DNA of 64,000 nt from Candidatus Bathyarchaeia archaeon (GTDB taxonomy: Archaea > Thermoproteota > Bathyarchaeia > Bathyarchaeales > Bathycorpusculaceae). The stretch's first letter is position 1, and every line of letters starts with the position of its first letter. The position numbers and the translations under genes are program-made. The stretch is taken from positions 160,001-224,000 of the forward strand of contig JBEKKK010000001.1 of the NCBI GenBank assembly GCA_050010755.1, in the 5' to 3' direction. Under the pieces are notes generated by a model. That model was not told the origin of the DNA and did not search any database. It worked only from the letters and a program-made list of their open reading frames with translations. Shown here one piece after another: positions 1 through 64,000 of this stretch.

Positions 1-279
1 GGAGTGCCGGTTTTTCCGAGTCAGATAGAGATTATTCTGGAGAGGTTTCTGGAATTGGTGGGTAATTGTCAGATAATGGTTGATAAGCGTACGCCGCAGC
101 AGGAGGCCAGTTTGAAGGTTGAGATGCGGGAATCTCTAGGGCAGGATGATAAGAGGTCTTTGGCGTTCCAGATTGTTGAAGAAGTGAAGAACAGGGTGGG
201 TGTGAGCTTTAATGATGTGGTTTTTGTTCCTGCGGGAACTTTTGATGTGAAGTATAAGAAATCCCTCGTAATCAGTTGA
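1..279 (+). CDS. C-terminal fragment of phenylacetate-CoA ligase (PaaK/CapK) family adenylate-forming enzyme, truncated by window edge
   Basis: GVPVFPSQIE resembles the G-V-N-V-F-P-S-Q-I-E motif of the PaaK C-terminal domain; ends with a basic KYKK stretch. Confidence 0.65.
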   Translation, partial: GVPVFPSQIEIILERFLELVGNCQIMVDKRTPQQEASLKVEMRESLGQDDKRSLAFQIVEEVKNRVGVSFNDVVFVPAGTFDVKYKKSLVIS

Positions 280-325
280 CGGTGCTTGCGTTTCTGGGGT
301 TTCGGAGCGGGGAAGAGTTAGGAAT

Positions 326-1603
326 ATGTTGTTCTGTGTTTCGGTTTCTCACAAGCAGACGAGTCTTTCTATGTTGGAGTCTCTCAGTTTTCCGAGTGGG
401 GAGGAGGCTGCGAGAGCGTTTTGTGAGCAGGGAACGTTGGCTGAGTGTGTGCTTCTTCAGACTTGTCACAGGATTGAGATTTACGGGGTGACTGCTGATT
501 TTGCGAGGGGCGATGCTGTGGATGTGATTCTCAGGTCTTGGAGTTCTAGGGCGGGTGTGAGTTTTGATGTTTTGAGGAGGGTTTTTGAGTTGTATGATGG
601 GCGGGAGGCGTTGGCGCATCTTTTTTCTCTTGCCGCTGGGTTGGAGTCTATGGTTGTGGGTGAGGATCAGATTCTGGGGCAGGTGCGTTCGGCTTATGTT
701 GAGGCGAAGAGGGCGGGGAGTGCTGGTCGGATTCTTGATAAGGTTTTTATGAAGGCGGTGAACACGGGCAGGAGAGTGAGGACTGAGACGGGGATTAATG
801 AGGGTTCGGTTTCGGTGAGTTCTGCGGCGGTTGATTTGGCTGTGAAGGAGCTTGGGGGTCTCGAGTCGGCGACGGCGCTGGTCATCGGTGCCGGAGAGGC
901 GGGTTCTATCGCGGCGGAGACGCTTCAGAGGAGGGGTGCTAAACGGATTGTGGTTGCGAATCGAACGCGGGAGAGGGGTGAGGCTTTGGCCCTGAAGGTT
1001 TCTGGGAGGTCGATAGGTCTGGACGGTGTGTATGATGAGATTCCGAGCGTGGATCTAGTGATTTCTGCGGTGTCGGTGAAGAAGCCGATTTTGGAAGCGA
1101 GCCGTCTTAGAAGCGCGTTGGGGAAGAGTAGTAGTGGTAAGCGTTTGCTTGTTGTGGATATTTCTCAGCCGCGGGCTGTGGATGCTAAGGCTGGTTCGAT
1201 TCGTGGTCTTGTGTTGAGGAATATTGAGGATCTGAAAGGGGTTGTGGAGGATAGCATTCGGAGGAGGCGGGGTGAGGCGGAGAGGGCGAGGTTGTTGGTT
1301 GGTGAGGAGCTTGCTCGGTTTGAGCAGGAGTTGTCGTGGATTCTTGTGTTGCCTTTGGCTTCGGAGATTTATCGGAGTTTGGAGGTTGTTAGGAGGAGTG
1401 AGTTTGAGAGGGCTGTCAGGAAGATGGGTGAGTCTGATGGGCGGAAGATTTCGGTGATGGAGAGGTTTTCGAAGGAGTTGGTGGAGAGGATTATGCAGGT
1501 TCCGATGGAGCGGTTGAAGAGGGCGGCTCTTAACAATGAGGGTGAGTTGCTTTCGGCTGCGGAGAAGCTGTTCAAGAATAACCGGGGAGGCGTTGCAGAT
1601 TGA
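326..1603 (+). CDS. hemA: Glutamyl-tRNA reductase
   Basis: QTCHRIE catalytic Cys motif, GLESMVVGEDQILGQV, SVSVSSAAV, GAGEAG nucleotide-binding motif. Confidence 0.96.
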   Translation: MLFCVSVSHKQTSLSMLESLSFPSGEEAARAFCEQGTLAECVLLQTCHRIEIYGVTADFARGDAVDVILRSWSSRAGVSFDVLRRVFELYDGREALAHLFSLAAGLESMVVGEDQILGQVRSAYVEAKRAGSAGRILDKVFMKAVNTGRRVRTETGINEGSVSVSSAAVDLAVKELGGLESATALVIGAGEAGSIAAETLQRRGAKRIVVANRTRERGEALALKVSGRSIGLDGVYDEIPSVDLVISAVSVKKPILEASRLRSALGKSSSGKRLLVVDISQPRAVDAKAGSIRGLVLRNIEDLKGVVEDSIRRRRGEAERARLLVGEELARFEQELSWILVLPLASEIYRSLEVVRRSEFERAVRKMGESDGRKISVMERFSKELVERIMQVPMERLKRAALNNEGELLSAAEKLFKNNRGGVAD

Positions 1604-2871
1604 CCAGGTCTGAGAGGCTTTTTGCCAGGGCGAAGAAGTTGATTCCAGGCGGTGTGAACAGTCCGGTTCGGGCTTTTTCGCCTTATCCGTTTTTCACGAA
1701 GTCTGCGAAGGGTTCGAAGCTTACGGATGTGGATGGTGTGGAGTTTGTTGATTATTGTTTGGGTTATGGGCCTTTGATTTTGGGGCATGCTGATGAGCGG
1801 GTTATGGGTGCTGTTCGGGAGCAGTTGGGTCGTGGGTCGTTGTTTGGTACGCCTTCCGAGGGGGAGGTGGAGCTTGCTGAGTTGATCTGTAAGCTTGTGC
1901 CTTCGGCTGAGATGGTTCGGCTTGTGAGCACGGGTGGGGAGGCGACGATGAGTGCGATTAGGCTTGCGAGGGGTTTTACGGGGAGGAAGAAGGTTTTGAA
2001 GTTTGAGGGTTGTTATCATGGGGCTCATGATTGTGTGTTGGTGAAGGCGGGTTCTGGCTTGTTGACGTTCGGGATGCCTGATTCTCTTGGGGTTCCTGAG
2101 GAGACGGCTGGGAACACGGTTGTGGTGCCGTTTAATGATGTTGCTGCTTTCGAGGCGATGGTGAAGAGGGAGCGCCGTGAGCTTGCGGCGGTGATTGTTG
2201 AGCCTGTTATCGGCAACATAGGCGTTGTCCTGCCTAAGGAGGGTTTTCTTGAGGCGTTGCGGGAGATTACGGAGCAGTATGGGGTTGTTCTGGTGTTTGA
2301 TGAGGTGATTACAGGCTTCAGATTAGCCCTGGGTGGGGCTCAGGAGTTTTATGGTGTTAAGCCGGATTTGACGACTCTGGGTAAGATTCTTGGGGGTGGT
2401 TTTCCCTTGGCGGCTTTCGCCGGGCGGGAGGATATCATGCGGATGATTGCGCCTTCTGGAAAAGTGTACCAAGCCGGCACTTTCAGCGGCAATCCGGTCA
2501 GCGTTGCGGCAGGCTTGGCGGTGTTGAGAACCTTGCGGGCTCGGAGGAGCTTCTATTCTATGATGGAGAAGAAATGCGAGGGGCTTGTCAAGCAGCTGAG
2601 GCAGGTTGCGAATGATGCGAGAGTGCAGGTTCAGGTTAACAGTGTCGGTTCGATGTTTCAGATGTTCCTGTCCGAGGAGCCCGTGTTCGACTATGCCAGC
2701 GCAAAGAAGAGTGACAGCAAGAGGTTCATGCAGTTTCATCATGCGCTCCTACAGCATGGAGTTTTCATTCCGCCCTCACAGTTTGAAACCTGCTTCCTAT
2801 CTGCGGCTCACAGCGATGGAGACTTGAAGATGACGATTGAGGCTTACAAGCAGGCTCTCGAGTCAATTTGA
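1600..2871 (+). CDS. hemL: Glutamate-1-semialdehyde 2,1-aminomutase
   Basis: PGGVNSPVRAF, FEGCYHG, FDEVITGFR, PLP-lysine motif TLGKILGGG, QAGTFSGNP, PPSQFE; overlaps hemA stop by 4 nt. Confidence 0.97.
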   Translation: MTRSERLFARAKKLIPGGVNSPVRAFSPYPFFTKSAKGSKLTDVDGVEFVDYCLGYGPLILGHADERVMGAVREQLGRGSLFGTPSEGEVELAELICKLVPSAEMVRLVSTGGEATMSAIRLARGFTGRKKVLKFEGCYHGAHDCVLVKAGSGLLTFGMPDSLGVPEETAGNTVVVPFNDVAAFEAMVKRERRELAAVIVEPVIGNIGVVLPKEGFLEALREITEQYGVVLVFDEVITGFRLALGGAQEFYGVKPDLTTLGKILGGGFPLAAFAGREDIMRMIAPSGKVYQAGTFSGNPVSVAAGLAVLRTLRARRSFYSMMEKKCEGLVKQLRQVANDARVQVQVNSVGSMFQMFLSEEPVFDYASAKKSDSKRFMQFHHALLQHGVFIPPSQFETCFLSAAHSDGDLKMTIEAYKQALESI

Positions 2872-2953
2872 TTATAGCCCTGCAACGCACGCGTTGATTA
2901 TTGTGGTTCCTGTTTGAATTAGCGTTTGGTTCAGGCGTTATGGAGTTGCGATT

Positions 2954-4051
2954 ATGGGTAATCCCGAAGTTTCCGTGGTTGTTGCAACTTACAAGGGTGC
3001 AAATACGCTGAGGTATGTGTTGGAGGGTTTGAGTCAGCAGACTTTTAGGGATTTTGAGGTTGTGGCGGTTGTGAAGCCGAGTGCGGATCAAACTCTGGAG
3101 CTTCTGAGGAAGTATGCGGATCAGCTTGAAATCGAGGTTGTGACTCAGAAGAATGGGAACGTTGTGGACGCCGAACAACTTGGTTTAGAACGTGCTAAGG
3201 GAAGGATAATCGTTTTCTTTGATGATGACGCAGTTCCGAGACCGGATTGCATTGAAGAGCACGTCAAAACTTATGCAGACCAAAGGATAGGCGGTGTGGC
3301 GGGCGACCTGATTCCTTCCACTATAGCTGATGGTGTCGTGAAGGAGCTTGAGGAGGTTGAGGTGCCGCCTTCGCAGTCGGCTAGGACACGTCTTTCGGCG
3401 AGGGTCTGGGATCATCCGGTGGAGGGGCTTGAGCAATATCGCTGCTGCGTGACTAGGTGTGGTTTCATTTGGCATGGGTTTTTGTTGGCGGACAACCCAG
3501 TGGGAAACCTTGTTTATTGGAGAAAAAGGGGAATGGTAAAGTCTTTTCTGGGGCCAGGTGCCAACATGTCTGTTTTGGCCTCAGCAGGAAAAGGCACAGT
3601 GTTTGAGAAGACAGATTACTGGAGAAGAGGCTATGCGTGGGAGCAATTCTTGGCGTGGCAAGTATGGAAAAAGGGGTACTCAATGGTTCTTAATACTAAG
3701 GCGCGGGTGGAGCACATTCTTCTTGACGGGCATCTCACTGGAGGCCTTTATGCAACTAGCGTTAAGAACGCGGCGCCGGGCGAACTGGAGAAAACAGACA
3801 GCGTTGAAAAAGCGCGCGCTATTGGGTATGATCACATCAGGGAGGAGCATCTTCTCTTTTTTCGACTTTATCGCCGAGGAAGTGGGCTTTCGCTGTTTGC
3901 CAAATTCTGTTCCGTAGCAAATGATGCTTTGTATTTCTTTAAGACGGTGAGAAGTCTGCAAGAATCCAAGAATCTCAGGGTTCTGTTCGTTTCAAACTTG
4001 ATTGGTCTGAGATGGTTGTTGTCCGACGCACATGGTGCACGTCTTTCTTGA
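2954..4051 (+). CDS. Glycosyltransferase family 2
   Basis: VSVVVATY, AKGRIIVFFDDDA (DxD), GANMS. Confidence 0.85.
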   Translation: MGNPEVSVVVATYKGANTLRYVLEGLSQQTFRDFEVVAVVKPSADQTLELLRKYADQLEIEVVTQKNGNVVDAEQLGLERAKGRIIVFFDDDAVPRPDCIEEHVKTYADQRIGGVAGDLIPSTIADGVVKELEEVEVPPSQSARTRLSARVWDHPVEGLEQYRCCVTRCGFIWHGFLLADNPVGNLVYWRKRGMVKSFLGPGANMSVLASAGKGTVFEKTDYWRRGYAWEQFLAWQVWKKGYSMVLNTKARVEHILLDGHLTGGLYATSVKNAAPGELEKTDSVEKARAIGYDHIREEHLLFFRLYRRGSGLSLFAKFCSVANDALYFFKTVRSLQESKNLRVLFVSNLIGLRWLLSDAHGARLS

Positions 4052-4149
4052 AATATTGTTAGGCTGGGAATAACCTTCTAATAACGTCTTCAGGTTTTGT
4101 TGAGGTTGAAAGCACTAGCGCTCAATGCAAAATAGGTGGGTGTGACACT

Positions 4150-5370
4150 GTGAGAATTGCGTTCGTAGATGTGGACATGTCCCTGAGAACTGGGTCGAGG
4201 CGTTTTACTTGTGAGGTGGCATGTCAACTTCAGAGCATGGGGCATGAGGTCGGAATTTTCACGTCTAGGCTGGATACTCAGAGATGTTTCAGAAAGGTCC
4301 TATCTCTTCCTGTTTACGTTGCTTCGCGAAGTTCTTCTCAAGATGGGGGCGCAAGTGGTCTGGGGAGGGTTATCAGGAAGCTCGGAAAGAATGTGATAAT
4401 CAATCTCGCGAGTGAGTATAGATATGATATGGTAGAGACCGATTTCGCTTTGAAGACGAGCGAAAAGATCATGAGCATGGGATATGAAGCAGTTCTTTTT
4501 CAATACCATGGGGAGCATTGGCTTTTTCCAGTCTTCTATCACCTGAATGGAGCGAAAGGTGCCGTGTATCTTAACATGGTTCCTCCGAGGGCTGGCCGGG
4601 AGGCTTTGCCTTTTCAGAAATTGACTATGGAGCGAAGGATATTGGACAGATTGGTCAGTCTGCCTTTTGTCCATAGGTTTGAGAACGCAAGCCTCAGAAA
4701 CATCGGTCTGTTCATTGCCCCGAGCGAGTACCAGCTTCAACAGGCGACGGTGCAAGGTGTGATTGGGCAAAAGAGGGCTGCGGTTGTTCCATTAGGAGTT
4801 GATCATTCTGAGTTTTGTCCAACGGATGAAGAGGAGCCTTTTGCGCTCTATGTGGGACGGATCCATCCTCACAAGTCGCTGGAACTGGCGATGATTTCCA
4901 TGAAGAACAGGGGTTCAGACTATCCATTGGTGATTGCTGGAGATGTTGACCAAAGCAACGTCCAATATGTGGAGAGACTTCTGAGTCTGGCAGATGAATT
5001 GAAAATTTCTGACAGGTTTGAACTGATTCTGCGTCCGTCAGAAAAGCGGATTGTCAGGTTGATGCAGAGTTGTTCAGTTTTCTTGTTTCCAAGCACAATA
5101 GATACTTTTGGACTTGTGGTTCTTGAATCCATGGCTTGTGGAAAACCGGTTGTGGCCTGCAACAGAGGGGGTGTTCCAGAAATAGTCGGAGATGCGGGAT
5201 TATTGGTCGAGCCGGACGTGGCGCAGTGGAAGAGGGCCATGACAAGATTGCAGTCAGATTCTGAGTTTCGGCATGCTTTGGGACGAAAGGCATTGAAAAG
5301 ATCCGAAGCGTATTCATGGAAACATACGACTTGCCAGTTGCTTGAAGCTTTCGGCACTAACTGCGCCTAG
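4150..5370 (+). CDS. Glycosyltransferase family 4
   Basis: YVGRIHPHKS, FPSTIDTFGLVVLESMACGKPVV. Confidence 0.9.
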   Translation: MRIAFVDVDMSLRTGSRRFTCEVACQLQSMGHEVGIFTSRLDTQRCFRKVLSLPVYVASRSSSQDGGASGLGRVIRKLGKNVIINLASEYRYDMVETDFALKTSEKIMSMGYEAVLFQYHGEHWLFPVFYHLNGAKGAVYLNMVPPRAGREALPFQKLTMERRILDRLVSLPFVHRFENASLRNIGLFIAPSEYQLQQATVQGVIGQKRAAVVPLGVDHSEFCPTDEEEPFALYVGRIHPHKSLELAMISMKNRGSDYPLVIAGDVDQSNVQYVERLLSLADELKISDRFELILRPSEKRIVRLMQSCSVFLFPSTIDTFGLVVLESMACGKPVVACNRGGVPEIVGDAGLLVEPDVAQWKRAMTRLQSDSEFRHALGRKALKRSEAYSWKHTTCQLLEAFGTNCA

Positions 5371-5493
5371 CTGATGTGTGCACACGTACATCATTGGTAT
5401 GATCATTGGGGTTTGAGCCAAAAGTTTCGCTTGTGGAAGGCTTAGTAACCCTGGCAAAATCTTGGAGCCGCACAGATTAGATCGTTAGCAAGG

Positions 5494-6357
5494 GTGTCAA
5501 AATTGCTTTCTGTTGTGATTCCTGCGTTGAACAGTGCGGTAACAATTTCGGACACTCTTTCATCGATTTTCTCGAATGAAACCAGTGGCGGAAGGTTCGA
5601 GGTTCTTCTGGTTGATAATGGAAGTTGTGATGAAACGGTTGAGATAGCAAGAAGGTTTCCTGTGAAGATATTCCACTGCTCAAGAAGAGGCATAGGGCCT
5701 CCGAGAAATTTGGGGATTCAGAAGGCCCGAGGGGACATCGTAATCTTCACGGACTCTGATTGCATAGTCGAAAAAGATTGGATAACAAAGATATCCGCTT
5801 TCTTCAACCGACACTCAGAAGCTGACGGAGTCGGTGGGCCGGTATTTCCCTACCCTTATTGTCAAAATAGGATTCAGGAATTGACTGGAAAACTTTTTGT
5901 GGAAGACCAAGGTTATCCCAGAAGAATCAGGAAAATTCAACCTGGTTCCACGCAGGGGCTTATTTTCGGCTCAAACAGCGCTTACAGGAGAAGCGTGCTT
6001 GTGAAATCTGGTGGCTTCAATGAGCCGGGAGGGTCAAACCTAGAACTCGCGTTGAGGCTTGTTGCTAATGGAAAGAACCTGTTTTTCTATCCTGGCATAA
6101 TAGTGTACCACGTTTTTCCAAGCAACCTTAAGTCTATTTTCAGACAACAATTTAGGTGGGGAGCACAATCGACTCACATGAAGCGGATGCATCACCTTGA
6201 TAAGGGAGCAAGGGAAATCGTTTACATTTCTTACTTTCCTGTTCGGCGTTTGCTTTCTTTACTTTTTCCTGTGGATTTGGAAAAGAAGTTGTTACACTTT
6301 ACTCAGGTGGCGAGTTACGGTTTAGGTCGCGTCTATGGATTTCAGTTAGAATCTTGA
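5494..6357 (+). CDS. Glycosyltransferase family 2
   Basis: SVVIPALN, VDNGSCDET, FTDSDC, RQQFRWG. Confidence 0.9.
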   Translation: MSKLLSVVIPALNSAVTISDTLSSIFSNETSGGRFEVLLVDNGSCDETVEIARRFPVKIFHCSRRGIGPPRNLGIQKARGDIVIFTDSDCIVEKDWITKISAFFNRHSEADGVGGPVFPYPYCQNRIQELTGKLFVEDQGYPRRIRKIQPGSTQGLIFGSNSAYRRSVLVKSGGFNEPGGSNLELALRLVANGKNLFFYPGIIVYHVFPSNLKSIFRQQFRWGAQSTHMKRMHHLDKGAREIVYISYFPVRRLLSLLFPVDLEKKLLHFTQVASYGLGRVYGFQLES

Positions 6358-6446
6358 AGCGATGAATCTGAACCGTGAGATAGAGCCCGTATGATCGGGT
6401 TATGTGAAGCACTTGGAGTATCCGTTTGACATGTTGAGGAGAGAAG

Positions 6447-7529
6447 ATGAAAAGGAGTTTGAATCGTGCTTCAAATGCGGTACGATACGGTGTTCTGTAC
6501 TTGGGAAATTACTCTTTTCTGAAACTTATCTCTCCGAACCCAGATTATGCTGAGGTGAGGGTTACCGAGGGATGTAATAGCAGATGCGTAACGTGTAGGG
6601 CTTGGAAAAATTCGAGAGAAGGTGAATTATCTACTCAGGAAATGATCAGTGCCTTCGAGCAATTGAGAAGAATCGGGGTCGAGTCCATTCGCATCTCTGG
6701 AGGAGAGCCGTTGATTCGATCTGATATTATAGAGTTGATAAAAGAGTGCAAAAGGCTGAAATTTCGACAGATATACCTCGCAACAAACGGCCTTCTGCTT
6801 CATCAGAAGGCTGAAGATCTTGTTGAGGCCGGAGTTACCCATTTTGGCGTTTCGTTAGATGGAATTGAAGAGACTAATGATATGATTCGAGGAGTCCCTG
6901 GAAGTTACGAGAGAGTCTCAGAAGGCATTCGTGCTGTAAAAGGTTCTATGAAGAAAGTGGGGGTTAGCTTTCCTGTAACGGTCTTTACGACCTTGCTGAG
7001 GCAGAATATTCGTGAGGTGCCGCGGCTCTTGAAACTCTGTGAAGATATTGGTGCAAACTGGTGTTTCAGTTTGCTGGATGGGAATCTTGATTTTTTTGAG
7101 GGCGTTGATATTTCAGAATTGGTGGTTAACGATTGGAAAGTCATTGATGAAACCATAGATTATCTGCAGAAGCTATGGAGGGAGAAACCTTGGCTTGTTT
7201 ATTCTGGACCGAACATTCTTGAATATGCCAGAAACTACCTTAAGGGGGTAAACAGGGATGATGATGTTCCGTGCACTCTCGGATACAAGCTGATCTCACT
7301 AGGATCCAGGGGAGAAGTCTATCCCGGATGCTATGTTTTCAAGTCTATCGGAAACATAAGGCATAAGGCACTAGGTGAAATAGTGAAGTCTAAGGAATAC
7401 GCAGCCCTTGCTGAGAAAATGTATCGTGGAGAATGCGCGGGCTGCACCTTCTTCTATGAAGACAACGTTCTAATCAGGAACATGTTTCCAAGAGTGGAAA
7501 GAATAAGAAGTTTAATGAGAAGCAAATGA
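6447..7529 (+). CDS. Radical SAM protein with SPASM/twitch domain
   Basis: CNSRCVTC (CxxxCxxC), SGGEPL, SLDG..HD-like motif, C-terminal C..G...GEVYPGC...CAGC. Confidence 0.9.
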   Translation: MKRSLNRASNAVRYGVLYLGNYSFLKLISPNPDYAEVRVTEGCNSRCVTCRAWKNSREGELSTQEMISAFEQLRRIGVESIRISGGEPLIRSDIIELIKECKRLKFRQIYLATNGLLLHQKAEDLVEAGVTHFGVSLDGIEETNDMIRGVPGSYERVSEGIRAVKGSMKKVGVSFPVTVFTTLLRQNIREVPRLLKLCEDIGANWCFSLLDGNLDFFEGVDISELVVNDWKVIDETIDYLQKLWREKPWLVYSGPNILEYARNYLKGVNRDDDVPCTLGYKLISLGSRGEVYPGCYVFKSIGNIRHKALGEIVKSKEYAALAEKMYRGECAGCTFFYEDNVLIRNMFPRVERIRSLMRSK

Positions 7530-8479
7530 ACATGGCTCTTCCACGCACTCTTTTTTTGACGTTTGATGTAGAAGATTTCATCAATGATAGATCAATCAAG
7601 GCTTTGAATTGCATTCTGGAGATGTTGAAAAAGAATAAACTTGGGGCTTTATTCTTTATCACGGGACACATGGCGGAAAAACTTGCCGGGCAGGAAGAGA
7701 CTCTCGGACTTCTTCGCGAACATCAAATAGGCTATCATTCATCATGCCATTCGGTGAGACCTACAATTCTTGAATACACGGATGTGGAGAACTATGATGA
7801 AGCTCTCTTGGAGTCCGAAAAAAGGGAGACTTCACACATAAATCCGCTGACAGGAGAAATTGAAGGAAAGGGCGGAATTCACATCTTGCGAGAGTTATTT
7901 GGGAACAGCAGGATTGAAGCTTTTAGGGCTCCAGATTACTGTTGGGCTCCCCCGCATCTGGAAGCACTGAACAAGTTGGGTTTCCATTATGATTTCTCTA
8001 CAAAAATGGTCCACGAGCCTGCTTCCTACAAGGGTATAACCTTTTACCCGTACCCTATGTGTCATTATTGGAAAGGAAGGTCTAGCTACCTTAGGCTAGC
8101 ACGCTGTGTTGCTGTTAAAAAGACGACTGTTTTGAATTTTCATGATTGGGATTTTGTAAACAGTAAAGCTTGGAATTACTTTTACAGAAACGGTAATCCT
8201 GAAAAGTTGTTCAAGGTTCCTCCCCGAAGCCATGAATCGATGGAAAACATGTTTACCAGCTTTGAGTCCTTTCTGAAAAGGGTCAAGGCTCTTGAAAAGA
8301 CAGGAATAGTCAGAGTCACGCCAAAGCTTGAAAACCCTGGAAAACGCCTTGAGATTAACAGAGTTCCTGTGGAACAGGTGTGCAGAGAAATTACGCGTTG
8401 GTTTAAAGGCGATTATTTCTACCAAATAAGATATCTTAATCAGCACTTCAAAACGTTTTTTGAAGCAGATCACGATTGA
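7526..8479 (+). CDS. Polysaccharide deacetylase family protein
   Basis: FLTFDVED, LFFITG, IGYHSSCH, FRAP; paralog of 25384-26340. Confidence 0.8.
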   Translation: MNMALPRTLFLTFDVEDFINDRSIKALNCILEMLKKNKLGALFFITGHMAEKLAGQEETLGLLREHQIGYHSSCHSVRPTILEYTDVENYDEALLESEKRETSHINPLTGEIEGKGGIHILRELFGNSRIEAFRAPDYCWAPPHLEALNKLGFHYDFSTKMVHEPASYKGITFYPYPMCHYWKGRSSYLRLARCVAVKKTTVLNFHDWDFVNSKAWNYFYRNGNPEKLFKVPPRSHESMENMFTSFESFLKRVKALEKTGIVRVTPKLENPGKRLEINRVPVEQVCREITRWFKGDYFYQIRYLNQHFKTFFEADHD

Positions 8480-8594
8480 AATGTCTGCAATTAGGCATTT
8501 GGCAGGTTTAGGGCAATGAAGCCTTAAAAGCGACACCCAAGTGAAACTTGACTGATTAGAGAATGTAATGCTCAAAATATCAGGAGTGATTTTG

Positions 8595-9572
8595 ATGCGT
8601 TTAACATCTAGAATCAAAAAGTCGAAGGCGATGATCCGTCTTGTGAGACCTTTTGAATTGGCTCCTAGTGACCTGATTTATGCAATTTTTGTTAGGGAGG
8701 ATGGGAAGAGTTATGAGATACCTTCCATGAAAGGCCAGCGCTATCTTTCTCTGGATGGTGCCGCTGAGACCTGTCGGAAGACCGTTGAATTGGGCATCCC
8801 CGGGATGATGGTGTATGGCGTTTTGAAGGAGAAGGATGCGGACGGTTCCATAGCTCTCGGGAAGAATGCTTTTCACAGGAAAATCTTTCGAAGACTCAGG
8901 AAGGAGGTTGGTGACGATCTGGTCCTCATATCCAACCTCTGTCTGTGCGATTACACGGCAGAGGAGTTTTGCGTTTACTCAGATAAGGGAAAGGTGCTTA
9001 ATGAGAAGACTGCGGAGATGCTGGGAAAGATGGCTGTAGTTCACGCTGAGGGTGGCGCGGATGTGATTGCTCCTGCGGGAATGTGTGACGGGCAGGTTGG
9101 ATGCATAAGGGCGGCTTTGGATAGAGAGGGCTTTGAAGACGTTGCCGTGATGAGTTACATCAAGACTGACAGCTGTCTGTTTGAGCCTTATTTTGAAGCT
9201 ATGACATTGTCGAATACTCCTAGACGCGGTGTGGATTCCAGCAAGTTCCGAACGGACGTAATCAACGAGAAGATGTTCATGCAAAAGGTCGACTTGGACA
9301 TCAACGAAGGAGCGGACATGGTTATCGTGAAACCCGCGCTGACGAATCTGGATCTTGTGCTCGCAGTCAAACAGAGGTATCCTACGATTCCAATCGCTGC
9401 CTATCAGGTAAGCGGCGAATATGCCATGATCAAGCTGCTGGCGGAGCATACTCGTGTTGATGAGAAGACTCTGTTCTTGGAGACACTAAGTTCCATTAAG
9501 AGGGCAGGAGCAGACATGATACTGACGTATTACGCTCAGGAAGCAGCGAAACTCTTGACTGAGCGAATGTAG
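8595..9572 (+). CDS. hemB: Porphobilinogen synthase (HemB/ALAD) family protein, divergent active site
   Basis: CLCDYTAEEFC Zn cysteines, EGADMVIVKPA, AYQVSGEYAMI, IKRAGADMILTY; several A-site residues substituted (see findings). Start chosen after GGAGTGA; ORF track starts 8568. Confidence 0.85.
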   Translation: MRLTSRIKKSKAMIRLVRPFELAPSDLIYAIFVREDGKSYEIPSMKGQRYLSLDGAAETCRKTVELGIPGMMVYGVLKEKDADGSIALGKNAFHRKIFRRLRKEVGDDLVLISNLCLCDYTAEEFCVYSDKGKVLNEKTAEMLGKMAVVHAEGGADVIAPAGMCDGQVGCIRAALDREGFEDVAVMSYIKTDSCLFEPYFEAMTLSNTPRRGVDSSKFRTDVINEKMFMQKVDLDINEGADMVIVKPALTNLDLVLAVKQRYPTIPIAAYQVSGEYAMIKLLAEHTRVDEKTLFLETLSSIKRAGADMILTYYAQEAAKLLTERM

Positions 9573-9757
9573 AAAATTCAGGTCAGCATGAGAATCGACG
9601 GTTAATAAATTCTCAGAGTGCGCTATTAGTGATCAGAAATTCTGAAATCTAGTATTAATCTGCAGTGTGCAAAGAATAATTACACCGCCAAACAATCCCT
9701 AGAATGCGCGCCTTACAGTAGAATACTCTCCACATGAAACCCGGGATGGTTACATAA

Positions 9758-10453
9758 TTGCCAAAGAAACGTGTTTTGAGGAAAAGAATGGTTGTGTTTT
9801 CTCCGCATCCTGACGATGGAGCTCTGGGCTGTGGAGGTACCATCGCGAAGAGGGTGAGTGAAGGGTTTGACGTTTATGTGGTCATGTTGACGGATGGCAG
9901 GCATGCGTTTTCCAAGAGGCTAGGGATAAGCTCGGAGCCAAGTCCGGAAGAAGTGAAGCAGATTAGGAGACTAGAATTCACAAAGGCTATGAAGATGCTG
10001 GGCGTGCCCGAGAAAAATCTTCTTTTCTTTGATTTCGAAGATGGAACATTAGAGATGCATAGGGACGAAGCTGAGGAAAAAACAATAGCTATAATTGAAA
10101 AGTATTGGCCTGCTGACATGTATTACCCGTTTAGAAGAGATTGTCATCCGGATCATCAGGCAACGAACTCGATTGTGCGTCACGCACTGCAGCAGCTGAG
10201 GTATGCCGGATCGTATGAATACACTATTACACACACGTACGCGCATCTGGGTCCGTTAATGGAGAGGTTCCTAAGTCTTCTCAAGAGAGACGAGGTTGAA
10301 GAAGACATTTCAGCGTTCCTCAATCTCAAAGAGAGGGTACTTGACGAGTACAAAAGCGTAACGACAATAATCTCAAGTAAGCAAAAAAAACCTCTTCACA
10401 CAAGCGTGAAAAGATTCTTGAAGAAGAAAGAGATATTCCGCGAATCAAAGTAG
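9758..10453 (+). CDS. PIG-L/LmbE family N-deacetylase
   Basis: SPHPDDGALGCGG, TDGR, HPDH. Confidence 0.88.
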   Translation: MPKKRVLRKRMVVFSPHPDDGALGCGGTIAKRVSEGFDVYVVMLTDGRHAFSKRLGISSEPSPEEVKQIRRLEFTKAMKMLGVPEKNLLFFDFEDGTLEMHRDEAEEKTIAIIEKYWPADMYYPFRRDCHPDHQATNSIVRHALQQLRYAGSYEYTITHTYAHLGPLMERFLSLLKRDEVEEDISAFLNLKERVLDEYKSVTTIISSKQKKPLHTSVKRFLKKKEIFRESK

Positions 10454-10586
10454 CGCACAAAAGAACTGGCGTACATTATTTTTGACGTTACGGAAATAGA
10501 AAGAAGCCGGCTTTCGGTTGTTCTTGACACGCGGTTGAGTTTGGGTTGGAGTTGCAAGGAAATAAGGTGGTGGATGTGAAGAAAAA

Positions 10587-11711
10587 ATGATAGAGTTCTT
10601 GTTGTTGCTTTTTGTCTTGCTGTTCGCGCTTTTTGTCGGGATTTATGGGATTTACTTTGTGTGTGTCAGTGTCTGGGCGAAAAGACCTTGGGGAATAACG
10701 ATTGACAACCACTTTCAATCCAAGGTGTCAATTCTCATTCCTGTTCACAATGAAGAAAAAACCATAACGGACAAGCTGGAAAACATCAAGAGCGTCGATT
10801 ATCCCAAAGAAAACATCGAGATAATAGTGACTGACGATGCTTCTGATGATGATACTCTGCAAACAGTGAAAAGTTTCACAGAGCTTAACCCAGTTCTCAA
10901 CATCAGGGTCGTCGAAAATAATGTGCGAATGGGGAAATCGGTTGCTTTGAACGGGGCTCTGCCTTTTTCTTCAAACGATGTGGTCATAGTTTCTGATGCA
11001 GACACCCAGTGGCCTGAGGATATGCTTAGGAAAACGTTGCCTTATCTTGCGGATTCGAAAGTCGGGGCAGTGACTTGCAGAGGGGTGAACAGAAACAGAG
11101 GTGAGACTTGGGTGACAAAGGGTGAAGATACTTACCTTCATTTTACTAATTTGATAAGGCTCGGCGAATCGAAACTCCATTCGACAATAAGGTTTGAAGG
11201 GGGGTTCTGTGCTTTTAAGAAGAACGCTTTTGACAGGTTTGACGCAGAAACTGGCTCGGATGATTCTGGGACGGCGTTAAAGGTGGTTCAGCGGGGATAC
11301 AGAGCAATAATGGTGCCTGACGCGGTTTTCTACACGGCTTTCCCAACTCTTTTTGCCGACAAGTTGAAAACGAAGGCACGCCGCGCGACTCAACTCGTCA
11401 GTCTGTGGACAAAATGCTCGAATCTTCTGTTTCAGAGGCGACTTCTTCTGCCCAAAAAAATCGTCATCCCCGAACTGCTGCTGTTCACTCTTAGTCCATT
11501 GATTCTCGCAGGCTTAATCGTAACAACGGCTTCAGCGATTCTGCTATCCCCGTTCTCACTTTTTACCTTGAGCGTTCTTCTTTTCGTTGGTTGTTTGTTG
11601 ATTCTTGCTCGAAGAACATTCATTGAGGTTCTGGTTGACAATTTCGTTCTGTTCTATTCACTATTGTCAAACGTGCGTGGCAGACGCTATACCGTTTGGG
11701 AAAAATCTTAA
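10587..11711 (+). CDS. Membrane-bound glycosyltransferase family 2
   Basis: N-terminal TM, SILIPVHNE, DDASDD, SDAD, C-terminal TMs. Confidence 0.88.
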   Translation: MIEFLLLLFVLLFALFVGIYGIYFVCVSVWAKRPWGITIDNHFQSKVSILIPVHNEEKTITDKLENIKSVDYPKENIEIIVTDDASDDDTLQTVKSFTELNPVLNIRVVENNVRMGKSVALNGALPFSSNDVVIVSDADTQWPEDMLRKTLPYLADSKVGAVTCRGVNRNRGETWVTKGEDTYLHFTNLIRLGESKLHSTIRFEGGFCAFKKNAFDRFDAETGSDDSGTALKVVQRGYRAIMVPDAVFYTAFPTLFADKLKTKARRATQLVSLWTKCSNLLFQRRLLLPKKIVIPELLLFTLSPLILAGLIVTTASAILLSPFSLFTLSVLLFVGCLLILARRTFIEVLVDNFVLFYSLLSNVRGRRYTVWEKS

Positions 11712-11802
11712 ACTACCTAAAATGAAAATCTGGCGATCTTAAAATGATTAAAGTCGGAATTATCTGTCGGGGCAGTTCCTGAAATTATTGGAGTGATAGA
11801 CA

Positions 11803-12792
11803 ATGGAGAATCGTAGGCTTAGGGTCGGCGTAGTGGGGTTGGGGAAGATGGGTCTCGTTCATTCCAGTATTTTGAGTGTTTTACCCAACGCTGAAGTTAC
11901 AATTTTGTGCGAGAAGAGTGGTATGCTCCGACGATTCTTTAGCAAGATCTTCAGGAGAGTGCCCGTCGTAGATGATGTTTCCATGTTTTCTGACCAGAAT
12001 TTGGACGCGGTTTTCGTAACTACTCCCATCAACTCTCACTTTCCAGTCGCGCACGCGGTTTATTCCGACAAGTTAGCCTCAAACCTTTTCGTTGAGAAGA
12101 CTTTGGCCAGCAGTTTTGGCGATTCTCAGGAGCTCTGTGCCAGGGCTCGGGAGGCGGGTGGCATCAACATGGTGGGCTATCTTAGAAGGTTCTACGTGAC
12201 TTTCAAGAAGGCAAAGAGTCTTTTGGATGAGAGCACGATCGGTGAGTTGTCTACTTTCAAGGCATATGCGTTTTCTTCTGACTTCGTTGGAAACGAGAAA
12301 GATGGCGAATTTGGGGGGGTTCTGAGCGATTTGGGCTGTTACGCGATGGATTTGGCGCTGTGGTTCTTCGGTGATGTCAATGTGAAGCCGGAGAGTGTAG
12401 CTCGGATTTCAGAGGGTGATGTTCAAAATGTTGTGCGGTTTGAGCTGAACCGGGCAGATGGTTTCAGTGGTACATGTGATGTTTCTTGGCGAATGAAGAA
12501 CTATAGAATGCCTGAAGTTGGTTTTTTGGTAGAGGGTTCGAAGGGAAAAGTCCAAGTTGATGATGACAGAGTTGAGTTGAAATTAAATGATGGAAATTCA
12601 CGCAGATGGTTCCGACATGATCTTTCGGACAACGTGCCTTTCTGGCTGTCAGCTCCTGAATACTACAGAGAGGACGAGTATTTTGTACGGTGTGCACTTG
12701 ATGGCTTTCGGACGGAGCCTTCTTTTGAATCGGCATGCAAGGTGGACAAGATGATTGACGACGTGAAGAGCAGATTGAAGCTGAGAGGTTGA
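11803..12792 (+). CDS. Gfo/Idh/MocA family oxidoreductase
   Basis: GVVGLGKMG, FVEKT, GGVLSDLGCY. Confidence 0.88.
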   Translation: MENRRLRVGVVGLGKMGLVHSSILSVLPNAEVTILCEKSGMLRRFFSKIFRRVPVVDDVSMFSDQNLDAVFVTTPINSHFPVAHAVYSDKLASNLFVEKTLASSFGDSQELCARAREAGGINMVGYLRRFYVTFKKAKSLLDESTIGELSTFKAYAFSSDFVGNEKDGEFGGVLSDLGCYAMDLALWFFGDVNVKPESVARISEGDVQNVVRFELNRADGFSGTCDVSWRMKNYRMPEVGFLVEGSKGKVQVDDDRVELKLNDGNSRRWFRHDLSDNVPFWLSAPEYYREDEYFVRCALDGFRTEPSFESACKVDKMIDDVKSRLKLRG

Positions 12793-13712
12793 GTGTTATG
12801 GACAAAAAATTTTTCCTCGTGGGGGATAACCCTTTTCACAGTATAAGTCATCTTTCGCAGGAACGGAGCAGGGCGAGGAGTGATTTCGCTACTCAGCCTG
12901 AGAGCGCTGCACGTCTTGTGTCTTTAGCAGTTGAGAATGGTGCAAATGGATTCATGTTTTCTGTCAGCGACACTACTCTCGGAATTCTGAGAAAGTTGCG
13001 GATAGAAGGGGTAACGTCAGGGTTAGATATTTTTGCAATCGTGCCCTATGCCTACGAATATGTGAGGCTGGCTGCACAGTCTGGCGGTCTGGTCGGGCTG
13101 GGGCAGCGATTCGGCAAGCAGCTCTTGCTTTCCGGCAATCTCGGGGCCGTTGGGGGCGGCTTGAAGGGCGTTCTGCGGATGAATCCTGAGTCGCTTCTGA
13201 GGACGTATCTGAGTTTTGAGCTCTCGAGAATCCGCTCGGCAGCTGGAAAGCACGCGAATGTGGAGTCAGTTTTGCTGCATGAGGTTATAACTGACATGGC
13301 TTTGGCGCTGGATATGGACTGGCTGTTCAAGGCCTACGTGAAGTTTCTGCGCGGTAAGGACATTGTACCCGGTTTCAACACTTGCAATTTTGCTTGTTTG
13401 GCTGATAAGTTCGAAAGATGGGGATTTGAGCTGGGTGAGGTTGTTATTGCCGCGCCTTTCAACAAGGTTGGTTTTCAAATGAACCCGTCAAGGGAAGAGT
13501 GCGAAAAGGCTCTTTCGAAGTTGAAGGTTTCTGTCACGATTGCGATAAGTGTCTTGGCCGCTGGGTATCTGAAAGTTCCTGAAGCAGTGGATTATGTCGC
13601 TGGGTTGCCAAACGTGAAAGGTTTGGCTGTCGGCGTCTCAAAAGAAGCTCACGCTAGAGATACTTTCAGGTTCATTAGAGAAAGGTTTGATAGTGCACGC
13701 GCTCTAGGTTAG
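12789..13712 (+). CDS. Conserved hypothetical protein (probable TIM-barrel) of archaeal glycosylation loci
   Basis: Long ORF coupled to the oxidoreductase; LVGDNPFH N-terminus, PFNKVGFQMNP, LAAGYL. Confidence 0.6.
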   Translation: MSVMDKKFFLVGDNPFHSISHLSQERSRARSDFATQPESAARLVSLAVENGANGFMFSVSDTTLGILRKLRIEGVTSGLDIFAIVPYAYEYVRLAAQSGGLVGLGQRFGKQLLLSGNLGAVGGGLKGVLRMNPESLLRTYLSFELSRIRSAAGKHANVESVLLHEVITDMALALDMDWLFKAYVKFLRGKDIVPGFNTCNFACLADKFERWGFELGEVVIAAPFNKVGFQMNPSREECEKALSKLKVSVTIAISVLAAGYLKVPEAVDYVAGLPNVKGLAVGVSKEAHARDTFRFIRERFDSARALG

Positions 13713-13759
13713 AGCTCTTCGAATGAGATATCGTGATGAGCTCAAAATGAGCTTGGGTT

Positions 13760-14749
13760 TTGCGTGAAGATCCAAGAATGAGAGTTCAGGAAGTGTATTT
13801 GAATCCAATGTTATATGCCTCTTTCCATTTCAGCGAACCCCAGCCTAAGGTCAAACCAAAAATCTCGATTGGTGTTTGCGTGAGAAACTGTGAGGGTTCA
13901 ATAGAGGAAGCCTTCAGAAGCTTGCTGGGTCAACAGTTTCCGCATGCACTTATGGAATTAATATTCGTGGACGATGGCAGTGAGGATAACACTCTTTCGA
14001 TAGTTCGCGACCTAGCTTCAAAAACTAGCATACCAACGCGAGTTTATCATACTACATGGCTAGGAATTGGTCACGCAAGAAACATCGTTATCGACTACGC
14101 ACTAGGCCAGTATATCGTCTGGGTTGATGGCGATATGGTTCTTTCAAACGATTATATCCAGAAGTTGGTGGAGTTGATGGATTCAAATCCTGACTTAGGA
14201 ATTGCGAAAGGCAAACAATCCTTAGAGCCTGTGGGAAATAGGCTTGCGATTCTGGAAACCTATGCTCGTGCCGCTTCCAGGATGGTTGATTACAGATCAA
14301 ACCCTGACCCCTCAAAGGCACTTGGAACCGGGGGAGCAATCTACAGAGCCGACACAATAAAGCAGGTTGGCCACTTCGATGAGACGTTAAGAGGGTATGG
14401 CGAAGACTGGGATTTTGAACTAAGAGCCAGAGCTGCAGGCTGGTCCCTCTGCGCCGTAGATGTCAACTTCACTGATTATGAAAGAAAAGGAGTAACCTGG
14501 GGTTCACTGTGGCGCAGATATTGGCTGCGGGGATATCATACCCGCTACTTTTTGCACAAACATAGGGGACTCATTAAACACACAAGAATGAATCCACCAG
14601 TATCTTTCTTTGCGGGGCTTCTACAATCCCGCCCCTTATTCAGAAAAACAAGGCAAAAAATCGTATTTTTGTTACCTTTTGAATATCTTTTCAAGACAAC
14701 AGCATGGTATGTAGGCTTTCTGAATAGTCATTCGGGTTCCCACGTATAA
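13760..14749 (+). CDS. Glycosyltransferase family 2
   Basis: IGVCVRNCE, FVDDGSED, WVDGD, GEDWD; true start may be downstream. Confidence 0.88.
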   Translation: MREDPRMRVQEVYLNPMLYASFHFSEPQPKVKPKISIGVCVRNCEGSIEEAFRSLLGQQFPHALMELIFVDDGSEDNTLSIVRDLASKTSIPTRVYHTTWLGIGHARNIVIDYALGQYIVWVDGDMVLSNDYIQKLVELMDSNPDLGIAKGKQSLEPVGNRLAILETYARAASRMVDYRSNPDPSKALGTGGAIYRADTIKQVGHFDETLRGYGEDWDFELRARAAGWSLCAVDVNFTDYERKGVTWGSLWRRYWLRGYHTRYFLHKHRGLIKHTRMNPPVSFFAGLLQSRPLFRKTRQKIVFLLPFEYLFKTTAWYVGFLNSHSGSHV

Positions 14750-14795
14750 TAGCGTGCACTTTACAGTTTCATCTGGTTTTTGGAGTTAATGTAAT

Positions 14796-15791
14796 ATGGA
14801 AATGAACGATAGACCACGCAATACAGCTAAAGTAGCGCGCGCGCCAACGAGCACAGACTCAAGGGTTAGTATACTCTCTCCTTCGCGCGCACCTGTAGTT
14901 ACGATCGGAGTTTGCGTGAAGAATTGCGAAGGTCTCGTAGGGGATGCTATTGAAAGCATTGCTGAACAAGACTTCCCGAATGAGCTTTTGGAAATTATCT
15001 TCGTAGACGATGGTAGCACAGACAAAACACTAGACGTAATAGAGAGCCAAATTCGAAAACTGAAAATGGCGGCTAGAGCATTTCACCAAGAGTGGAAAGG
15101 ACTTGGAACCACAAGAAATGTCGTACTCTACAACTCAAAGGGAAAGTATATCGTTTGGGTAGACGGCGACATGAAGCTGTCAAGAGACTTCGTGAGAATA
15201 CAGACCAAGTTTATGGAAAAAAATCCCAAGGTCGGAGTTGCAAAAGGGTGCTATGGAATGTACGCCGCCAATGTTGTGAGTACCTTAGAGAACATGGAAT
15301 TCATAACGACTAACTCTAAACGTATGAGAAGAATTGATCCAAACCCCCTGGGGACTGGAGGATCAATCTATAGAGTCGAAGCCCTCAGAGAAGTTGGAGG
15401 CTTCAATGAAGATATTAAGGGCGCAGGAGAGGATGCTGACGCCGAGTACAGAATTAAAGCGGCTGGCTGGTTGCTGGACAATACGTCCGCAATTTTTTTT
15501 GAAAGGCGCAGAAGCACTTGGCGATCTCTGTGGGATGAATACTTCTGGCATGGAAAGGGCGGTTCAGGAGTTTTGAAAGGGAGCACCTTTACCAGTCAAT
15601 ACAAACTCTTGCCTCCAATTGCGTTTTTCATCGAATCTGTAAGGATTATCGTGGCATACAAGCTGACTCGAAGAAAACTCGCACTTCTGCTTCCTTTGCA
15701 CTATGGTTTCAAGAAGACAGCATGGTTCGCTGGTTTGCTTCAGACTATGCTGTTTTTCCAGAAAAATCTAAAATCGCAAGAAAACAAATAA
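14796..15791 (+). CDS. Glycosyltransferase family 2 (tandem paralog of previous gene)
   Basis: IGVCVKNCE, FVDDGSTD, WVDGD, LGTGGSIYR shared with 13760-14749. Confidence 0.88.
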   Translation: MEMNDRPRNTAKVARAPTSTDSRVSILSPSRAPVVTIGVCVKNCEGLVGDAIESIAEQDFPNELLEIIFVDDGSTDKTLDVIESQIRKLKMAARAFHQEWKGLGTTRNVVLYNSKGKYIVWVDGDMKLSRDFVRIQTKFMEKNPKVGVAKGCYGMYAANVVSTLENMEFITTNSKRMRRIDPNPLGTGGSIYRVEALREVGGFNEDIKGAGEDADAEYRIKAAGWLLDNTSAIFFERRRSTWRSLWDEYFWHGKGGSGVLKGSTFTSQYKLLPPIAFFIESVRIIVAYKLTRRKLALLLPLHYGFKKTAWFAGLLQTMLFFQKNLKSQENK

Positions 15792-15855
15792 CTGTCTAGT
15801 AACAATTCCGCGGTTCTTTTATGGTGAGAATAACGGTTATTATTTAATCTTTGAC

Positions 15856-16929
15856 ATGTTAGCTGGGGTTCTGATGAGAGTAGGTATCATAGGTTGCGGC
15901 GGAATTGCTCCGTTGCATATACGAGTATACAAGAACATCAAAGACGCTGAAATCGTAAGTCTCTGTGATTTGAATTTGGAAAGAGCCAAAAATCTTGCTG
16001 CCAGATTTGGCGTCCAGAAGATTTACAGTGACTATTGGAACATGTTTGATAAAGAAAAATTGGATTTGGTTGACATATGCACACCTGTCTCAACGCACAC
16101 TCGAATTGTCGCCGACGCAGCAGAAAAAGTTCCAGCGATTCTTGTTGAAAAACCCATGGCACTTAATGTTTCTGAGTGTGACAAAATAATACACGCTGTT
16201 AAGAAAAACGGAACAAAGCTTTGCATAGGGCACAACCAAATCTTCTCTCCCGTCATCAAAAAGGCAAAACAGATGGTGGATTCTGGAGACTTCAAGTTGT
16301 ATAGCTTCAGGACTTCCCTTAAAGCCAATTTTGAAGACTTGAAGGCGCGTGATTTGGCGCCTGCTTGGAATGTTTTGCCAGAGCAGAGAGGAATAATATG
16401 GGAGGTGTGTTGTCATCATTCCTATCTTCAATTGCACTTCTTGAGTGACATCGAGGAAGTCTATGCCGTAGGTCACAAAGTAAGATACCCGGTTTACGAT
16501 GACTTCGCAGTCGTCTTGAGGACTAAGAGTGACCGTTTCGGAATTATTGAACTTTCTTGGATCCAACACGAAATGGAGGTTGTCTACGAACTCAGAGATT
16601 CAACAGGAAGAAGACTTCAGATTTTCTATGACTTCTTCCATTATATGCAAGAGAATTCTCAGAAGCCTCCATTCACGACCGGTCTTGCAACGAAGAACAT
16701 GTTATCTGATGAAAAGCGACTCTTACAGAAGTGGGCGAAATTTGGATCATGTTATTTACAAAAAAGAAACCTTTTGCCGACGACTAACTTGATTACTAGC
16801 TATCTTGAGGCTCTCAAAAAAGACCTGCCTGCACCCGTAACGGCGGAAGATGGAAGAAGAACCGTAAACCTTCTGGAGTGCATCGAAAAGTCATTAGATT
16901 CGAAGCAACCAGTGAGGATGGACTATTAA
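15856..16929 (+). CDS. Gfo/Idh/MocA family oxidoreductase
   Basis: GIIGCGGIA, DICTP, VEKPMA; likely start ATG 15874. Confidence 0.88.
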   Translation: MLAGVLMRVGIIGCGGIAPLHIRVYKNIKDAEIVSLCDLNLERAKNLAARFGVQKIYSDYWNMFDKEKLDLVDICTPVSTHTRIVADAAEKVPAILVEKPMALNVSECDKIIHAVKKNGTKLCIGHNQIFSPVIKKAKQMVDSGDFKLYSFRTSLKANFEDLKARDLAPAWNVLPEQRGIIWEVCCHHSYLQLHFLSDIEEVYAVGHKVRYPVYDDFAVVLRTKSDRFGIIELSWIQHEMEVVYELRDSTGRRLQIFYDFFHYMQENSQKPPFTTGLATKNMLSDEKRLLQKWAKFGSCYLQKRNLLPTTNLITSYLEALKKDLPAPVTAEDGRRTVNLLECIEKSLDSKQPVRMDY

Positions 16930-17447
16930 TTCAGCCATTACAGTACTTGGTGAAGAAATTGATTATCAGCAAAACGATGATGCGCTTTTTCGGAATGTAT
17001 GCGCCATCACAAAGCATGCGCATAGCGATGTATAGAAAAGCTGGGATCAAAATTGGGAAGGTGCACACATTCGGCAGCAATATCTACCTTGATATTTTCA
17101 GCCCATATAATACCGTAATCGGCGACAACATTAATTTGGCGGGATACGCTCACATAATTACGCATTCTAATATTCTCTGGGGTATAGAAGACGAGGGCGG
17201 CCCGGTCGTTATAAAGAATGGGGCACGAATTGGAATTAATGTTACAATACTTCCGGGAGTGACAATAGGTGAAAACGCCGTAATAGGCGCTTGTTCATTG
17301 GTAAACAAAGACATACCTGATAATTGTATTGCCGTTGGTGTTCCTGCAAAACCGGTTAAATTGCACCACTTCTATAATAACGAACTATACAGAAAGCTCA
17401 CTCCATCAGACATGGTCAGGAATGTTGAGAAAATAAAAGGAGAATAA
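16878..17447 (+). CDS. Hexapeptide-repeat O/N-acyltransferase
   Basis: IGINVTILPGVTIGENAVIGACSLVNKDIP...GVPAK; true start likely downstream. Confidence 0.88.
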   Translation: MHRKVIRFEATSEDGLLIQPLQYLVKKLIISKTMMRFFGMYAPSQSMRIAMYRKAGIKIGKVHTFGSNIYLDIFSPYNTVIGDNINLAGYAHIITHSNILWGIEDEGGPVVIKNGARIGINVTILPGVTIGENAVIGACSLVNKDIPDNCIAVGVPAKPVKLHHFYNNELYRKLTPSDMVRNVEKIKGE

Positions 17448-17474
17448 GCGCGTTTGCAGAGCGCGCTAAATATT

Positions 17475-18992
17475 TTACTGAGTAAGGGGATGTGGATAAA
17501 CATAAGGTGTATAACCAGACGGTGGCGGTGCAGGAGCTGTCGGAGTCACTGTTCCGCCGCAGCTATCGCAGAAATAGTTTACTCCCGTGGTTATGCCATC
17601 ATTTGAAGTCACACTTAATGCAGTGCCAACATTATTGAAAACATTGTTCCATATCCAACAATCATTGATGTACTCTGGGTCTACTGGATCTCCGTTGTTG
17701 TAGTTTCTGTTTTGCAGATATATGCCGATGGCAACGTTTTTGATTGTGTTATTATAGATTAAACCTGAGCCGCCAGTATCATCTATTCCATACATTCCTG
17801 TTCCAGGAGCAGTACCATAAAGAGTATTATTGTAAACTTCTTCGCCACGAGAAGCGTATGCTACTGCTGAAAGACTCCATTCTCCTCCACCATGTTCATC
17901 CACGAATGGAAATCCCACCGTACCATTATAGCATGTGTTGAAACGGAAAACAAAATAGCCAAACCCTGAACTCGTCGCGCAGTGTCTTATCCAGTTGAAT
18001 GTCGAACTTTCGATGTAAACTGGCCCTGCCGTGAACGAAATATCAGAAGTTGTGTATACAGGCCAAGGCATCGTACCTGTATTAACATTTGCGGGAATAG
18101 TGGTATATTTGAGAGTGATTCCCTGCCAATCATATAGTCCCCACACTTGGCTTATGTTTTGTATCCACGTTGGCGTACCATACTCAGAACTTATGTAATA
18201 TTGGAAGTTGCCGCTGACTTGAACGCCATAGTTCCAAATGCCTCCGTGTATTACTTTGTACAAGGCCGAGAAGTCGCAGTTGCTAATCACGCCCTTAGAA
18301 GCACTTGAACTAATAGACGAGCCTGTGTTGCTATCGATAGCGCAGTGGTCTATCAAGAATCCGTCAACCCACGATAAAACGATGCCATCATTATCGTACA
18401 TTTGTGGATTCTCGCCAAGAGTAGGCTCTTGTATAACATCTCCTAGTATTGTAAAGCCTGAAATGCGAATATGCCTGTTCTCTGACTTGTAATTGTTAAG
18501 GTTACCACTTTCTTCTGGTGAACCTATAACGGAGAACGTGCATATCGGACCGGTCAGATTGTTGTCATTGCAAGCGTAGGATCGGAGGATGCATGAAGGA
18601 ACGTTGTAAAGTGCTAGACCATTTTGTTGAATAACCGTGGTATTCGTGTACGACCCTGTAATGTTAAGCCATGCTCCCGCAGGTAAATTTTCCAAATCGA
18701 TGGAAATTGCTCCGCCGTTTCCGTAGCCATCAACAGGCTGCTGGTCTACTCGCCAGTCACCAGCAGGAACATAGACTGTTCCGCCACCGTGTGAAATGAC
18801 GTTGTTTATGGCGCTTTGAATGGCTGCTGCCGAACCACTTGTAGCGGTAACTTCATAAATTGGCGATATCGAGAGCGTGCTCGGTATTACATCTGAGCTT
18901 GGGGGCAAAGAATATACATATGATAGAATTGCCGCAAACACCACTATTGCCAAGAATACAGCATAAGTTTTTCTGGGCCTCAAATTCCTCAT
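17475..18992 (-). CDS. Secreted right-handed beta-helix (pectate-lyase-like) protein
   Basis: N-terminal signal/TM, AIQSAINN..GGGTVYVPAG, Asn-rich PbH1-like repeats, C-terminal YTPYVYPHPL. Confidence 0.75.
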   Translation of the reverse strand: MRNLRPRKTYAVFLAIVVFAAILSYVYSLPPSSDVIPSTLSISPIYEVTATSGSAAAIQSAINNVISHGGGTVYVPAGDWRVDQQPVDGYGNGGAISIDLENLPAGAWLNITGSYTNTTVIQQNGLALYNVPSCILRSYACNDNNLTGPICTFSVIGSPEESGNLNNYKSENRHIRISGFTILGDVIQEPTLGENPQMYDNDGIVLSWVDGFLIDHCAIDSNTGSSISSSASKGVISNCDFSALYKVIHGGIWNYGVQVSGNFQYYISSEYGTPTWIQNISQVWGLYDWQGITLKYTTIPANVNTGTMPWPVYTTSDISFTAGPVYIESSTFNWIRHCATSSGFGYFVFRFNTCYNGTVGFPFVDEHGGGEWSLSAVAYASRGEEVYNNTLYGTAPGTGMYGIDDTGGSGLIYNNTIKNVAIGIYLQNRNYNNGDPVDPEYINDCWIWNNVFNNVGTALSVTSNDGITTGVNYFCDSCGGTVTPTAPAPPPSGYTPYVYPHPLTQ

Positions 18993-19273
18993 CCACTCTG
19001 CTTCTCTTCAATCAATTAATATGTTTCTGTTCAAGAGTGCTTCACATATACACAAATTCATTACCTCATAATAAATCTTGTGTCTCACGACAACAGTTGC
19101 ACGCGCTTTTTGCATCAGTTTGCACCCGTTTTTGAATTCAATTTGACGAGTATCTTGCTCGCCAATGTTCTTAAAGTCTCTTGATTAGTTCGCTTCACCA
19201 TTTAGTTAGCTCTAATTTGCATGACCGTGAAACATCTGCCTAGCACACGCGACTGTGAACGAGAGCACACGCA

Positions 19274-19434
19274 GGAGTAATAAAAGGTGAAAACGCCGTC
19301 ATACGAGCTACTCACTGGTAAACAAGGATGTGTCTGACGATATATCGCCGTTAAATTGCATCATTTCTATAAGCAAGATCAATGTGGAACACCAGAGTAC
19401 GCATTGTTGGGAATATTGGAGAAATCGAAGGTAA
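19274..19434 (+). pseudogene. Decayed copy of the 3' end of the hexapeptide acyltransferase gene (17256-17447)
   Basis: Shared blocks AGGTGAAAACGCCGT, TGGTAAACAA, GTTAAATTGCA, TTCTATAA in the same order, with indels. Confidence 0.75.
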
Positions 19435-19466
19435 CACGTCCGTAACACGAGATATGAGGCCACGCC

Positions 19467-21584
19467 ATGAATGAGTCAGACTTAACGGGCTTAAGACCAG
19501 CTCAACTTTCAGTCACCGTACTCGTTGCGACTGTTGCGCTTTGGTTTTCCGTGATATTTAATCTAGTGGTTGTTCGGGAAGTACTTGGATTCGTCTACCT
19601 CACTTTTTTGCCGGGTTTTGCACTTCTACGCTTGCTAAGGTTGAAGCTTGAAGTAGTCGAATCAATAGTTTTTGCGGTTGGTCTGAGCATCGCTTTCCTG
19701 ATGGTTGTAGGCCTTCTCTTAAATCTCCTAGGACCTTTGATTGGTATCTCAGGGCCTCTTGCACTGACCCCTTTAATGGTAGTTGTTACTGCAATTGTGC
19801 TATTGCTCTGGTTCGTTCGGCGAGACTATTATGATATTCGCGTATTTTCTTTTGGGTTCAAAAAGCTAATTGCCATTGGAGCCGTCGCGTCTGGGATAAT
19901 TATCTGTAGCGTGATTGGGGCAATTTTAGTTAACGCTCCTCCGCATAGCAATAACCTGATCTTGCTTTTCACGCTCGCTTTAATATCGATCCTCGTTGGA
20001 ATTTCAGTTTTCTCCAAAAGACTAGTGCCTCCTGAATCATATCCTCTAATCCTATTTGCTATCGCAACTGCGCTTCTGCTTCCCGTTTCCCTATTTTCTG
20101 AATACATACATGGTGGAGATATTTTCAGTGAATATGTTGCCTTCAAGCTCACGCTAAGCAGCTCTTTTTGGAACCCGGCAATATCAGGCAGAGTATATGC
20201 AATGCTGAGTGTGACGATTCTTCCGACGATATATTCTAACATTTTGGGTTTAGAACCAACTTGGATACTGAAAATTGTTTATCCTTTGATTTTTGCGATA
20301 GTCCCTCTAGGAGTATTTCAGCTCTTCAAATCCAAATTCGGAAAGGAAACTGCCTTTTTCTCCGTCGTTTTCTTTGTTTCAAACCTCGTTTTCTTCTCAG
20401 AAATCGTAACGCTCGCAAGACAGATGATTGGTGAACTGTTCTTCATCTTGCTGTTTCTGACGATCTTCAGTAAGAATATTAAGGGTTACGCAAAATGGTC
20501 GTGCTTTTGCATTTTCAGCTTTGGATTAGCCGTATCACATTATGCGTTGTCCTACATCTTTTTGATTTTCATCATTGCTTTTTGGCTTTTTAGTTTTTTC
20601 AGCAAACGCAAGATGTCAGTAAGTGTTGGCATGGTTTTCACATTTGCCGCCATCACTTTTGCTTGGTACATCTACAGTTCTGCATCATCAACATTTAACG
20701 ACCTGCTGAACATGATCAACAATATAACATCCAATTTTACCTCCGATTTTCTTAATCTTCAGTCCCGAGGAAGTTCGGTCTTGCAGGGCACCGGCCTTGA
20801 GAGCGGAGTGGGAACGTTCTGGCATATATGGGGCACATACCTTTACTATGCTACTGAAATACTCATCGTGGTCGGTTTTCTCGGCCTACTACTAAGGCAA
20901 CGAAGATCGTTTTTCAAGGACGAATATTATATTATGACTTTTCTTAACATGGCGCTTCTTGTGGCGTGCATCGTTGTGCCTAATTTGGCGACCAGTTTTA
21001 ACATGACCAGATTCTACCAACTGTCACTTTTCTTCTTAGCACCATTCTGCGTAATCGGAGGGAGGGATATCGTGCGCTTTTTGTCACGGAAAAGAATCAA
21101 AGAAAAATACCTTTTGGCAATCGTTGTCTTAGCGGTAATCATACCTTTCTTTCTCTTTCAGACTGACTTTGTTTATGAAGTCGCCAAGGAACAAAGCATT
21201 TCGTTGCCGCTCAGTTCATACAGGTTAAGTTCTTATCAGCTAACTTATGATGGCGTTCTCAAACCAACTGAGGTCTCGGGGGCAAGATGGTTATTGCAAT
21301 TCAACAGCCTGAACGAAACCATCTATTCAGATTGGCAGTTCGGAATAATGTTTGACTACGTGGGGATTCCAGAAATTATCGCGGGCGGCACTATCGCACC
21401 ATCTTCGGAAGTGCCGATGGGGAAAGGTTCTCTCCTTTATTTAGGGGAATATAATATAATCGACGGAGTCGTCTCCATCAGTTACGGGTCTGCTCCGCTA
21501 AATATCACTCAGATTGACCCTAATCTCAATGGCACAAATCTAGTCTATTCCAGCGGATCTTCTGAAATATACCAAATCCCTTAG
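19467..21584 (+). CDS. DUF2206-type multi-pass membrane protein (GT-C-like)
   Basis: Many TMs, HGGDIFSEY, ARQMIGELF, SHY, TRFYQ, C-terminal soluble domain. Confidence 0.75.
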   Translation: MNESDLTGLRPAQLSVTVLVATVALWFSVIFNLVVVREVLGFVYLTFLPGFALLRLLRLKLEVVESIVFAVGLSIAFLMVVGLLLNLLGPLIGISGPLALTPLMVVVTAIVLLLWFVRRDYYDIRVFSFGFKKLIAIGAVASGIIICSVIGAILVNAPPHSNNLILLFTLALISILVGISVFSKRLVPPESYPLILFAIATALLLPVSLFSEYIHGGDIFSEYVAFKLTLSSSFWNPAISGRVYAMLSVTILPTIYSNILGLEPTWILKIVYPLIFAIVPLGVFQLFKSKFGKETAFFSVVFFVSNLVFFSEIVTLARQMIGELFFILLFLTIFSKNIKGYAKWSCFCIFSFGLAVSHYALSYIFLIFIIAFWLFSFFSKRKMSVSVGMVFTFAAITFAWYIYSSASSTFNDLLNMINNITSNFTSDFLNLQSRGSSVLQGTGLESGVGTFWHIWGTYLYYATEILIVVGFLGLLLRQRRSFFKDEYYIMTFLNMALLVACIVVPNLATSFNMTRFYQLSLFFLAPFCVIGGRDIVRFLSRKRIKEKYLLAIVVLAVIIPFFLFQTDFVYEVAKEQSISLPLSSYRLSSYQLTYDGVLKPTEVSGARWLLQFNSLNETIYSDWQFGIMFDYVGIPEIIAGGTIAPSSEVPMGKGSLLYLGEYNIIDGVVSISYGSAPLNITQIDPNLNGTNLVYSSGSSEIYQIP

Positions 21585-21852
21585 CGCGTATGGACAAAGA
21601 AACGAGCCTGGAAACGAAACTTACGGTCGTTGCTGGAATGGTTAATATGAAAAATATCTGGCGTAGCGTATTTGACAGCTGCGAGAGATACATTTCCGAA
21701 AAGCTTGCCTTTGGCGCCCATTTTCTAGTCTTTTGAGTTATCTGATGAAAAATCTGGACATACAGCTTCATTACATCTATTGGCTGTACAATCTCACTAA
21801 AGCATGATAACTTGTTTGTTCCCCCAAGGCTGAAGGAAGGACATAATTCAAC

Positions 21853-22959
21853 ATGCGAATAATTGAAGTCAACAAGTACGACGATTTCTTAGCACTTGAG
21901 GAAGCATGGAACGATATCCTCAAAAGATGCGGTCGTCACACTGTTTTTTCAACATGGGAGTGGCTAACAACTTGGTGGAAGCACTTTGGAAAAGACAAGA
22001 AGCTTCTGCTTCTTTTAGCGAAGGAAAACGACACGATTCTCGGAATAGCTCCGCTTATGTACTCGGTTCATAAAATGTTTGGTCTTCGAATGGGGAAGAT
22101 TGAGTTCATAGGAACGGGGACTTCAGATTACAACGATTTCATATTGACGAAAAGAACCGAAGAGTGCCTAAGACTGTTTATCGATTACCTTTATGATCTT
22201 CCAGAGAATTGGAAATGTGTTGACCTGATCGACATACAGGAGAATTCCAATAGCTTGCTCTTTCTAAGAAGAATTTCGAGTTTGAAGCCAGTTCACGAAT
22301 GTTCGTATTTTATCCTGCCAAACTCCTACGAAGCATTTCTGATGAATAATTTGAAAAGAAAACAAAGGAAACATGTCTATAGAAACGCGCGAAATCTTGA
22401 AAGGGCTTTCAAAGTAGAAGTTCTCGATTGTTCTAATGTTCAATCGTTTACAGAGGGAATGCAGTGTCTATTTGAACTGCACCAGAAAAGATGGGAATCG
22501 AGAGGATTTGAGGGAATCTTCGCTGATGGAAAATCTCGTGATTTCCATCTCGATATCGCTAGAGCGTTCTCGCAAAAAGAATGGTTGGGATTGGATTTAC
22601 TCACAGTTTCCGGGAAAAAAATTTCAGCAAACTACGGTTTTAAGTATCACTCCAAATATTACGCATATATCACCGGTTTTGACCCGGAATACACCAGATA
22701 CAGCGTCGGAAACGTGCTAGTTGCATATTCCATACGGAGATCTATTGATGAAGGACTGACGGAGTACGATTTCTTGAGAGGCGCAGAAGAATACAAAATT
22801 CGTTGGAACACAATCTCCAGATGGAATAGCAGAGCAATTCTGATCAGAAAAGGCATCGCTGCAAACATCGAGCTTAGGCTATATTATGAATACTGGAATC
22901 AAGGAAATAGACTGAAGTCCCTCTTGAAAATACCTTACGAGCATGTGCCAGCTTTTTAG
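21853..22959 (+). CDS. GNAT acyltransferase, CelD/BcsL type
   Basis: FSTWEWL..WW.HFG, GIAPL, SDYNDF, LHQKRW, YDFLRGAEEYK.RW. Confidence 0.85.
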   Translation: MRIIEVNKYDDFLALEEAWNDILKRCGRHTVFSTWEWLTTWWKHFGKDKKLLLLLAKENDTILGIAPLMYSVHKMFGLRMGKIEFIGTGTSDYNDFILTKRTEECLRLFIDYLYDLPENWKCVDLIDIQENSNSLLFLRRISSLKPVHECSYFILPNSYEAFLMNNLKRKQRKHVYRNARNLERAFKVEVLDCSNVQSFTEGMQCLFELHQKRWESRGFEGIFADGKSRDFHLDIARAFSQKEWLGLDLLTVSGKKISANYGFKYHSKYYAYITGFDPEYTRYSVGNVLVAYSIRRSIDEGLTEYDFLRGAEEYKIRWNTISRWNSRAILIRKGIAANIELRLYYEYWNQGNRLKSLLKIPYEHVPAF

Positions 22960-23015
22960 CGTGCGCCAGTCAGACATTAACTAGGTTTGGGAGAACGCAC
23001 TAAGGAACCAAAAAA

Positions 23016-23933
23016 ATGAAGCCAGTTGAAATAGGGGAACTCCCATTCGTTTCGATTGTTGTTTGCACTTATAATAGAAAGAAGCTTTTGAAGGATTGTC
23101 TCAATTCGATCTTTTCGGCTGACTATCCTTCATCCCTCTATGAAGTCATAATCGTCGACGGAGGATCGACGGACGGTACGAAAGAACTTTGCAAGGCCTT
23201 TCCTAAAATCCGATTTATTATCGAAAGCAAATTTGGACTAGCACATGCCAGAAACAAAGGGGCAAGCTTGGCTCGTGGCTCAGTAGTCGCATACGTAGAT
23301 GACGATTGCGTGGTTGACAAATTCTGGCTAAAAAACCTTCTAAAGGGATTTCAATATTCGAAAAGTGTGGTTGGTGTCGGAGGACCTGTCTTTCCATTGC
23401 ATCCTGAACTTATCCCTCCGAAGATCTTCGTACTGGCACCTTTGGGTTTCTATGATGAAGGGAGGGCAATTAAGTTGGTTTCGGGTATAGTCATGCCGAA
23501 TTCGGCGTTCAGAAGACAGATATTTGAGACTATTCAATTTGACGAAACCCTTGGAGTGACAAAAAGAGGAAAACTCATACTGCTCGGAGAAGACACTGAA
23601 TTCTGCAGAAACATCATAAACTCTGGATATCAACTGTTGTACACACCTTATGCGAAGGTTTATCACCAGATGATTATGGAACGGCTTACTGTAAGATACA
23701 TAATAGAGCATTCTTTCGGCAATGGAATAGTAACCGCAAAATCCATCCTGAAACAAAAGAACTCGAGAATCTGGGCAGTGAGAATAGCTTCGGGCGGAGT
23801 GGCTCAAGCTTTCTTCGCATCTTTCTCTAGAAGATCCTTCACTTCATGTTATATGTTAGTAGCCGCGGTATCAACACTTTTAATGAGCATTACGTCCCTT
23901 GATGAAGTATTGGTTCCATCACCCAAGCATTGA
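23016..23933 (+). CDS. Glycosyltransferase family 2
   Basis: SIVVCTYNR, VDGGSTD, YVDDDC, GEDTE. Confidence 0.9.
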   Translation: MKPVEIGELPFVSIVVCTYNRKKLLKDCLNSIFSADYPSSLYEVIIVDGGSTDGTKELCKAFPKIRFIIESKFGLAHARNKGASLARGSVVAYVDDDCVVDKFWLKNLLKGFQYSKSVVGVGGPVFPLHPELIPPKIFVLAPLGFYDEGRAIKLVSGIVMPNSAFRRQIFETIQFDETLGVTKRGKLILLGEDTEFCRNIINSGYQLLYTPYAKVYHQMIMERLTVRYIIEHSFGNGIVTAKSILKQKNSRIWAVRIASGGVAQAFFASFSRRSFTSCYMLVAAVSTLLMSITSLDEVLVPSPKH

Positions 23934-24196
23934 ACGCGGGGACAAACTGACGGCTTAGCTCAGGCAAATGTCGATAAAGACACACGCTTAGTAAAGGAGC
24001 GCGCTCAGATGAAGACTACTATTATGATTCAATCCAGTGAAGAGCGCGCGCAGGTCGTTTTTCGAGAGAGAACCCTATCATTTTCCGCAGATTGAATGCT
24101 TCTTATCACGCGTGTTTGACCATCGATGAACAGTTTTGAATAGGGCTGTTTGAAATATGCGAGCTTAAGACGGAGAAATGGAATGGTGCCCTTAAA

Positions 24197-25336
24197 TTGA
24201 AAGTGCTCATGCTTACGCCCACCTACTATCCTATCGTAGGTGGGGCTGAAACGATGGTTCAACGACTTGCTATCGAGCTTAATCTGCGTCAGATCAGAAC
24301 AGACATACTGACTTTTAACATGGACAAAGTATGGAGTCCTAAGTGGAGAGAAAAAACAGAGATTTCGAATCAAGGCTTTCGCATTTTCAAGATTCCAGCG
24401 TTGAACTGGACACCTATGATCAGTGCCTCAAGATACAAAATGGGCGTGAATCTTGTTCCTGGAAGGTTCTGGAACATGCTGAAATTTTATGACATTCTGC
24501 ATTATCACGTAGGAGATCTCAGTTTTCCCCTTTTCTCGCTTCCTTCCCAACAGCCGAAAGTATGTCAATTGCATGGCTTTGATTACGATGCTGCCAGAAG
24601 AAGTTTTCCCATTCGATACATCCTGAAGCATGCAGGAGATGTCTGGCTTACACCGACAGAACAGATGAAAAACGACTTAGCTAGGCTGGGTATGGCAGAA
24701 CAGAAAATCATGTGTCTTCCCAACAGCCTTGACATCCGAGTTTTCCGTCCAGCAGGGAAGAAGGAAGACAACCTCCTTCTTTTCGTTGGAAGAATACACC
24801 CTGGCAAAGGACTACATGTTCTTTTGAATTCATTACGTTATCTTGAACAGCCTGTTAGACTGGTCATTATCGGCCCTCCAGCCTGGAATTCAGAATACTT
24901 CAACCGAGTGCTCAAAACAATAGAAAAAATAAACCTCGAAGGCCAACATAGAGTCGAGTACATCGGCGAGAAAAGTCAAGAAGACATCATAGGATGGTAT
25001 CAACGAGCATCAATCCTTGTTTTGCCGCCCTTGGCGTACGAGGCCCTTGGCCTAGTGAACTTAGAAGCATTGGCTTGCGAAACTCCAGTAGTGGCAACGG
25101 ATGTGGGCGGAATCAGTGAAGCGGTTCATAGCGGAGAAAACGGAATACTCGTCAAACCGAATGATCCCGTCAGTTTGGCTAGCGCTATTCAGTACCTGTT
25201 GGACAACGAGAACATCAGAAGAAGGTTCGGCGAAGAAGGCAGAAGACTCGTCATGAAAAAGTTTTCAACAGACGCTGTTGTGCAAAAACTCATCACGATT
25301 TACGAGCGACTGCTTGCTTCCCGCTCTAGGACATGA
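24197..25336 (+). CDS. Glycosyltransferase family 4
   Basis: YYPIVGGAE, FVGRIHPGKG, EALGLVNLEALACETPVV. Confidence 0.9.
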   Translation: MKVLMLTPTYYPIVGGAETMVQRLAIELNLRQIRTDILTFNMDKVWSPKWREKTEISNQGFRIFKIPALNWTPMISASRYKMGVNLVPGRFWNMLKFYDILHYHVGDLSFPLFSLPSQQPKVCQLHGFDYDAARRSFPIRYILKHAGDVWLTPTEQMKNDLARLGMAEQKIMCLPNSLDIRVFRPAGKKEDNLLLFVGRIHPGKGLHVLLNSLRYLEQPVRLVIIGPPAWNSEYFNRVLKTIEKINLEGQHRVEYIGEKSQEDIIGWYQRASILVLPPLAYEALGLVNLEALACETPVVATDVGGISEAVHSGENGILVKPNDPVSLASAIQYLLDNENIRRRFGEEGRRLVMKKFSTDAVVQKLITIYERLLASRSRT

Positions 25337-25383
25337 ATGCTCGCCGCGTCAAAAACAAGTTACACAGAGAGGTCAAGTAGCAG

Positions 25384-26340
25384 ATGCGTAAACTTTTTCT
25401 GACGTTCGACACTGAAGATTTCATCAGCAACAACTCTATCCCAGTTTTGAAATGGATTCTCGAACAACTCAGAAAGCATGATTTGATAGCGCTCTTCTTC
25501 ATAACTGGCAACATGGCTGAAAAGCTTCAAAACTCCCCAGCTGTCGTGGACCTCCTCAGCGAACATCAAATAGGCTACCACGCATCCAGCCATTCAGTCC
25601 GCCCTGCAATCTTCGAATTCACCGACGTCGAAAACTACCAGCAAGCCCGCAAAATCTCCCTCGAAAGAGAAACGGCAAGCATCAACCCCTTAACAGGAGA
25701 AATCGAAGGCAAAGGAGGAATTCTCCTTCTAAGAGAACTATTTCCTCACAGACAAATAGCGTCCTTTAGAGCTCCAGGACATTGCTGGACGCCACCTCAC
25801 TTGGAGGCACTTAGAACTCTAGGCATAACCTTCGATTTTTCCACCAACCTTTCATCGACAACTATCAACTTTGAAGGCACAACTTTCTACTCTTATCCTA
25901 CCCTCGGTCATTGGGAAGGGAAAAGATGGGAATATCGTCGCCTACTTACATCTGTACTCAAGAAGAAACTGATTGTTTTGACATGCCATCCAAGCCTGCT
26001 GGTCAACAAAACCGCATGGGATTCAATTTATTTCTACTCCAACCCGAAGACGCTTACTTCACCCTCCCCAAGGACCCCTGCAGAAGCAAGACACTTGCTT
26101 CACAACTTCGATTCGTTGCTCAGCAACATCTCAACACTGCGTAAAATGCAGATCATCAACACAACACCAAAACTGGAATCAACGAACAATACCTTGAAAC
26201 TCACCGACTCAGGCATTAGAGAATGCTACAACTGGAGTATGAGGTGGGCAATAAGTCTCCACCATCATCCAAAATTCATCTTTAACCATTTCTTGGAATA
26301 CTTCAAACAAACACGTTCCAGCGACCCGAGAGCGGAGTGA
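25384..26340 (+). CDS. Polysaccharide deacetylase family protein (paralog of 7526-8479)
   Basis: FLTFDTEDFI, HQIGYH, INPLTGEIEGKGGI identical in both copies. Confidence 0.8.
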   Translation: MRKLFLTFDTEDFISNNSIPVLKWILEQLRKHDLIALFFITGNMAEKLQNSPAVVDLLSEHQIGYHASSHSVRPAIFEFTDVENYQQARKISLERETASINPLTGEIEGKGGILLLRELFPHRQIASFRAPGHCWTPPHLEALRTLGITFDFSTNLSSTTINFEGTTFYSYPTLGHWEGKRWEYRRLLTSVLKKKLIVLTCHPSLLVNKTAWDSIYFYSNPKTLTSPSPRTPAEARHLLHNFDSLLSNISTLRKMQIINTTPKLESTNNTLKLTDSGIRECYNWSMRWAISLHHHPKFIFNHFLEYFKQTRSSDPRAE

Positions 26341-26438
26341 ACGAAACATCCTAAGCAAGAGTTAAGAACTACGTTCGCAACTATTGGAAACAAATTATCC
26401 TTAATAGATTTCGCAAAGAAAGCAAGAAGGACCCTACA

Positions 26439-27338
26439 ATGAGTCTCGTCGGTTTTACCAAAGTATCAAACAACACAGTAGACTCGATCAGACAAGCCAT
26501 TCTCGATTGCCTAGCTACCATCAACTACTCATTTGTTAAAGAAGCCAAAAACGTCGTCATCAAACCCAACCTCTGCTATTACTGGGACTACACTACTGGT
26601 CAAACAACAGATCCAAAATTCACAGGCGCCTTAATCGAAGCAATCCGCAAGAAAACGATAGTTAGAGAAATATCCCTGGTGGAATCCGACGCCTCAGCCA
26701 TGAAATGCAAGCACATTTTCAAAATGATGGGTTACGACAAACTCGCAGAAGAATACAACGTCAAACTCGTCGACCTTTCAGAAGACCCCTGCGAAACTGT
26801 CAAAGTCACTGTCGACAACCACCCATTCACTATCAAAGTGCCCAAAACGATAAGAGACGCAGACTTGAAAATCAACGTGCCAAAAATAAAATACACCATG
26901 GAAGAAATCAAAATCACCTGCGCATTGAAAAACATCTTCGGCTGCAACCCCTACCCTAAAAAATTCCAGTATCATCCCAGACTGGGAGAAATAATAGTTG
27001 CAGTAAACAAAGCCATGAAATTCGATCTCTGCATCATAGACGCCAACACAGTCTCAGGCATCCAACCCCGCAGACTTGGACTTGTCATGGCCAGCAAAGA
27101 CCCAGTGGCAATCGACTCGGCAGCCGCAAAAATAGCCGGAGTCAGACCCAGCAGCATGAAATACCTTCAACTGGCACAAAAAGAAGGCTTGGGAACAACT
27201 TCGTACACTGCAAGGGGCATTACCCCAACCTATTTCCATCAAAGGTATCCAAGGAAAAAAGCAATGAACAAAGTCATGGCCAAAGCATATCTTCTCATAA
27301 CTCGTCTGAAATTGGGCAAGAGGATCGGGCTAGAATAA
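26439..27338 (+). CDS. DUF362 domain protein
   Basis: VVIKPNL, TTDP, INVPKIK, CALKNIFG, DPVAID. Confidence 0.85.
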   Translation: MSLVGFTKVSNNTVDSIRQAILDCLATINYSFVKEAKNVVIKPNLCYYWDYTTGQTTDPKFTGALIEAIRKKTIVREISLVESDASAMKCKHIFKMMGYDKLAEEYNVKLVDLSEDPCETVKVTVDNHPFTIKVPKTIRDADLKINVPKIKYTMEEIKITCALKNIFGCNPYPKKFQYHPRLGEIIVAVNKAMKFDLCIIDANTVSGIQPRRLGLVMASKDPVAIDSAAAKIAGVRPSSMKYLQLAQKEGLGTTSYTARGITPTYFHQRYPRKKAMNKVMAKAYLLITRLKLGKRIGLE

Positions 27339-27354
27339 ACGTGGGGTCGAGACA

Positions 27355-28341
27355 CTGAAGAAAGTTGGTCTAGGCATAATCGGCCTCGGATACATCGGAA
27401 GCACTCACCTGAGACACAGCCTCAAACTCCCAAACGTGAACGTCGTCGGAGTCTCAGACGTATCAAAAAAAGCTCTCAACAAGGCCAGGAATGCCGGCGT
27501 CAAGAAAGCATACACAGACTACAAAGATCTTCTAAAACAACCAGAAATCGACGCAGTAATAATCGCTTTGCCAACCCACTTTCACCTTCAATGCGCAACA
27601 GAAGCCGCCGAAGCGAAGAAACAAATCTTTCTCGAAAAACCGATTGCAAGAAACCTTGAAGAAGCAAACGCGATAATCTCAGCCTCCAAGAGAAACTCTG
27701 TGAAACTCATGATCGGTTACCCACTAAGATTCAAAACAGATTTTATCGAGCTAAGAAAAAAAATCCTCAGCGGCATTTTTGGTGAAATAGAAATCGCACA
27801 TGCAACCTACGTCGGATGTGGGCCATTTTTCCACAGAGCCGAGGGATACGCTCCCGTCCCCGTACCCGAATGGTGGTTCAACAAAGAACTAACAGGAGGC
27901 GGTGCACTCATCGACGTGGGCATCCACCTAATCAACATCCTCCGATGGTACTTCGGCGAAATAACGGACATAAAAGGCCAACTGGGGCACAGACTCAACA
28001 TGGACATGGAAGACAGCGCCCTCTGCATAGGCAAATTCGATTCGGGCGTCAGGGCAGTCATAACTGCAGGGTGGTTTAGCCAGAAGAATCGAGTGGAACT
28101 CAAACTCTTCGGAACCGTTGACCACGCCGACACGCAGCAACGCCTCCAAAACCCCTTGAACACTGCGCTCCAAGTGTTTGCAACAGGGACCTCAAAATAT
28201 TTCCAACCGCATTTCGCTGAACTGGGATATTTCGCACACTGCGTAAGCAGAGACCTAAATCCGTCACCTTCAGGCGAAGATGGACTGAAAGACTTACAAG
28301 CAATTTTACTAGCATACAAGAACCAAATAAGCCTCCAATAA
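27355..28341 (+). CDS. Gfo/Idh/MocA family oxidoreductase, probable CTG start
   Basis: Rossmann motif GIIGLGYIG lies upstream of the tracked start (27436), in frame from CTG 27355; LEKP, GGGALIDVGIH. Confidence 0.85.
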   Translation: MKKVGLGIIGLGYIGSTHLRHSLKLPNVNVVGVSDVSKKALNKARNAGVKKAYTDYKDLLKQPEIDAVIIALPTHFHLQCATEAAEAKKQIFLEKPIARNLEEANAIISASKRNSVKLMIGYPLRFKTDFIELRKKILSGIFGEIEIAHATYVGCGPFFHRAEGYAPVPVPEWWFNKELTGGGALIDVGIHLINILRWYFGEITDIKGQLGHRLNMDMEDSALCIGKFDSGVRAVITAGWFSQKNRVELKLFGTVDHADTQQRLQNPLNTALQVFATGTSKYFQPHFAELGYFAHCVSRDLNPSPSGEDGLKDLQAILLAYKNQISLQ

Positions 28342-28575
28342 ACCGTGCCATATCACTACCCGCGCTAGTTTCCATCGCCCATTAGGAAAAGACGGATTCA
28401 AAGACCTAGAAAAACATTATCATGGCTTACGAGCACGCGCCAGAAGCCAGAGAATGAGACGAACTACGCGCCCCAGGATTGGGGCTCTGTCAACATCATA
28501 TTCAAAGGTGATTTTGTGTGAGAAGCAGGCAAGCGCGCTGCGTCGCATGTTGACAATTGGCAATGTCAAGGATAA

Positions 28576-29703
28576 ATGCAGATGAGAATAAGCGAGGTTG
28601 ACAATTTCAACGATTTTGCAACGTTGAAAGACACTTGGAACAATCTCCTACAGCGAAGCAGTCACACTGTATTCTCAACGTGGGAGTGGCTTTCCACATG
28701 GTGGAGGCATTTCGGAAATGGCAGACGCCTCCTGATACTGTTAGCAGAGGAAGATAACAGGCTCATTGGAATAGCCCCCCTCATGTTTTCTGTCCATTCA
28801 ATGTTCGGCCTTCGCAAAGGAACGATAGAATTTCTGGGATCCGGTCCTGTAATCGCGGGCGCGCGCTTTGTAAACTACTCTGATTTCATAATAGAGAACA
28901 AACACGAAAAATGCCTACCCCTCTTTTTTGATTACCTGGACAATCTACAGGAAAAATGGAGTGATGTTGAACTAACGAATATTCCGGGAAAACAAGACTC
29001 CCTGTCACGCCTAAATCAAGTGACAAATAACATAAAGCCTGTGTACCCGTCCCTTCATATTCCGCTCCCAGCAACAAGTGATGCGCTTCTAAAGAGTCTC
29101 AAACACAAGGACAAAAAAGAACTAGGACGATACTCAAGACGGCTTAAAAAAAGCGGCCTTAAAAATGAACTAGTTGATTGTTCCAAAATACAATTAACAT
29201 CGAATGGAATGAAGATGCTTTTTGCTCTCAACCAAAAAAGATGGAACGCAAAAGGGTTGCCAGGTGCCTTCACCGATCCAAATCTCTGCAGTTTTTATTT
29301 GGATATAGCAGAATGTTTCTCACAAAAAGGATGGTTGGGGCTGTACTGCCTCAACCTCTCTGGAAAAACGGTAGGCGTGTTGTATGGTTTCAGATACATG
29401 GGTAAATATTATGCTTACAAAACGGGTATGGACCCGGCATACCGTCACTTCAATGTTGGCAATCTCCTATTCTTAAATGTCATGGAGGAATGCATTAGAG
29501 ATGGATTGACCGAATTCGATTTCATGTGGGGAACAGAAGCCTATAAGATGCAATGGAAAACCTCCAAAAGATGGAACTATGAAGCAATTGTCCCCAAAAA
29601 GAGACCCTTTGGCGGTTTCAAGTATTTACTTTACAACTGGTACTGGTACCAAGGAAAACGACTTGAATATTTTCAAAGAAGGTTGCTGAAAAGGAGTCAA
29701 TAG
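28576..29703 (+). CDS. GNAT acyltransferase, CelD/BcsL type (paralog of 21853-22959)
   Basis: HTVFSTWEWL, GIAPLMFSVH.MFGLR, FDFMWGTEAYK. Confidence 0.85.
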   Translation: MQMRISEVDNFNDFATLKDTWNNLLQRSSHTVFSTWEWLSTWWRHFGNGRRLLILLAEEDNRLIGIAPLMFSVHSMFGLRKGTIEFLGSGPVIAGARFVNYSDFIIENKHEKCLPLFFDYLDNLQEKWSDVELTNIPGKQDSLSRLNQVTNNIKPVYPSLHIPLPATSDALLKSLKHKDKKELGRYSRRLKKSGLKNELVDCSKIQLTSNGMKMLFALNQKRWNAKGLPGAFTDPNLCSFYLDIAECFSQKGWLGLYCLNLSGKTVGVLYGFRYMGKYYAYKTGMDPAYRHFNVGNLLFLNVMEECIRDGLTEFDFMWGTEAYKMQWKTSKRWNYEAIVPKKRPFGGFKYLLYNWYWYQGKRLEYFQRRLLKRSQ

Positions 29704-29706
29704 CGT

Positions 29707-30858
29707 GTGCGCATAAAACATAGGGTTTCGATTCAGGTAATTTCTAATATTGAGGGCTTACTTAAGATTGAGTACCAATGGAACACTTTAGTCAACAAGT
29801 CCTCAAACAACCCATTTTTACTAAGCGAATTTGCCAGGCAATTCATACAGCAAGGCTCGAGAGTTTGGGCTCCAATGATCCTCACAATTTCAGATAACCA
29901 AACAATCATAGGTATAGCTCCATTGAAAACGAGGAAGAACTTTACAGGTCGTCATGTCGATTTCTTGCATCCATTATGGTTTTCGGATTTCATTTTTGAC
30001 GAGCAGCACAGAAACGCATGTATTAAGTACACCTTTGACTTTTTGTTCAATACACTGAAGTGCGGCTATGCCAGCTTAATTCTTCCCGGCGACTCTCCAA
30101 ATCTCGAACTTCTAGAACAACAATGCAAAGTCAAAAAGATACATCTGAAAGCCACGCCTGAAATGGGGCGCAGAATTATCCCCGTAACATCTACCATTTG
30201 GGCCGAGTTTGAAGCATTACGAAAAGGGAAATTTAGAAAAGAGCTCAAGAGGAGAGAGCGAAATCTTAACAAAGCGGGTTCATGGACAACGATGTGCGTC
30301 GAGGGAAACGAAAAATCGGACATTTTTGAGAAAATCCTCAATGTTGAAAGGAAAAGCTGGAAACAAAAATGGCGGGTTCAAAGCGGAACCGGACCCGATT
30401 CGCTTTTGCTAGTAGTCCTGAAAGCAGCACAACGATTAGCCAAAATCGAACCAAGTTTCAAATGGAACACTTGGTTCATGGAACTCAACGGCAAAACAAT
30501 AGCCTATACAATAGTAATAGAGTACAAAGGAATCGCCTACATAGTGAAAACGTCGTATGACGAAAACTACAAGAGGCTCTGCCCCGGAATAGTCATCCAA
30601 AACTCAGTCATCCAAGGACTGCTCACCAAAGGACAAAGGAGTTACATAGATTTCATTTCAGATCTTCCTTACCAGAAAACATGGACCAGCAAATGCCTCC
30701 CTCGTGTCAAAGTCCAGCTCACCAAGGGTGCAATGCCTATCATTATACAAAGCTTTAAAGACGCAATCGCCGAAAAAGTCTTTTCTCGTTTTGTCCCATT
30801 CTTGAACCGCCAATCTTCTCGCAGCTCAATAGACGCGGATCAGAATCTTATCGCTTAA
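29707..30858 (+). CDS. GNAT acyltransferase, CelD/BcsL type
   Basis: NPFLL, GIAPL, VERKSWK, KTSYDE.Y....PG, DF. Confidence 0.75.
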   Translation: MRIKHRVSIQVISNIEGLLKIEYQWNTLVNKSSNNPFLLSEFARQFIQQGSRVWAPMILTISDNQTIIGIAPLKTRKNFTGRHVDFLHPLWFSDFIFDEQHRNACIKYTFDFLFNTLKCGYASLILPGDSPNLELLEQQCKVKKIHLKATPEMGRRIIPVTSTIWAEFEALRKGKFRKELKRRERNLNKAGSWTTMCVEGNEKSDIFEKILNVERKSWKQKWRVQSGTGPDSLLLVVLKAAQRLAKIEPSFKWNTWFMELNGKTIAYTIVIEYKGIAYIVKTSYDENYKRLCPGIVIQNSVIQGLLTKGQRSYIDFISDLPYQKTWTSKCLPRVKVQLTKGAMPIIIQSFKDAIAEKVFSRFVPFLNRQSSRSSIDADQNLIA

Positions 30859-30912
30859 CTCCGTCAAGAAATCGAGCGCACGCGGCCCTATATTGCTGGA
30901 GCTAGAAAGCAC

Positions 30913-32517
30913 ATGGAAAAAGCGTTTGAGATTGGAAAGACTTCCGCTACTGGAAGCTTTCAACTGCTCATAGGCGTGGCCACGTCCACCATAATCATGG
31001 CCGCAGGAGCTCTAATCCTAGGCAAACTCCTCACGAGCGATGAACTTGGGCTGTACGGGATCGTGTTGGTCCCGTCTACCCTGATAAACTTGGTCAGAGA
31101 CTGGGGAATAAACTCCGCCATGACCAAGTACATCGCCACTTTCAGAGCTTCAGGCAAAGATGAAGAAATCCACGACATCATCATCGCAGGGCTAACCTTC
31201 GAAGTTGCGTCCGGCCTTGCCCTGTCATTCCTCTCCTTGCTCTTAGCCAGCTTCATCGCCACATTTGCCTTTCACAGGCCAGAATCCGCATCCTACATAG
31301 CCATAGTTTCGGCCTCGATAATCTCAGGAGCGCTGCTCGCAGCCTCCCAATCCGTCTTCGTAGGGTTCGAAAGGATGAAACTCTACAGCTTCACCCAAAT
31401 CTGCCAATCAATAGTAAAAACCTTGGTGAGCCTAACCCTTGTCATCCTAGGATACGCCGTCCTAGGAGCAGTGATCGGCTACACACTGGGCTTCGTAGCC
31501 GCAGCAGTCATCGGATTAGCTATCTTCTATTTCTTCCTGTTCAGGCCTCTCAGAAAAAGGGCCACAGGAAACTCTAACATAACCAAAACGCTCAGAACAA
31601 TGCTAAACTACGGGGTGCCCCTCTCAATAGCCTCCATCCTCGGCGGCGTCCTCGCACAAATCTACTCTTTCATGATAATCCCCCTGACGACTAACGCCAT
31701 GTACGGCAATTATACGATAGCACTCTACTTCACCGTCCTCCTAACCTTTGTCACCGCTCCGATAGCAACGGTGCTGTTCCCAGCGTTCGCAAAGCTGGAC
31801 CGACAGAGCGAGCACGAACTTCTAAAAAACGTCTTTGCATCTTCAGTCAAGTACGCGTCTATATTGCTAGTTCCGTTCACGATGGTCATAATGGTACTAT
31901 CGGGCCCGATTATCGGCACCCTTTACGGGGGCAAATACCCCTCTGCGCCCCTCTTCCTAACCCTGTACGTCATAAGCAACTTGTTCGTCATCTTCGGCAG
32001 CCTAAGCTCAAGCAGCTTTCTATCTGGCTTGGGAGAGACGAATATCCTCATGATTCAGAGCATAGCAACACTGGTCATCGGCATTCCCCTGGGCATCGTC
32101 CTTATCTCAATGCTGGGGATAACCGGCCTCATAATCGCAACCGTGGTTTCAGGAGTGCCAAGCATGATTTGGGGCCTCTACTGGATATGGAAACACTACC
32201 AAGCCAAAGCGGACTTCAAATCCTCAGCAAAAATCCTCACAGCCTCAGCCATAGCCGCCATCCTTGCATATTTACCCACCGTCTTCCTCAACACTGCCTA
32301 CTGGACAAAACTCGTAATCGGCCTACTCATCTTCTTAGCCGCCTACATCTTCGGCGCACCCATCATCGGCGCAGTTAGCCTGACCGACATAACCAACCTC
32401 AGAACAATGTTCTCCGGCATGACCACAATATCAAAAATCATGAACATCCCATTAAAAGCCGCAGAAAAAGCCGCTGGGATCAAACCGTCAAACAAAAAAA
32501 CAGACGAAAAGCCTTAG
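30913..32517 (+). CDS. Wzx/RfbX-like oligosaccharide flippase (MOP superfamily)
   Basis: About 14 TMs, LGLYG, DWGINSAMTKY, VLFPAF. Confidence 0.88.
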   Translation: MEKAFEIGKTSATGSFQLLIGVATSTIIMAAGALILGKLLTSDELGLYGIVLVPSTLINLVRDWGINSAMTKYIATFRASGKDEEIHDIIIAGLTFEVASGLALSFLSLLLASFIATFAFHRPESASYIAIVSASIISGALLAASQSVFVGFERMKLYSFTQICQSIVKTLVSLTLVILGYAVLGAVIGYTLGFVAAAVIGLAIFYFFLFRPLRKRATGNSNITKTLRTMLNYGVPLSIASILGGVLAQIYSFMIIPLTTNAMYGNYTIALYFTVLLTFVTAPIATVLFPAFAKLDRQSEHELLKNVFASSVKYASILLVPFTMVIMVLSGPIIGTLYGGKYPSAPLFLTLYVISNLFVIFGSLSSSSFLSGLGETNILMIQSIATLVIGIPLGIVLISMLGITGLIIATVVSGVPSMIWGLYWIWKHYQAKADFKSSAKILTASAIAAILAYLPTVFLNTAYWTKLVIGLLIFLAAYIFGAPIIGAVSLTDITNLRTMFSGMTTISKIMNIPLKAAEKAAGIKPSNKKTDEKP

Positions 32518-32550
32518 CCACGCTTACCATCCTTTTTCGGAGCACCACCC

Positions 32551-32612
32551 ACGCAACATGAAAACTTACAAAGCAACATTACATCTGATGTAAAGAAAAA
32601 AAGGGGAGGGGG
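32551..32612 (+). repeat. Dispersed polar repeat, copy 1
   Basis: AACATGAAAACTTACAAAGCAACATTACATCTGATGTAAAGAAAAAAAGGGGAGGGGG. Confidence 0.9.
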
Positions 32613-32683
32613 CCAGCGCCTGTGCTGCGAGAAGTCTTAATACCGCCGCTTCTGCATAGTTTAAACCTGCATCAAACGACAAG

Positions 32684-33247
32684 ATGATTGCCGTGAGTTT
32701 AGAAAAAAGATTTCGTTCCTTGGGCGCGCTGATTCGCCGTTCAAAGAAAACAATTCTGCTCATAATCGTCGTAGTAGCCATAACGCTTCTGGTGAGCGGC
32801 ATCATCTCGATAATACTGGACAGCGGCAGCCTCGTAAGCCTCCCCAGCGTCGGCAACATCCACACTATAGGCGTCAAAGCCTACTGGGACCAGACCCTCC
32901 AGAACCAGACAACATCAATCAACTGGGGCACAGTCTACACGGGCGAATCCTACAACACGACACTGTACCTGCAGAGCGTCAGCAACGTCCCCACACTCCT
33001 CCAACTGACAACCACAAACTGGACCTTCATAACCACGAACAACACAATAGCCGCAGGACCGACAGAAAACACGCCCAACCTCAACCTAACCTGGAACTAC
33101 AACAACCAAACACTAAACCGCAACCAAACCATCCAAACAACCCTAACACTAACCGTAAACAGCAGCTACGACTTCGTCGCATTCCTAATAAACAACAACA
33201 TAAAACAAGTCACCATGGACATAATCATCCAAGCAAACGAAACTTAG
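32684..33247 (+). CDS. Membrane-anchored/secreted Asn/Thr-rich surface protein
   Basis: N-terminal TM, IGVKAYWD..., SINWG motif shared with 34495-34938, many N-x-S/T sequons. Confidence 0.7.
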   Translation: MIAVSLEKRFRSLGALIRRSKKTILLIIVVVAITLLVSGIISIILDSGSLVSLPSVGNIHTIGVKAYWDQTLQNQTTSINWGTVYTGESYNTTLYLQSVSNVPTLLQLTTTNWTFITTNNTIAAGPTENTPNLNLTWNYNNQTLNRNQTIQTTLTLTVNSSYDFVAFLINNNIKQVTMDIIIQANET

Positions 33248-33307
33248 CACACACAGGCAAAGCATGCCTGAAAGAACAAGCCATCACAAAAAAGAAAAAC
33301 CGTTCTA

Positions 33308-34222
33308 ATGCCAAAAAGAACCAAACCTTTTACATGCAGAACAATAGTGATAAGTCAGACATTAGTTCAAACCAAAAGACGGAAAAGTCTCAGCTCTCGG
33401 AGAAACTCCATCTTGAAAATCACGGTGTCATTATCGCCTCCCCCGCGCGAGATGCAAATCGGCGTCATCTTCGCAGTGACGGGAATCTTGTCCCTGCTCG
33501 TAGCTGTCTATAAGCAATCAGAAGTGTTAGCCTTCATAGGCCTCGGCCTGACCCTGTGGGGCGTACTTTTCTTCCTCGTAAGACCCGTAATGTACGTTCG
33601 CGGAAGCCTCCTCAACCCAGCCTCGGAACCGCTCTATTCCACGATAGATAGAATACTCAACGACTCCAAGTATGAAGGCAGAGCCCTCTACGTTCCGCCC
33701 TACCCCAAACGGGCATACCTGCCCGAGCATCTTAAGGGGCTTAAAGAAACCGTCGTTTTCATCCCAGCAGGATCCGACACCGTTCCACCGCCCATAGAAG
33801 AAATGGCAACCGGCAAGTTCATGACCCAAAACCCCAAAGGAATACTCATCACACCCCCAGGCTCGGATCTAATGGATCAACTGGAAAAAACCGCTAGAAT
33901 AGACTTCACCAAGACCAGCCTAGAAGATCTATGCGATATTCTCCCCCAGCAAATACTGGAAAACTTTCAACTCGCAAAAGAAATAGAAATGAAAGCCGAA
34001 AACAATCAAATCCAACTCAAAATTTCCGACTCCATCTACACAGATCTATACCGGGACGAGACGCTCAAAAGCCTCAAACTGCTAGGATGCCCCCTAGTAA
34101 GCGCCGTCGCCTGCGCAATAGCAAAGGCAACAGGTAAAACGGTTTCGCTCCAGAAAATAACCACTTCTCCAGATGCAAAGACCGTTGAAGTTTCCTACAG
34201 CCTAGTTGAGGCTCAGAAATGA
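33308..34222 (+). CDS. Hypothetical membrane protein with two N-terminal TMs
   Basis: Long ORF, GCPLVSAVACAIAK C-terminal motif; start uncertain. Confidence 0.65.
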   Translation: MPKRTKPFTCRTIVISQTLVQTKRRKSLSSRRNSILKITVSLSPPPREMQIGVIFAVTGILSLLVAVYKQSEVLAFIGLGLTLWGVLFFLVRPVMYVRGSLLNPASEPLYSTIDRILNDSKYEGRALYVPPYPKRAYLPEHLKGLKETVVFIPAGSDTVPPPIEEMATGKFMTQNPKGILITPPGSDLMDQLEKTARIDFTKTSLEDLCDILPQQILENFQLAKEIEMKAENNQIQLKISDSIYTDLYRDETLKSLKLLGCPLVSAVACAIAKATGKTVSLQKITTSPDAKTVEVSYSLVEAQK

Positions 34223-34425
34223 ATTTTCCAATGTCATTCTCTGACATTAGCCTGTGGCTGGCAGTCATGGCTATCATGCTTCTAGTAACTTCTGAACTGC
34301 TCACATCCTCAACCGGCCCCTTGAGAAACCTCGCAATAGAGAAAAACCGCCTCAGACTACTCGCACTGGCACTGGGACTAGGCTTCATCATCACAGTGAT
34401 AATGCGCGCCTTCAACTACACATAA
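34219..34425 (+). CDS. Small two-TM membrane protein
   Basis: ATGA overlap with upstream gene, two hydrophobic segments. Confidence 0.65.
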   Translation: MNFPMSFSDISLWLAVMAIMLLVTSELLTSSTGPLRNLAIEKNRLRLLALALGLGFIITVIMRAFNYT

Positions 34426-34494
34426 ACAGCACACAAACTCCCCCGTGCGCTCATTGGGCGAGGGGCGAGAAAAAATGGTTGGCGGCGTGTGTGT

Positions 34495-34938
34495 TTATTG
34501 TGTTCCTGTGATGGTTATGTCGAATGTGACGCTTGCGATGCCGACTGCGCTTGAGGAAACGTTGAGTGTTATAATTGCTGGGACGACTCCGGTGACTGGT
34601 AAGACCGTGTTCTGCTGGTTCCAGGTTACGGTGAAGTTTCCCTGAGCCGCCGATGGGTTCCAGTTGGCCGTTGCCATCGTTAACGTTACGGATACAGTGC
34701 CATTGTTCCTGACGTATACTGTTTGGGTCGGAGTGTCGCCCGGGTTCTGCATTCCCCAGTTTATGCTGGTAACTGGAATCGTGCAACTATTGTCCGAGAA
34801 TACGCCAACTCCAACAGCGTTCACTCCCATCGTATTGTGGAAGGTGCTCACAGAAGTCAACGCCGCGTACGTGGCTATTAGCGTGGCGAAAACCGCTACT
34901 AGTGCTATTACACCTATCGTGGAAGCTTTCATCGCCAT
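34495..34938 (-). CDS. Secreted beta-rich surface protein (paralog of 32684-33247)
   Basis: Signal peptide MAMKASTIGVIALVAV, VGVFSD..C...TSINWG..PG, VYVRNNG; tracked extension to 35217 is low-complexity readthrough. Confidence 0.7.
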   Translation of the reverse strand: MAMKASTIGVIALVAVFATLIATYAALTSVSTFHNTMGVNAVGVGVFSDNSCTIPVTSINWGMQNPGDTPTQTVYVRNNGTVSVTLTMATANWNPSAAQGNFTVTWNQQNTVLPVTGVVPAIITLNVSSSAVGIASVTFDITITGTQ

Positions 34939-34995
34939 CGTTTCATCACTTGCCAAATAGCTTGTATCAAGTCTTAATAAACCATACTGTCCTCC

Positions 34996-35097
34996 TGAAC
35001 AACAAAAATACACAAAACCAAAAACAACACAAACCCACCACAACAAAAAACAAAAACAAACAAAGAACCCAAAAAACCAAACAGCAAAATCCCAACC
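34996..35097. repeat. Low-complexity A/C-only tract
   Basis: About 100 nt almost devoid of G and T (CACAAAACCAAAAACAACACAAACCCACCACAAC...). Confidence 0.7.
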
Positions 35098-35290
35098 CGC
35101 CCAGACGACCATACTGCCGCACGAACCGCGACGGCCGCCAGGCCCAGCGCAAGCCTCAGAACGAGAACAGGAAATGGAAAACACGGTTACCGGAGATTCT
35201 GTGCGAGTAACATGCAAATTTACGCTTACACATTACAAAGCAACATTACAACAGACGTAAAGAAAAAAAAGGGGAGGGGGAGTCGTTCAC
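35098..35290 (+). repeat. Extended repeat unit A: GC-rich 65-bp leader plus polar repeat copy 2 (35209-35280)
   Basis: CGCCCAGACGACC...GGCCCAGCGCAAGC.TCAGAAC leader also at 35768; core TTACAAAGCAACATTACAACAGACGTAAAGAAAAAAAAGGGGAGGG. Confidence 0.85.
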
Positions 35291-35296
35291 AGCGAA

Positions 35297-35370
35297 ACGC
35301 AACATGGACACACACGTGGATCCATTACATCCCAACATTACATCTGATGTAAAGAAAAAAAAAGGGAGGG
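35297..35370 (+). repeat. Dispersed polar repeat, copy 3
   Basis: AACATGGACACACACGTGGATCCATTAC...CAACATTACATCTGATGTAAAGAAAAAAAAAGGGAGGG; first 28 nt identical to copy at 52493. Confidence 0.9.
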
Positions 35371-35413
35371 AGCAGCGCGCGCGAGGAAACGAAAACGAGG
35401 AGGTGAAAACAGG

Positions 35414-35695
35414 TTGAGCAAAGATCAAACAATCGGCGCAGCAATAGCCTTAGTGTGCGCAGTTGTAGGCGTACTCTACACTCTAGGACTCTTCTACTGG
35501 GGATACTGGACAGCCGGCCGCTCATGGGCCCTATCGTTCACACTCGTAGCGCTTCCAATGTTCGTAGCATTCATCGCAATAATGGGCATAGGCGCATGGA
35601 TAGGCTGGACAATGGCCACAACCCCACCCCCAAAACCAATAGAAGAAATAACAAGCGCAGACGAGACAAAACCCGCAGAAAACAAAGAGCCATAA
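35414..35695 (+). CDS. Small conserved two-TM archaeal membrane protein
   Basis: MSKDQTIG..., WIGWTMATTPPPKPIEEI; SD GGAGGTGA upstream. Confidence 0.8.
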   Translation: MSKDQTIGAAIALVCAVVGVLYTLGLFYWGYWTAGRSWALSFTLVALPMFVAFIAIMGIGAWIGWTMATTPPPKPIEEITSADETKPAENKEP

Positions 35696-35767
35696 CCAAA
35701 CCGTGCCGCCCGCTAGAGTCAAAGCCACCCTGGCAACCCGCAACACTCATTCCATTCTCTCTTCAGA

Positions 35768-35950
35768 CGCCCAGACGACCCTTCCGCCGCACAAACCGCG
35801 GCAGTCGCCATCGGCCCAGCGCAAGCTCAGAACACCCGTAAAAACACTGATTCGGAAACACGCACTATCAACATGGAAATTTACGCTGCAACATTACAAA
35901 GCAACATTACAACAGACGTAAAGAAAAAAAGGGGAGGGACCGTTCGCAGT
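35768..35950 (+). repeat. Extended repeat unit B: GC-rich leader plus polar repeat copy 4 (35869-35938)
   Basis: Direct imperfect duplicate of 35098-35290. Confidence 0.85.
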
Positions 35951-36120
35951 TGAAACCTTCCACCATGGCACGACGTCAAACATCACAATGCAACATTATA
36001 ATTAACCTCACAAACAAACGAAAAAAAGCCCGCCGTAAGCCACGGTCAAGCCTGTTTTCAACATCGTCTGTCACAAAACAACATTACAACTAACCTCACA
36101 AACGCGGAGACGGGAGTCAA

Positions 36121-36164
36121 AACGCAACATGGAAAACTTACAAAGCAACATTACATTACAACAT
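36121..36164 (+). repeat. Left half of polar repeat copy 5, interrupted by the integrated element (attL; DR TACAACAT 36157-36164)
   Basis: AACGCAACATGGAAAACTTACAAAGCAACATTACATTACAACAT stops before the palindrome. Confidence 0.85.
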
Positions 36165-36302
36165 AACCGACTCTTTTTGTCGGTTTATGAAGGTGCATTA
36201 AAATCGAAAAGTTAATCAGTTGATTAAAAAAGTCGAAAGTGCATAACAGAAAAACGTTTTAGCGACTCTGATGCTATATTTTAGGGAAAGGTGTGAGACA
36301 TT

Positions 36303-36728
36303 ATGGCAAATTCTGAAGAATACACAAAGATTGAAACTGTAGATTACGATTTTTATTTGAATAATGAACGAACAGTTTTCATTAAAAATTTTAAGGCTCG
36401 ATATGTGCCTATTCCCCTAGGGCTTGTAGGAGCCCTTGCAAGCGAAGCAATTCTTCACGCTGGAAAAAGTAAAGCTAAAGAGAAGAATCAGGAAATGAAG
36501 GATATGACTAAGGATATGACTTTAGATGAAAAATTGCAAAAAATCAAGGGCAGTTTTGCAGTAGCTCATAACGATGTAGAGTGGATTTGCCTTAGTAAAG
36601 GGCAATTGAATTTTAAAGCTAATAAAGTCTGGAAGTTTCTGAAGTTAAATAAGGAACAGTTTAGTCAATTCTCAAGTTTGCTTCCAAATATTCAGCTACT
36701 TAAGGATAAAACGAAAATAACCTATTGA
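36303..36728 (+). CDS. Hypothetical protein (element cargo)
   Basis: 141-aa ORF with SD-like AGGTG upstream. Confidence 0.6.
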   Translation: MANSEEYTKIETVDYDFYLNNERTVFIKNFKARYVPIPLGLVGALASEAILHAGKSKAKEKNQEMKDMTKDMTLDEKLQKIKGSFAVAHNDVEWICLSKGQLNFKANKVWKFLKLNKEQFSQFSSLLPNIQLLKDKTKITY

Positions 36729-36760
36729 CAGTCCAACAGAAGACAAACTAGAGGTTAAAA

Positions 36761-37171
36761 ATGAGCAATCAAATAGTCGGTAACATAGGTCTTTACTATA
36801 TATGCTATGAATTATCGAAACGAGGTTGGAATGTTTTACCAACCTCAAGAAACGCAAAGGGTGTGGACTTGGTTATCTATAGTCAGGATGTCACCCGTAA
36901 GCATACTTTACAAGTTAAGACTCTGAGAAAGAGAAACCCCGTTCCTTTTGGAAATAGACCAAGTTTAATGGCGGATTATTTGGTAATTTGCAGAGTATCG
37001 GGTGAGAAGCCAGAGGTTTTTGTTACAGAAATTAATGATGATATAAAAAATAGAATCGAGAAAAAAACAAAGAATGAAAAAATAAGCTATTGGCTTCAAA
37101 TAAAAAATTATGAAGAGTTTAAAGACAATTGGGGTATAATTGGTAACGGTTCACTAGAGGTTCAAAAATGA
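36761..37171 (+). CDS. PD-(D/E)XK endonuclease, Hjc-like
   Basis: G..G.......LSKRGW, GVDLV (catalytic D), LQVKT (Q-x-K). Confidence 0.7.
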   Translation: MSNQIVGNIGLYYICYELSKRGWNVLPTSRNAKGVDLVIYSQDVTRKHTLQVKTLRKRNPVPFGNRPSLMADYLVICRVSGEKPEVFVTEINDDIKNRIEKKTKNEKISYWLQIKNYEEFKDNWGIIGNGSLEVQK

Positions 37172-37803
37172 GTGAAAAGCTACCACTACCAGAACCACCA
37201 CTACCGCCGCCGCCACCACCCAATGACATGAGTGAAAAGGAAAGACGTAGGCTTGATGACCTATTCAATATTGCACTTGTGATTATTACCGTATTAGGAG
37301 CGGCTGAATTCGCATTCGTTGCCGCTGTTCTTTCTTTCTCCAAAGACATTAGCACGGATACCTATCTTAGCACGATAAGGTATGCCTTCTGGATTTCCAC
37401 GTATCCAATAATTTCACTTGTCATATGTTGGGTTTTGAAAGAATCTATTTCTTTTCTGGGAGTGCCTCAAGATGCTTCAAAAGTGCATATTGCAAACTGC
37501 ATCAAAAACCTAGTCGTGTTCGTTACAGAATTCTGCTGGTATTTTTGGGCGATTATACTCTATTTCTTCTTGAATTATTTTCTAACTTTCGTAACGGGGA
37601 ATACTAGTTTTCTCTTCACAATCTTTCATTGGGTCGTTACGGCAATCCCTTGGCTGTCTTTAGATGTTGCAATTGGATATGCTTACAGAAGAGCACTTGG
37701 AGATTTTTATTCTCCATGCAAATCAGTGGCATATTCTATGGGCGCATTTTGGTGTTCATTTATCACAATGATTTTTTACGCGCTAGCGCTTAGTATCCAT
37801 TAA
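37168..37803 (+). CDS. Multi-pass membrane protein with Pro-rich N-terminus
   Basis: ATGA coupling to nuclease, about 5-6 hydrophobic segments. Confidence 0.65.
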   Translation: MSEKLPLPEPPLPPPPPPNDMSEKERRRLDDLFNIALVIITVLGAAEFAFVAAVLSFSKDISTDTYLSTIRYAFWISTYPIISLVICWVLKESISFLGVPQDASKVHIANCIKNLVVFVTEFCWYFWAIILYFFLNYFLTFVTGNTSFLFTIFHWVVTAIPWLSLDVAIGYAYRRALGDFYSPCKSVAYSMGAFWCSFITMIFYALALSIH

Positions 37804-37870
37804 CTCGGCAACAGATAAAAAAAATACAGAAAGGCTCTAGTCAAGCTGAAAGAGGAAGAGCGGAATAAAG

Positions 37871-38221
37871 TTACCATGTACCTGAACCCGTGTCGTTATG
37901 TATCTTATCGCTAAATTGACAGCACATACGACACAAACCATCAAGAATGCTTTCTAGCTCTTCCTCTTGCTTCTTTTTCTTCTTTTCCGACATTTTATCT
38001 TTAAGGTTGCTTCTTGCCATTCCGTAAGCACAAATCATAAAGTCCAAGATGTGCTCGAAATCTCGAATCATTCTCGGTTTAAACGGTGCAACACCATAAA
38101 CGGGTTTAACGGGTTTAACAACGGGTTTAACGGTTTTCTGATTAGCTCTTCTCTCTCGCATGTAATTCTTAAAGTAGGAATTTCGCTTTTTCTTGTTCTT
38201 GAACGGCACAAATACCACCAA
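37871..38221 (-). CDS. Basic hypothetical protein
   Basis: YFKNYMRERR motif typical of viral small proteins, VKP repeats. Confidence 0.55.
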   Translation of the reverse strand: MVVFVPFKNKKKRNSYFKNYMRERRANQKTVKPVVKPVKPVYGVAPFKPRMIRDFEHILDFMICAYGMARSNLKDKMSEKKKKKQEEELESILDGLCRMCCQFSDKIHNDTGSGTW

Positions 38222-38233
38222 AAAAAGAAGGGT

Positions 38234-38665
38234 TTACTTTCTCCGTCCTTGTTTACTTGTGTGAGGTGTCGGTTTTTCTAAATAAGAAATTTCCGCTCTA
38301 AGATGTTTCGCTTTCTCTTCATTACCGCTTTCCTCAGCTAGTTTTAACTGTCTCTTCTTAGTTTCGATTCTCCGCTCTAGCGGTGTTAAACTGTTGAATC
38401 GTTCTCTCTCTTCTTTCTCCTTTTCCCGTGCGCTTTTGCTGTCTTGTGCTTTCTGTTGTTTCTTTTGCCGAGACTCTAAAGCGGTTAATTCATAGCGTTT
38501 ATGAAGGGTTTCATAGACTTCCTTCGGCAATTTGTCTTTGTAAAACTCGGTCAAAACCCACAAAACCCGTGTTGCACTCAGTTGATTATTGTCGGCACAG
38601 TCTTTTTGAAGCAACATAGCCAACTCTAACGGCAAATAAAGAACTATACCGCGCGGTGTTGACAT
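38234..38665 (-). CDS. Putative ribbon-helix-helix protein with coiled-coil tail
   Basis: IVLYLPLELAMLL strand-helix pattern at N-terminus. Confidence 0.5.
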   Translation of the reverse strand: MSTPRGIVLYLPLELAMLLQKDCADNNQLSATRVLWVLTEFYKDKLPKEVYETLHKRYELTALESRQKKQQKAQDSKSAREKEKEERERFNSLTPLERRIETKKRQLKLAEESGNEEKAKHLRAEISYLEKPTPHTSKQGRRK

Positions 38666-38675
38666 GGGTTAAGCC

Positions 38676-38837
38676 TCATTGAGTGGGGTTTTGTGTAATG
38701 GTTACTACACACTTAGACGAACCGCAATAACAACACCTAAAACGGTAAATCATACCGTTCTTGGTTGCTTTCTTGCCGTTCTTACTCATAAGAGTCTTGC
38801 ACTTGTCGCACCGTGGACGCTCGATATTTTCCGACAT
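38676..38837 (-). CDS. 53-aa zinc-ribbon protein (not in ORF track)
   Basis: Hand translation MSENIERPRCDKCKTLMSKNGKKATKNGMIYRFRCCYCGSSKCVVTITQNPTQ; two CxxC pairs. Confidence 0.7.
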   Translation of the reverse strand: MSENIERPRCDKCKTLMSKNGKKATKNGMIYRFRCCYCGSSKCVVTITQNPTQ

Positions 38838-38843
38838 TTCACA

Positions 38844-39495
38844 TCTACTTAGATAGACTATTACACACCAACTATTAAACTTTGCGGAGAATTACCCATG
38901 CACAAAACACCTTGAGCACAAACCCACCGCTAACCCTAGACTCGAACCTTATCAACACAATTTGTTAAAATCCGAGCGTAGAAAAGAAAGAGACAAATAC
39001 ACACTTTCATCTGGTTAGTGTGTAATAGTCTAGGTAGGTAGACAAGTGGTAGTAGTTAGTAGTAGGGAAAGCCTAGAGGACACCCGACACCCACCCAGAA
39101 CAGCTAAGTTATCACCCCAAAAACCCTCAAACCACTACTGAAAAACTACTTAATAGTGCTGAAAAAGGACGGGTGTGTTCATTTAAACGCGCCTATGTGG
39201 TGGATGTTGGCTTATGAATCTGGGTTGAACTATTCGTTTAATCGTACTAAAGTAATGATGTTTTCCATTCATTTAATCCATAATTGTAATGGTTCTCCAT
39301 GCACTCGAACGACTTTGAACGTGGCGCAACGGTTGAAATAGCCCAGAATCGGATTTAAGTCCCCCACTAGTGCCACATTCTAGCCCGTTTCAATCCGTAG
39401 CGTCCGTCCTTACACTTTTTGATAAGGGTTTGGTGGGTGTGGGGTTAGTCAGTAGCTACTGAAAAACTACTTACTAACTACTGAAAAGTGCTAAC
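38844..39495. promoter_or_regulatory. Repeat-rich non-coding control region of the element (candidate origin or divergent promoters)
   Basis: Inverted repeat TAGACTATTACACAC 38854-38868 / 39018-39032; direct repeat CTACTGAAAAACTACTTA 39135-39152 and 39456-39473. Confidence 0.55.
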
Positions 39496-39589
39496 TCGGG
39501 ACAGGGACGGGTTTAACTGTCACTAACTCTTTTTGTATAACTGTAGAATAACCTTTAAATACCTCAGAGTAATACATGTAATGTAAGTA

Positions 39590-39997
39590 ATGGTGATAAC
39601 CGTGGAAGTAACTACGATTTCAATTGACAGAAAGACGCTCGAAAAACTCAGTGTCATAGCGGTTAAAGCTAGCATGACGAAAACGGAGCTAGTGACCGCA
39701 TACGTTGACGCACTCTTTAAACTCATTGAAGAGGCACGACCACCGAGCCAAAAAATCAGCTTAACAACTTTTGACATTGACCTTTTACACGGCACACTCA
39801 AACAGTCGTTCGCCAATTTGTACGACATAACCGAGCTACCCGACTTTATTCAAAACTTCTATTCGTGCCAAAAATTCATTGAAGACGGAGAAGCTAAAAC
39901 CCGATTCTACACGAAAGAGGAACTACTGAAAGAGGGTTTCAACGGTGCAGACATTGACATTTTGCTAGATGAACAGAAAAGGAGATTTAAGAAATGA
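39590..39997 (+). CDS. CopG-like ribbon-helix-helix DNA-binding protein
   Basis: TTISIDRKTLEKLSVIA..ASMTKTELV pattern; TTTAAATA TATA box upstream. Confidence 0.6.
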   Translation: MVITVEVTTISIDRKTLEKLSVIAVKASMTKTELVTAYVDALFKLIEEARPPSQKISLTTFDIDLLHGTLKQSFANLYDITELPDFIQNFYSCQKFIEDGEAKTRFYTKEELLKEGFNGADIDILLDEQKRRFKK

Positions 39998-40623
39998 GCG
40001 AAGAAAACCAAGATAAGAAAGTAAAGGTTCAGATAGACGTAAACAACAAAGGAACAGAGGAATTAGTTAAGCTACTGAAAGAGAAAGAAGCTAAGGAAAA
40101 TGAAGGGTTCGACTTAGCTGGAAAAATCGCAGAGGCAAACGAAAAGTTTCACACTCAAATGTTTTCACAAGCACAAAACAGACAAATGTTAGCTTCAATG
40201 ATAACGTCTTTCGTTAACGACATAGCTTCACGCACAAACCCGACACCACCGAGCACAGGAACAGCACCGCTAAATGATGCTCAGTACGGAGCTAGACCTC
40301 AAGACCTCTATACTAAACCCTATACTGATTTTCAGAGTTTAGTTAAGGATTTGAGGGAAAAGGCGCGGAGCGGTTCAAAAGAAGCGGAAAGTTATCTTAA
40401 CTCACTTTTTGAGAAGCACCGAGAGCTTAAAATGCAAGACCCACACAGACCCGAGCCTAGTTATAACCCCAATTCACCAGAAGCCTTAGAAGAACTTAAC
40501 CTAGTGAAAAAGGACGGATTTCTAACACCCTCTAAGGTTGAGGACGGAGATTTAGGTCAATTGCAAAAGAAATGGCGTGAGGAAAGAAAAAGACAGAAAG
40601 AAGAGGGAGAAGTGAAGGCATAA
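39994..40623 (+). CDS. Hypothetical protein
   Basis: ATGA-coupled 209-aa ORF. Confidence 0.65.
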   Translation: MSEENQDKKVKVQIDVNNKGTEELVKLLKEKEAKENEGFDLAGKIAEANEKFHTQMFSQAQNRQMLASMITSFVNDIASRTNPTPPSTGTAPLNDAQYGARPQDLYTKPYTDFQSLVKDLREKARSGSKEAESYLNSLFEKHRELKMQDPHRPEPSYNPNSPEALEELNLVKKDGFLTPSKVEDGDLGQLQKKWREERKRQKEEGEVKA

Positions 40624-41162
40624 TGAGCACCAACCAAGACGATATAAAAACTTACGTAAATATGGGTAGGGTTTTCGAAGATGAAAAAGGAGAACTCTAT
40701 TTCATAAAAACAACTGAAAAACGAAAGTTCATAATGCGAAGTTCTGATAACGGAGAACCAATTTTTGAAAAGACACCGTGCGCAACAAAAGAAGAGCACG
40801 TTACACCGAGCGAACTAGGATTCACAAAAAAAGATACACGGGATATTTACGTTTATAAAACCGAAAACTCGGAGCTAGAAGAACAAACCGTTTATTATTC
40901 TATGACTCTCACGTTTGAAATTCCACAAGAAAAGAAATACAAAACCGCTTATCTCCGAAAAGCCAAAAGCGGAAGGGTGTTTCTTGTTTGGTTCGATAGT
41001 GGGTGTTCGAGTGAAGTTTCCGTTAATGATTCAGAGTTTTGTAAACGCTCGAAAGGTAAACGACTAGAACCCGACACTATCATAAACCGTAACGCTCCAA
41101 TTTTCACGCTTTCGGCAAGTGGAGAACTAGAACTTAGACTAGATTCAAGTAAGGTTTGGTAG
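40623..41162 (+). CDS. Hypothetical protein
   Basis: TAATG-coupled 179-aa ORF. Confidence 0.6.
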   Translation: MSTNQDDIKTYVNMGRVFEDEKGELYFIKTTEKRKFIMRSSDNGEPIFEKTPCATKEEHVTPSELGFTKKDTRDIYVYKTENSELEEQTVYYSMTLTFEIPQEKKYKTAYLRKAKSGRVFLVWFDSGCSSEVSVNDSEFCKRSKGKRLEPDTIINRNAPIFTLSASGELELRLDSSKVW

Positions 41163-41166
41163 GTAG

Positions 41167-41367
41167 GTGAAAAAGAAAATGGAAAACTTAGCGGAAGAGC
41201 AAAAGAAACGGATAGAGGAAGAAAAAAAGAAACGTCTTCAAACGATAGAAATTCAAGGACAAACCGAAGCACGAAAAAACGCAACGGATGACGGCAATAA
41301 GAAAGAACAAGATATACATGATGAAGTCGTAGAAGGCGAAGATTATCCGTTCACAGAAGGACGTTAG
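41167..41367 (+). CDS. Small charged hypothetical protein
   Basis: In operon orientation, SD AGGTGA. Confidence 0.5.
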   Translation: MKKKMENLAEEQKKRIEEEKKKRLQTIEIQGQTEARKNATDDGNKKEQDIHDEVVEGEDYPFTEGR

Positions 41368-41474
41368 AAAACATCACATCGTTCGTCCCACAACGAACGC
41401 ACGGTTAAGGGTTTTCTTTTGTGGTTTAGAAGGTTTTCCTTTAACCGTGCGCTCAAAATTATGAGGTTGAAAAT

Positions 41475-41711
41475 ATGAACAAAGAAGAACGAAAAGAATA
41501 TCATAAGCTGAAAATGCGTGAATTACGCAAAACCCCAGAATACAGACTTTATAATAGGCTTTATATGCGTGAATATAGGCGAAAACACCTTAAAAACCGA
41601 AAGCACCTTAAAACTTACTCAATTAAGGTTAATGCGCTCGGAATTGTGAAGGAAGAACAATTCGAAATTCCTACCGAACCCTTGAACGTGCCTAAAGAGG
41701 TTGTTGTTTAA
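41475..41711 (+). CDS. Small basic hypothetical protein
   Basis: YNRLYMREYRRK motif common in viral ORFs; SD GAGGT. Confidence 0.55.
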   Translation: MNKEERKEYHKLKMRELRKTPEYRLYNRLYMREYRRKHLKNRKHLKTYSIKVNALGIVKEEQFEIPTEPLNVPKEVVV

Positions 41712-42244
41712 TGTCGGACATTGACGAATACAACCAACTTAGCGCGGTTGACCAAGCATATATCAGCACTTATGGATGGGATATGTACCGCAAGAAGAAA
41801 GCACTCGAAGAGAACGGCAAGTTTCCAAGACAGCAACAGAGCACACCACAACCGCAAGAGGAAAGCATAGAAGAGACAGAACAAGAGGAAGAACCCGAGA
41901 CAGCAACAGACGAAGAAAAAGAAGAGTGGGAAAAAGAACTTGAAGAATCCGACTTTAAAGAGCGAAAAGAAAAGATTCTTGAAACTATCGAAGCCCAGCT
42001 TAAAGCGGAACAAGACACAGACGAATTAACATTATGGATTAAGTCAAACAAAGACCTTGAAACCCTTGTGAGAACTTTTCTAGGTTGCATAAAGACTCTT
42101 GGTAAATACAAAGACCCACAAAAAGCCACGATAATTATTAAGAAAAAGAACGAACGACTTTTCTTCAACTTTAAGTTGGTTGACGAAAACGGCGAAGATG
42201 TGATGTTCGACCCGAAAACAGGTAATGTGGCGAAGATAAATTGA
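41711..42244 (+). CDS. Acidic hypothetical protein
   Basis: TAATG-coupled, Glu-rich. Confidence 0.6.
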   Translation: MSDIDEYNQLSAVDQAYISTYGWDMYRKKKALEENGKFPRQQQSTPQPQEESIEETEQEEEPETATDEEKEEWEKELEESDFKERKEKILETIEAQLKAEQDTDELTLWIKSNKDLETLVRTFLGCIKTLGKYKDPQKATIIIKKKNERLFFNFKLVDENGEDVMFDPKTGNVAKIN

Positions 42245-42435
42245 AGTGCGCTTTTTGCGGTCAATCTCTCTATGGCTCATTAAGAGTTTATGATAGTAAT
42301 AGTCGTGCGTTTTGCAGTCGTGGCTGTAAAGAAGATTATCAGAGACGTATGGCTCAAATTGACAAGAAAAGACGTGCTCAGAGCATAGCTGAAAGGCAAC
42401 AAAAAAGGCTTATGGAGTGGACAGGAGACGATTAG
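42241..42435 (+). CDS. TRASH/MYM-type zinc-finger protein
   Basis: CAFCG...FCSRGC. Confidence 0.65.
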   Translation: MKCAFCGQSLYGSLRVYDSNSRAFCSRGCKEDYQRRMAQIDKKRRAQSIAERQQKRLMEWTGDD

Positions 42436-42634
42436 AAAAAGGTGGATTGACGTGTCCGCTTATGAGTGTGACCGCAAACGGACAAAGAACCTCAAATTCG
42501 CGTCCTATGTTCGAACCAAGCATAAGGCGAAAGTTGAAAGCGAAATGTTTCAGAAGGTGGCGTTTACTTGAACCCTAACCCGATTAAACCGATTTTACCA
42601 AACCCGAATAAAAAACCGAAAAAGAGGCTCTAAA

Positions 42635-42826
42635 ATGAATGTTGTATGCCTTATCACCCGTGCGAAAATTGACGCAATGTTTCAGAACTACACACCCGAA
42701 AACGTTGACAAAACTAAGGAAGAAATTAATCCTCACTTGTTGCGGTGTGCCGAGTGCCGAGAATATCTTAACGCTCAATTCGAAAAAAAGAGAATGGAGA
42801 ATGAAAAAAATGGCAATGGTTGTTAG
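42635..42826 (+). CDS. Small protein with H-x3-C-x2-C zinc motif
   Basis: HLLRCAEC. Confidence 0.45.
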   Translation: MNVVCLITRAKIDAMFQNYTPENVDKTKEEINPHLLRCAECREYLNAQFEKKRMENEKNGNGC

Positions 42827-43256
42827 CTACGGGAACCCGAGCGAGATAAAAGAGAAGTTCGAGTCGGAAGAACGAGTTAAGGCTCAACTTGCCGAAATTC
42901 GGGACGGGTTATGTGAGGAAATCATAAACGAGCTAGATTCTATAATGCAAAAAGTGTTAGCTAGTGCAATTGAACTTTGTCCTAAAGATACGGGTGCATT
43001 AGCATCGAGCATTAACTTAGAAGGTGGTGCAATTTCACAAGGAAATGATTTTTATGAGGCTAACATCTATGCTGGAAGTGACGATATTATTAATTACAAA
43101 ACGGGAAAAGCTACGTCTGAATATGCTCAATATGTTGAGGACGGACACGGAACTTATGAGGGTGTGCCGTTTCTTGAAGAGGCTATGATGAAATATGAGA
43201 ACGAGCTAGAACTAGCGGTAAACCGCGCCTTAGCTGAATTGTGCACGGGTGATTAG
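42801..43256 (+). CDS. HK97 gp10-like phage head-tail morphogenesis protein
   Basis: CPKDTGALASSI ... EYAQYVEDGH ... PFLEEA match the P.DTG.L..SI / YA.YVE.G / PFL..A signature; tracked start 42639 is probably too long. Confidence 0.75.
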   Translation: MKKMAMVVSYGNPSEIKEKFESEERVKAQLAEIRDGLCEEIINELDSIMQKVLASAIELCPKDTGALASSINLEGGAISQGNDFYEANIYAGSDDIINYKTGKATSEYAQYVEDGHGTYEGVPFLEEAMMKYENELELAVNRALAELCTGD

Positions 43257-43307
43257 ATGATAATCAATTTTTCAAAAAAAGTTCGCCTATGCGGAGCGTG
43301 TTAAAAG

Positions 43308-43685
43308 TTGACGGTTGAACCCTCAGAGGAAATTCGAAAGAAGGAACAAAAGGCAAGATGGAACCACACGGCATATTTGAAGAGGAAAGCGAAACAAGAA
43401 CCCGAAAAACTTAGCGATAATCAAGTGATAGAGCACACAAGCAACAAAGAACACTTCTTAGGAAAAAGCGAAAGCGAAGAGTTTCCAGAGCACCGCGCTT
43501 ATGCGGAAGTTTTCAGCACACCCAGAGACAGACTTTTAGAAGGTTTGAATCCTAGACCAATGATTAAAAGGTCAAGTGACGACCCGTTAGCTTATGGTGA
43601 AAAAGGCACGTTTATCTGTTCTATACATGGGTGTCCCTTAACTAAAAGAGGGTGTCCCGTGTGCAACGGAGAACAAGACGCTTAG
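43308..43685 (+). CDS. Hypothetical protein with C-terminal zinc finger
   Basis: CSIHG...CPVC. Confidence 0.55.
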   Translation: MTVEPSEEIRKKEQKARWNHTAYLKRKAKQEPEKLSDNQVIEHTSNKEHFLGKSESEEFPEHRAYAEVFSTPRDRLLEGLNPRPMIKRSSDDPLAYGEKGTFICSIHGCPLTKRGCPVCNGEQDA

Positions 43686-43840
43686 AAGTCACGGGAAAGC
43701 TGAACCAAGTTGAGAATGAAAATAGCAAAAAGCCTTGCCTCACCGCTATTAGACGAAATCGCCGCTCTAGGTTTTCGCACCTAGACAATAAGCGAAAGTT
43801 TGACTTTCCCGAGACAAATTAATAGAAAAAGGTAGGGTGT

Positions 43841-43990
43841 TTAAGGTACAAATTCGCTTTCTTCTTCTTCCTCATTGATTGTTGTGTCGTTTGGGGTTTC
43901 GGTTTCGTCCGTGGGTTCGTCTTGTTGGTTTTTTGGCACGGTAAGAAAAAGGCGAACGAAGACTTTCTTAAGTTTTTCTTTTGCGGTCAC
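43841..43990 (-). CDS. 49-aa acidic hypothetical protein (not in ORF track)
   Basis: GTGA overlap with upstream ORF; MTAKEKLKKVFVRLFLTVPKNQQDEPTDE... Confidence 0.4.
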   Translation of the reverse strand: MTAKEKLKKVFVRLFLTVPKNQQDEPTDETETPNDTTINEEEEESEFVP

Positions 43991-44292
43991 TCGAACACCT
44001 TCCTTCTTTTGACATCACTTAATATCACTTCTTTGCCTTTAACTAGCCAAGTCACACGGTAAACCCAATTTACTTTAGTATTTATTATTTCCGCATCTGG
44101 AAATTGCTCTCTAATGCTTTTGTAGATTAGCTTTCTCTCTTCTGGGTTTGGATATGTCTTTTCGTCCACATAGGCTGTTATGTCTGTTTTTTTGCCGTAT
44201 TTTTTCTCAATAGCCTTGATTTTGCGAGCAACTTCTAAATTAGTCTCTTCAATCAGCTTTTCCACGTCTTTTTTATAGTCATTCTTCACCAA
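43987..44292 (-). CDS. Hypothetical protein downstream of integrase
   Basis: SD AGGTGA, 101 aa. Confidence 0.6.
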   Translation of the reverse strand: MVKNDYKKDVEKLIEETNLEVARKIKAIEKKYGKKTDITAYVDEKTYPNPEERKLIYKSIREQFPDAEIINTKVNWVYRVTWLVKGKEVILSDVKRRKVFE

Positions 44293-44307
44293 GTTTTCAC
44301 CTTCTTT

Positions 44308-45405
44308 CTAGTCAACCTTCACTTTCTGTTTAATGTTCAATTTCTTCTCTATCAAGTCTCGGAAATCGTTAAGTTCGCCTATGCTCTTGCTCATAGTGTT
44401 TTGGTTCTTCCGCAATACCTCAATTTCGGCATCCTTAGAAGCTATTTCCTTTTCTAATCGTTGAACGGTTGCCTCTAGTGCCTCAATCTTAACGTGGTTC
44501 TTGCCGTTTCCGTTAATGATTATGCTCGGCATAGCCCTTAGATACACTTCTCTTAATTGGTCTTGGCTAACATAAGCACCCTCACTAATCGCCTTTCCGA
44601 CAATTTGTTTCCATTGGCTCTCACTAGCAACCGCGCTAAGACGGTCAATAAGATATTTTCTGAGGTTGTGAAATCTAACCCGTTTTTCTCCGCTTTCAAG
44701 ACGTGCCTTTTTGAAAAGGTTCTGAACACAAGCGGTTAAGTTTTCCTCATCCCAATCTAGCACTCGGTCACTATTTTTCTTATCTGGGTTTCGCTCTAGC
44801 ATTGCCTTAACGACTTGAACAGCGTCACTATCAAGAAACGGGTAAGCTGGAATATGCTCCTTACCCGTTGCTTTTTCGCCTAAGAAAACGGGTGCTTCAC
44901 TGTCTAAGTGAATGCTTCTAAAGTCTCCGAAAGTGTAGGTAACGAAATCACCAGCACGTAAGCCTATGCTTTTGCCGACAAGCAAAACGTAACGCTCAAT
45001 AAAAGAGCCTTGTTCAACCATTCGGGCTAAGTCTTCTTTCGCAAAAAGATAGTCTTGTGTCGTTCTGTTGCTTTCTTGAAGCCTATCGCTTTCTTGCCTT
45101 GTGAAGACTAGAGGCACACGTTTAGAAGTGAAAAAGCCTCTTATCGCCGAAACACCCACGTTAGCATAGTTCTCAGATTTTTTGCACTCGTTGATTATGT
45201 ACGCTTTAAAGTTCATAACTAGCTTTTCGGTTTCAGCGTCCTTATCAGCTTTCCTAAATTCCAAAAGTGCCTTTCCGTTCATATGGGAAAAGTTAATCCA
45301 ATATTTCAGAATCGACCCGTAAGCGTTCTTACTGTTTGGCTTTAGGCTGTTCAAGAATGCCGTAAACTCAGAATCAAGTTTTTCTTCGCATTTTATTGCT
45401 TTCAT
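44308..45405 (-). CDS. Tyrosine recombinase/integrase
   Basis: SIGLRAGD (Arg I), FHNLRKY (HxxR), IVGK...AYV (Tyr), N-terminal SAM-like domain; start MKAIK at 45405. Confidence 0.9.
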   Translation of the reverse strand: MKAIKCEEKLDSEFTAFLNSLKPNSKNAYGSILKYWINFSHMNGKALLEFRKADKDAETEKLVMNFKAYIINECKKSENYANVGVSAIRGFFTSKRVPLVFTRQESDRLQESNRTTQDYLFAKEDLARMVEQGSFIERYVLLVGKSIGLRAGDFVTYTFGDFRSIHLDSEAPVFLGEKATGKEHIPAYPFLDSDAVQVVKAMLERNPDKKNSDRVLDWDEENLTACVQNLFKKARLESGEKRVRFHNLRKYLIDRLSAVASESQWKQIVGKAISEGAYVSQDQLREVYLRAMPSIIINGNGKNHVKIEALEATVQRLEKEIASKDAEIEVLRKNQNTMSKSIGELNDFRDLIEKKLNIKQKVKVD

Positions 45406-45484
45406 TCTCACACTTTCCTTATGAAGTATTACGACACCGAGTCTTTTAAATGTTTGGTCTAAACCGACAATTTTTAGCGGTAAA

Positions 45485-45526
45485 TACAACATTACATCAG
45501 ATGTAAAGAAAAAAAAGGGAGGGGGG
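45485..45526 (+). repeat. Right half of polar repeat copy 5 (attR)
   Basis: TACAACATTACATCAGATGTAAAGAAAAAAAAGGGAGGGGGG, lacking the 5' half found at 36121. Confidence 0.85.
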
Positions 45527-45625
45527 CACCGTTCAACGCTTAAAACCGTGCAACCCAACACGATGTTAAGGACAAACCAAAAACGAGAACAAGCCATCGC
45601 ATGAACACCGCCCAAACACCGGAGA

Positions 45626-45767
45626 TGGTGCGGGGGATGGGGTTTGAACCCATGCAGCCCTACGGCAACAGGTCTCTTAAAACGCAGCCTATTCCGAATG
45701 CAAATCTTTTGTTCTGGGCGGCGTTCTCCTAAGCCTGTCTCCTTTGGCCAAACTCGGACACCCCCGC
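45626..45767 (-). tRNA. tRNA-Leu(UAG) with 54-nt canonical 37/38 intron (45674-45727), CCA encoded
   Basis: GCGGGGG acceptor, ACAGG-CTTAGG^A-CCTGT anticodon arm, long variable arm, GGTTCAAACC; BHB central helix CTTA/TAAG. Confidence 0.95.
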
Positions 45768-45913
45768 CTAATGGGGAAGGTTCACTCTTGAATCAGCATC
45801 TTCTTTTATATTTGTTTAGTCTGTAACGATCCTTCACTTTTAGTCATGCTAAAGGGTTATATTTGATCATTTTGTATGATAAAGTGACCGGTAGTCTCGG
45901 GAAAGGTGAAAAA

Positions 45914-46504
45914 ATGAAAAATGATAAGCAACGCGAGCATCAAGTGCAAAAGACTGTTTCAGAAGTTCAATCCGAGATAGCGCCCCTGAAACACACTGAA
46001 GCAGCAGTTCTCTCGGAGTTGATCGCCAATTCTAGAAGAAGCGACAGAGAATTGGCCAAGGCCGTCGGAGTTTCCCAGCCAACGGTGAGCAGGATGATCA
46101 AAAGGCTGGAAAGTGACGGAATAGTGAACGAATACACGATGATACCCAATTTCAAGAAACTGGGTTACACGCTCTGCGCAATCATTTTCCTAAAACTCAA
46201 AGATCTTCCACCTGGAGGAATCGAAACGGTAAGAGAGGCCGTGAAAGAAAGTTTAAGCCAGAGCCGCTTCGTAATTCTCCTGCTCGAAAGAGGTTTAGGG
46301 CTAGGCCGAGATGCAGTAATGGTATGCCTCTACAAGGACTACACAGCATATGCTGACCACAAGAACGTAATCAGAAAATTCCCCTACATCGACGCCTCAG
46401 AAGTCGATAGTTTCCTAATAGATCTGTGCGATGACGTTCATTATCGGTACCTCACGTTTGCGAACTTGGCCAAAGATCTAATATCCGTCGCCCAAAAAGA
46501 ATGA
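45914..46504 (+). CDS. Lrp/AsnC family transcriptional regulator
   Basis: NSRRSDRELAKAVGVSQPTVSRMIKRLE..GIV..Y. Confidence 0.88.
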   Translation: MKNDKQREHQVQKTVSEVQSEIAPLKHTEAAVLSELIANSRRSDRELAKAVGVSQPTVSRMIKRLESDGIVNEYTMIPNFKKLGYTLCAIIFLKLKDLPPGGIETVREAVKESLSQSRFVILLLERGLGLGRDAVMVCLYKDYTAYADHKNVIRKFPYIDASEVDSFLIDLCDDVHYRYLTFANLAKDLISVAQKE

Positions 46505-46585
46505 ACCATGAAGACAGAACACTGAAAAAGGCGATTGGACAGAAAACTCTAAATTTCATAGAATCCTTTTCAAACGAGAGTCTGC

Positions 46586-46662
46586 GCCTCGGTAGCCTAG
46601 CCTGGTGGGGCTCCGCCTTGGTAAGGCGGGGGTCGCGGGTTCAAATCCCGCCCGAGGCTCCA
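46586..46662 (+). tRNA. tRNA-Thr(GGU), CCA encoded
   Basis: GCCTCGG/CCGAGGC acceptor, CCGCC-TTGGTAA-GGCGG, GGTTCAAATCC. Confidence 0.96.
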
Positions 46663-46925
46663 CACTCTTGAACTAAAAGGAAGAATCAACGTTTTGAGGT
46701 TAATAGTCACTTCAGGATAAGTCAATTCTTTATACAGGCATGGCGGCACATAAAAAGCTGCGTTGCTAACCAAACGTGTGGACTCGCCCAAGTTGAGAGT
46801 ATCAGTAGGGCCACTTCACCGCATCTGGGAATGGATTACTCGCAGGCGAGCGTGTGTGCTCGGGCGCAGTCACAAGCATTTATTAGGACTTTAACAAGCT
46901 TGAAACTTTCGAAGCACAGGAATGC

Positions 46926-47831
46926 TTGCCGCATTTCAAAGCTTGGTGTTTGATTATGTCGCCCGATGAAGGGATTGGAAAGTTTGCGAGTAACCCGTTC
47001 ACGATGAAGGGCAAAGTCCTCTTGAGCAAAGTTGCGACTACGGGAGACGTGAAGACAGACATTCTTAGGGCGGTCGACAGGATTGGCGGTTTCAACAAGA
47101 TCATAGACAAGGGTGACCAAGTTTTGCTTAAGCCCAACTTCAACAGTGCCGATCCTCCGCCCGCTTCGAGCGATCCTGAATTTCTCAAGGCAATTGTGGA
47201 GCTGCTTTTTGAACACGGCGCCGGAAAAGTCATCCTAGGAGAATCTTCCTGGCAAGCTCTTGCCACTCGGAAAGCGCTGGAAAAAACTGGAACACTCTCC
47301 ACACTGAAAGGCACGAATGCGGAAATCGCGTTTTTTGACGAAGAAAAACACGTTAAAGTCAACGTGGGCGGAAAATATCTAAAACAGGTCAGCCTGGCAG
47401 AACGAGCCATGCAAGTTGACAAGATAGTGTATTCGTGCTGCATGAAAACGCATTTCCGCGCCGATTTCTCGCTCAGTCTGAAGCTGGCCTTCGGGTTCAC
47501 AAAAAAGAGCGAAAGAATGGCATTTCACCTCAGACATTTGAGAGAAAAACTCGTCGATCTAAACTTGGTTGTGCATCCAAACCTGATAATCATGGACGGA
47601 AGAAAATGCTTCATAACCGGAGGACCCTTCAGCGGAGAAGTTCGAAACCCAAACCTCATTCTTGCCTCAGGAGACAGAATCGCCATCGACGTCGAATCCA
47701 TCAAAATCATCGAAAGCTTCGAAGGCTCCAAACTCATGGACAGCCCATGGAGCTACACTCAAATCCGCCACGCAATAACCCTAGGTCTAGGAGTAAAAAA
47801 CGAACAGGAATACACAGTACTATCTGAATAG
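46926..47831 (+). CDS. DUF362 domain protein
   Basis: VLLKPNFN, MKTH, DRIAID; likely start near 47004. Confidence 0.85.
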   Translation: MPHFKAWCLIMSPDEGIGKFASNPFTMKGKVLLSKVATTGDVKTDILRAVDRIGGFNKIIDKGDQVLLKPNFNSADPPPASSDPEFLKAIVELLFEHGAGKVILGESSWQALATRKALEKTGTLSTLKGTNAEIAFFDEEKHVKVNVGGKYLKQVSLAERAMQVDKIVYSCCMKTHFRADFSLSLKLAFGFTKKSERMAFHLRHLREKLVDLNLVVHPNLIIMDGRKCFITGGPFSGEVRNPNLILASGDRIAIDVESIKIIESFEGSKLMDSPWSYTQIRHAITLGLGVKNEQEYTVLSE

Positions 47832-47906
47832 CAAACAAGAAAGCCACAAGCGTCCCCTTCAAAAACCTCAAATAACCAATCATGTCTAAAACTGCTTGGT
47901 GCCAAC

Positions 47907-48152
47907 TTGGAAAACGTTCAACGCAAGTTCACTGTTGAAGAGCTGAAACAGTACGATGGAAAAAACGGCAAACCCGCGTACATCGCCTACAAGGGCAAAG
48001 TGTACGACGTCACAGACAATTATCTATGGCAGGACGGAGATCATCAGGGCCAACACGCAGCCGGCAAGGACTTAACAGAGGACTTGGCAAACGCGCCGCA
48101 CGGCGAAGAAAACCTGGAAAGGGTCAAACTCATCGGCATACTCGTTCCGTGA
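47907..48152 (+). CDS. Cytochrome b5-like heme/steroid-binding protein
   Basis: FT.EEL..YDG, GKVYDVT, H.AGKDLT, APHG. Confidence 0.88.
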   Translation: MENVQRKFTVEELKQYDGKNGKPAYIAYKGKVYDVTDNYLWQDGDHQGQHAAGKDLTEDLANAPHGEENLERVKLIGILVP

Positions 48153-48319
48153 CCCTGTCAAAGCCGTACGCCAGCGAGGACTTTTCTCCCGCAAAACCAT
48201 TTTGAAAACCCTTTCTGTGATTGCAAGAAGTTCGGCAACAACTGATTCTTCAGCGAACTTGGCGTTTAGATAACTTATATATTGATTAGTTGCAATGAGG
48301 ATAAAGAGGGACGCGGTTA

Positions 48320-49027
48320 TTGCTCTTCGATGACACCTTAACTGTTGCAATAATCACGGTAGGGGTGATCATCGCCGCCTGCTTAATCGTTGTTTTTGGC
48401 ATGCGCAGGCGGGGAAAAAAGGAGAAGAAAACTAAGGAAGACGATTTACAGGCTGATCTGAGGGGTTATCCCTTCAGAATCAGCAAGAGCGTCCCAGCCG
48501 AGGACGCTTCACACGCCAAAGATGAACTCAGAACATTGGATTTGGAGAGAGAGATTCTAAGCGACGCCATCAGGCGACTCTACGAAGCGAATGCGGAAGG
48601 CAAAATAACGGAAGAAGAAAGAGAGAGACTCGGGCAAACGTACAAGTCCAGAATGATGACGGTGAAAGACGCCATTTCCAAAGACGAATCCGTCGTGGCC
48701 CTGCACGAGCTGGAAGGCATGCAGCAAGACCTGATGAAACTGTTCAGCGAACGATTCGACGACCTGACCTCGAAAATTGAAGAACTTCGAACAAGAACCG
48801 AAATCAAACCGATAAAAGAAATAACAATAGCCCCGAAAGCGCTGCCCACCGAAACGCCGGCAGCTGAAGAAGAAAAAACCACAGACGAGGAGAAAGCCAA
48901 GAAGAAGAGAAAACCAGCACCAGCAAAACCCAGCCCACGAACAGAAGCAGAAAAACGAATAGAAGAAATCAGAGCCGAAGTCGAAAAAGTCCTAGACAAA
49001 CTCGGGCAGATGGAAATTGAACCCTAA
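48320..49027 (+). CDS. Membrane-anchored coiled-coil protein
   Basis: N-terminal TM, GKITEEER, heptad-rich. Confidence 0.7.
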   Translation: MLFDDTLTVAIITVGVIIAACLIVVFGMRRRGKKEKKTKEDDLQADLRGYPFRISKSVPAEDASHAKDELRTLDLEREILSDAIRRLYEANAEGKITEEERERLGQTYKSRMMTVKDAISKDESVVALHELEGMQQDLMKLFSERFDDLTSKIEELRTRTEIKPIKEITIAPKALPTETPAAEEEKTTDEEKAKKKRKPAPAKPSPRTEAEKRIEEIRAEVEKVLDKLGQMEIEP

Positions 49028-49739
49028 ACAAGAATGGATTGAAAAAGCCAAGAAAAACGCCGCCCTAGAAGCCACAAAAAACGTCAAGAACGGCTTCAAA
49101 ATCGGCCTAGGCAGCGGAAGCACGGCAGCCTACGCCATCGAAGAAATCGGAAAAAGAATAAAAAAAGAAAAACTGCACGTTCAAGGCGTGCCAACATCAT
49201 ACCAAGCCTTCATGCTCGCCGTCCAACACGGCATCCCCGCAACCACACTTGAAGAGCGGCCAACGCTTGATTTGACGATAGACGGAGCAGACCAGATAGA
49301 CCCAGAACTAAACCTCATCAAAGGCATGGGCGGAGCACTCGCACGCGAAAAAATCGTCGCCTCCGCATCCAAAAAACTGATAATAATCGCAGACCAAAAC
49401 AAGAAAGTCAAAACCCTAGGAGAAAACAACCACCCAGTGCCCCTGGAAGCACTCCCCTTCGCAGCCCCACTCGTGATGCGCAGAATAAAAGAAATAGGCG
49501 GAAAACCCGTTCTGAGAGAAGGAAAAATGAAAGTCGGACCCGTCATAACCGACAACGGAAACGTCATCATAGACGCAAACTTTGGACTCGTCCACGAACC
49601 CGCAGAACTAGAACACAAACTCAAATCCATCCCCGGAATCCTAGAGACCGGCCTCTTCGTCCAAATGGCACAAATAGCGTACATCGGAAAACAATCCAGC
49701 GTAGAAAAACTCACCAGAAAACAAGCCCCAAAAACTTAA
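49017..49739 (+). CDS. rpiA: Ribose-5-phosphate isomerase A
   Basis: GLGSGST, DGADQ, IKGMGGALAREKIV, TDNGN. Confidence 0.95.
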   Translation: MNPKQEWIEKAKKNAALEATKNVKNGFKIGLGSGSTAAYAIEEIGKRIKKEKLHVQGVPTSYQAFMLAVQHGIPATTLEERPTLDLTIDGADQIDPELNLIKGMGGALAREKIVASASKKLIIIADQNKKVKTLGENNHPVPLEALPFAAPLVMRRIKEIGGKPVLREGKMKVGPVITDNGNVIIDANFGLVHEPAELEHKLKSIPGILETGLFVQMAQIAYIGKQSSVEKLTRKQAPKT

Positions 49740-49770
49740 AATATTCGCGCGGCCGCGCACCGATGATCTG

Positions 49771-50241
49771 TCAGCTCTTGAACATACTTCCCTTAGGTTT
49801 CTGGAATTGCTCAGTGAATCTGCTGTTTTTTTCCATGTCCATAAAAATGCGGATTTTTTCAGCGTTCTTCTCGTTCAAGGCTTTTCTTACTGTTTCGAGC
49901 AGCTGCTGCGGATCGAAGGGTTTCAAGACGTAACCATCGGCGCCCTCGTTTATTGCCTTAATCGCATTGTCCACAGAGGGATATCCCGTGATGATTATTC
50001 TGATCATTCTGGGCTGCTTCGCCTTAAGCTTGCAGAGGAGATCCACTCCCTTAATATCGGGCAGCTGAATGTCAATTAAAGCGACGTCGAAAACCTCCTC
50101 CTCGACGGCTTTAAGCGCTTGCTTCCCGTTCTCCCTCGTCTCCACCACGTACCCCTCAAGAGACAAAATTGAGGAGAGAGTTTTCCTCACCGCAGCATCG
50201 TCGTCTACAACGAGGACGCTTTCATTCATCAGCCACACCAC
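49771..50241 (-). CDS. Response regulator receiver protein
   Basis: LVVDDD, LIDIQLPD, ITGY, KPFD. Confidence 0.9.
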   Translation of the reverse strand: MVWLMNESVLVVDDDAAVRKTLSSILSLEGYVVETRENGKQALKAVEEEVFDVALIDIQLPDIKGVDLLCKLKAKQPRMIRIIITGYPSVDNAIKAINEGADGYVLKPFDPQQLLETVRKALNEKNAEKIRIFMDMEKNSRFTEQFQKPKGSMFKS

Positions 50242-50553
50242 CCATCAATGTGAGTCTCACGTGTTTTAATTGATACTATCGTTGAATAAATCTCCTATGA
50301 AGCATCAATATGAATCAGTGTTCCTTCATAGCAAGAGATGCTAAGGGGTTGGAAAACCTTGTTTCTCGAGATAAGAGGAAGTTTACCGTAACAGCCACCA
50401 CCTTTGCGACGGCGACAAGGCTGGATCGAAAAAGAAGGTTCAGAAAAATAGAAAAAACCCATCTGGGAGACAAAATACGAAATACGGAATTTGGAACCAC
50501 AGCAGGCTGGGCAAATGGAGTCTCTTAGTCCATCTGGCCAAGAGCGCGCCGTT

Positions 50554-51048
50554 TTAGTCTAGCGCTTTCCCCCTGTACACTTGCTCCATCTTGAAGCCCA
50601 TTTTGTCGTACAGTTTTGCGGCAGCTTTGTTGTTGACTGATACCATGAGCAGGATTCTGGAATAGCCCTTTTCTCGACAAAAACTTTCAGCCTTTTCCAA
50701 AAGTGCTCTTCCAACTCCTTTGCCTCTGAATTCTTTCTCGACAAATATGTCATAGATGAACCCATGCCTCTTTCCAGTCATCATGTTGCTGCCTACCCCA
50801 ACCCAAACGTACCCAAGAAAAACGTGGCTCTCGTTCTCGGCCACGAATATCCTGTGAGTCTCTCTGTCAAAGATCTTCTGGAACAGTTCCCCCATGTGCT
50901 TGGCCCATTCTTCTTTGTCCAGCTCCCCTCTCTCACTCTCAGAAAGACTTGCCCAGCCAGTCTCAACGCCGTATTTTCTCACTAGCTGAAGATCCGATTC
51001 CTTTGCCTCTCTAATAGTCACATCCATCTGAAGCTCCTTTCTTGACAC
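50554..51048 (-). CDS. GNAT N-acetyltransferase
   Basis: VEKEFRGKGVGRALL, N..A..LY.K.GF. Confidence 0.9.
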   Translation of the reverse strand: MSRKELQMDVTIREAKESDLQLVRKYGVETGWASLSESERGELDKEEWAKHMGELFQKIFDRETHRIFVAENESHVFLGYVWVGVGSNMMTGKRHGFIYDIFVEKEFRGKGVGRALLEKAESFCREKGYSRILLMVSVNNKAAAKLYDKMGFKMEQVYRGKALD

Positions 51049-51289
51049 ATACCCAAGATTTTAGAAAGCAAACAGGTTGAAGACACTTTCGGTTCTTAGG
51101 ACTTGTGGAAAGCTTGTCAATCTTGCCTCTCCTCAGATAACAACGGACGTTCGAGTCTGTATTGGGGGGGGAGCGAAAAATGTGCCGAAAGCGCAGAAAA
51201 ACGCGCACAAATTTAAAGCCCATTCGCTCAGAATGCCCAAAACATCGACACAAATCTCTTAAATAATCGCTCCTTTAATGAACCTAGAA

Positions 51290-51436
51290 GCCGGGGTAGC
51301 CTAGCCTGGCCAGGGCGCCAGACTCATAATCTGGAGAACAACAAACGGGGCAACGAAGGCGCCCGATGTCCAGAAGTCGCGGGCTCGAATCCCGCCCCAC
51401 TGACGGAGCAAGCCTCCGCCAGGGCGAACGGCACCA
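51290..51436 (+). tRNA. Elongator tRNA-Met(CAU) with two non-canonical introns: 45/46 (51337-51375) and 68/69 (51399-51428)
   Basis: Splicing both gives GCCGGGG...CCAGA-CTCATAA-TCTGG-AGGTC-GCGGG-CTCGAAT-CCCGC-CCCCGGC-ACCA; each intron has a 4-bp helix and 3-nt bulge geometry. Confidence 0.9.
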
Positions 51437-51590
51437 AGCATAGTCCGCAGCTTAAAGACACAATGGCCAGGCTAAGATTAACACGAGCATTTTCCCCTGC
51501 TGCTCCCGATTTGATCATTTCTCTTGTGCTATTTGGACCAGTGCAGGGGCTTCTAAGCCTTTATATCTCTTCGCTGGGTCAAGTCACTCA

Positions 51591-52286
51591 ATGCCGTCCA
51601 AGATGGGAAAGAGATACGCAAGTGACTATACCGATGAGGAACTCCGAGCCGAAGCTCGTGAACTTGAGAGTGCCGTCACCATTCCCGTGAACATTCAGAT
51701 CCAGGCGGACCACAGAGTATTCGACCTCGGCGAAGCGGAGAGCCTTCTGAGACGGGCTAAGAAGATTGTTCTTCAAGACTGCGGCTGCCGAACTGACAAA
51801 GGAAACTGCGACGCCCCCCGACACGTCTGCATAAACCTGGAACCGACAGAGGATTACGTGAAAAAGTTCGCCAAGCACAACCCGCATGAAGCCACGCTGG
51901 ATGAAGCGCTCAAAGCCCTCAAAAAAACCCACGAAGCCGGCCTCGTCCACATGGCCTACACGATGAAGGGCGACGACCACCCCACGATAATCTGCAGCTG
52001 CTGCCCATACTGCTGCCACACTCTAGGCAGACTGCTCCGTTATGGAATAGCAACACAAGTCCTCACATCCAATTACGTGGCCGAGCAGAACCCGGAAAAA
52101 TGCGTCGGCGCCGGCCGATGCGTCGACAGATGCGTTTTCGGAGCCCGCGAACTCGACAACAGCGAACTAAAACACGACAAAACGAAATGCTTCGGATGCG
52201 GATTATGCCTTTCCACATGCCCCGCACACGCAATAACACTCGTACCCAGACAACAGAACCCACCAAGAAAACCCGACTTCAAATAA
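51591..52286 (+). CDS. 4Fe-4S dicluster protein
   Basis: CGCR, ICSCCPYCC, CVDRCVF, CFGCGLCLSTCP. Confidence 0.85.
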   Translation: MPSKMGKRYASDYTDEELRAEARELESAVTIPVNIQIQADHRVFDLGEAESLLRRAKKIVLQDCGCRTDKGNCDAPRHVCINLEPTEDYVKKFAKHNPHEATLDEALKALKKTHEAGLVHMAYTMKGDDHPTIICSCCPYCCHTLGRLLRYGIATQVLTSNYVAEQNPEKCVGAGRCVDRCVFGARELDNSELKHDKTKCFGCGLCLSTCPAHAITLVPRQQNPPRKPDFK

Positions 52287-52316
52287 TTTCCAGACACGCA
52301 CGCAGAAAGGCGAAAA

Positions 52317-52375
52317 GCAACATCGCCGTTTACGCTGCAACATTACGTCTGGCGTAAAGAAAAAAAGGCGGGGGG
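52317..52375 (+). repeat. Dispersed polar repeat, copy 6
   Basis: TTACGCTGCAACATTACGTCTGGCGTAAAGAAAAAAAGGCGGGGGG; palindrome with paired substitutions. Confidence 0.85.
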
Positions 52376-52491
52376 CCACCGTCAACCGTTCACATCTTGT
52401 AATCCGTCACAATGTCAAACCCGAACTCACACAGAGGGGCCCACTTTAACGCACGTGCCATTTTCCAGCCCTTTTTCGGAACACGCACGAA

Positions 52492-52563
52492 CAACATGGA
52501 CACACACGTGGATCCATTACGCGAATACATTACATCGGATGTGTGTGAAAAAAAGGGAGGGGG
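52492..52563 (+). repeat. Dispersed polar repeat, copy 7
   Basis: AACATGGACACACACGTGGATCCATTAC...ACATTACATCGGATGTGTGTGAAAAAAAGGGAGGGGG. Confidence 0.85.
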
Positions 52564-52636
52564 CCACAGCGCATGCTGAGATTTTGTGATCCAACCTGAT
52601 GTGGGCGTCGGACAGTTTCTGTTTCGGCCCTGCACT

Positions 52637-53797
52637 TCAGGTTTCCTTAGCTATCGAAGTTGTGTTTCTGGTTGACAGTTCCAGCTGGTCGCCAAAGCCC
52701 TTCTTGACATAAACGTTCTTGATGACTACTCTGTCGCCGACGTTCAAGTCTTTCACCGAATCCGCATGGTTTCGCCACGCCGAAACCCAAATCCTGCCCG
52801 TCTCGTCCTTCAACTCGAAAGTAGCCAACTTCAGAACCTCCTGCTTCGAAGTTTTCACTTCCCTAACCAGGGGCCTCGTCGCAACTTCACCCAAAACGTT
52901 GATCTGACCAGCACCCTCCTTCAAACTCGCAAAGGGCGAAAACTCTGAAAAATCCTGAACACCAACAAAAGTTGCCGAGTCAACATGAACCTCCACTCCT
53001 CCAGCAGACGCCTTCTTAACCTTCCCATTCACTACCTGCAATCCGCCGCCCATCTTAACCAGATTCGCAACCTCGTCAACCTTCTCGTTCCAAACCACCA
53101 CAGCCACTTCACCAGAACCATCCGACAAGAAGAACCTCATGACCTTGCCAACGCTTGAATCCGACCTCTCAAACTCCGACACCGAACCCAAACGCCTGAC
53201 AGTCCCAGCCAGGTTCACCCTGGAGCTGTTAGGAACGGCCTTCGACAGCTCGCCAATCCTCGTCGTAAACTTGTCGATCGAAGGATAACCCTTCGAACCC
53301 ACATCCTCCGGATTAACCTCGACAACGCTCTTCTCCCCAACGTGCACCTCCACCTTACCACCGAAATCCTCACGAGTGTAGCCGTGACGAAAACGAACCA
53401 CATCACCAACCTTCACCCTGCCAGGCTCTGCTAGAACGGCCTTGTCATTCCACAACACCACCCGCAGAACCCCGCTCTCATCAGCGATGAGCAAGCCTGC
53501 AAACCTTCCTTTCTTGAGGCCGCCGAAAGCTCGCGGAGAAAAAACAGCGACAACCCGCCCCACAATGCTCACATTATTCAGGCCGGGAATCAAATCAGCC
53601 ACCAACAGAACATGCACTGCAGCCTCGCCAACCGGAAAGTCGCACCCAAACCCAGCCGCAATCATCCTCAGAAGAGCCTCATCCGAAATCAGGCCGCCAG
53701 CCCTACTCCTCTCCACCTCCAACCTCTCCAGAACAGACTCCCTCGAAACCCCAGGACAACACGAAAGAATACGCTCAACCATCTCGTCAAACAACAT
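52637..53797 (-). CDS. rpa: Replication protein A (three OB folds)
   Basis: Repeated D.SG....V.W motifs (DESGVLRVVLWN, DGSGEVAVVVWN, DETGRIWVSAWR). Confidence 0.85.
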   Translation of the reverse strand: MLFDEMVERILSCCPGVSRESVLERLEVERSRAGGLISDEALLRMIAAGFGCDFPVGEAAVHVLLVADLIPGLNNVSIVGRVVAVFSPRAFGGLKKGRFAGLLIADESGVLRVVLWNDKAVLAEPGRVKVGDVVRFRHGYTREDFGGKVEVHVGEKSVVEVNPEDVGSKGYPSIDKFTTRIGELSKAVPNSSRVNLAGTVRRLGSVSEFERSDSSVGKVMRFFLSDGSGEVAVVVWNEKVDEVANLVKMGGGLQVVNGKVKKASAGGVEVHVDSATFVGVQDFSEFSPFASLKEGAGQINVLGEVATRPLVREVKTSKQEVLKLATFELKDETGRIWVSAWRNHADSVKDLNVGDRVVIKNVYVKKGFGDQLELSTRNTTSIAKET

Positions 53798-53895
53798 CTC
53801 TGCTTCAACACTGCAAAAATAAAATCACAGACTCTATAAAGCTTATCAAAAACAGTGGCTGACTCTAAACATCAACAGGAGCCCAACCCAGAAAA

Positions 53896-54159
53896 ATGAC
53901 CCTCGAAACCCTCTACAGCATAGGCACAGCGCTGACCCTAGCCGGAATGCTAATAATGATAGTCGCAACCGTGCTCCTCCTTCTTTCAAAGAAGGGAAAA
54001 ACAGGGAAAACCAGAGGCGGTGGAGTGATATTAATCGGGCCAATCCCCATAATCTTCGGCACAGACAAACAATCACTCAAAACAATCCTACTGCTCTCAA
54101 TAGTCCTCACGACACTCCTCATAGCACTGGTCATAATCCTGTATTTCCTGAACAAATAG
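53896..54159 (+). CDS. DUF131 (TIGR00304) membrane protein
   Basis: GGGVILIGPIPIIFG. Confidence 0.88.
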   Translation: MTLETLYSIGTALTLAGMLIMIVATVLLLLSKKGKTGKTRGGGVILIGPIPIIFGTDKQSLKTILLLSIVLTTLLIALVIILYFLNK

Positions 54160-54168
54160 TTCTGGAGC

Positions 54169-54471
54169 GTGAAGCAAATGCCCGAAACATCCGAACCCGT
54201 CGACGAAAACGCGCCACGAAATTTCCTAGCTATCTTCATCCTCGGATTCTCAATGACCCTCGTTGGCCTGATTCTCATCACAGTCGCTGCCACAGTCTCC
54301 GGAGGCGGCTCAACTAGTTCTGGAGGAATCATATTCATCGGCCCAATCCCGATAGTATTCGGCGCCGGTCCCGGAGCATCTTGGCTGATTCTGTTCGCTA
54401 CAGTTCTGGCAGTCCTAAGCGTCATAGCGTTTCTGATCTTGCACAGAAGGCCAGGCATCGCGCGGCTCTAG
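54169..54471 (+). CDS. DUF131 membrane protein (tandem paralog)
   Basis: GGIIFIGPIPIVFG. Confidence 0.85.
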   Translation: MKQMPETSEPVDENAPRNFLAIFILGFSMTLVGLILITVAATVSGGGSTSSGGIIFIGPIPIVFGAGPGASWLILFATVLAVLSVIAFLILHRRPGIARL

Positions 54472-54587
54472 GCTTCTTCCTTTTCCTCTTTGGCGAAAAG
54501 CATGTACAGGAAAACCAAGCCCAAAGCGATCAAAGTTGCAATTATCATGACGTATTGAAGCAGGACGAAGTACTCGCCTATTTGCAC
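54468..54587 (-). CDS. 39-aa single-TM peptide (not in ORF track)
   Basis: MQIGEYFVLLQYVMIIATLIALGLVFLYMLFAKEEKEEA; GGAGG SD and TTTAAA box upstream. Confidence 0.6.
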   Translation of the reverse strand: MQIGEYFVLLQYVMIIATLIALGLVFLYMLFAKEEKEEA

Positions 54588-54628
54588 GCGCACAGCCTCC
54601 TTTTGACACTCTATCAGAGTTTAAATAT

Positions 54629-55039
54629 TTAAACCGTAGCCTTTTTCCACTCGTTCATGAGCGAATCGTAAAGCTCATCGTGCTCTTCAATGCCCTCATA
54701 CCAGCCTAGAGCCTTAGCCAGCTTCTGCGCGATGAGATGATAACACAGATGAACCTTCCTGTCCACGACTCGAAAATAGAAATCGTCACACGTGCAGAAC
54801 TCAGCCTCAGCCATGATCAAGTAGTCCCGCTCCTTCCCAACCACTATCCAAACATTCCTGCCGCTCGGCCTGAAAACGTACTTCTTCACCCGATTTTCCT
54901 TCAAAGCCTCAAACGACCTAGTGAAACGCTGCCCAAAAACATCGAAAAGCTTAGTCAAATCTCCGCCGGTAAGTTTGCCCTCTGCCTTAGCTTCCTTGCA
55001 AACGGCAAGCAGCAGTTCATTCTCAGATTCTAGATCCAT
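54629..55039 (-). CDS. SWIM zinc-finger protein
   Basis: FCTCDDF...CYHLIA (CxC...CxH). Confidence 0.8.
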   Translation of the reverse strand: MDLESENELLLAVCKEAKAEGKLTGGDLTKLFDVFGQRFTRSFEALKENRVKKYVFRPSGRNVWIVVGKERDYLIMAEAEFCTCDDFYFRVVDRKVHLCYHLIAQKLAKALGWYEGIEEHDELYDSLMNEWKKATV

Positions 55040-55082
55040 AACACATGAACTATCCAAAAATCCACGCCACTCAAGCACAAAG

Positions 55083-55706
55083 CTACTCTATGTTTATCGG
55101 CTCGCCCTCGGGCGGCTTCCCATCCTTTGCCTTCGGCAACGTGACCTCCAGAACACCATTCTTGTACTGCGACCTCGCCTCGCGAACCCTGACTTTCACG
55201 GGCAACGAGACCTCCTTGAAGTACTTGTGCTGAGGACTGTCAACCAAAATCGTGAGAGTGTCTTCCGTTCCGCTCAGCCTAATCTCCTTCTTCTCAACCC
55301 CCGGCAGCTCGGCCACAACCTGAATTTCACCATTCGCCTCAACCACGTCCACAAGAGGCTCACGCTCCTCCTGCACGTGAGGAAGCCCATTTCTCCTAGG
55401 CTTCACGTTTCCAAACTCGCGGATTTCAGGCTTCCCATCGGGACCGACCTTCATGCTGTAACCGTAAACGAAAGGCCCAAACTCCCGCGACGTCGAACCG
55501 TCAGGCAGCTTACGTTCCCTCACGTACTCCTTCGGAACCCGCGAGGCAAAATCCTTGAACTCCTCTTCCATCATCTTCTCCATCTCTTCGAAAATTTTAT
55601 CAACGTCATCAAAGCCCAAGTCTCTGAAGAACGGAGAACGTCTACTCCTGTGCCACCCCGAAGAATCATCATCCGAAGACATAACAACCGCCACCACTTT
55701 TAGCAT
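55083..55706 (-). CDS. hsp20: Archaeal small heat-shock protein Hsp20
   Basis: GPFVYGYS..VGPDGKP, EPLVDV, ELPGV, YKNGVLEV. Confidence 0.92.
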   Translation of the reverse strand: MLKVVAVVMSSDDDSSGWHRSRRSPFFRDLGFDDVDKIFEEMEKMMEEEFKDFASRVPKEYVRERKLPDGSTSREFGPFVYGYSMKVGPDGKPEIREFGNVKPRRNGLPHVQEEREPLVDVVEANGEIQVVAELPGVEKKEIRLSGTEDTLTILVDSPQHKYFKEVSLPVKVRVREARSQYKNGVLEVTLPKAKDGKPPEGEPINIE

Positions 55707-55921
55707 AGAACGCGTTTATCTATAAACATTACGCGCACGACAAAGCAAATCTTCCCCCGAAACCTATGCTGGCCGTCCCGCTCACATCCTTAACTCCAAC
55801 AGATGACTGGACAACCACAGGGCCACGCAAGCCACAGCCAAAAAACCAGACCGAGGACATCAAACACCGCAATCCAAAGAACTTGAGAACAAGAACGCTG
55901 GATTACAGGTATCTCCCCAAC

Positions 55922-55995
55922 CAACATTGAAAACTTACATTGCAACATTACATTGCAACATTACATCTGATGTAAAGAAAAAAAAGGGAGGGAGG
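55922..55995 (+). repeat. Dispersed polar repeat, copy 8 (intact model of the split copy 5)
   Basis: CAACATTGAAAACTTACATTGCAACATTACATTGCAACATTACATCTGATGTAAAGAAAAAAAAGGGAGGGAGG. Confidence 0.9.
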
Positions 55996-56072
55996 GCCGA
56001 CACCGCCTAAATCTGCAGAACACACTTACACCCACTCAAAGACAGGAAGAAACCAGCGCCAACGATGAAGGT

Positions 56073-56915
56073 TCAACTCAAAGCTCTGAGCTGCTCAATC
56101 GTTCCCAGCAACGTTCCGTCAAGCAGGTACGCCTCAGCAGCCCTCATGTCAACGGCATCCGACCTAAGAACCGGACCAGTCACCATCTCAGCCTTGCCTC
56201 CAGACGGTCTCCTCTCATTCAACGGTCTACCACCCAAGAAATCGTTAAAAGAAGGCATTATGAAAAGCTGCGAAGCCCTGGGCTTCATTCCATAAATTTC
56301 AGCGAAAGCATCCTGCCCGCCAGCCCCAACCTTCACCCCGTGCTTCTGCAATAGAACCTTAGAAAGCCTGCCCCCATCACAACTTGCCCGAACCCAAACC
56401 TGCCTAGTCACTCTGAACCCCGCAGGGTCACGGAACCCCACAACTGGATGAACATGCCCCATCACCAACGTCCTGCATTTCAGAATATCCGGCGAAGGCC
56501 ACTGGTGCCCATGAAAAAAACCCACGTCATCGAACGCCACACCGGTTGCAGGCAGCACCCTTATTCCCTCGGGCAACAACGGCTCCAAGTTTCCATCGTG
56601 GTTGCCTCGAATGATGGATACTCGTTCCACACGACTCCTCAAGACGTTAAAGAAGTCAGGGACATCATGCCACTCCATCTTCTCCGCCGTCGCAACCGTG
56701 TGCTTCACGTCGCCCAACACAAGCACTTCATCCGGCCCGTACTCAGAAACCAACCCAATAAGCTTCTTCAGAAGCTTCGACGACTGCGACGGAACATGAA
56801 TGCCCTCGCCTGAAAGAGACATCTCCCACCCCAGATGCAGATCAGCCACGGCCAAAAGCCTCGTTCCACGCGATTTCAGAAGCGCAGCCGGATAAGGCGG
56901 CAGAGGCGTTATCAT
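56073..56915 (-). CDS. Calcineurin-like metallophosphoesterase
   Basis: ADLHLG, LGDVKH, RGNHD, HGH, GHVHP. Confidence 0.9.
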   Translation of the reverse strand: MITPLPPYPAALLKSRGTRLLAVADLHLGWEMSLSGEGIHVPSQSSKLLKKLIGLVSEYGPDEVLVLGDVKHTVATAEKMEWHDVPDFFNVLRSRVERVSIIRGNHDGNLEPLLPEGIRVLPATGVAFDDVGFFHGHQWPSPDILKCRTLVMGHVHPVVGFRDPAGFRVTRQVWVRASCDGGRLSKVLLQKHGVKVGAGGQDAFAEIYGMKPRASQLFIMPSFNDFLGGRPLNERRPSGGKAEMVTGPVLRSDAVDMRAAEAYLLDGTLLGTIEQLRALS

Positions 56916-57748
56916 TCTTTTTCCTTTCCAGGCTTTACCAAATCGATTATCCTCTGATGCATTTCAGCGTTGGCAGCGGCTACGAACTCGACCTTCTGCC
57001 CCGGATCCAACTTCGCATCCAAGGGCTTCCCACCGGAAGTCGTCAACACCGCACCTGCTTCCTTCACAATCAAGCACGCAGCGGCCACATCCGTCGTGCG
57101 AAGCTTTCCACGAATGTCGATAAAGGCATCCGTTGACCCGTCCGCCACGTAGCACAGCTCCAGGGCGTTTGCTCCAAAATGGCGAATGTGCTTCGTTTTC
57201 TTAATCAAACCCGTCAGCCTTGGAGCAATCTCATCCACTTTGTAGCTATTCAGATCCAAACCCAGCACGGCCTCTTCAAGCGAGACGTTCTCAGACGGAT
57301 AGATTTTTTCGTCGCCACGACAGGAGCCCCTACCCTTCTGAGCCGTGTACGTCACATCATGGAACAAATCAGCCACCAAAGCACAGTGCACATCTTCCAA
57401 GAACGGTCTCCCTGACACTGCAACAGATGTTGCATAAAAAGGAAGTCTCCTCATCAAGTTTGTCGTACCATCGATGGGGTCAACAGTCACGAAGCACTCT
57501 CCAGGCTCCTCCCCATGTTCTCGAACGCCTGATTCCTCGCTTATCAACGTGAAAGAGATCCCTCGCCCGGTCAACGCCGTGACGATCGCATTCTCAGCCG
57601 CCAAGTCTATCCTTTTGATCGGATCGCCGCCTGCACCGATACCCAAGTCAGGCTGAGGTTCGTCCAACGTCTCGAGTAAAGGTGCGATTTGCTCCCGTAT
57701 CCGGTCCTTGCACTCCACCAAAATTCGCATCCAATCATACTGCCTCAT
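56912..57748 (-). CDS. Inositol monophosphatase / fructose-1,6-bisphosphatase family
   Basis: ISEESG, VDPIDGTTN, RHFGANALELC, DVAAA; start MRQYDW chosen over tracked 57859. Confidence 0.9.
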   Translation of the reverse strand: MRQYDWMRILVECKDRIREQIAPLLETLDEPQPDLGIGAGGDPIKRIDLAAENAIVTALTGRGISFTLISEESGVREHGEEPGECFVTVDPIDGTTNLMRRLPFYATSVAVSGRPFLEDVHCALVADLFHDVTYTAQKGRGSCRGDEKIYPSENVSLEEAVLGLDLNSYKVDEIAPRLTGLIKKTKHIRHFGANALELCYVADGSTDAFIDIRGKLRTTDVAAACLIVKEAGAVLTTSGGKPLDAKLDPGQKVEFVAAANAEMHQRIIDLVKPGKEKE

Positions 57749-57953
57749 CAAAGCTCTCCATTCCTGCATACAACTACTTTCGTTAAAGCCTTTGCTGAAG
57801 GCGACCCGCCGCTCAAGAACCTTTAGCGTCGAAATCCTAGCCCCCGCACAAGATAACATTGACGTGAAAGATTACTCTAGAAAAAACTTCTCGAAGATAA
57901 CATCAGAAAGACTTTAAACGCATACACTCAATGAGTCACTGCTGGACCTGCAG

Positions 57954-58172
57954 ATGGCTTTCAAGATTGCCGGAGTTCTCGAGATGCTAAGCGACGGAGA
58001 ATGGCACGCTCTGCAGACGATTCGAAGGAGAATGAAGCTTAACAGAGATCAGAGCCAGCAAATTGCATTGTTTCTTGAAGAATACGAATTCGTGACATTT
58101 GATCAGACGAAAACCAAGATCAGAATCAAAGAAGACGTTCGAGAATTCCTGGTCAAAGATGCTACTTCATGA
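57954..58172 (+). CDS. Small winged-helix-like protein
   Basis: LEMLSDGEWH, FLEEYEFV. Confidence 0.6.
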   Translation: MAFKIAGVLEMLSDGEWHALQTIRRRMKLNRDQSQQIALFLEEYEFVTFDQTKTKIRIKEDVREFLVKDATS

Positions 58173-58446
58173 GGGCTTTCAAACCCTTATAGGCTTTCAA
58201 GAATTCTCTGCCCTTCTCTGTAATTTCGAACATCGTATTGTCGGATTTGCCTGTTTGATGGTTCAGCTGTAACATTCTGTTCCCAAGCAGAAAATGCGAG
58301 TAGCCCTTCAATTGTTTAAAGCTCAGGTTACAGCGGTACATCAAACTGGTCTTCCCAGCGCCTCCGTAAGAAGCATCAAGTATGTCGGCGATGATGTCGA
58401 AATTTCCACGATGGTTCGCGCTGATTCTTTCTTCAGGCTCAATCAA
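58162..58446 (-). CDS. Winged-helix DNA-binding protein
   Basis: DIIADIL, KTSLMYRCNLSF, ITEKGREFL. Confidence 0.85.
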   Translation of the reverse strand: MIEPEERISANHRGNFDIIADILDASYGGAGKTSLMYRCNLSFKQLKGYSHFLLGNRMLQLNHQTGKSDNTMFEITEKGREFLKAYKGLKALMK

Positions 58447-58825
58447 TTAACTCACCAGTGCACATCTTCAAGGAGCCGTTCGAAACCCTTTTCTCCCATT
58501 AGATAATGGGACGAACCGAAATTTAAACGTTCTGAAAACTTAAAAAACACAGAAGCCAGGTCGAAAATCTCCATCCGCAAAGGAAAACTCAGATTAGACC
58601 TTCATTTTGTGAGGAGAGGGTCATCGACGGTCCAATGGATAATCTGGAACCCGCTCCCCTCTACAGCCTTGCCCTTCTCCCTCTCGCAAGACTGTATTCT
58701 CCGCAGGAACAGATTTAAGAATTATGGAATCTTGTTCTATTTTCAGTGCAAAGCCCAAACATCAAACAACTGCAGCCCCAAAAGTCAAGCCGCATGCAAT
58801 ATCAAGGCGAAGTCCGAAACAGCAG

Positions 58826-59497
58826 TCAAGGCAGACTGGACAGCTTTGTGGCCTTGAAGACTTCACAATACTTGCCTTTTCCTGTCAATGCTCCTCGGTA
58901 TCTGGCCAAGCCTTCGAAGGCTTCATCGTATCGAGCATTCTTCATCTGTGACTCATGCTTCCTCAAAGCAGCGACTTTCTTGTCGATAAAACTCGAAACG
59001 TCTTCCACATATTCGAAGTCTAAAAGAGGCGTCCAGACTTCATAAGTCAACACGGTCTCGGTGGGCCAGGGAGGTCCTGTGTATTCCTGAAACAATCGTG
59101 CACTGGCTCTTATCAATGCCTCATTCACTAGCTGAAAAGTCGCTCTGTGATCCTGATGGCCATCAGATGCGTGATGAACATAAACCAAGTTGGGCTGCTT
59201 CTTTCTTATCAGCTCAACCAGCTTCTTCAGGTTGGCCTGATCATATTGCAGATAACCATCTGGGTTTTTCAGAAAGGTTAGATCCTGGAAACCGATAATC
59301 TGAGCGGCGTTCTTTGCTTCTTCTTCCCTTATTCTTGATAGTTCCTCTTTGGAGTGATCCAGGCTGCCTGCTTCTCCAGAAGTCATGTAACAAGCGGAGA
59401 CCTGATTTCCCAGTTTGACGTGTTTCGCCAAACTGCCGCCGCACCCTATTATGTCGTCGTCAGGATGCGCTGCAAAAACCAGTAGGCGTTTTATCAT
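58826..59497 (-). CDS. PIG-L/LmbE family N-deacetylase
   Basis: AAHPDDDIIGCGG, TSGEAG, HQDH, HESQ. Confidence 0.9.
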   Translation of the reverse strand: MIKRLLVFAAHPDDDIIGCGGSLAKHVKLGNQVSACYMTSGEAGSLDHSKEELSRIREEEAKNAAQIIGFQDLTFLKNPDGYLQYDQANLKKLVELIRKKQPNLVYVHHASDGHQDHRATFQLVNEALIRASARLFQEYTGPPWPTETVLTYEVWTPLLDFEYVEDVSSFIDKKVAALRKHESQMKNARYDEAFEGLARYRGALTGKGKYCEVFKATKLSSLP

Positions 59498-60482
59498 ACA
59501 CCTGCGTTAGCCGCCATTTCTATTAAACATTTATGCAACGCTCTCAGATCCAGCACCTATAAGTTACATCCGAATCATAATCGCCGGCGAACTTGTGTAT
59601 GTATGAGTTTGGCTTCGCCAGACTCTGGCAGACGTAGTCTTTTTTTGAGTCTGGTTCCCCCTTCTCTGTTGGTAACAACCGTGGTAATGTTGTGTGGTAA
59701 CAATTCGTGTTGAAATTCTGATGTAAGTCTTCTTCTTTGGATTCGTCTTGTGCTTTTTGGTCAGCCTAGTAACAATGCTTGGTGACAAGTTTGTAAGCTC
59801 GAAATGAACTCTGAACTGCGAAAATCGCGCTGGGAAACGGGTTCGAGCATCAGTTGCTTACTAAACAGTAGCGCAATGTTCCCTAGCGTCTATGCTTGAT
59901 CTCGAGTATAGGGCAAGCGCTTTCTTCGCTGGCGCATACTGTCTGGGGTGACTTGGCGTTGTTGTTTTGGAGCTGCGCGGGCGAATTAAATAATTCGGGG
60001 AAGTGCTGAATGAGGATTCTTGTTGAAACTGAGACGTGAAGCGGCAGAGGGTGTCAACGTGATCTGCTGCATGTTTAGGGCAACCGTCTCCTCTGCTCCT
60101 GAGCGGTGTTCGATGAGTTTGAAGAAGTTTGAGCAGCCGTGAGCGCAACCTGGACAAAGCCATTGTTTCGCGTCTTCACCATCGTTAAACGGAATAATCT
60201 CTTCGGTCTGGACAGGGGCAACCTGTACAGTGTGTTTACATGTCGTTATGAGTGAGTTTCGAGTCTGAACAGAGCCTGCTGGGAGCTTCATTAGCAAAAC
60301 ACAATCTCCTTCCAGCTTAGTTCTGAAAAAAATTTTTTTCTCGGATCAAAATCCCGCGCCCAAACTCAACGCCACCATTCTCAGCATCCAAAGGCGCTCC
60401 CAAATTATCTACTTAGCCGGCGCGTTTGTTCTTTTCCTCTTTGAGGCACAGTGGAATTTAATGATGTATCTTGCAGTCGATG

Positions 60483-61460
60483 CTACGGCATGTATGTCAA
60501 GGCGGCGGCGATAGCTCCGTAAAGGCCGACATCGTCTCCTAGATGTGTGACTTTTATTTTCGGGATTCTGTTTAAAGCGTAGTTTTTCACGTGCTTTCTT
60601 ATAGGATTCAGAATCATTGCAGTGTTCTTCAGCGCTACGGTTCCGCCAACCGTGATGAGCGATGGGTCATATGCGTTTATAATGTTCGCAAAGCCAATGG
60701 CGTTCAAAACCCCAATCTCCTCCACCAGTCTAGTCGAAATGTAGTCGGCCTCTCCCGCGGCAGCGAACAGATCCTTTGCGCTCAACTTTGACAAATCTCC
60801 TGCTACCATTCTGAGAAGCAAACTTTCCCGCATATTTTTCTGGGGCATGTCTTTGAGTCTCATTCTGATGAAATTTGGAATGTTGCTTCCTGAACAGTAC
60901 GCTTCCCAATGGCCGCGTTTTCCGCAGCCGCATTTGAGCCTGCCTTCGTAGTCTATGACGATGTGGCCGACTTCATGGGCGTTGCCGTCCTTTCCCAAAA
61001 GGAGAGTTCCGTTGACAATCGCTCCACAGCCGATGCCCGTGCTAATGGTTACGTAAGCATAATTGTCTAGCCCCTTCGCAGCGCCGAACTTTTTTTCGCC
61101 AAGAGCAGCGCCTGAGGCATCGTTGATCAAGCAGGACGGTATGCCCAATTCCCTCGAGAGGGGCTCCGTGATGGGCACGCAGTCAAAGGGCATGGCGGTC
61201 GGATGCAAGAGGATGCCTTCTTTCTGGATCAAAGGACCGGTTGCAGCCACGCCCACACCGTTTAAAGACTTGATGCCCAAATCATGTTTGCTGCATAGGA
61301 AACGGCTGAGTCTGATCATCTGGTCACTAATTGCCTTTGCACTAGACTTGTCAACCTTTTCACTTGTTTTCGCAATAAAGTGCCCGCTCTTGTCCGAAAC
61401 GGCAACCCTTACCCACGTACCCCCTAGATCTATTCCAATCCAATACTCATCTGCAGCCAA
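60483..61460 (-). CDS. ROK family sugar kinase (glucokinase-like)
   Basis: GIDLGGT, ND.....LGE, STGIG.G, EVGH, CGCGKRGHWE; TTG start 61460 after GGTGG. Confidence 0.92.
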   Translation of the reverse strand: MAADEYWIGIDLGGTWVRVAVSDKSGHFIAKTSEKVDKSSAKAISDQMIRLSRFLCSKHDLGIKSLNGVGVAATGPLIQKEGILLHPTAMPFDCVPITEPLSRELGIPSCLINDASGAALGEKKFGAAKGLDNYAYVTISTGIGCGAIVNGTLLLGKDGNAHEVGHIVIDYEGRLKCGCGKRGHWEAYCSGSNIPNFIRMRLKDMPQKNMRESLLLRMVAGDLSKLSAKDLFAAAGEADYISTRLVEEIGVLNAIGFANIINAYDPSLITVGGTVALKNTAMILNPIRKHVKNYALNRIPKIKVTHLGDDVGLYGAIAAALTYMP

Positions 61461-61644
61461 TCTTTCCACCCGGGAAAGCATAAGATGTCGTGAAACAATC
61501 TCATGCACAGTTCTTATTATTTGCGTATGCCGCGCACGTTGGTTCTGATATACGCGTATGTCTAGTAATAAGTCATAAATCGTAATATAGGTTAAATCTT
61601 TTAAGGATGAAAGGTAATACAAGAAAAGAATGGGATGATGCAGA

Positions 61645-61977
61645 ATGAAAGATGGAGAAGAGAAGAAGGCAATCAACATTCTAACGGACTCGAGGCTTTC
61701 GGCGATAAAGGCTATGCTTGAAAAGGACCATGCTATAGATTGCATTCTTTTGTTGAACATGAGCCGCGGAAAATGGAAAGATGCCAAAGACTTTATGCGC
61801 GAGCACCATCTGACGCTCAGCGACGGCACTTTTAGGGCTAGAATGATAGAAATCGAACAGTTGGGGCTGGCAAAGAGCGAGCGAATAGACCCACTCAAAA
61901 AGCTCTACAAGATAACACCACAGGGCAAGAAAACTGCGGAATTACTCATAGACCTGTTTGACAAACTGGAAGAATAA
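61645..61977 (+). CDS. Winged-helix protein divergent from ROK kinase
   Basis: LSDGTFRARM.E.EQLGL, YKITPQGK. Confidence 0.7.
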   Translation: MKDGEEKKAINILTDSRLSAIKAMLEKDHAIDCILLLNMSRGKWKDAKDFMREHHLTLSDGTFRARMIEIEQLGLAKSERIDPLKKLYKITPQGKKTAELLIDLFDKLEE

Positions 61978-62176
61978 ACAAGAAAAAAACACAAACAGCA
62001 CAACTGTACAACACTTTCTTCTTCGACGTCCGCCACATGCTGCATTGGGGCTGTTTTATTGGAGTATGCGTATTTTTGTCATACAAATCGGAAATCTGAT
62101 GTAGTGAGTCGTAAGATTTAAAAGCTAAGCCTCCTCCTACATATTCAATAACTCCACAAGGAGGGATAAAAAGAAA

Positions 62177-62608
62177 ATGAAAATAAGGCGAAGTAGAAAA
62201 GCCCTAAGCCCCGTAATAGCCTCAATCATACTCATCGCAGTAACAGTCGCAGTCAGCATAGCCGTAGCCGCATGGATGGGAGCACTAACATTCAGCTTCA
62301 TGGCAACAGAACAAGGACAAGTAACAAACCTGCAATTCAACCCTGTCGCTAACACTATCCTAGTTACGTTCAACAATACTGGAACCTCTGCCATAACGCT
62401 CAGTTCGCTGTGGGTAAATAACGTACAAATTGGAGCTGGAGTTGGGACCGTAGCCCCCGCGCTAGGATCTGTCGCAGCCAATACAGGAACTCAGCTAACA
62501 GTCACGATGCCTGCCGCAACGCCAGTTACTTCAGGCTACTCATACACAGTCATGCTAGAAAGCGCAAAGGGCAACAAATTCAGCAGCACCGGCTCAGCTC
62601 CAAGCTAA
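62177..62608 (+). CDS. Archaeal type IV pilin (class III signal peptide)
   Basis: RKA^LSPVIASIILIAVTVAVSIAV. Confidence 0.88.
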   Translation: MKIRRSRKALSPVIASIILIAVTVAVSIAVAAWMGALTFSFMATEQGQVTNLQFNPVANTILVTFNNTGTSAITLSSLWVNNVQIGAGVGTVAPALGSVAANTGTQLTVTMPAATPVTSGYSYTVMLESAKGNKFSSTGSAPS

Positions 62609-62689
62609 TCTCCACTACTTGTGGAGGTTAGGGGCGGGGTGAAGAATCCAATAGTTTCCCATATTGTTTCCTGTTTGGAGGTGCAATGA

Positions 62690-63115
62690 ATGGTTGTTGA
62701 AATAAAAGAGTACAGTTCAGCAGAAGATATAGCCGAAACATTGGACAAGGAGATAACCGAAACAAAAAGTACGTTAGGCGAGTACCTGCGTCGTTTAGAC
62801 GACATCAGAGCCTTAGCGGAGAAGTCCAAGAAGATTCATGAAGTAGTCATGAAACTCGCCGGCAAAAAAGCGTCCTCTGAAAGTCTCGGAGAGATATCGG
62901 TTGGCAGCTTGAACATCGTGCTAGACGCAAATCCGTTCCATGAGTTGACCGCAATCGAAGAGGTTGTGCGAAGCCATCAGGAAAGACTCCTGGTTTTGCA
63001 GAAGGCTCGCGATGCGTTGAAGTGGCTAGACCAGCTCGGCGACACTGAAGGCCTCAAGTACTTAGTCATAGAGAGCGACGGCGTTCCTGAGCGAATACTC
63101 TTCAGAATAACTTAG
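62690..63115 (+). CDS. Conserved hypothetical coiled-coil protein
   Basis: 141-aa ORF, SD GGAGGTG. Confidence 0.7.
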   Translation: MVVEIKEYSSAEDIAETLDKEITETKSTLGEYLRRLDDIRALAEKSKKIHEVVMKLAGKKASSESLGEISVGSLNIVLDANPFHELTAIEEVVRSHQERLLVLQKARDALKWLDQLGDTEGLKYLVIESDGVPERILFRIT

Positions 63116-63126
63116 CCTCATGAGAA

Positions 63127-63948
63127 GTGACAATCATGGAAAACGACGTTTACTCCCTTGTCCTAAAGAACACGCTGACCGAGATCACTAACGCGTGCCC
63201 AGACATCCAGAACATCTTCTTGTTCAAGGAAGACGGCAGCATCATAAGCAGAGAAGAAAGAACCCAGGAAGACGCCGCTGTGCATGCCGTTGACGCTCTT
63301 GACGAAGTGCTTGAAAGGGCCAAAGTGTTAGGCGGCACACAAAGCATAAGCCTCGAGGGCGCCAAGGCCACAATCAATGTCTCGCGGGTGAACGACTTTT
63401 ACCTAGTGACAGTAGTGCCGGAAAAAGCGGACCTGAAATACGTAAACATCTTCACAAATGTTCTTATTCCTACAGTGTTGAATCTCCTCGACAAAATCGC
63501 GCCCGCCCTCAACCAGAACAGCCTGTCTGAAACTACAAGCGAAGAGCCCATGAACAAACTGGCCATGAAGCCCAATGAAGACCCTGCCGAAGAGACTGCG
63601 GAAAATAATGAAAATCATGAGGCAGCTGAAGCTAGCACAGAGAAAATTCTTCCAGAGCCTCAAGTGAACCAGTTCATCGTTGAAAACGTCGGAGGATTAT
63701 TCGCATCAGCAGATACGGTGCGCATCGACTGCGACACGCTTTCACAATGGACAGAGCTTTATGAGGACAAAAAGATCGAGGAAGCCATGGTCGAGACGTT
63801 CGGAGGAAAATCGGTCCGGTGCAAACTCAAGCCACTGAAAAACGCAAAACTCGAAGGTAAGGGAATAATACAGATTCCAGAGAAAATCCAGCAGATGTTG
63901 GATGTTGGAAAAGGCGAACTCGTCAGAGTAAAACCAGTAATCGAATGA
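63127..63948 (+). CDS. Roadblock/LC7-like N-terminal domain, acidic linker, C-terminal double-psi-barrel-like domain
   Basis: LTEITNACPDI..IFLF.EDGSII roadblock pattern; C-terminal GIIQIPEKIQQMLDVGKGELVRVKP. Confidence 0.6.
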   Translation: MTIMENDVYSLVLKNTLTEITNACPDIQNIFLFKEDGSIISREERTQEDAAVHAVDALDEVLERAKVLGGTQSISLEGAKATINVSRVNDFYLVTVVPEKADLKYVNIFTNVLIPTVLNLLDKIAPALNQNSLSETTSEEPMNKLAMKPNEDPAEETAENNENHEAAEASTEKILPEPQVNQFIVENVGGLFASADTVRIDCDTLSQWTELYEDKKIEEAMVETFGGKSVRCKLKPLKNAKLEGKGIIQIPEKIQQMLDVGKGELVRVKPVIE

Positions 63949-64000
63949 CTGAGGCTTCAATTATGGTTAAACAAAAGAAAAACTCTGAAGAAACTGTCAG

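Follow-up and report, generated by a model that had tools for sequence, protein, structure and literature searches.

Gene Content of the Locus

The window analyzed here is a 64,000-nt stretch of DNA from an uncultured peat archaeon, Candidatus Bathyarchaeia (GTDB lineage Archaea; Thermoproteota; Bathyarchaeia; Bathyarchaeales; Bathycorpusculaceae). It covers positions 160,001-224,000 of the forward strand of contig JBEKKK010000001.1 in GCA_050010755.1, a MAG of 2.19 Mb that is 93.5% complete. The window opens with the 3' end of a gene for a PaaK-like acyl-CoA ligase (LIG; 1..279, + strand, C-terminal 92 aa). The whole gene lies on the plus strand at G000:C1:158990-160279, starting 1010 bp upstream of the window, and is preceded on the same strand by genes for an Eis-like GNAT, unk257 (a second Eis-like GNAT/SCP2 protein), a DUF1616 protein, a 166-aa unknown and an HTH_45 regulator. 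Inside the window, LIG is followed by hemA, encoding glutamyl-tRNA reductase (326..1603, +; TIGR01035, 352.7 bits, cut-off 209.55) and present as the genome's sole copy, and by hemL, encoding glutamate-1-semialdehyde 2,1-aminomutase (1600..2871, +; TIGR00713, 611.8 bits, cut-off 527.3).

Three glycosyltransferase genes come next (2954..6357, +; GT2 at 2954-4051, GT4 at 4150-5370, GT2 at 5494-6357) and make up the variable section of the locus. A radical SAM/SPASM enzyme gene (6447..7529, +) scores at best 116.8 bits in family searches (cut-off 500), and its similarity to AhbD, NirJ and MoaA is of a generic kind. Beyond a gene for a polysaccharide-deacetylase-like (NodB-type) protein (7526..8479, +) lies a HemB homolog that we call HemB* (8568..9572, +), a PBG synthase (PBGS) paralog with a remodeled A-side lid. 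The ATG at 8595 is its likely start, rather than 8568, because GGAG is found 8 nt upstream and homologs begin there. Downstream are genes for a PIG-L family GlcNAc de-N-acetylase (9758..10453, +), for GT2c, a GT2 with membrane segments that is the commonest HemB* neighbor (10587..11711, +; 21 of 29 loci), and for a GFO/IDH/MocA sugar dehydrogenase and a conserved 307-aa unknown (11803..13712, +; 11803-12792 and 12789-13712). A second copy of the conserved trio at 25384..28341 (+) consists of the deacetylase-like paralog of the gene at 7526..8479 (25384-26340), a DUF362 gene (26439-27338) and a GFO dehydrogenase gene (27436-28341).

All genes from the ligase to the PIG-L deacetylase (ligase, hemA, hemL, glycosyltransferases, radical-SAM, deacetylase, HemB*, PIG-L) were called on one strand. 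A preliminary description of this DNA, in which the ligase, hemA and hemL run into glycosyltransferases and a HemB sits between two deacetylases, matched the gene calls. The radical-SAM/SPASM gene did not appear in its gene list.

Fold, Phylogeny and Active Site of HemB*

HemB* scored 312.2 bits against PF00490 (cut-off 24.6) and narrowly passed NF006762 (315.4 bits, cut-off 297). Its AF2 model had a pLDDT of 93.2 and adopts the TIM-barrel PBGS fold with an N-terminal arm; Foldseek comparison with solved PBGS gave TM-scores of 0.88-0.92 and an rmsd of 1.3-2.3 Å. In our tree, 16 HemB* rows formed one clade (SH-aLRT 99), set apart from the canonical HemB of other Bathyarchaeia. HemB* joined three divergent sisters, which also lack the lid triad described below, in a larger clade (support 99, stem 0.45). 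When the library was clustered at 50% identity, it contained one full-length HemB* representative, and the next full-length match was 42% identical.

We compared residues, in query numbering, with E. coli PBGS chain 1b4e, 11 canonical HemB and 120 close database homologs, and checked them more widely in 69 locus-derived HemB* copies, down to 62% identity. The zinc cysteines (CxCx7C), both Schiff-base lysines (K199, K255) and the P-site YQVSGEY and TY motifs, all reported as kept in the preliminary description, are indeed retained relative to 1b4e and the canonical HemB. C125, C127, C135, K199 and K255 are invariant in the 120 close homologs. Among locus-derived copies, the three cysteines were found in 60/60, K199 in 64/64, K255 in 68/68 and Y321 in 67/67, while position 282 is Ser in 66 and Thr in 2. 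In PBGS, the Ser of YxVSGEY and the Tyr of TY serve as the P-side carboxylate ligands.

The A side is different. DxCxC has become NxCxC (Asn in 120/120 close homologs), APS has become APA (Ala in 114/120), and FYGPFR has become LF(E/Q)P(F/Y)F, with Arg replaced by Phe in 120/120. In the segment where DRKSYQ is replaced by DSSKFR, Arg has given way to Ser (113/120) or Pro (7/120), and Gln to Arg (120/120). The allosteric-Mg Glu is Lys in 120/120. Every change in the list of A-site losses drawn up earlier was confirmed against 1b4e and the 11 canonical HemB, although the Glu-to-Lys change belongs to the Mg site and is no A-site change. Excerpts of PMC7729013 describe the same Mg-site state in the Mg-independent metazoan and fungal PBGS.

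As a result of these changes, the canonical A-side carboxylate ligands Arg, Arg/Lys and Gln (Arg205/Arg216/Gln220 as numbered in the E. coli literature; the 1b4e chain numbers are lower by one) are replaced in the query by F209, S224 and R228. No Arg was found at 209 or 224 among the 120 close homologs and 69 locus-derived copies. We scored 149 diverse PBGS representatives together with the query and P0022 (151 sequences): 123 have the Arg/Arg(Lys)/Gln triad, and the F-S-R combination is confined to the query, P0022 and two fragments. The N-terminal arm has also changed, from RxRRLR to RIKKSK. The HemB* lid is three residues longer than that of canonical PBGS and still holds four conserved basic residues; among the close homologs, R219 is present in 118/120, K/R226 in 119/120 and R228 in 120/120. 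According to the excerpts of PMC7729013, the carboxyl of the Km-determining substrate is bound by basic lid residues, and zinc binds the same substrate. The earlier caveat that lid arginines could replace the lost ones stands, since R219, K/R226 and R228 keep the lid basic. Because the four conserved basic residues remain, the A-side substrate may still be ALA and the product ordinary PBG.

The narrow pass over the NF006762 cut-off, together with stop codons in two HemB* copies (TGA in G350, TAA in G025), would suit an inactive relic or pseudo-enzyme. We give that explanation negligible weight. Catalytic positions are invariant and derived ones fixed, terminal branches inside the HemB* clade are very short (0.04-0.24, against a whole-tree median of 0.48), and 13 of 17 class-discriminating columns fall inside active-site segments, although these segments were picked post hoc.

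Tetrapyrrole Genes in HemB* Genomes

The preliminary description noted that the window has no hemC or hemD, which we confirmed and can extend to the whole 2.19-Mb genome. The case that it had named as damaging to its reading includes this being the only hemB and hemCD lying just upstream of the window. HemB* is the genome's sole PF00490 match, yet hemC and hemD were found neither upstream nor elsewhere in the genome. Nor were the two genes found in five further HemB*-only genomes (hemC 0/6 and hemD 0/6 overall; MAGs, 92-100% complete). Relatives that carry canonical HemB have both (hemC 6/6, hemD 5/5), located beside canonical hemB. HemB*, in contrast, never adjoins hemC, hemD or cobA. Searches for corrin and sirohaem methyltransferases found none in HemB*-only genomes and succeeded in relatives. 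Five HemB*-only genomes tested for TP_methylase gave one weak match each; canonical-HemB carriers gave six each, five of them strong and adjoining hemB. Two genomes (G231 and G332) carry both HemB forms, with one hemA per cluster.

The later part of the tetrapyrrole pathway (hemC, hemD and subsequent enzymes) was thus not detected in HemB*-only genomes at their 92-100% completeness, and the source archaeon would be unable to make haem or vitamin B12. HemB* might instead serve as housekeeping PBGS in a cryptic route to tetrapyrroles or oligopyrroles, with its later steps run by unrecognizable enzymes, perhaps the neighboring radical-SAM ones. That HemB* is the sole HemB in six genomes speaks for such a route, as does the fact that the best, weak matches of the radical-SAM neighbors are to AhbD/NirJ and BchE/HpnJ/BzaD-type proteins. 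We nevertheless consider it very improbable, given that those scores are far under the family cut-offs, that G231 and G332 keep a canonical cluster beside the HemB* cassette, that four congeners do without the island altogether, and that the same searches found the missing genes in relatives.

Conserved Linkage to Glycan Genes

Across 68 loci, HemB* is accompanied by hemA, hemL, the ligase, two Eis-like GNATs, a deacetylase and radical-SAM enzymes in glycan loci. Linkage was tallied by available flank. With at least 10 kb upstream (n = 14), hemA was linked to HemB* in 12 loci, hemL in 11, LIG in 11 and GNAT in 9, most of the LIG and GNAT misses falling at a locus edge. Of the 18 loci flanked by 5 kb or more on each side, 16 had a radical-SAM gene of some kind and 17 had a deacetylase (NodB-type or PIG-L). 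PIG-L lies immediately 3' of HemB* in 20 of the 36 loci with at least 2.5 kb downstream, and a GFO gene flanks HemB* in 12/18, so neither is obligatory. A GFO gene with DUF362 or the 307-aa unknown is found downstream of HemB* in 21/29 loci. Strand is also shared: 295 of 324 ORFs within 10 kb lie on the HemB* strand.

This neighborhood check, which the preliminary description had called for, ties HemB* to a ligase, acyltransferases and deacetylases across loci; deacetylase, acyl-CoA ligase and GNAT are conserved together inside glycan loci, a context checked by Pfam. That description had assigned the attachment step to acyltransferases of the locus. Acyltransferases are conserved with HemB*, but they are the two upstream Eis-like GNATs; the FemAB-like and hexapeptide genes inside the window are not conserved with it. 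The ligase scored 273 bits against TIGR02155, below the cut-off of 646, and is closest to aryl-acetate CoA ligases (PDB 4r1l, E 7e-73), a relationship that would be in keeping with true PBG, which has an acetate side chain. In a search of 41 relatives, LIG orthologs (at least 64% identity) were present in 3/4 HemB* genomes and 0/37 others.

The 54-kb cell-surface sugar island is movable and variable within the genus, with four congeneric genomes lacking it. Since the G350 cassette is decaying as well, the function is dispensable. In such an island, glycan genes could be mere neighbors and the HemB* product, PBG or an analog, a free metabolite serving as a pigment, metal ligand or signal. Small-molecule pathways also contain CoA ligase and GNAT pairs, and in G231, L075, L090 and L069 a compact, self-contained cassette is found, LIG-hemA-(hemL)-deacetylase-GNAT-GNAT-B12 rSAM-HemB*. 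However, every locus examined is a same-strand glycan locus, and even in the three loci without clustered GTs there are GT4s, a dehydrogenase for UDP-sugars or a flippase of the Wzx type. The sugar deacetylase in 17/18 loci, and the lack of transporter or NRPS/PKS genes conserved with the cassette, likewise make a free metabolite rather unlikely.

Proposed Pathway

Taken with the gene identities, residue pattern, separate clade and pathway gaps computed above, the linkage leads us to favor, at a probability of roughly 0.55, a neofunctionalized PBGS paralog: HemB* would act in a dedicated ALA-to-monopyrrole branch that supplies acyl decoration of amino sugars. The missing hemC and hemD and the conserved linkage support the earlier placement of HemB* outside tetrapyrrole synthesis, in a glycan-decoration module. 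We infer that the product is a pyrrole, that it is activated with CoA and transferred as an N-acyl group, and that the steps run in the order given next. The cassette's hemA (GluTR) and hemL (GSA aminomutase) would provide 5-aminolevulinate (ALA). One ALA would be held in the unchanged P-site of HemB* (Schiff-base Lys255, Ser282, Tyr321) and condensed at the Lys199/Zn site with a second carbonyl substrate, giving a PBG-type monopyrrole that a radical-SAM enzyme probably tailors. The PaaK-like ligase would convert one monopyrrole carboxylate to a CoA thioester, PIG-L or NodB-type deacetylases would expose amino groups on GlcNAc-type sugars, and the two Eis-like GNATs would move the acyl unit onto them. 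Neighboring glycosyltransferases would assemble the glycan and a Wzx-type flippase export it.

The linkage of ligase, GNAT and deacetylase is compatible with other step orders too. In one, a CapK/VpsH-type ligase would amidate a uronic acid with the pyrrole aminomethyl group, by analogy with VpsH in excerpts of PMC13463779.

For the A-side substrate, we see about an even chance of an ALA derivative whose carboxyl is blocked (as a CoA thioester or an amide) or of a different amino-ketone, for example a 2-amino-3-keto sugar. Free ALA is a less probable but serious candidate; the relocated R219, K226 and R228 would then bind its carboxylate, and the product would be true PBG. Some other substrate is rather unlikely. 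A bolder version, which we regard as doubtful, makes HemB* the first member of the PBGS family to work outside tetrapyrrole synthesis. It would catalyze a mixed Knorr-type condensation between free ALA in the P-site and an A-site partner without a free carboxylate, yielding a sugar with a linked or fused pyrrole and a chemically new class of archaeal cell-surface glycan modification. The partner would be ALA tethered via its carboxyl (a CoA thioester or sugar amide) or, alternatively, a 2-amino-3-keto sugar that the deacetylase and GFO dehydrogenase encoded next to HemB* would produce.

HemB* could also have ceased to be a pyrrole synthase, catalyzing a keto-sugar aldol reaction or the cyclization of ALA-CoA to a C5N-type aminocyclopentenone ring. 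C5N pathways have an acyl-CoA ligase alongside the ALA supply, as here, and in moenomycin the ALA-derived C5N ring is amide-linked to a uronic acid. The lost carboxylate clamp and the GFO-type sugar dehydrogenases flanking HemB* in 12/18 loci point the same way. Against this, the compact cassettes have no GFO gene, and the invariant lysines and zinc site and the kept P-side Ser/Tyr (Thr in two copies) favor a PBGS-like reaction of two substrates in which free ALA occupies the P-site. We therefore consider this reading improbable.

If the proposed monopyrrole branch is real, the PBGS family gains a second biological role, with its own ALA supply, in genomes where the remaining pathway was not found. 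No second fate of PBG synthase is known to us, and a full-text literature search found neither another fate nor a publication describing the HemB* cassette. The cassette would hint at an undescribed role, unrelated to pigments, for the first three haem/B12 enzymes. Excerpts of a review (PMC7242693) present the steps from ALA to uroporphyrinogen III as modified-tetrapyrrole synthesis. Bathyarchaeia annotations in which "hemA, hemL, hemB present" is read as partial haem/B12 capacity would be wrong for the HemB* clade. HemB* would also serve as a natural test of how substrate choice depends on the PBGS A-site, and its cassette, five to eight soluble, expressible enzymes, offers a route to a new pyrrole-forming reaction and glycan decoration.

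Comparison with Known Systems

HemB* shares with canonical PBGS (HemB/ALAD; PF00490; E. coli 1b4e, Pyrobaculum 5lzl, Chlorobium 1w1z) its fold (TM ~0.9), length, three-cysteine zinc site, two Schiff-base lysines and P-side Ser/Tyr, and it is 36-39% identical to the solved chains. It differs in having Phe/Ser/Arg in place of the lid Arg/Arg(Lys)/Gln, Asn for the metal-adjacent Asp and APA for APS, as well as an altered N-terminal arm and Mg site.

The C5N decoration pathways (moenomycin, manumycin-type) consist of an ALA synthase/cyclase, an ALA-CoA ligase and an amide synthetase. The likeness lies in an ALA supply of their own and in the pairing of an acyl-CoA ligase with a transferase that forms an amide; the counterparts of this pair in the HemB* cassette, in putative roles, are the PaaK-like ligase and the two GNATs. 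Unlike those pathways, the HemB* cassette would obtain ALA by the C5 route (hemA and hemL) without an ALA synthase, and its ALA-converting enzyme would be a PBGS paralog. No class-II aminotransferase (ALA synthase-type PLP cyclase) was found among the conserved neighbor clusters.

VpsH-dependent addition of glycine to Vibrio cholerae VPS, as described in excerpts of PMC13463779, is an example of the N-acyl and amino-acid tailoring of surface polysaccharides, whose cassettes pair a deacetylase or uronic acid with a CapK/PaaK-like ligase and an acyltransferase. Such cassettes resemble ours in combining a PaaK/CapK-superfamily ligase and acyltransferases in a Wzx-type glycan locus and in a decoration that is dispensable and strain-variable. 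LIG (E 7e-73 to 4r1l) is much nearer to true phenylacetate-CoA ligases than the similarity reported there for VpsH. A further difference is that the acyl or amine donor of the HemB* cassette would be produced locally from Glu-tRNA by three "haem" enzymes.

Fold and active-site residues of HemB*

The AlphaFold2 model of HemB*, the porphobilinogen synthase (PBGS) homologue encoded at 8568-9572, had a pLDDT of 93.2, with the lid scoring lowest, and aligned with solved PBGS structures at TM 0.88-0.92, which confirms a PBGS fold at the level of the predicted structure. When its sequence was compared with E. coli PBGS (1b4e) and 11 canonical HemB proteins (six from Bathyarchaeia, five from Terriglobia), HemB* was found to retain the CxCx7C zinc site, the Schiff-base lysines K199 and K255, and the YQVSGEY and TY motifs. 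Its lid is three residues longer than in canonical HemB and has Phe in place of Arg at 209, Ser in place of Arg at 224 and Arg in place of Gln at 228. The canonical residues are Arg204, Arg215 and Gln219 of chain 1b4e, one below the numbers quoted in the preliminary description of this locus. Further substitutions, in HemB* numbering, are D123N, S170A, Y205F and E240K.

Judging from aligned homologues and loci, across which they recur, these changes are not one-off. In the best 120 database matches listed (74-100% identity), position 209 was Phe in 120/120, 113 had Ser at 224 and the other 7 had Pro there, and both Arg228 and Asn123 were invariant (120/120 each). We also translated 69 HemB* copies from 68 loci, with identity down to 62%, and none (0/69) had Arg at 209 or 224. 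Every locus-derived copy covering the positions kept the cysteines, both lysines and Tyr321, while position 282 was Ser in 66 and Thr in 2; Ser282 and Tyr321 correspond to the P-side Ser and Tyr. Of 151 sequences compared (the query, library protein P0022 and 149 PBGS representatives of a library clustered at 50% identity), 123 had an R-(R/K)-Q triad at the lid positions. The F-S-R triad was confined to the query, P0022 and two fragments, and the remaining 24 were mostly fragments or odd, divergent sequences. Thirteen of the 17 columns that discriminate the clade from canonical HemB lie within the zinc loop, APS turn, lid and Lys255 segment (Fisher p = 5.5e-7, for segments picked after seeing the data).

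The lid residues lost in HemB* are those that hold the carboxylate of the A-side substrate, since Jaffe (PMC7729013) has the carboxyl group of the Km-determining substrate bonding basic residues of the active-site lid. The same paper describes the catalytic zinc as essential for binding that substrate. The preliminary description had counted both the lid Arg/Arg/Gln and the Glu of the allosteric magnesium site in a lost A-site set. Replacement of the lid residues held up against 1b4e and canonical HemB; the Glu to Lys change mimics the Mg-free metazoan and fungal state described in that paper (PMC7729013), and therefore is not part of the A-site. The accompanying caveat that basic lid residues remain was well founded: R219 was conserved in 118/120, K/R226 in 119/120 and R228 in 120/120 of the best homologues listed, so the remodelled lid may still bind an anionic group.

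HemB* forms a separate clade

An exhaustive search of the library clustered at 50% identity showed that the HemB* clade comprises a single full-length representative there, at 77% identity, with the next full-length matches at 42% and 40% (P0123 and P0124). Together with P0126, a 226-aa fragment, these proteins lack both lid arginines, have Arg at 228 and are 40-52% identical to HemB*. P0124, a singleton, is closest to HemB* members (40-44% identity), and P0123 additionally lacks the first zinc cysteine. In a quick IQ-TREE tree of 70 rows, with SH-aLRT supports only, the 16 HemB* rows formed one clade (support 99), as did HemB* plus P0123, P0124 and P0126 (support 99, stem 0.45). The six canonical Bathyarchaeia HemB proteins were placed among the other canonical sequences.

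HemB-like matches across 401 Bathyarchaeia genomes were bimodal. Ten genomes, all in the same order as the window's, had a HemB* copy at 62-100% identity (one a fragment only), and about 106 had a HemB-like copy at 48% or less. No full-length HemB between 48% and 62% identity was found among the 401.

HemB* carriers and the tetrapyrrole pathway

The genome containing the window (C1:160001-224000 of G000; 2.19 Mb, 8 contigs, 93.5% complete) was searched throughout for the second canonical hemB and the hemC and hemD that the preliminary description had proposed looking for. It contains a single PF00490 match and a single hemA, both within this locus, and neither hemC nor hemD was found. In the six genomes having only HemB* (G000, the window's genome, and G022, G023, G025, G216 and G385; 92-100% complete), hemC (PF01379) and hemD (PF02602) were each found in 0/6. 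Among 41 relatives, hemC was present in 6/6 canonical carriers, always adjoining hemB-hemL, and no hemC was found in the 31 relatives lacking a HemB match. For hemD, the figure in canonical carriers was 5/5. TP_methylase (PF00590) gave one weak match, of 63-73 bits, in each of the five HemB*-only genomes tested. Canonical carriers had six matches each, five strong ones beside hemB and one equally weak. The weak match is probably diphthine synthase.

Three genomes carry both HemB forms. In G231, a full canonical cluster and a HemB* cassette each come with a hemA, and G332 likewise has two hemA genes. In G350 the canonical cluster is intact elsewhere, while the cassette at C1:2248918-2274471 (loci L041 and L042) is decaying: its HemB* has one TGA, and the second hemA is broken by stop codons. 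It follows that neither HemB type can stand in for the other; the ALA supply comes with the cassette. Together these patterns argue that HemB* is not a tetrapyrrole gene. Separately, G025 has two HemB* copies (on C49 and C2), one with a TAA.

Gene content and conserved neighbourhood

Profile searches bore out the gene list of the preliminary description, except that it missed a radical-SAM gene and that the ligase lies mostly outside the window. The genes listed next share the strand of HemB*. Positions 1-279 hold the 3' part of a PaaK-like ligase gene that begins at C1:158990, followed by hemA (326-1603) and hemL (1600-2871), both passing equivalog cut-offs. Next are GT2, GT4 and GT2 glycosyltransferases (2954-6357), the radical-SAM/SPASM gene (6447-7529) and a NodB-type deacetylase-like gene (7526-8479). 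HemB* is followed by a PIG-L deacetylase (9758-10453), a membrane GT2, GT2c (10587-11711), and a GFO-type dehydrogenase with a conserved unknown (11803-13712), and further along are more glycosyltransferases, FemAB-like genes and a Wzx-type flippase. The similarity of the radical-SAM gene to AhbD/NirJ scored 116.8 bits, where the cut-off is 500, and was dismissed as generic. None of the 17 sequencing runs that contain this stretch is listed as RNA. Directly upstream of the window are an HTH_45 regulator, two small unknowns, a 257-aa protein, a GNAT and the ligase. The 257-aa protein resembles an Eis-type GNAT carrying an SCP2 domain, both in language-model features and in structure comparison (TM 0.6-0.74 to GNAT/Eis clusters).

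We called ORFs in the 68 HemB* loci and clustered them. Of the 14 loci extending 10 kb or more upstream, hemA was near HemB* in 12, hemL in 11, the ligase in 11 and a GNAT in 9; most misses were loci whose edge starts at hemA or hemL. PIG-L was downstream in 20/36 loci with at least 2.5 kb on that side. Where at least 6 kb was available downstream, GT2c was found in 21/29, as was a GFO dehydrogenase with DUF362 or the conserved 307-aa unknown. Of the 18 loci with 5 kb or more on each side, some deacetylase was present in 17, some radical-SAM gene (SPASM or B12-binding type) in 16 and a clustered glycosyltransferase in 15; in the other three, Pfam showed GT4 genes, a UDP-sugar dehydrogenase or a Wzx flippase. 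Within 10 kb, 295/324 ORFs were on the HemB* strand. A compact cassette of ligase, hemA, (hemL), deacetylase, two GNATs, B12-radical-SAM and HemB* recurred. Among the 41 relatives, G000, G022 and G023 were the only genomes with ligase orthologues of at least 64% identity; the others had just paralogues of at most 37%. No ligase orthologue was found in G025, whose contigs are short.

The GFO-type dehydrogenase (pairs at 26439-28341 and 11803-13712 of the window) was always paired with DUF362 or the 307-aa protein, which has no family match, as if the two were alternative partners. B12-binding radical-SAM genes lie directly upstream of HemB* in many loci (L061:271-1608, L086:7288-8817 and L069:7807-9324, and also in G216 and G023), with BzaD-like or HpnJ-like best families, below cut-offs. 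Some of these loci belong to genomes that yielded none of the corrin-pathway genes searched for; these genomes would need cobalamin salvage.

The locus is a variable island

HemB* is absent from the four congeneric genomes, and DNA comparison showed flanks common to the congeners up to C1:151706 and again from window position 45626. Between these flanks lie 53,920 bp in the window's genome, 16,269 bp in G002 and 2,095 bp in G004. The whole glycan locus is thus a 53.9-kb variable island, with a tRNA-Thr gene (46586-46662) about 1 kb inside the right flank. Short stretches of ~30-270 bp at ~35200-37900 and 46037-46169 match many places in all four congeners at 70-100% identity. They lie in a low-GC segment (37% GC at 36-38 kb) and suggest that a small repeat or mobile element, present in many copies, sits at the distal end of the island.

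The same island holds three FemAB-like (Acetyltransf_6) genes (21853-22959, 28576-29703 and 29707-30858), a DUF2206 membrane protein (19467-21584) and the Wzx-type flippase (30913-32517), none conserved with HemB*. The FemAB-like genes and a hexapeptide transferase (16878) were considered as the conserved acyltransferases and rejected, as they do not recur with HemB*.

Proposed pathway and comparison with known systems

Retention of the P-site, both lysines and zinc argues that HemB* still condenses two substrates in the manner of PBGS, with free ALA in the P-site. The product would lie outside the tetrapyrrole route: the genomic context, with a CoA ligase, two aminosugar-type N-acyltransferases and sugar deacetylases in a glycan locus, argues that it is not a tetrapyrrole precursor. 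Beyond the identity of the genes, we infer every step of the cassette as a glycan-decoration pathway. Glu-tRNA would be converted to ALA and ALA to a monopyrrole by HemB*, with radical-SAM tailoring within the pathway. The CoA ligase would then convert the monopyrrole to an acyl-CoA, from which the two N-acyltransferases, together with the sugar deacetylases, would produce an N-acyl decoration of an amino sugar.

As to the product, loss of the carboxylate clamp favours an A-side partner without a free carboxylate; true porphobilinogen is favoured by the aryl-acetate type of the ligase and by the relocated basic residues of the lid. The ligase may also work like VpsH (PMC13463779), amidating a uronic acid.

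Full-text literature searches found no publication describing a HemB paralogue within glycan loci, or Bathyarchaeia that have hemB but neither hemC nor hemD. A review (PMC7242693) treats the steps from ALA to uroporphyrinogen III as part of modified-tetrapyrrole synthesis. The ligase is fairly closely related to true phenylacetate-CoA ligases (273 bits against TIGR02155, below the cut-off of 646; E 7e-73 against 4r1l).

Follow-up and report, generated by a model that had tools for sequence, protein, structure and literature searches.

The window analysed here is a stretch of 64,000 nucleotides from the metagenome-assembled genome of a peat Bathyarchaeia archaeon (2.2 Mb, 4.4% estimated contamination). 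Within it, a low-GC block that we call E1 splits one copy of a roughly 75-bp intergenic repeat (Table 1). Besides an integrase gene at its right end, E1 encodes proteins with phage-type matches, and further intact copies of the repeat lie nearby. No transposase family matched among the E1 reading frames scanned; the only recombinase found was a tyrosine recombinase, and a recombinase of the DDE, IS110 or Piv type was accordingly rejected for this element.

Table 1. Positions in the window of E1, its genes and ends, the surrounding repeat copies and the neighbouring tRNA gene
Feature	Position	Strand	Basis or remark
Upstream intact repeat copy, 180 bp from the split copy	35866..35940	+	
Intact copy of second repeat module (GTCACAAAACAACATTACAACTAACCTCACAAAC)	36070..36103	+	Type of module split by sister element E2 (contig C3)
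Host side of attL: left half of split repeat, 13-bp units up to and including core	36121..36164	+	44 nt, 100% to positions 1-44 of rejoined repeat; colinear with intact copies
Core direct repeat TACAACAT, left copy	36157..36164	+	Sequence reading; 8 letters fit either side of the 9,328-nt skip
E1, integrated element	36165..45492	.	GC drop; own contig; 18 of 23 interior bins at zero depth in run X1
Left-end palindrome AACCGAC-N7-GTCGGTT (ACCG-N11-CGGT, 36166-36184), candidate integrase arm site	36165..36185	+	Sequence reading
Palindrome TTAATCAGTTGATTAA plus A-run, candidate operator	36212..36232	+	Common to left ends of E1, E2 and E3
ORF, 136 aa, phage-type protein of unknown function	36761..37171	+	phrog_5018, E = 1.5e-7
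ORF, 135 aa, weak match to transcriptional repressor	39590..39997	+	phrog_876, E = 7.7e-4
ORF with HK97 gp10-like / tail-completion (Neck1) domain	42639..43256	+	PF04883, E = 1.3e-5, above its cutoff; phrog_5, E = 9.5e-13
Integrase, divergent tyrosine recombinase, 365 aa, C-terminal coiled coil (residues about 301-363)	44308..45405	-	Predicted fold and catalytic residues
Right-end arm TAAACCGAC..GCGGTAAA (ACCG-N11-CGGT, 45462-45480)	45460..45484	+	Sequence reading
Core direct repeat TACAACAT, right copy	45485..45492	+	Sequence reading
Right half of split host repeat: palindrome TTACATC-A-GATGTAA (from 45492), A-run, G-string	45493..45526	+	
tRNA-Leu(TAG), 54-nt intron (45673-45726); not the attachment site	45626..45767	-	ARAGORN after intron removal
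Intact repeat copy, used as reference	55922..55995	+	

Borders of the element and the rejoined site

E1 comprises 9,328 bp, counting one copy of the core. On the left, host sequence ending in CATTACAT runs into the core and then into the start of the element, AACCGACTC; on the right, the element ends in GCGGTAAA, followed by the core and by host sequence TACATCAGATGTAAAG..GGGAGGGGGG. With the element taken out by its coordinates, the flanks form a 78-nt site. An intact copy on contig C2 (8413-8485) is 100% identical to it over 73 nt; the window copy at 55922-55992 shares 93% over 71 nt, and identity to other copies is 88-96%. The original prediction that removal of E1 restores a complete repeat, colinear with the copy at 55922, was thus borne out. 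In 500-bp bins, GC is 0.354-0.438 inside E1 versus 0.446-0.522 (30000-36000) and 0.460-0.498 (45500-49500) outside it.

Among contigs assembled from the sequencing runs, those of X2 and X4 include E1 as one 9,380-nt contig spanning exactly 36135-45514, and run X1 has both flanks at about 95-96% identity with zero depth in 18 of the 23 bins of the interior. Joints that skip 9,328 nt occur in all four runs; their shorter side is only 22-29 nt and lies within the multi-copy repeat, so that they are indistinguishable from other intact repeat copies. No unambiguous empty site with unique flanks was recovered from the contig data, and no attP joint was among the joints listed, which derive from contigs only and hence from data that drop rare forms.

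An intact tRNA-Leu gene lies 134 bp from the end of E1. ARAGORN calls it as Leu(TAG) only when the 54-nt intron is dropped (allowing introns alone gives Ser(GCT)), and both ARAGORN without introns and Rfam miss it. A search of 35000-45525 for tRNA fragments found none, the best matches being 9-11 nt long with E of at least 0.54. This gene was therefore left unused, as had been proposed, and with the gene intact and no displaced fragment in that interval, a tRNA-targeting genomic island is ruled out.

The symmetry predicted for the circular junction held in part. Both arms have the form ACCG-N11-CGGT at equal spacing, but the overall dyad of the predicted E1 junction is statistically weak, with 16 of 26 positions pairing and 25 of 300 shuffles reaching that value. 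The predicted E3 junction forms a strong dyad (18 of 26 positions; 0 of 300 shuffles), and in the shuffle test the attP dyad was not significant for E1, E2 or E4. Around the core in attB there is no clear inverted symmetry. A palindrome comparable to that at the left end of E1 adjoins the core in four relatives (L033, L034, L036 and L041).

A divergent integrase and its homologues

Judged by its predicted structure and invariant residues, the product of the minus-strand gene is a real but very divergent tyrosine recombinase. The AlphaFold2 model (pLDDT 91.4) combines the catalytic domain and the N-terminal core-binding domain of the tyrosine recombinase superfamily. A Foldseek comparison with the PDB gave 39 matches at E <= 1e-3, headed by XerA (5hxy, 1.7e-9), IntI (2a3v) and lambda Int, and all matches listed at that threshold are tyrosine recombinases, with XerH, Tn1549 Int, Cre and Brujita Int as the other representatives. 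In an alignment of 43 family members R150, K182, H246, R249 and Y278 are invariant, as is G270-K271, which would occupy the expected place of the fifth (H/W) catalytic position. Sequence profiles register little of this. The protein has no Pfam PF00589 match at E <= 0.01 and falls below the gathering threshold, NCBIfam XerA scores 19.3 bits (E = 6.8e-4) against a cutoff of 220, and sequence searches of the PDB found no recombinase; PF00589 is matched by 10 of the 43 relatives, at best with 2.3e-7. The reading frame is whole and lies entirely inside E1, with 80 bp between its end and the core, which rules out an integrase of the SSV ('suicidal', type I) kind.

The clade to which the integrase belongs has more than 370 detectable members, nearly all annotated as hypothetical. 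Homologues elsewhere had been expected to border split repeats. Six of 38 homologous loci, in other genera (five distinct sequences), do abut the right half of a multi-copy palindrome, though a different one, GGATTAAA-TTTAATCC; the other 32 have neither repeat type beside the integrase. One homologue at 58% identity has a unique-looking 12-bp att. ARAGORN found no tRNA abutting the integrase end at 13 homologous loci, a count in which intron-bearing tRNAs would be missed. The six loci indicate that targeting of dispersed repeats recurs in the integrase family.

The host repeat and the sister elements

The repeat is part of composite units of about 185 bp, arranged in tandem arrays of two or three at more than 30 dispersed loci that are always intergenic. 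Seven occurrences each of GCAACATTACA and of the A-run/G-string tail were counted in the window, against 0.03 and 0.01 expected, and further copies there end at about 32610, 35277 and 35369. Over all contigs carrying any copy, the family numbers 42 strict and 62 looser regex matches; by BLAST, G000 has 29 matches versus 0-6 in 40 relatives, and diverged versions are present in congeners. Copies show no consistent orientation relative to neighbouring genes, no conserved RNA structure and no Rfam match. Sites fitting [AG]CAACATTACATC[AT]GATG number 24 in the genome, three of them occupied. The core variant of an element matches the variant of its target: the variable position is A in E1 and in two other genomic copies (TTACAACATTACATC), and G in the C2/C8 element cores and in nine genomic copies.

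Three further elements with paralogous integrases (38-72% identity) reside in the same genome. There are four left junctions (window, C3, C8 and C4) and four right junctions (window, C3, and the start and the end of C2), and each of the eight falls in the host-repeat motif CAACAT(TA), in agreement with the prediction that related elements would sit in repeats split at the same motif. E2 occupies 16396-25727 (9,332 bp) of contig C3, where the left side reads AAAACAACATTA, then AAGTCG, and the right side ATAGTACAACATTA, then CAACTAACC; rejoined, the two sides give the second repeat module, the type adjacent to the repeat that E1 splits. At both C2 right junctions CTGTTAAATGCAACATTA is followed by CATCTGATGTAAAG, at the C8 left junction CATTGCAACATTA by TCAGTCTTAG, and at the C4 left junction CAATGCAACATTA by CGAACCTTTAG. 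Contig ends interrupt two of the four elements, and because the end of C8 shares a 74-nt overlap with each of the C2 ends, the pairing of their left and right sides is ambiguous. Core length differs among elements (8, 9 and 10 bp). Because their flanks and interiors differ, the elements represent separate insertions; three of them (E1 included) share one position in the type-A repeat, and the fourth lies at the same 8-mer in the second module. Independent insertions thus recur at one position of a multi-copy intergenic repeat.

Interpretation and comparison with known systems

We consider it very probable that E1 is an integrated mobile element whose own integrase used a multi-copy intergenic host repeat as attB. 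The proposal of many potential landing sites is upheld by four insertions at the same motif and 24 candidate sites, and the use of dispersed host repeats as attB by the integrase family is supported. The intact, highly divergent recombinase encoded at the right end of E1 most likely carried out conservative site-specific recombination between the core of the circular element and the same core in the host repeat. The attP core would comprise about 8 bp between imperfect inverted arms, crossover would fall within the final CAACAT unit, immediately to the left of the TTACATC/GATGTAA palindrome of the repeat, and one core copy is left at each element end. Since the core motif occurs at about two dozen equivalent sites, the genome offers many attB sites and several related elements can co-reside. 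We infer, rather than observe, how strands are exchanged, activity at the present day and any advantage gained from the target; the repeat may serve as a safe-harbour target.

The 'host' repeat could itself be mobile or dependent on a recombinase, for example as a non-autonomous partner, with the 9-kb elements nested in another mobile element. The composite units of about 185 bp, their tandem arrays at more than 30 intergenic loci, the expansion in G000 and the lack of consistent gene orientation, conserved RNA structure or Rfam match would all fit, but element ends are unlike the repeat apart from the 8-10-bp core, neither terminal inverted repeats nor target duplications of repeat units were seen, and the diverged versions in congeners suggest vertical descent. 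We regard this as unlikely, and it would alter the nature of the target, not its being the target. Less probable again is a tyrosine-recombinase transposon in the style of Tn916, Tn1549 or CTnDOT, with a loose target preference, in which the 8-10 bp on either side would represent coupling or preference sequence instead of a core shared by attP and attB. Tn1549 integrase structures are among the fold matches (6emy and 6en2, E about 2e-5), attB lacks obvious dyad symmetry and core length varies. Coupling sequences of the Tn916 type are, however, normally unrelated at the two ends, whereas all four elements carry the same sequence at both ends, with the same motif in all, and three share one insertion point in the 75-bp repeat. 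That E1 is no insertion, only an old low-GC block brought between two partial repeat copies by rearrangement or chance, is extremely improbable despite the unrecovered empty site: the halves rejoin to a perfect 73-nt copy, four elements show the same arrangement, an integrase gene lies at one end, GC changes abruptly and run X1 has the flanks and no interior.

Integration into a multi-copy repeat accounts for the presence of several related elements in one small genome and for the way in which such elements interrupt assemblies at contig ends. Two features of Bathyarchaeia genomes that are poorly understood, the dispersed intergenic repeats and the unannotated integrases, are thereby linked. 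The finding also provides, for an abundant archaeal class that is uncultured, a concrete attB/attP pair whose core varies naturally between A and G, a route to mobile-element borders in these genomes and possibly tools for multi-site integration. More tentatively, and with more doubt than confidence, we suggest a Bathyarchaeia-wide clade of cryptic tyrosine recombinases specialised on the REP-like dispersed repeats of their hosts as att sites, which would retarget between repeat families as hosts diverge (the present genus having CAACATTACA units as target and other genera the GGATTAAA-TTTAATCC palindrome). If this were true, polylysogeny would be possible (the 2.2-Mb genome here has four related elements), archaeal intergenic repeats and the integrative elements in them would be tied to each other in their evolution, and the recombinases might even spread or maintain the repeats.

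Integrases of archaea are regarded as targeting tRNA genes for the most part, and single sites between or within genes in a few cases. E1 resembles the pNOB8-type ('type II') integrases, which stay intact on integration, in its unsplit internal gene and in the short direct repeats at both ends, and shares the two-domain tyrosine recombinase fold with them and with XerA-like recombinases, XerA being the best structural match (5hxy, 4a8e). It differs from them in an integrase that PF00589 misses, in the long C-terminal coiled coil and in the multi-copy intergenic target. The targets listed for archaeal tyrosine recombinases are tRNA genes, single intergenic sites and protein genes (PMC8371274, section 19). 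Non-tRNA, intergenic att sites like that of E1 are known for PsiM100 and for 15 of 68 thaumarchaeal elements (PMC8371274, section 19; PMC6563490), and in the available parts of these sources (PMC8371274, PMC6563490) they are presented as single loci or as insertions in tandem at one locus, and none as belonging to a dispersed repeat family. The impression behind the original prediction, that such an attB was undescribed in archaea, agrees with our literature searches, which found no archaeal report of one within the accessible text (PMC8371274, section 19; PMC6563490).

Bacterial analogues use other recombinases. The filamentous Neisseria prophages Nf1 and MDA likewise target a dispersed intergenic repeat, dRS3. 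Their recombinase is transposase-like, of the Piv/IS110 type, and not a tyrosine recombinase. Unlike E1, they are ssDNA phages of a bacterial host, and their repeat is unrelated in sequence. As far as the available text of PMC7058167 goes, dRS3 has about 700 copies per N. meningitidis genome, and integration loci consequently vary between genomes. IS1397, ISKpn1 and ISPpu9 also have a set insertion point within a multi-copy palindromic repeat outside genes, the REP or palindromic units, according to the accessible portions of PMC1525189 and PMC12288879, and palindrome-centre insertions in G041-G043 most resemble these REP-targeting insertion sequences as described there. Such insertion sequences are bacterial, 1-2 kb long and moved by DDE or IS110-type transposases, whereas the elements here are 4-10 kb long, carry cargo and use a tyrosine recombinase in archaea.

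The element and the repeat copy that it splits

The integrated element E1 (window 36165-45492; 9,328 bp) lies within one copy of a repeat of about 75 bp that is dispersed through the source genome, G000 (2.19 Mb in eight contigs, C1-C8; 93.5% complete, 4.4% contamination); the window corresponds to C1:160001-224000. The host is a peat archaeon of the Bathyarchaeia, and the named proteins closest to its ribose-5-phosphate isomerase, at 76-77% identity, come from Bathyarchaeota/Bathyarchaeia MAGs. On direct reading of both junctions its boundaries are as originally predicted, with an 8-bp core repeated directly at the two ends. The claim that removing the element restores a complete repeat also held: the rejoined sequence matches C2:8413-8485 perfectly over 73 nt (100% identity), and its identity to further copies is 88-96%. 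The exact match indicates that the two halves were one former copy and excludes chance resemblance. GC content is 0.354-0.438 in the interior of E1 versus 0.446-0.522 in the adjoining host DNA. That a tyrosine-integrase element occupies a dispersed repeat is confirmed as an observation, and the interpretation of this repeat as its host attachment site (attB) is supported.

Table. Locations of E1, its sister elements, the host repeat and neighbouring features
Feature	Location	Strand	Description
E1 left junction	window 36157-36164 (core); 36165 (element start)		host ...CATTACAT + core TACAACAT, then element start AACCGACTC; sequence read directly
E1 right junction	window 45485-45492 (core); 45526 (repeat end)		element ...GCGGTAAA, then core TACAACAT, then remaining repeat through G-string; sequence read directly
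Integrase ORF of E1 (int)	window 44308-45405	-	
gp10-like ORF	window 42639-43256		HK97 gp10-like / tail-completion domain
Paralogous-looking ORFs	window 32684-33247; 34495-35217	second: -	N-terminal membrane anchor, many N-x-T/S sequons
Repeat arrays, examples	window 35205-36164 and 45493-45526; C1:641454-641860; C2:36886-37290; C3:126087-126500		
Second repeat module, example	window 36070-36103		GTCACAAAACAACATTACAACTAACCTCACAAAC
Integrase paralogue	C2:135-1091		71% identity
Integrase paralogue	C2:199486-200436		72% identity
Integrase paralogue	C3:24487-25608		38% identity
Distant integrase paralogues	C7:14715-15665; C1:1349109-1349999 (outside window)		23-27% identity
Matching left end	C8:11885		...CATTGCAACATTA, then TCAGTCTTAG
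Matching left end	C4:~1757	-	...CAATGCAACATTA, then CGAACCTTTAG
E2, sister element	C3:16396-25727		9,332 bp, contiguous, nearly E1 length; ACAACATTA at both ends
TTAATCAGTTGATTAA + A-run	window 36212-36232; C3:16430; C8:11940 and 11975; C3:111129; C1:506552	C3:111129: -	
tRNA-Leu(TAG)	window 45626-45767	-	
tRNA-Leu(TAG) intron	window 45673-45726		54 nt
tRNA-Leu of G003	L082:1228-1371		orthologous
Integrase-like frame of G003 (C1)	L082:913-1191		92 aa, stop to stop

In the repeat core, 13-bp units (TTACA-N3-CAACA) occur two or three times and are followed by the palindrome TTACATC-N-GATGTAA, by 7-9 A residues (the A-run) and by GGGAGGGGG. It is the best-kept part of composite units of about 185 bp, often in tandem arrays of two or three on a strongly A/C-rich strand, and a second conserved module lies upstream of some cores. 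A strict tail pattern (palindrome end, A-run and the G-rich tail, or G-string) finds 42 copies on six of the eight contigs, a looser version raises the count to 62, and a BLAST query of the intact copy in the window gives 29 matches in G000. The repeat is intergenic in all cases. The family is expanded in G000, with matches in 4 of 40 relatives (G002, 3; G003, 1; G004, 6; G021, 1), and the diverged versions found in congeners share ACATTACA as their building motif.

Two functions considered for the repeat found no support. As a small-RNA gene, its 17 inter-repeat units share 57% mean column identity, but the RNAalifold consensus has 0 pairs, and Rfam gave nothing at the gathering score (a single chance-level match, E = 0.73). 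As a promoter or terminator, it follows no strict rule of flanking-gene orientation: around the 62 copies, roughly called ORFs with a 90-aa minimum give 24 same/same, 16 opposite/opposite, 14 convergent and 6 divergent contexts, the last under-represented, with 2 at contig ends.

In the fetched loci, relatives were found for only three proteins out of the 16 encoded by E1: the integrase (64 loci), the ORF at 39994 (1 locus) and the gp10-like ORF (2 loci). Relatives of the last lie beside homologous integrases in L032 and L059, and it may represent a satellite-like or degraded head-tail virus module. Nine small ORFs had no match above threshold in Pfam or PHROGs, and no capsid, terminase or replication genes were recognised in the 9.3 kb. 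Among the repeat copies left of E1 are two apparently paralogous ORFs that may encode surface proteins.

Sister elements and alternative explanations of the split repeat

The decisive evidence for repeat targeting is the presence of sister elements in the same genome. Integrase paralogues were located by tblastn, and both copies on C2 adjoin a repeat that is cut off exactly where that of E1 is (element ...CTGTTAAA + TGCAACATTA, then CATCTGATGTAAAG), with differing host flanks. Matching left ends occur on C8 and C4. These two sisters, E3 and E4, run into contig ends; as the C8 end overlaps both C2 ends by 74 nt, left and right ends cannot be paired. E2 is contiguous, and joining its flanks restores the second repeat module instead of the main core. 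Three elements share one repeat type and, within it, exactly the same position, and the junction sequences of E1 and its sisters place all eight junctions inside (A/G)CAACAT(TA). The variable core position is A in E1, as in two other genomic copies, and G in the C2/C8 type, as in nine; the variant in the core corresponds to that in the target. The general target pattern fits 24 sites, of which 3 are occupied.

The elements have almost no cargo in common. What they share is a palindrome, TTAATCAGTTGATTAA, located some 50-70 bp in from the left end; it is a candidate operator of an element-encoded regulator, and its extra sites may mark further elements.

Metagenome evidence came from Logan contigs of four runs (X1-X4) from four studies, over window 35300-46300; the runs containing the E1 flank are peat or wetland metagenomes. 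In X2 and X4, E1 forms a single 9,380-nt contig covering exactly 36135-45514 with no differences, at depths of 20.2 (flanks 16.0-27.4) and 27.8 (flanks 22.2-30.3), the pattern expected for an integrated single-copy element bounded by a repeat. In X1 both flanks are present, from a strain about 95-96% identical, and 18 of the 23 interior bins have no depth at all; three others reach 0.5 at most, and the remaining two 6.7 and 22.9. This pattern fits a relative without E1. All four runs contain joints with a skip of exactly 9,328 nt and 8 ambiguous letters (shorter side 22-29 nt). Taken together with skips of 9,331 nt, the shorter side is 22-34 nt and always within the repeat, so that other intact copies explain these joints equally well. 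A joint going back 9626 nt (45527 to 35902), considered as the circle junction (attP), instead connects repeat copies. No circular junction was present among the joints listed for the contigs of the four runs, terminal overlaps were absent from all 13 small metagenome contigs that carry a homologous integrase, and no relative of the integrase was found in IMG/VR. In the congeners G002 and G003 the tRNA-Leu / Lrp / tRNA-Thr locus, located via the Lrp-type neighbour gene, is syntenic; DNA beyond the 3' side of tRNA-Leu, the E1 side in the window, is unrelated, and there is therefore no empty site to compare.

The recombinase, its relatives and a possible mechanism

The integrase ORF has no Pfam match, a weak PHROG integrase match (E = 0.0063) and a match to archaeal XerA in NCBIfam (E = 6.8e-4). 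Searches of PDB with phmmer and with a 43-sequence profile returned only coiled coils and no recombinase. The family comprises 372 proteins at E <= 1e-5 among 2,848 candidates, mostly unnamed or hypothetical; of the best 120, 4 carry a precomputed PF00589 match, and 10 of 43 members match this profile when scanned singly. All 12 genome records with homologous integrases are Bathyarchaeia or Bathyarchaeota. Residues R150, K182, H246, R249 and Y278 are invariant in the 43-member alignment. The AlphaFold2 model (pLDDT 91.4) matches 39 structures at E <= 1e-3, including XerA (5hxy, E = 1.7e-9), integron integrase, lambda Int, XerH, Tn1549 Int and Cre. The ORF thus encodes a tyrosine recombinase that bears an additional coiled coil at its C terminus. 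Uninterrupted and set 80 bp in from the right end of E1, the gene does not belong to the SSV type, whose members are split on integration.

The expectation that homologous integrases would border split repeats was borne out in part. The CAACATTACA repeat is absent beside the integrases of the closest relatives (G021, 48%; G030, 43%; G001, 40%, broken), and direct-repeat searches at 9 + 4 homologous loci were mostly uninformative. Of 38 homologous loci, 6, all from MAGs and metagenomes (5 distinct sequences), end in ...AATTTTTAAT followed by CCAACCAACC-like host DNA, as does a second integrase in G041. This host DNA is the right half of another multi-copy palindrome, GGATTAAA(A/T)TTTAATCC, often extended by GGTTGG.../...CCAACC arms. 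Strand hits to the palindrome, against hits to a reversed control pattern, number 85 vs 0 in G041, 52 vs 4 in G042, 21 vs 0 in G043, 25 vs 0 in G044 and 24 vs 1 in G045; its 17-mer gives 24 vs 1 in G041. Among the sites fetched, 17 of 18 are intact, and in the occupied one the element end replaces the left half. L034 shows a 4-kb element with its two ends at such a site; the far end of the element on G041:C49 was not found within 51 kb. Integrases abutting this palindrome show that dispersed-repeat targeting recurs in the family, in a minority of members so far and with unrelated repeat sequences. At L067, whose integrase is 58% identical, a 12-bp direct repeat spaced 9.28 kb apart lies 330 bp from, and outside, a tRNA-Asn.

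In G041-G045, which are peat Bathyarchaeia (for example L087-L104), the long REP-like form (GGTTGG..GGATTAAA / TTTAATCC..CCAACC) is present in dozens of copies and often precedes C/A-rich DNA. It is apparently a separate, undescribed family of archaeal repeats.

As read from the sequence, the core in the element circle would be set between two imperfect inverted arms. The dyad symmetry originally described for the circular junction is statistically weak in E1, where 16 of 26 positions pair (reached by 25 of 300 shuffles), and strong in the sister E3, where pairing around a 6-nt centre within the core involves 18 of 26 (reached by 0 of 300); no dyad stands out in E2 or in a tentative E4 pairing. 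A small palindrome of the type ACCG..N..CGGT is kept in relatives beside the core, on the integrase side, where it may plausibly serve as a further binding site. In the host repeat a TTACA unit stands on either side of the core, and the unit to the right doubles as the left arm of the palindrome. Strand exchange would probably be that of ordinary tyrosine recombinases, within a 6-8-bp overlap.

The neighbouring tRNA gene and known integration systems

As originally noted, a tRNA-Leu lies close to E1 (134 bp), and no fragment of it is found in or left of the element. ARAGORN identifies tRNA-Leu(TAG) after removal of the 54-nt stretch, and its intron option alone proposes Ser(GCT) with a different intron for the same locus. 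One X1 contig skips exactly these 54 nt (joint 45672 to 45727, depth 93.6), which suggests a related organism with an intron-less allele. Directly adjoining the orthologous tRNA-Leu of G003 is a C-terminal piece of a classical integrase, a frame with the motifs LRH...LGH...Y that resembles the C-terminal part left when an SSV-type gene is split. This piece indicates that the tRNA is targeted by another kind of element in the genus, and it sharpens the contrast originally drawn: the tRNA-Leu ignored by E1 is targeted by a different element type.

Besides tRNA genes, the targets of archaeal tyrosine recombinases given in section 19 of the review PMC8371274 are single intergenic regions and protein genes, and the terms 'repeated sequence' and 'multiple sites' are absent from that paper. 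The thaumarchaeal survey PMC6563490, in its accessible part, places 39 of 68 elements in tRNA genes, 15 in intergenic regions and 14 in protein genes, and the corresponding part of PMC10848311, on Bathyarchaeia viruses, mentions integrases and not repeat targets. A literature search combining Bathyarchaeia with intergenic repeats gave no result, and the papers listed for archaeal integrases and dispersed repeats do not use the phrase 'dispersed repeat'; the supplementary integration-site tables of PMC6563490 and PMC10848311 could hold a case. To this extent, the view that such targeting is undescribed in archaea is consistent with the literature found. The case described here is a tyrosine-integrase element, in several copies, with a dispersed-repeat attB in archaea. 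The principle is already known in bacteria with other enzymes: in the portions of these sources available, Nf1 prophages integrate into dRS3 repeats (PMC7058167) and IS elements insert into REP sequences (PMC1525189, PMC12288879).

Follow-up and report, generated by a model that had tools for sequence, protein, structure and literature searches.

How can a tRNA gene work when the last bases of its acceptor stem are not where they should be? The question is raised by a tRNA-Met(CAT) gene at 51290-51436 on the plus strand of the window (the whole 64,000-nucleotide stretch of a Candidatus Bathyarchaeia archaeon contig analysed here), which comes from a genome of 2.19 Mb in 8 contigs, estimated to be 93.5% complete. 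Read directly in the sequence, this gene comprises three exons and two introns, and the second of these introns lies inside the 3' strand of the acceptor stem, so far towards the end that a mere eight nucleotides are left for the last exon. The parts of the locus, together with a possible promoter element and a downstream segment whose role is considered further on, are as follows.

51259-51266, plus strand: TTAAATAA, picked out by eye as a possible TATA-like box of archaeal type, 24-31 nt ahead of the gene.
51290-51336, plus strand: exon 1, tRNA positions 1-45, from sequence reading, the Rfam tRNA model and ARAGORN on the spliced form.
51337-51375, plus strand: intron A, 39 nt, at position 45/46, a relaxed bulge-helix-bulge (BHB).
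51376-51398, plus strand: exon 2, tRNA positions 46-68, on the same three grounds as exon 1.
51399-51428, plus strand: intron B, 30 nt, at position 68/69, with a strict hBHBh' motif.
51429-51436, plus strand: exon 3, 8 nt, holding positions 69-72, the discriminator A73 and an encoded CCA.
51442-51448, plus strand: trailer "anti-T-stem" element AGTCCGC, complementary to 51379-51385, proposed from folds.

Exon 1 carries the 5' acceptor strand GCCGGGG, the D arm, the anticodon arm with its CAT at 51325-51327, and the first two bases of the variable loop; exon 2 completes the variable loop, provides the T arm GCGGG-CTCGAAT-CCCGC and opens the 3' acceptor strand with three C's. The T loop reads CTCGAAT, hence C54, and the first-pass annotation of this DNA was right to point out that it starts with C. 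Downstream of the gene, the first run of T's is met near 51489. Once both introns are removed in silico, ARAGORN recognises a 78-nt tRNA-Met(cat) that ends in CCA and whose acceptor stem is paired over all 7 bp, so that cutting and joining restores a canonical cloverleaf. With neither intron removed the program is silent: run on the unspliced DNA, with or without its intron option, it reported no gene at this place, be it in the window or in the whole genome. The Rfam tRNA model gives a partial match (51294-51398, model positions 5-66 of 71, 36.3 bits), which takes intron A as an insertion and ends before intron B. It had been anticipated that standard scanners might miss or truncate such a gene, and these two programs do exactly that, ARAGORN finding nothing and the Rfam model stopping short. 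For comparison, the accessible part of the tRNAscan-SE 2.0 paper describes how candidates are lengthened by 60 nt so as to include introns close to the ends. A minus-strand Rfam match to sR23, with E = 0.74, was treated as chance.

Are the two inserts built as EndA introns are? Around intron B, an outer helix joins CC at 51391-51392 to GG at 51430-51431, and a central 4-bp helix joins CGCC at 51393-51396 to GGCG at 51423-51426. Two 3-nt bulges follow, CC^A (51397-51399) and AA^C (51427-51429), and beyond them an inner stem of 9 bp (51400-51408 with 51414-51422) closed by a loop at 51409-51413. The helices and bulges are those that the first-pass annotation had claimed for a strict BHB; what it left unmentioned is an A.C mismatch (51403/51419) that the inner stem contains in this genome, so the description stands for the core of the motif and needs correction for the stem. 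Intron A has a central helix of CTGG (51331-51334) with CCAG (51370-51373), the bulges AG^A (51335-51337) and AA^G (51374-51376), and an inner helix ACA/TGT (51338-51340 with 51367-51369); since no outer helix can form, the motif is a relaxed BHB, the form already suggested for this intron at 45/46. Set against the features of an hBHBh' motif - a 4-bp helix, two 3-nt bulges on opposite strands and flanking helices - intron B possesses them all, and intron A has the relaxed form only.

The motif also dictates where the cuts would fall. In the canonical case, as set out in the accessible text of Yoshihisa 2014 (PMC4090602), the 4-bp helix contains the first two anticodon bases, and each cut therefore lies two bases into its 3-nt bulge. 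On intron B this rule places cleavage after 51398 and after 51428, which is the very junction that the acceptor stem requires, and the 68/69 junction so derived is identical to that of the intronless orthologues. The exact borders proposed at the outset for both introns agree with the intronless orthologues as well as with the cloverleaf spliced in silico.

A search of 40 relatives by BLAST found the gene in 34, that is, in 35 of 41 genomes when its own is counted. Twenty-nine orthologues were read at the 68/69 junction: 5 contain the insert, 1 is cut by a contig end, and 23 run straight through. Besides our own gene, the insert is carried by three out of the four remaining species of the genus and by one genome from another family (G032). 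The fourth other species of the genus (L005) has no insert and a continuous junction, as does L006, among the 23 intronless genes in all; L005 and the window have a downstream coding region in common. Throughout these 29 orthologues, the sequence of exon 1 is almost unchanged.

Further carriers came from two pattern scans. The first, which left the intron bases unconstrained and was run on one genome per species, returned 57 loci; 44 with bacterial titles were left out, and 8 of the 13 inspected proved to be true tRNA-Met genes with a 30-nt insert. The second, on metagenomes, gave 58 loci, 51 of them of this type, 5 chance matches in GC-rich sequence and 2 identical, odd 3' fragments. Together these yield 48 distinct sequences bearing intron B (8 from species genomes and 40 from metagenome contigs), and the intron is 30 nt long in every one.

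Both introns keep their structure while their sequence drifts. In the 8 genome-derived sequences, for which the search had left the intron bases free, 98.1% of the cells are paired and four inner-stem pairs show compensatory change; GGCG, which the intron contributes to the central helix, does not vary among the 7 distinct sequences of the genome scan, again with the intron bases free. Across the 48 sequences the paired share of cells is 94.6%, which drops to 32-47% if the partners are shifted by one to three columns, and 7 of the 9 inner-stem pairs are compensatory. The covariation score reaches 0.226 compared with 0.123 in shuffles, none of 500 of which attained the observed value. The central and outer helices of intron B are 100% paired in the 48, a figure that, for the 40 metagenome sequences, is in part a product of the search; as the metagenome pattern required those bases, the invariance of the central helix in that set is uninformative. 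All 48 sequences are related to one another, and counts such as these, along with the Mann-Whitney P given below, overstate independence. Of 60 sequences with intron A, 59 have an unbroken central helix and 55 an inner helix of at least 2 bp, with ACA/TGT, TTG/CAA, GCA/TGC, GCG/CGC and TTC/GAA as its variants between clades. Since orthologues read straight through the junction, and since the insert recurs in 48 sequences with compensatory changes, the insert at 68/69 goes beyond chance. We consider it likely that the gene works and that EndA introns are what both inserts truly are.

Could the acceptor end be restored by some other route? One might imagine that EndA leaves the 30-nt insert untouched, that the transcript is cut after position 68, and that the acceptor end is then rebuilt by repair or editing - a scheme which the shortness of the last exon was our only reason to consider. 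We find it barely credible: the missing acceptor bases and the CCA are located 30 nt downstream in 48 of the 48 variants, the strict BHB sets both cuts precisely, and both EndA and RtcB are encoded.

Removal by EndA and rejoining by RtcB is thus the reading we retain, and the genes for it are of the appropriate kind, for an alpha/beta-type EndA with the specific loop is encoded alongside RtcB (599 bits). The genome contains two EndA paralogues (PF01974). The one of 185 aa is closest to crenarchaeal catalytic subunits, with 2cv8_A first (2e-42), followed by 3p1z_B, 3ajv_B and 2zyz_B. Aligned with 3p1z_B, from Aeropyrum pernix, it shows no gaps over the region of the Crenarchaea-specific loop; it retains the counterparts of the catalytic A. 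pernix residues Y125, H133 and K164 as well as those of R157 and W183, and K44 and R46 of the specific loop correspond to its K39 and K41 (roles of the A. pernix residues from the accessible part of Hirata et al. 2011). The second paralogue, of 195 aa, has Thr at the position of the catalytic His and fits a non-catalytic partner, which would suggest an alpha/beta heterotetramer.

If the gene is spliced, does the cell depend on it? The genome has 33 Rfam tRNA matches, three of which have CAT. One of these is initiator-like, with A1:U72 (AGCGGGG...), and another is Ile-like, with a canonical intron and an acceptor strand GGGCCCG... that has 6 of 7 bases in common with the GGGCCGG of tRNA-Ile(GAT); the third is the gene at 51290-51436. 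TiaS is encoded in the genome, so one CAT gene should be tRNA-Ile2. Taking the other two to be the initiator and the Ile gene, assignments which, like that of the elongator, we presume from tRNA identity features, 51290-51436 would be the one gene found for the elongator tRNA-Met. In a BLAST search with the gene as query, its own genome gave one match, and so did genomes of the genus with a completeness of 97% and 99%. A CAT-loop scan started from 133 stricter T-arm seeds, of which only this one was tRNA-like, through filters that also missed the initiator and Ile-like genes. The first-pass annotation had named a second, intact elongator gene as the thing to look for; none was found by the Rfam model, BLAST or the CAT-loop scan in this genome, which at 93.5% completeness might yet hold a second Met gene. 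A separate, non-exhaustive search of the genome for other introns in the 3' acceptor strand went from 555 T-arm-like seeds to 16 matches, among which this gene alone is a tRNA.

These figures leave some room for the idea that the interrupted gene is a decaying or non-functional copy, and that the working elongator tRNA-Met sits in the unassembled 6.5% of the genome. Detection of tRNAs in so intron-rich a genome is incomplete, with 33 Rfam matches and a CAT-loop scan that passed over two known CAT genes. A decaying copy should nonetheless look like one. Instead, the interrupted gene is the sole match in those more complete genomes of the genus, its exons are nearly invariant across the order, 48 variants retain both of its BHBs and show compensatory changes in them, and its spliced product is a flawless cloverleaf; we regard decay as highly improbable. 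The gene at 51290-51436 is apparently a functional elongator tRNA-Met(CAU) gene and the sole one in its genome, as judged from these searches.

A difficulty lies in the folding of the precursor. Because the BHB of intron B is built with the 3' strand of the T-stem, it and the T arm are mutually exclusive. When the gene is folded without its trailer, the T arm forms and the BHB does not. The trailer element at 51442-51448 pairs with 51379-51385, i.e. with the 5' strand of the T-stem and two loop bases, in a helix of 7 bp that includes one G.U; in an unconstrained fold with the trailer present, the motif takes up this partner and the T arm opens. RNAalifold, applied to the 48 sequences and unprompted, likewise predicts the trailer helix and no T arm, although in these predictions and in the unconstrained folds the mid-hairpin register differs from the canonical BHB. 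A short motif with this complementarity was noticed in all genes with intron B, a few bases after the encoded CCA; the genes other than our own mostly have GAGCCCGC there, or a G.U-compatible variant of it.

Constrained folds make the same point in energies. If the transcripts are made to end at CCA, the T-arm conformer beats the BHB in 48 of 48 sequences (by 5.7 kcal/mol on average), whereas with the trailer the BHB conformer wins in 45 of 48 (mean -5.5 kcal/mol). Within roughly the first 25 bases of the trailer, 44 of 48 genes with the intron can pair over at least 5 bp with the T-stem 5' strand, compared with 6 of 22 intronless ones; a residual motif is seen in intronless genes such as L015. 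For positions 46-56 against the trailer, the mean duplex energy is -16.1 kcal/mol in 8 genes with the intron and -7.7 in the 22 intronless ones (Mann-Whitney P 5e-5, but between sequences that are related). That the BHB of intron B competes with the T-stem had been foreseen; the fold energies bear this out, and the conserved trailer element is a new addition to the picture. We would lean, on these models, towards the view that the trailer helps to fold the transcript for the removal of intron B.

Perhaps, on the other hand, both inserts are real EndA introns and the complementarity of the trailer has nothing to do with their splicing, being a co-inherited flank or a signal for 3' processing or termination, and the BHB forms unaided, either transiently or on the enzyme. 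Our own gene offers this idea some comfort, for hardly any energy separates its two conformers. Three of the 48 sequences disfavour the BHB even with the trailer, and our gene is among them: with 28 nt the BHB stands at -26.1 and the T-arm fold at -26.7 kcal/mol, a disadvantage of 0.6, and with 25 nt after A73 the BHB is favoured, by 1.4 (-26.1 against -24.7 kcal/mol). Its trailer helix, with 7 bp and one G.U, is among the weakest of the set. The loose 5-bp match in those 6 of 22 intronless trailers argues in the same direction, as does the kinship of the sequences, through which the motif could have been inherited together with the intron. In addition, PMC4090602 presents other non-canonical introns that need refolding, and flanks go unmentioned in its accessible text.

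What a merely co-inherited flank does not lead one to expect is the manner in which the trailer varies. A motif of 5-8 nt keeps its offset, while the spacer and the sequence beyond diverge freely. In the four G-C pairs of the trailer helix there are 27 G.U cells against 7 unpaired ones, and the changes, mostly C to T opposite G, are thus largely of a kind that preserves pairing; the distal three pairs of the helix are mispaired in 10-11 of the 48, partly through misalignment. Two-sided covariation cannot be seen in this helix, since the tRNA fixes the exon side. L072, whose intron is a different one, has a complementary segment too, in a shifted register. Finally, when trailers are shuffled, the BHB conformer wins in only 17.1% of 1,920 cases. 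All in all, we judge an irrelevant trailer to be unlikely, and we continue with the trailer as a folding helper.

How would such a helper act? We posit the following course. The primary transcript would begin, probably, a few bases upstream of 51290 and run past 51448. Its trailer segment would pair with the freed 5' strand of the T-stem, tipping the precursor into the hairpin that presents the BHB, in which positions 61-66 (the T-stem 3' strand and base 66) pair with the 3' end of intron B. EndA would then cut both bulges of intron B and, likewise, the relaxed motif in which intron A would be presented, built with the 3' strand of the anticodon stem, and RtcB would rejoin the exons. Ligation would allow formation of the T arm and of an acceptor stem of 7 bp, upon which the trailer would be released and the 3' end trimmed. 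If the BHB fold needs the trailer, it follows that splicing of intron B should precede maturation of the 3' end. This order of events had been suggested before the trailer was noticed and is now supported by the fold energies and the trailer alike; it is still a matter of interpretation, as we infer the actual splicing, the part played by the trailer and the sequence of steps from anatomy, conservation and energetics. A bolder version would make the trailer an obligatory folding switch in cis, with the order "splice first, trim later" fixed, and with intron and trailer inherited, lost or transferred as one module. We are evenly divided on this version; if it were true, movement as a single module would explain the patchy distribution of the intron.

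That distribution is patchy indeed for intron B. Together with its trailer, it is present in 4 of the 5 species of the genus, in a few other clades of the order and in one other order. When 401 genomes, drawn evenly from the class, were searched for the exact pattern, 4 matches came up, 2 of them true (G000 and G044) and 2 due to chance, and the exact pattern was absent from the 103 other genomes of the same family in that sample. The representative from another order, L072 (the same gene as in G044), has a very different intron sequence at 68/69 and a T arm with T54; it contains a canonical intron at 37/38 and has none at 45/46. Intron A was identified in 60 of 61 distinct orthologue 5' parts (those that could be parsed), with lengths of 24-41 nt; L029 is without it, and AGGTC is read across the junction there. 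By this distribution, intron A is old and found throughout the order. As a check for a link to mobile elements we looked for a homing endonuclease among the neighbours of the gene and found none, these neighbours being a GNAT acetyltransferase, a 4Fe-4S protein, an RPA-like OB-fold protein, a response regulator and a ribose-5-phosphate isomerase.

Where do these introns stand among those already known? Non-canonical archaeal tRNA introns were reportedly described by Marck and Grosjean in 2003 and by Sugahara et al. in 2008, as cited by Yoshihisa 2014. The accessible text of that review (PMC4090602) treats non-canonical BHB introns as well described for Crenarchaeota, especially Thermoproteales, and gives their positions as 20/21, 22/23, 25/26, 29/30, 30/31, 45/46, 53/54, 56/57, 59/60 "etc.", with 3/4 as an "extreme case". 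As far as that text goes, the likeness is considerable: introns A and B are short and spliced by proteins, have a 3-4-3 BHB or its relaxed form, occur several to a gene and lie outside 37/38, position 45/46 is in the review's list, and the hosts encode an alpha/beta EndA with the specific loop. They differ from the crenarchaeal introns in their host, which belongs to the Bathyarchaeia, and in that 68/69 is absent from the positions listed in the accessible review text, a list left open by its "etc."; the BHB of intron B, moreover, seems to depend on sequence outside the mature tRNA. Closest in spirit is the Thermoproteales intron at 3/4 (Sugahara 2008, via the accessible part of PMC4090602), which also lies within the acceptor stem and also leaves a very short terminal exon, unlike ours on the opposite strand of the stem and at the opposite end of the molecule. 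Because the short exon is here the last one, the interplay of intron B would be with 3'-end processing and not with RNase P.

A second parallel is offered by the split and permuted tRNA genes of Nanoarchaeum, Caldivirga and Thermofilum, in which, according to the accessible parts of PMC3218864 and PMC4090602, leader and trailer pair to build the BHB. As in those genes, sequence outside the mature tRNA would be needed for a splice-site helix, and a helix built from flanks implies, for the split and permuted genes and for our model of intron B alike, that splicing comes before the ends are trimmed. The flanks of split and permuted genes, as those texts describe them, constitute the BHB itself, which spans two transcripts or two ends, whereas in the tRNA-Met considered here there is one transcript in cis, and the trailer would only sequester the competing T-stem strand and extend the outer helix. 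The first-pass annotation had held sites so far towards the 3' end to be very rare or unreported. Our search of open papers, with the main printed catalogues of positions outside its scope, found no mention of introns at 68/69 or 69/70, and in open papers we likewise found no description of tRNA introns of Bathyarchaeia or of a cis intron assisted by a trailer. Position 68/69 is probably a real and rare intron position, in a lineage not known to have been studied in this respect, with a probable helper in the 3' trailer that mirrors the BHBs built from leaders or flanks.

The elongator tRNA-Met is indispensable. If this gene is the sole one, then these archaea, which are widespread in sediment and peat, need two splicing events to read any methionine codon, and one of the two destroys the acceptor stem before restoring it. 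It would appear that an intron placed just eight bases before a tRNA gene ends can be maintained, and that RNA from outside the mature tRNA may serve as a folding helper and thereby fix the order of processing. There is a practical side as well: annotators such as ARAGORN and the locally run Rfam model miss or truncate genes of this kind, so that Bathyarchaeia may wrongly appear to be without tRNA-Met. And in its patchy occurrence, the evidently homologous 30-nt intron provides material on how archaeal tRNA introns are gained and lost.

The T loop of the interrupted tRNA-Met(CAT) gene was described in the first-pass annotation as beginning with C rather than U54, and this is borne out in the sequence:

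Window 51384-51390, (+) strand: T loop of tRNA-Met, with C54 in place of the usual U (from sequence).

The same base recurs in 23 of the 28 parsed orthologues from the BLAST set (loci L001-L030), the other five having T, as does the tRNA-Met of another order (L072), whose 68/69 intron differs in sequence. Since C54 is seen in tRNA-Met genes both with and without the 68/69 intron, it is a lineage trait of this tRNA, independent of the intron.

Across the wider collection of relatives' genomes and metagenome contigs, several orthologous genes carry a further insert: in the T loop in L010, on the 5' side of the anticodon stem in L030, and after position 38 in L029, L098, L102, L105 and L122. Judged from these sequences, some tRNA-Met genes would thus hold three introns in total. 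The gene of one relative (L015, genome G014) is intronless at 68/69; its trailer retains, six bases past A73, the hexamer ACCCGC, the complement of the T-stem 5' strand, as is the trailer motif that follows the encoded CCA in genes with the 68/69 intron. The hexamer may be what is left of an intron-plus-trailer module since lost, or else a matter of chance. In two identical metagenome loci (L109 and L117), part of the T arm is followed by a 29-nt insert at 68/69, then by the last exon and a trailer motif, GGAGCC. These parts stand alone, since the DNA upstream resembles coding sequence, unlike the 5' part of a tRNA; they could be what remains of a gene, or the 3' half of one that is split. Both introns are also present in a tRNA-Met gene of typical Bathyarchaeia form on a contig recorded as Candidatus Acidoferrum sp. 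(L046), from a bin labelled as bacterial; this contig is probably mis-binned.

Non-canonical inserts are present in other tRNA genes of the genome from which the window comes, in which four further loci, all on one contig (C1), were read by eye:

C1:38682-38786, (-) strand: tRNA locus
C1:1430800-1430896, (+) strand: tRNA locus
C1:596437-596540, (-) strand: tRNA locus
C1:596640-596777, (+) strand: tRNA locus

By this reading, tRNA-Phe(GAA) has an insert at about 30/31, on the 5' side of the anticodon stem, tRNA-Gln(TTG) one in the D stem and tRNA-Leu(TAA) one in the D loop, and the 5' part of tRNA-Arg(CCT) is displaced. ARAGORN wrongly calls this tRNA-Phe as Gln, and several of its 34 calls on the genome are wrong; this is an intron-rich genome on which the program performs poorly. 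Its sole tRNA match within the window is an ordinary gene:

Window 46586-46662, (+) strand: tRNA-Thr(GGT), intronless, CCA encoded (ARAGORN).
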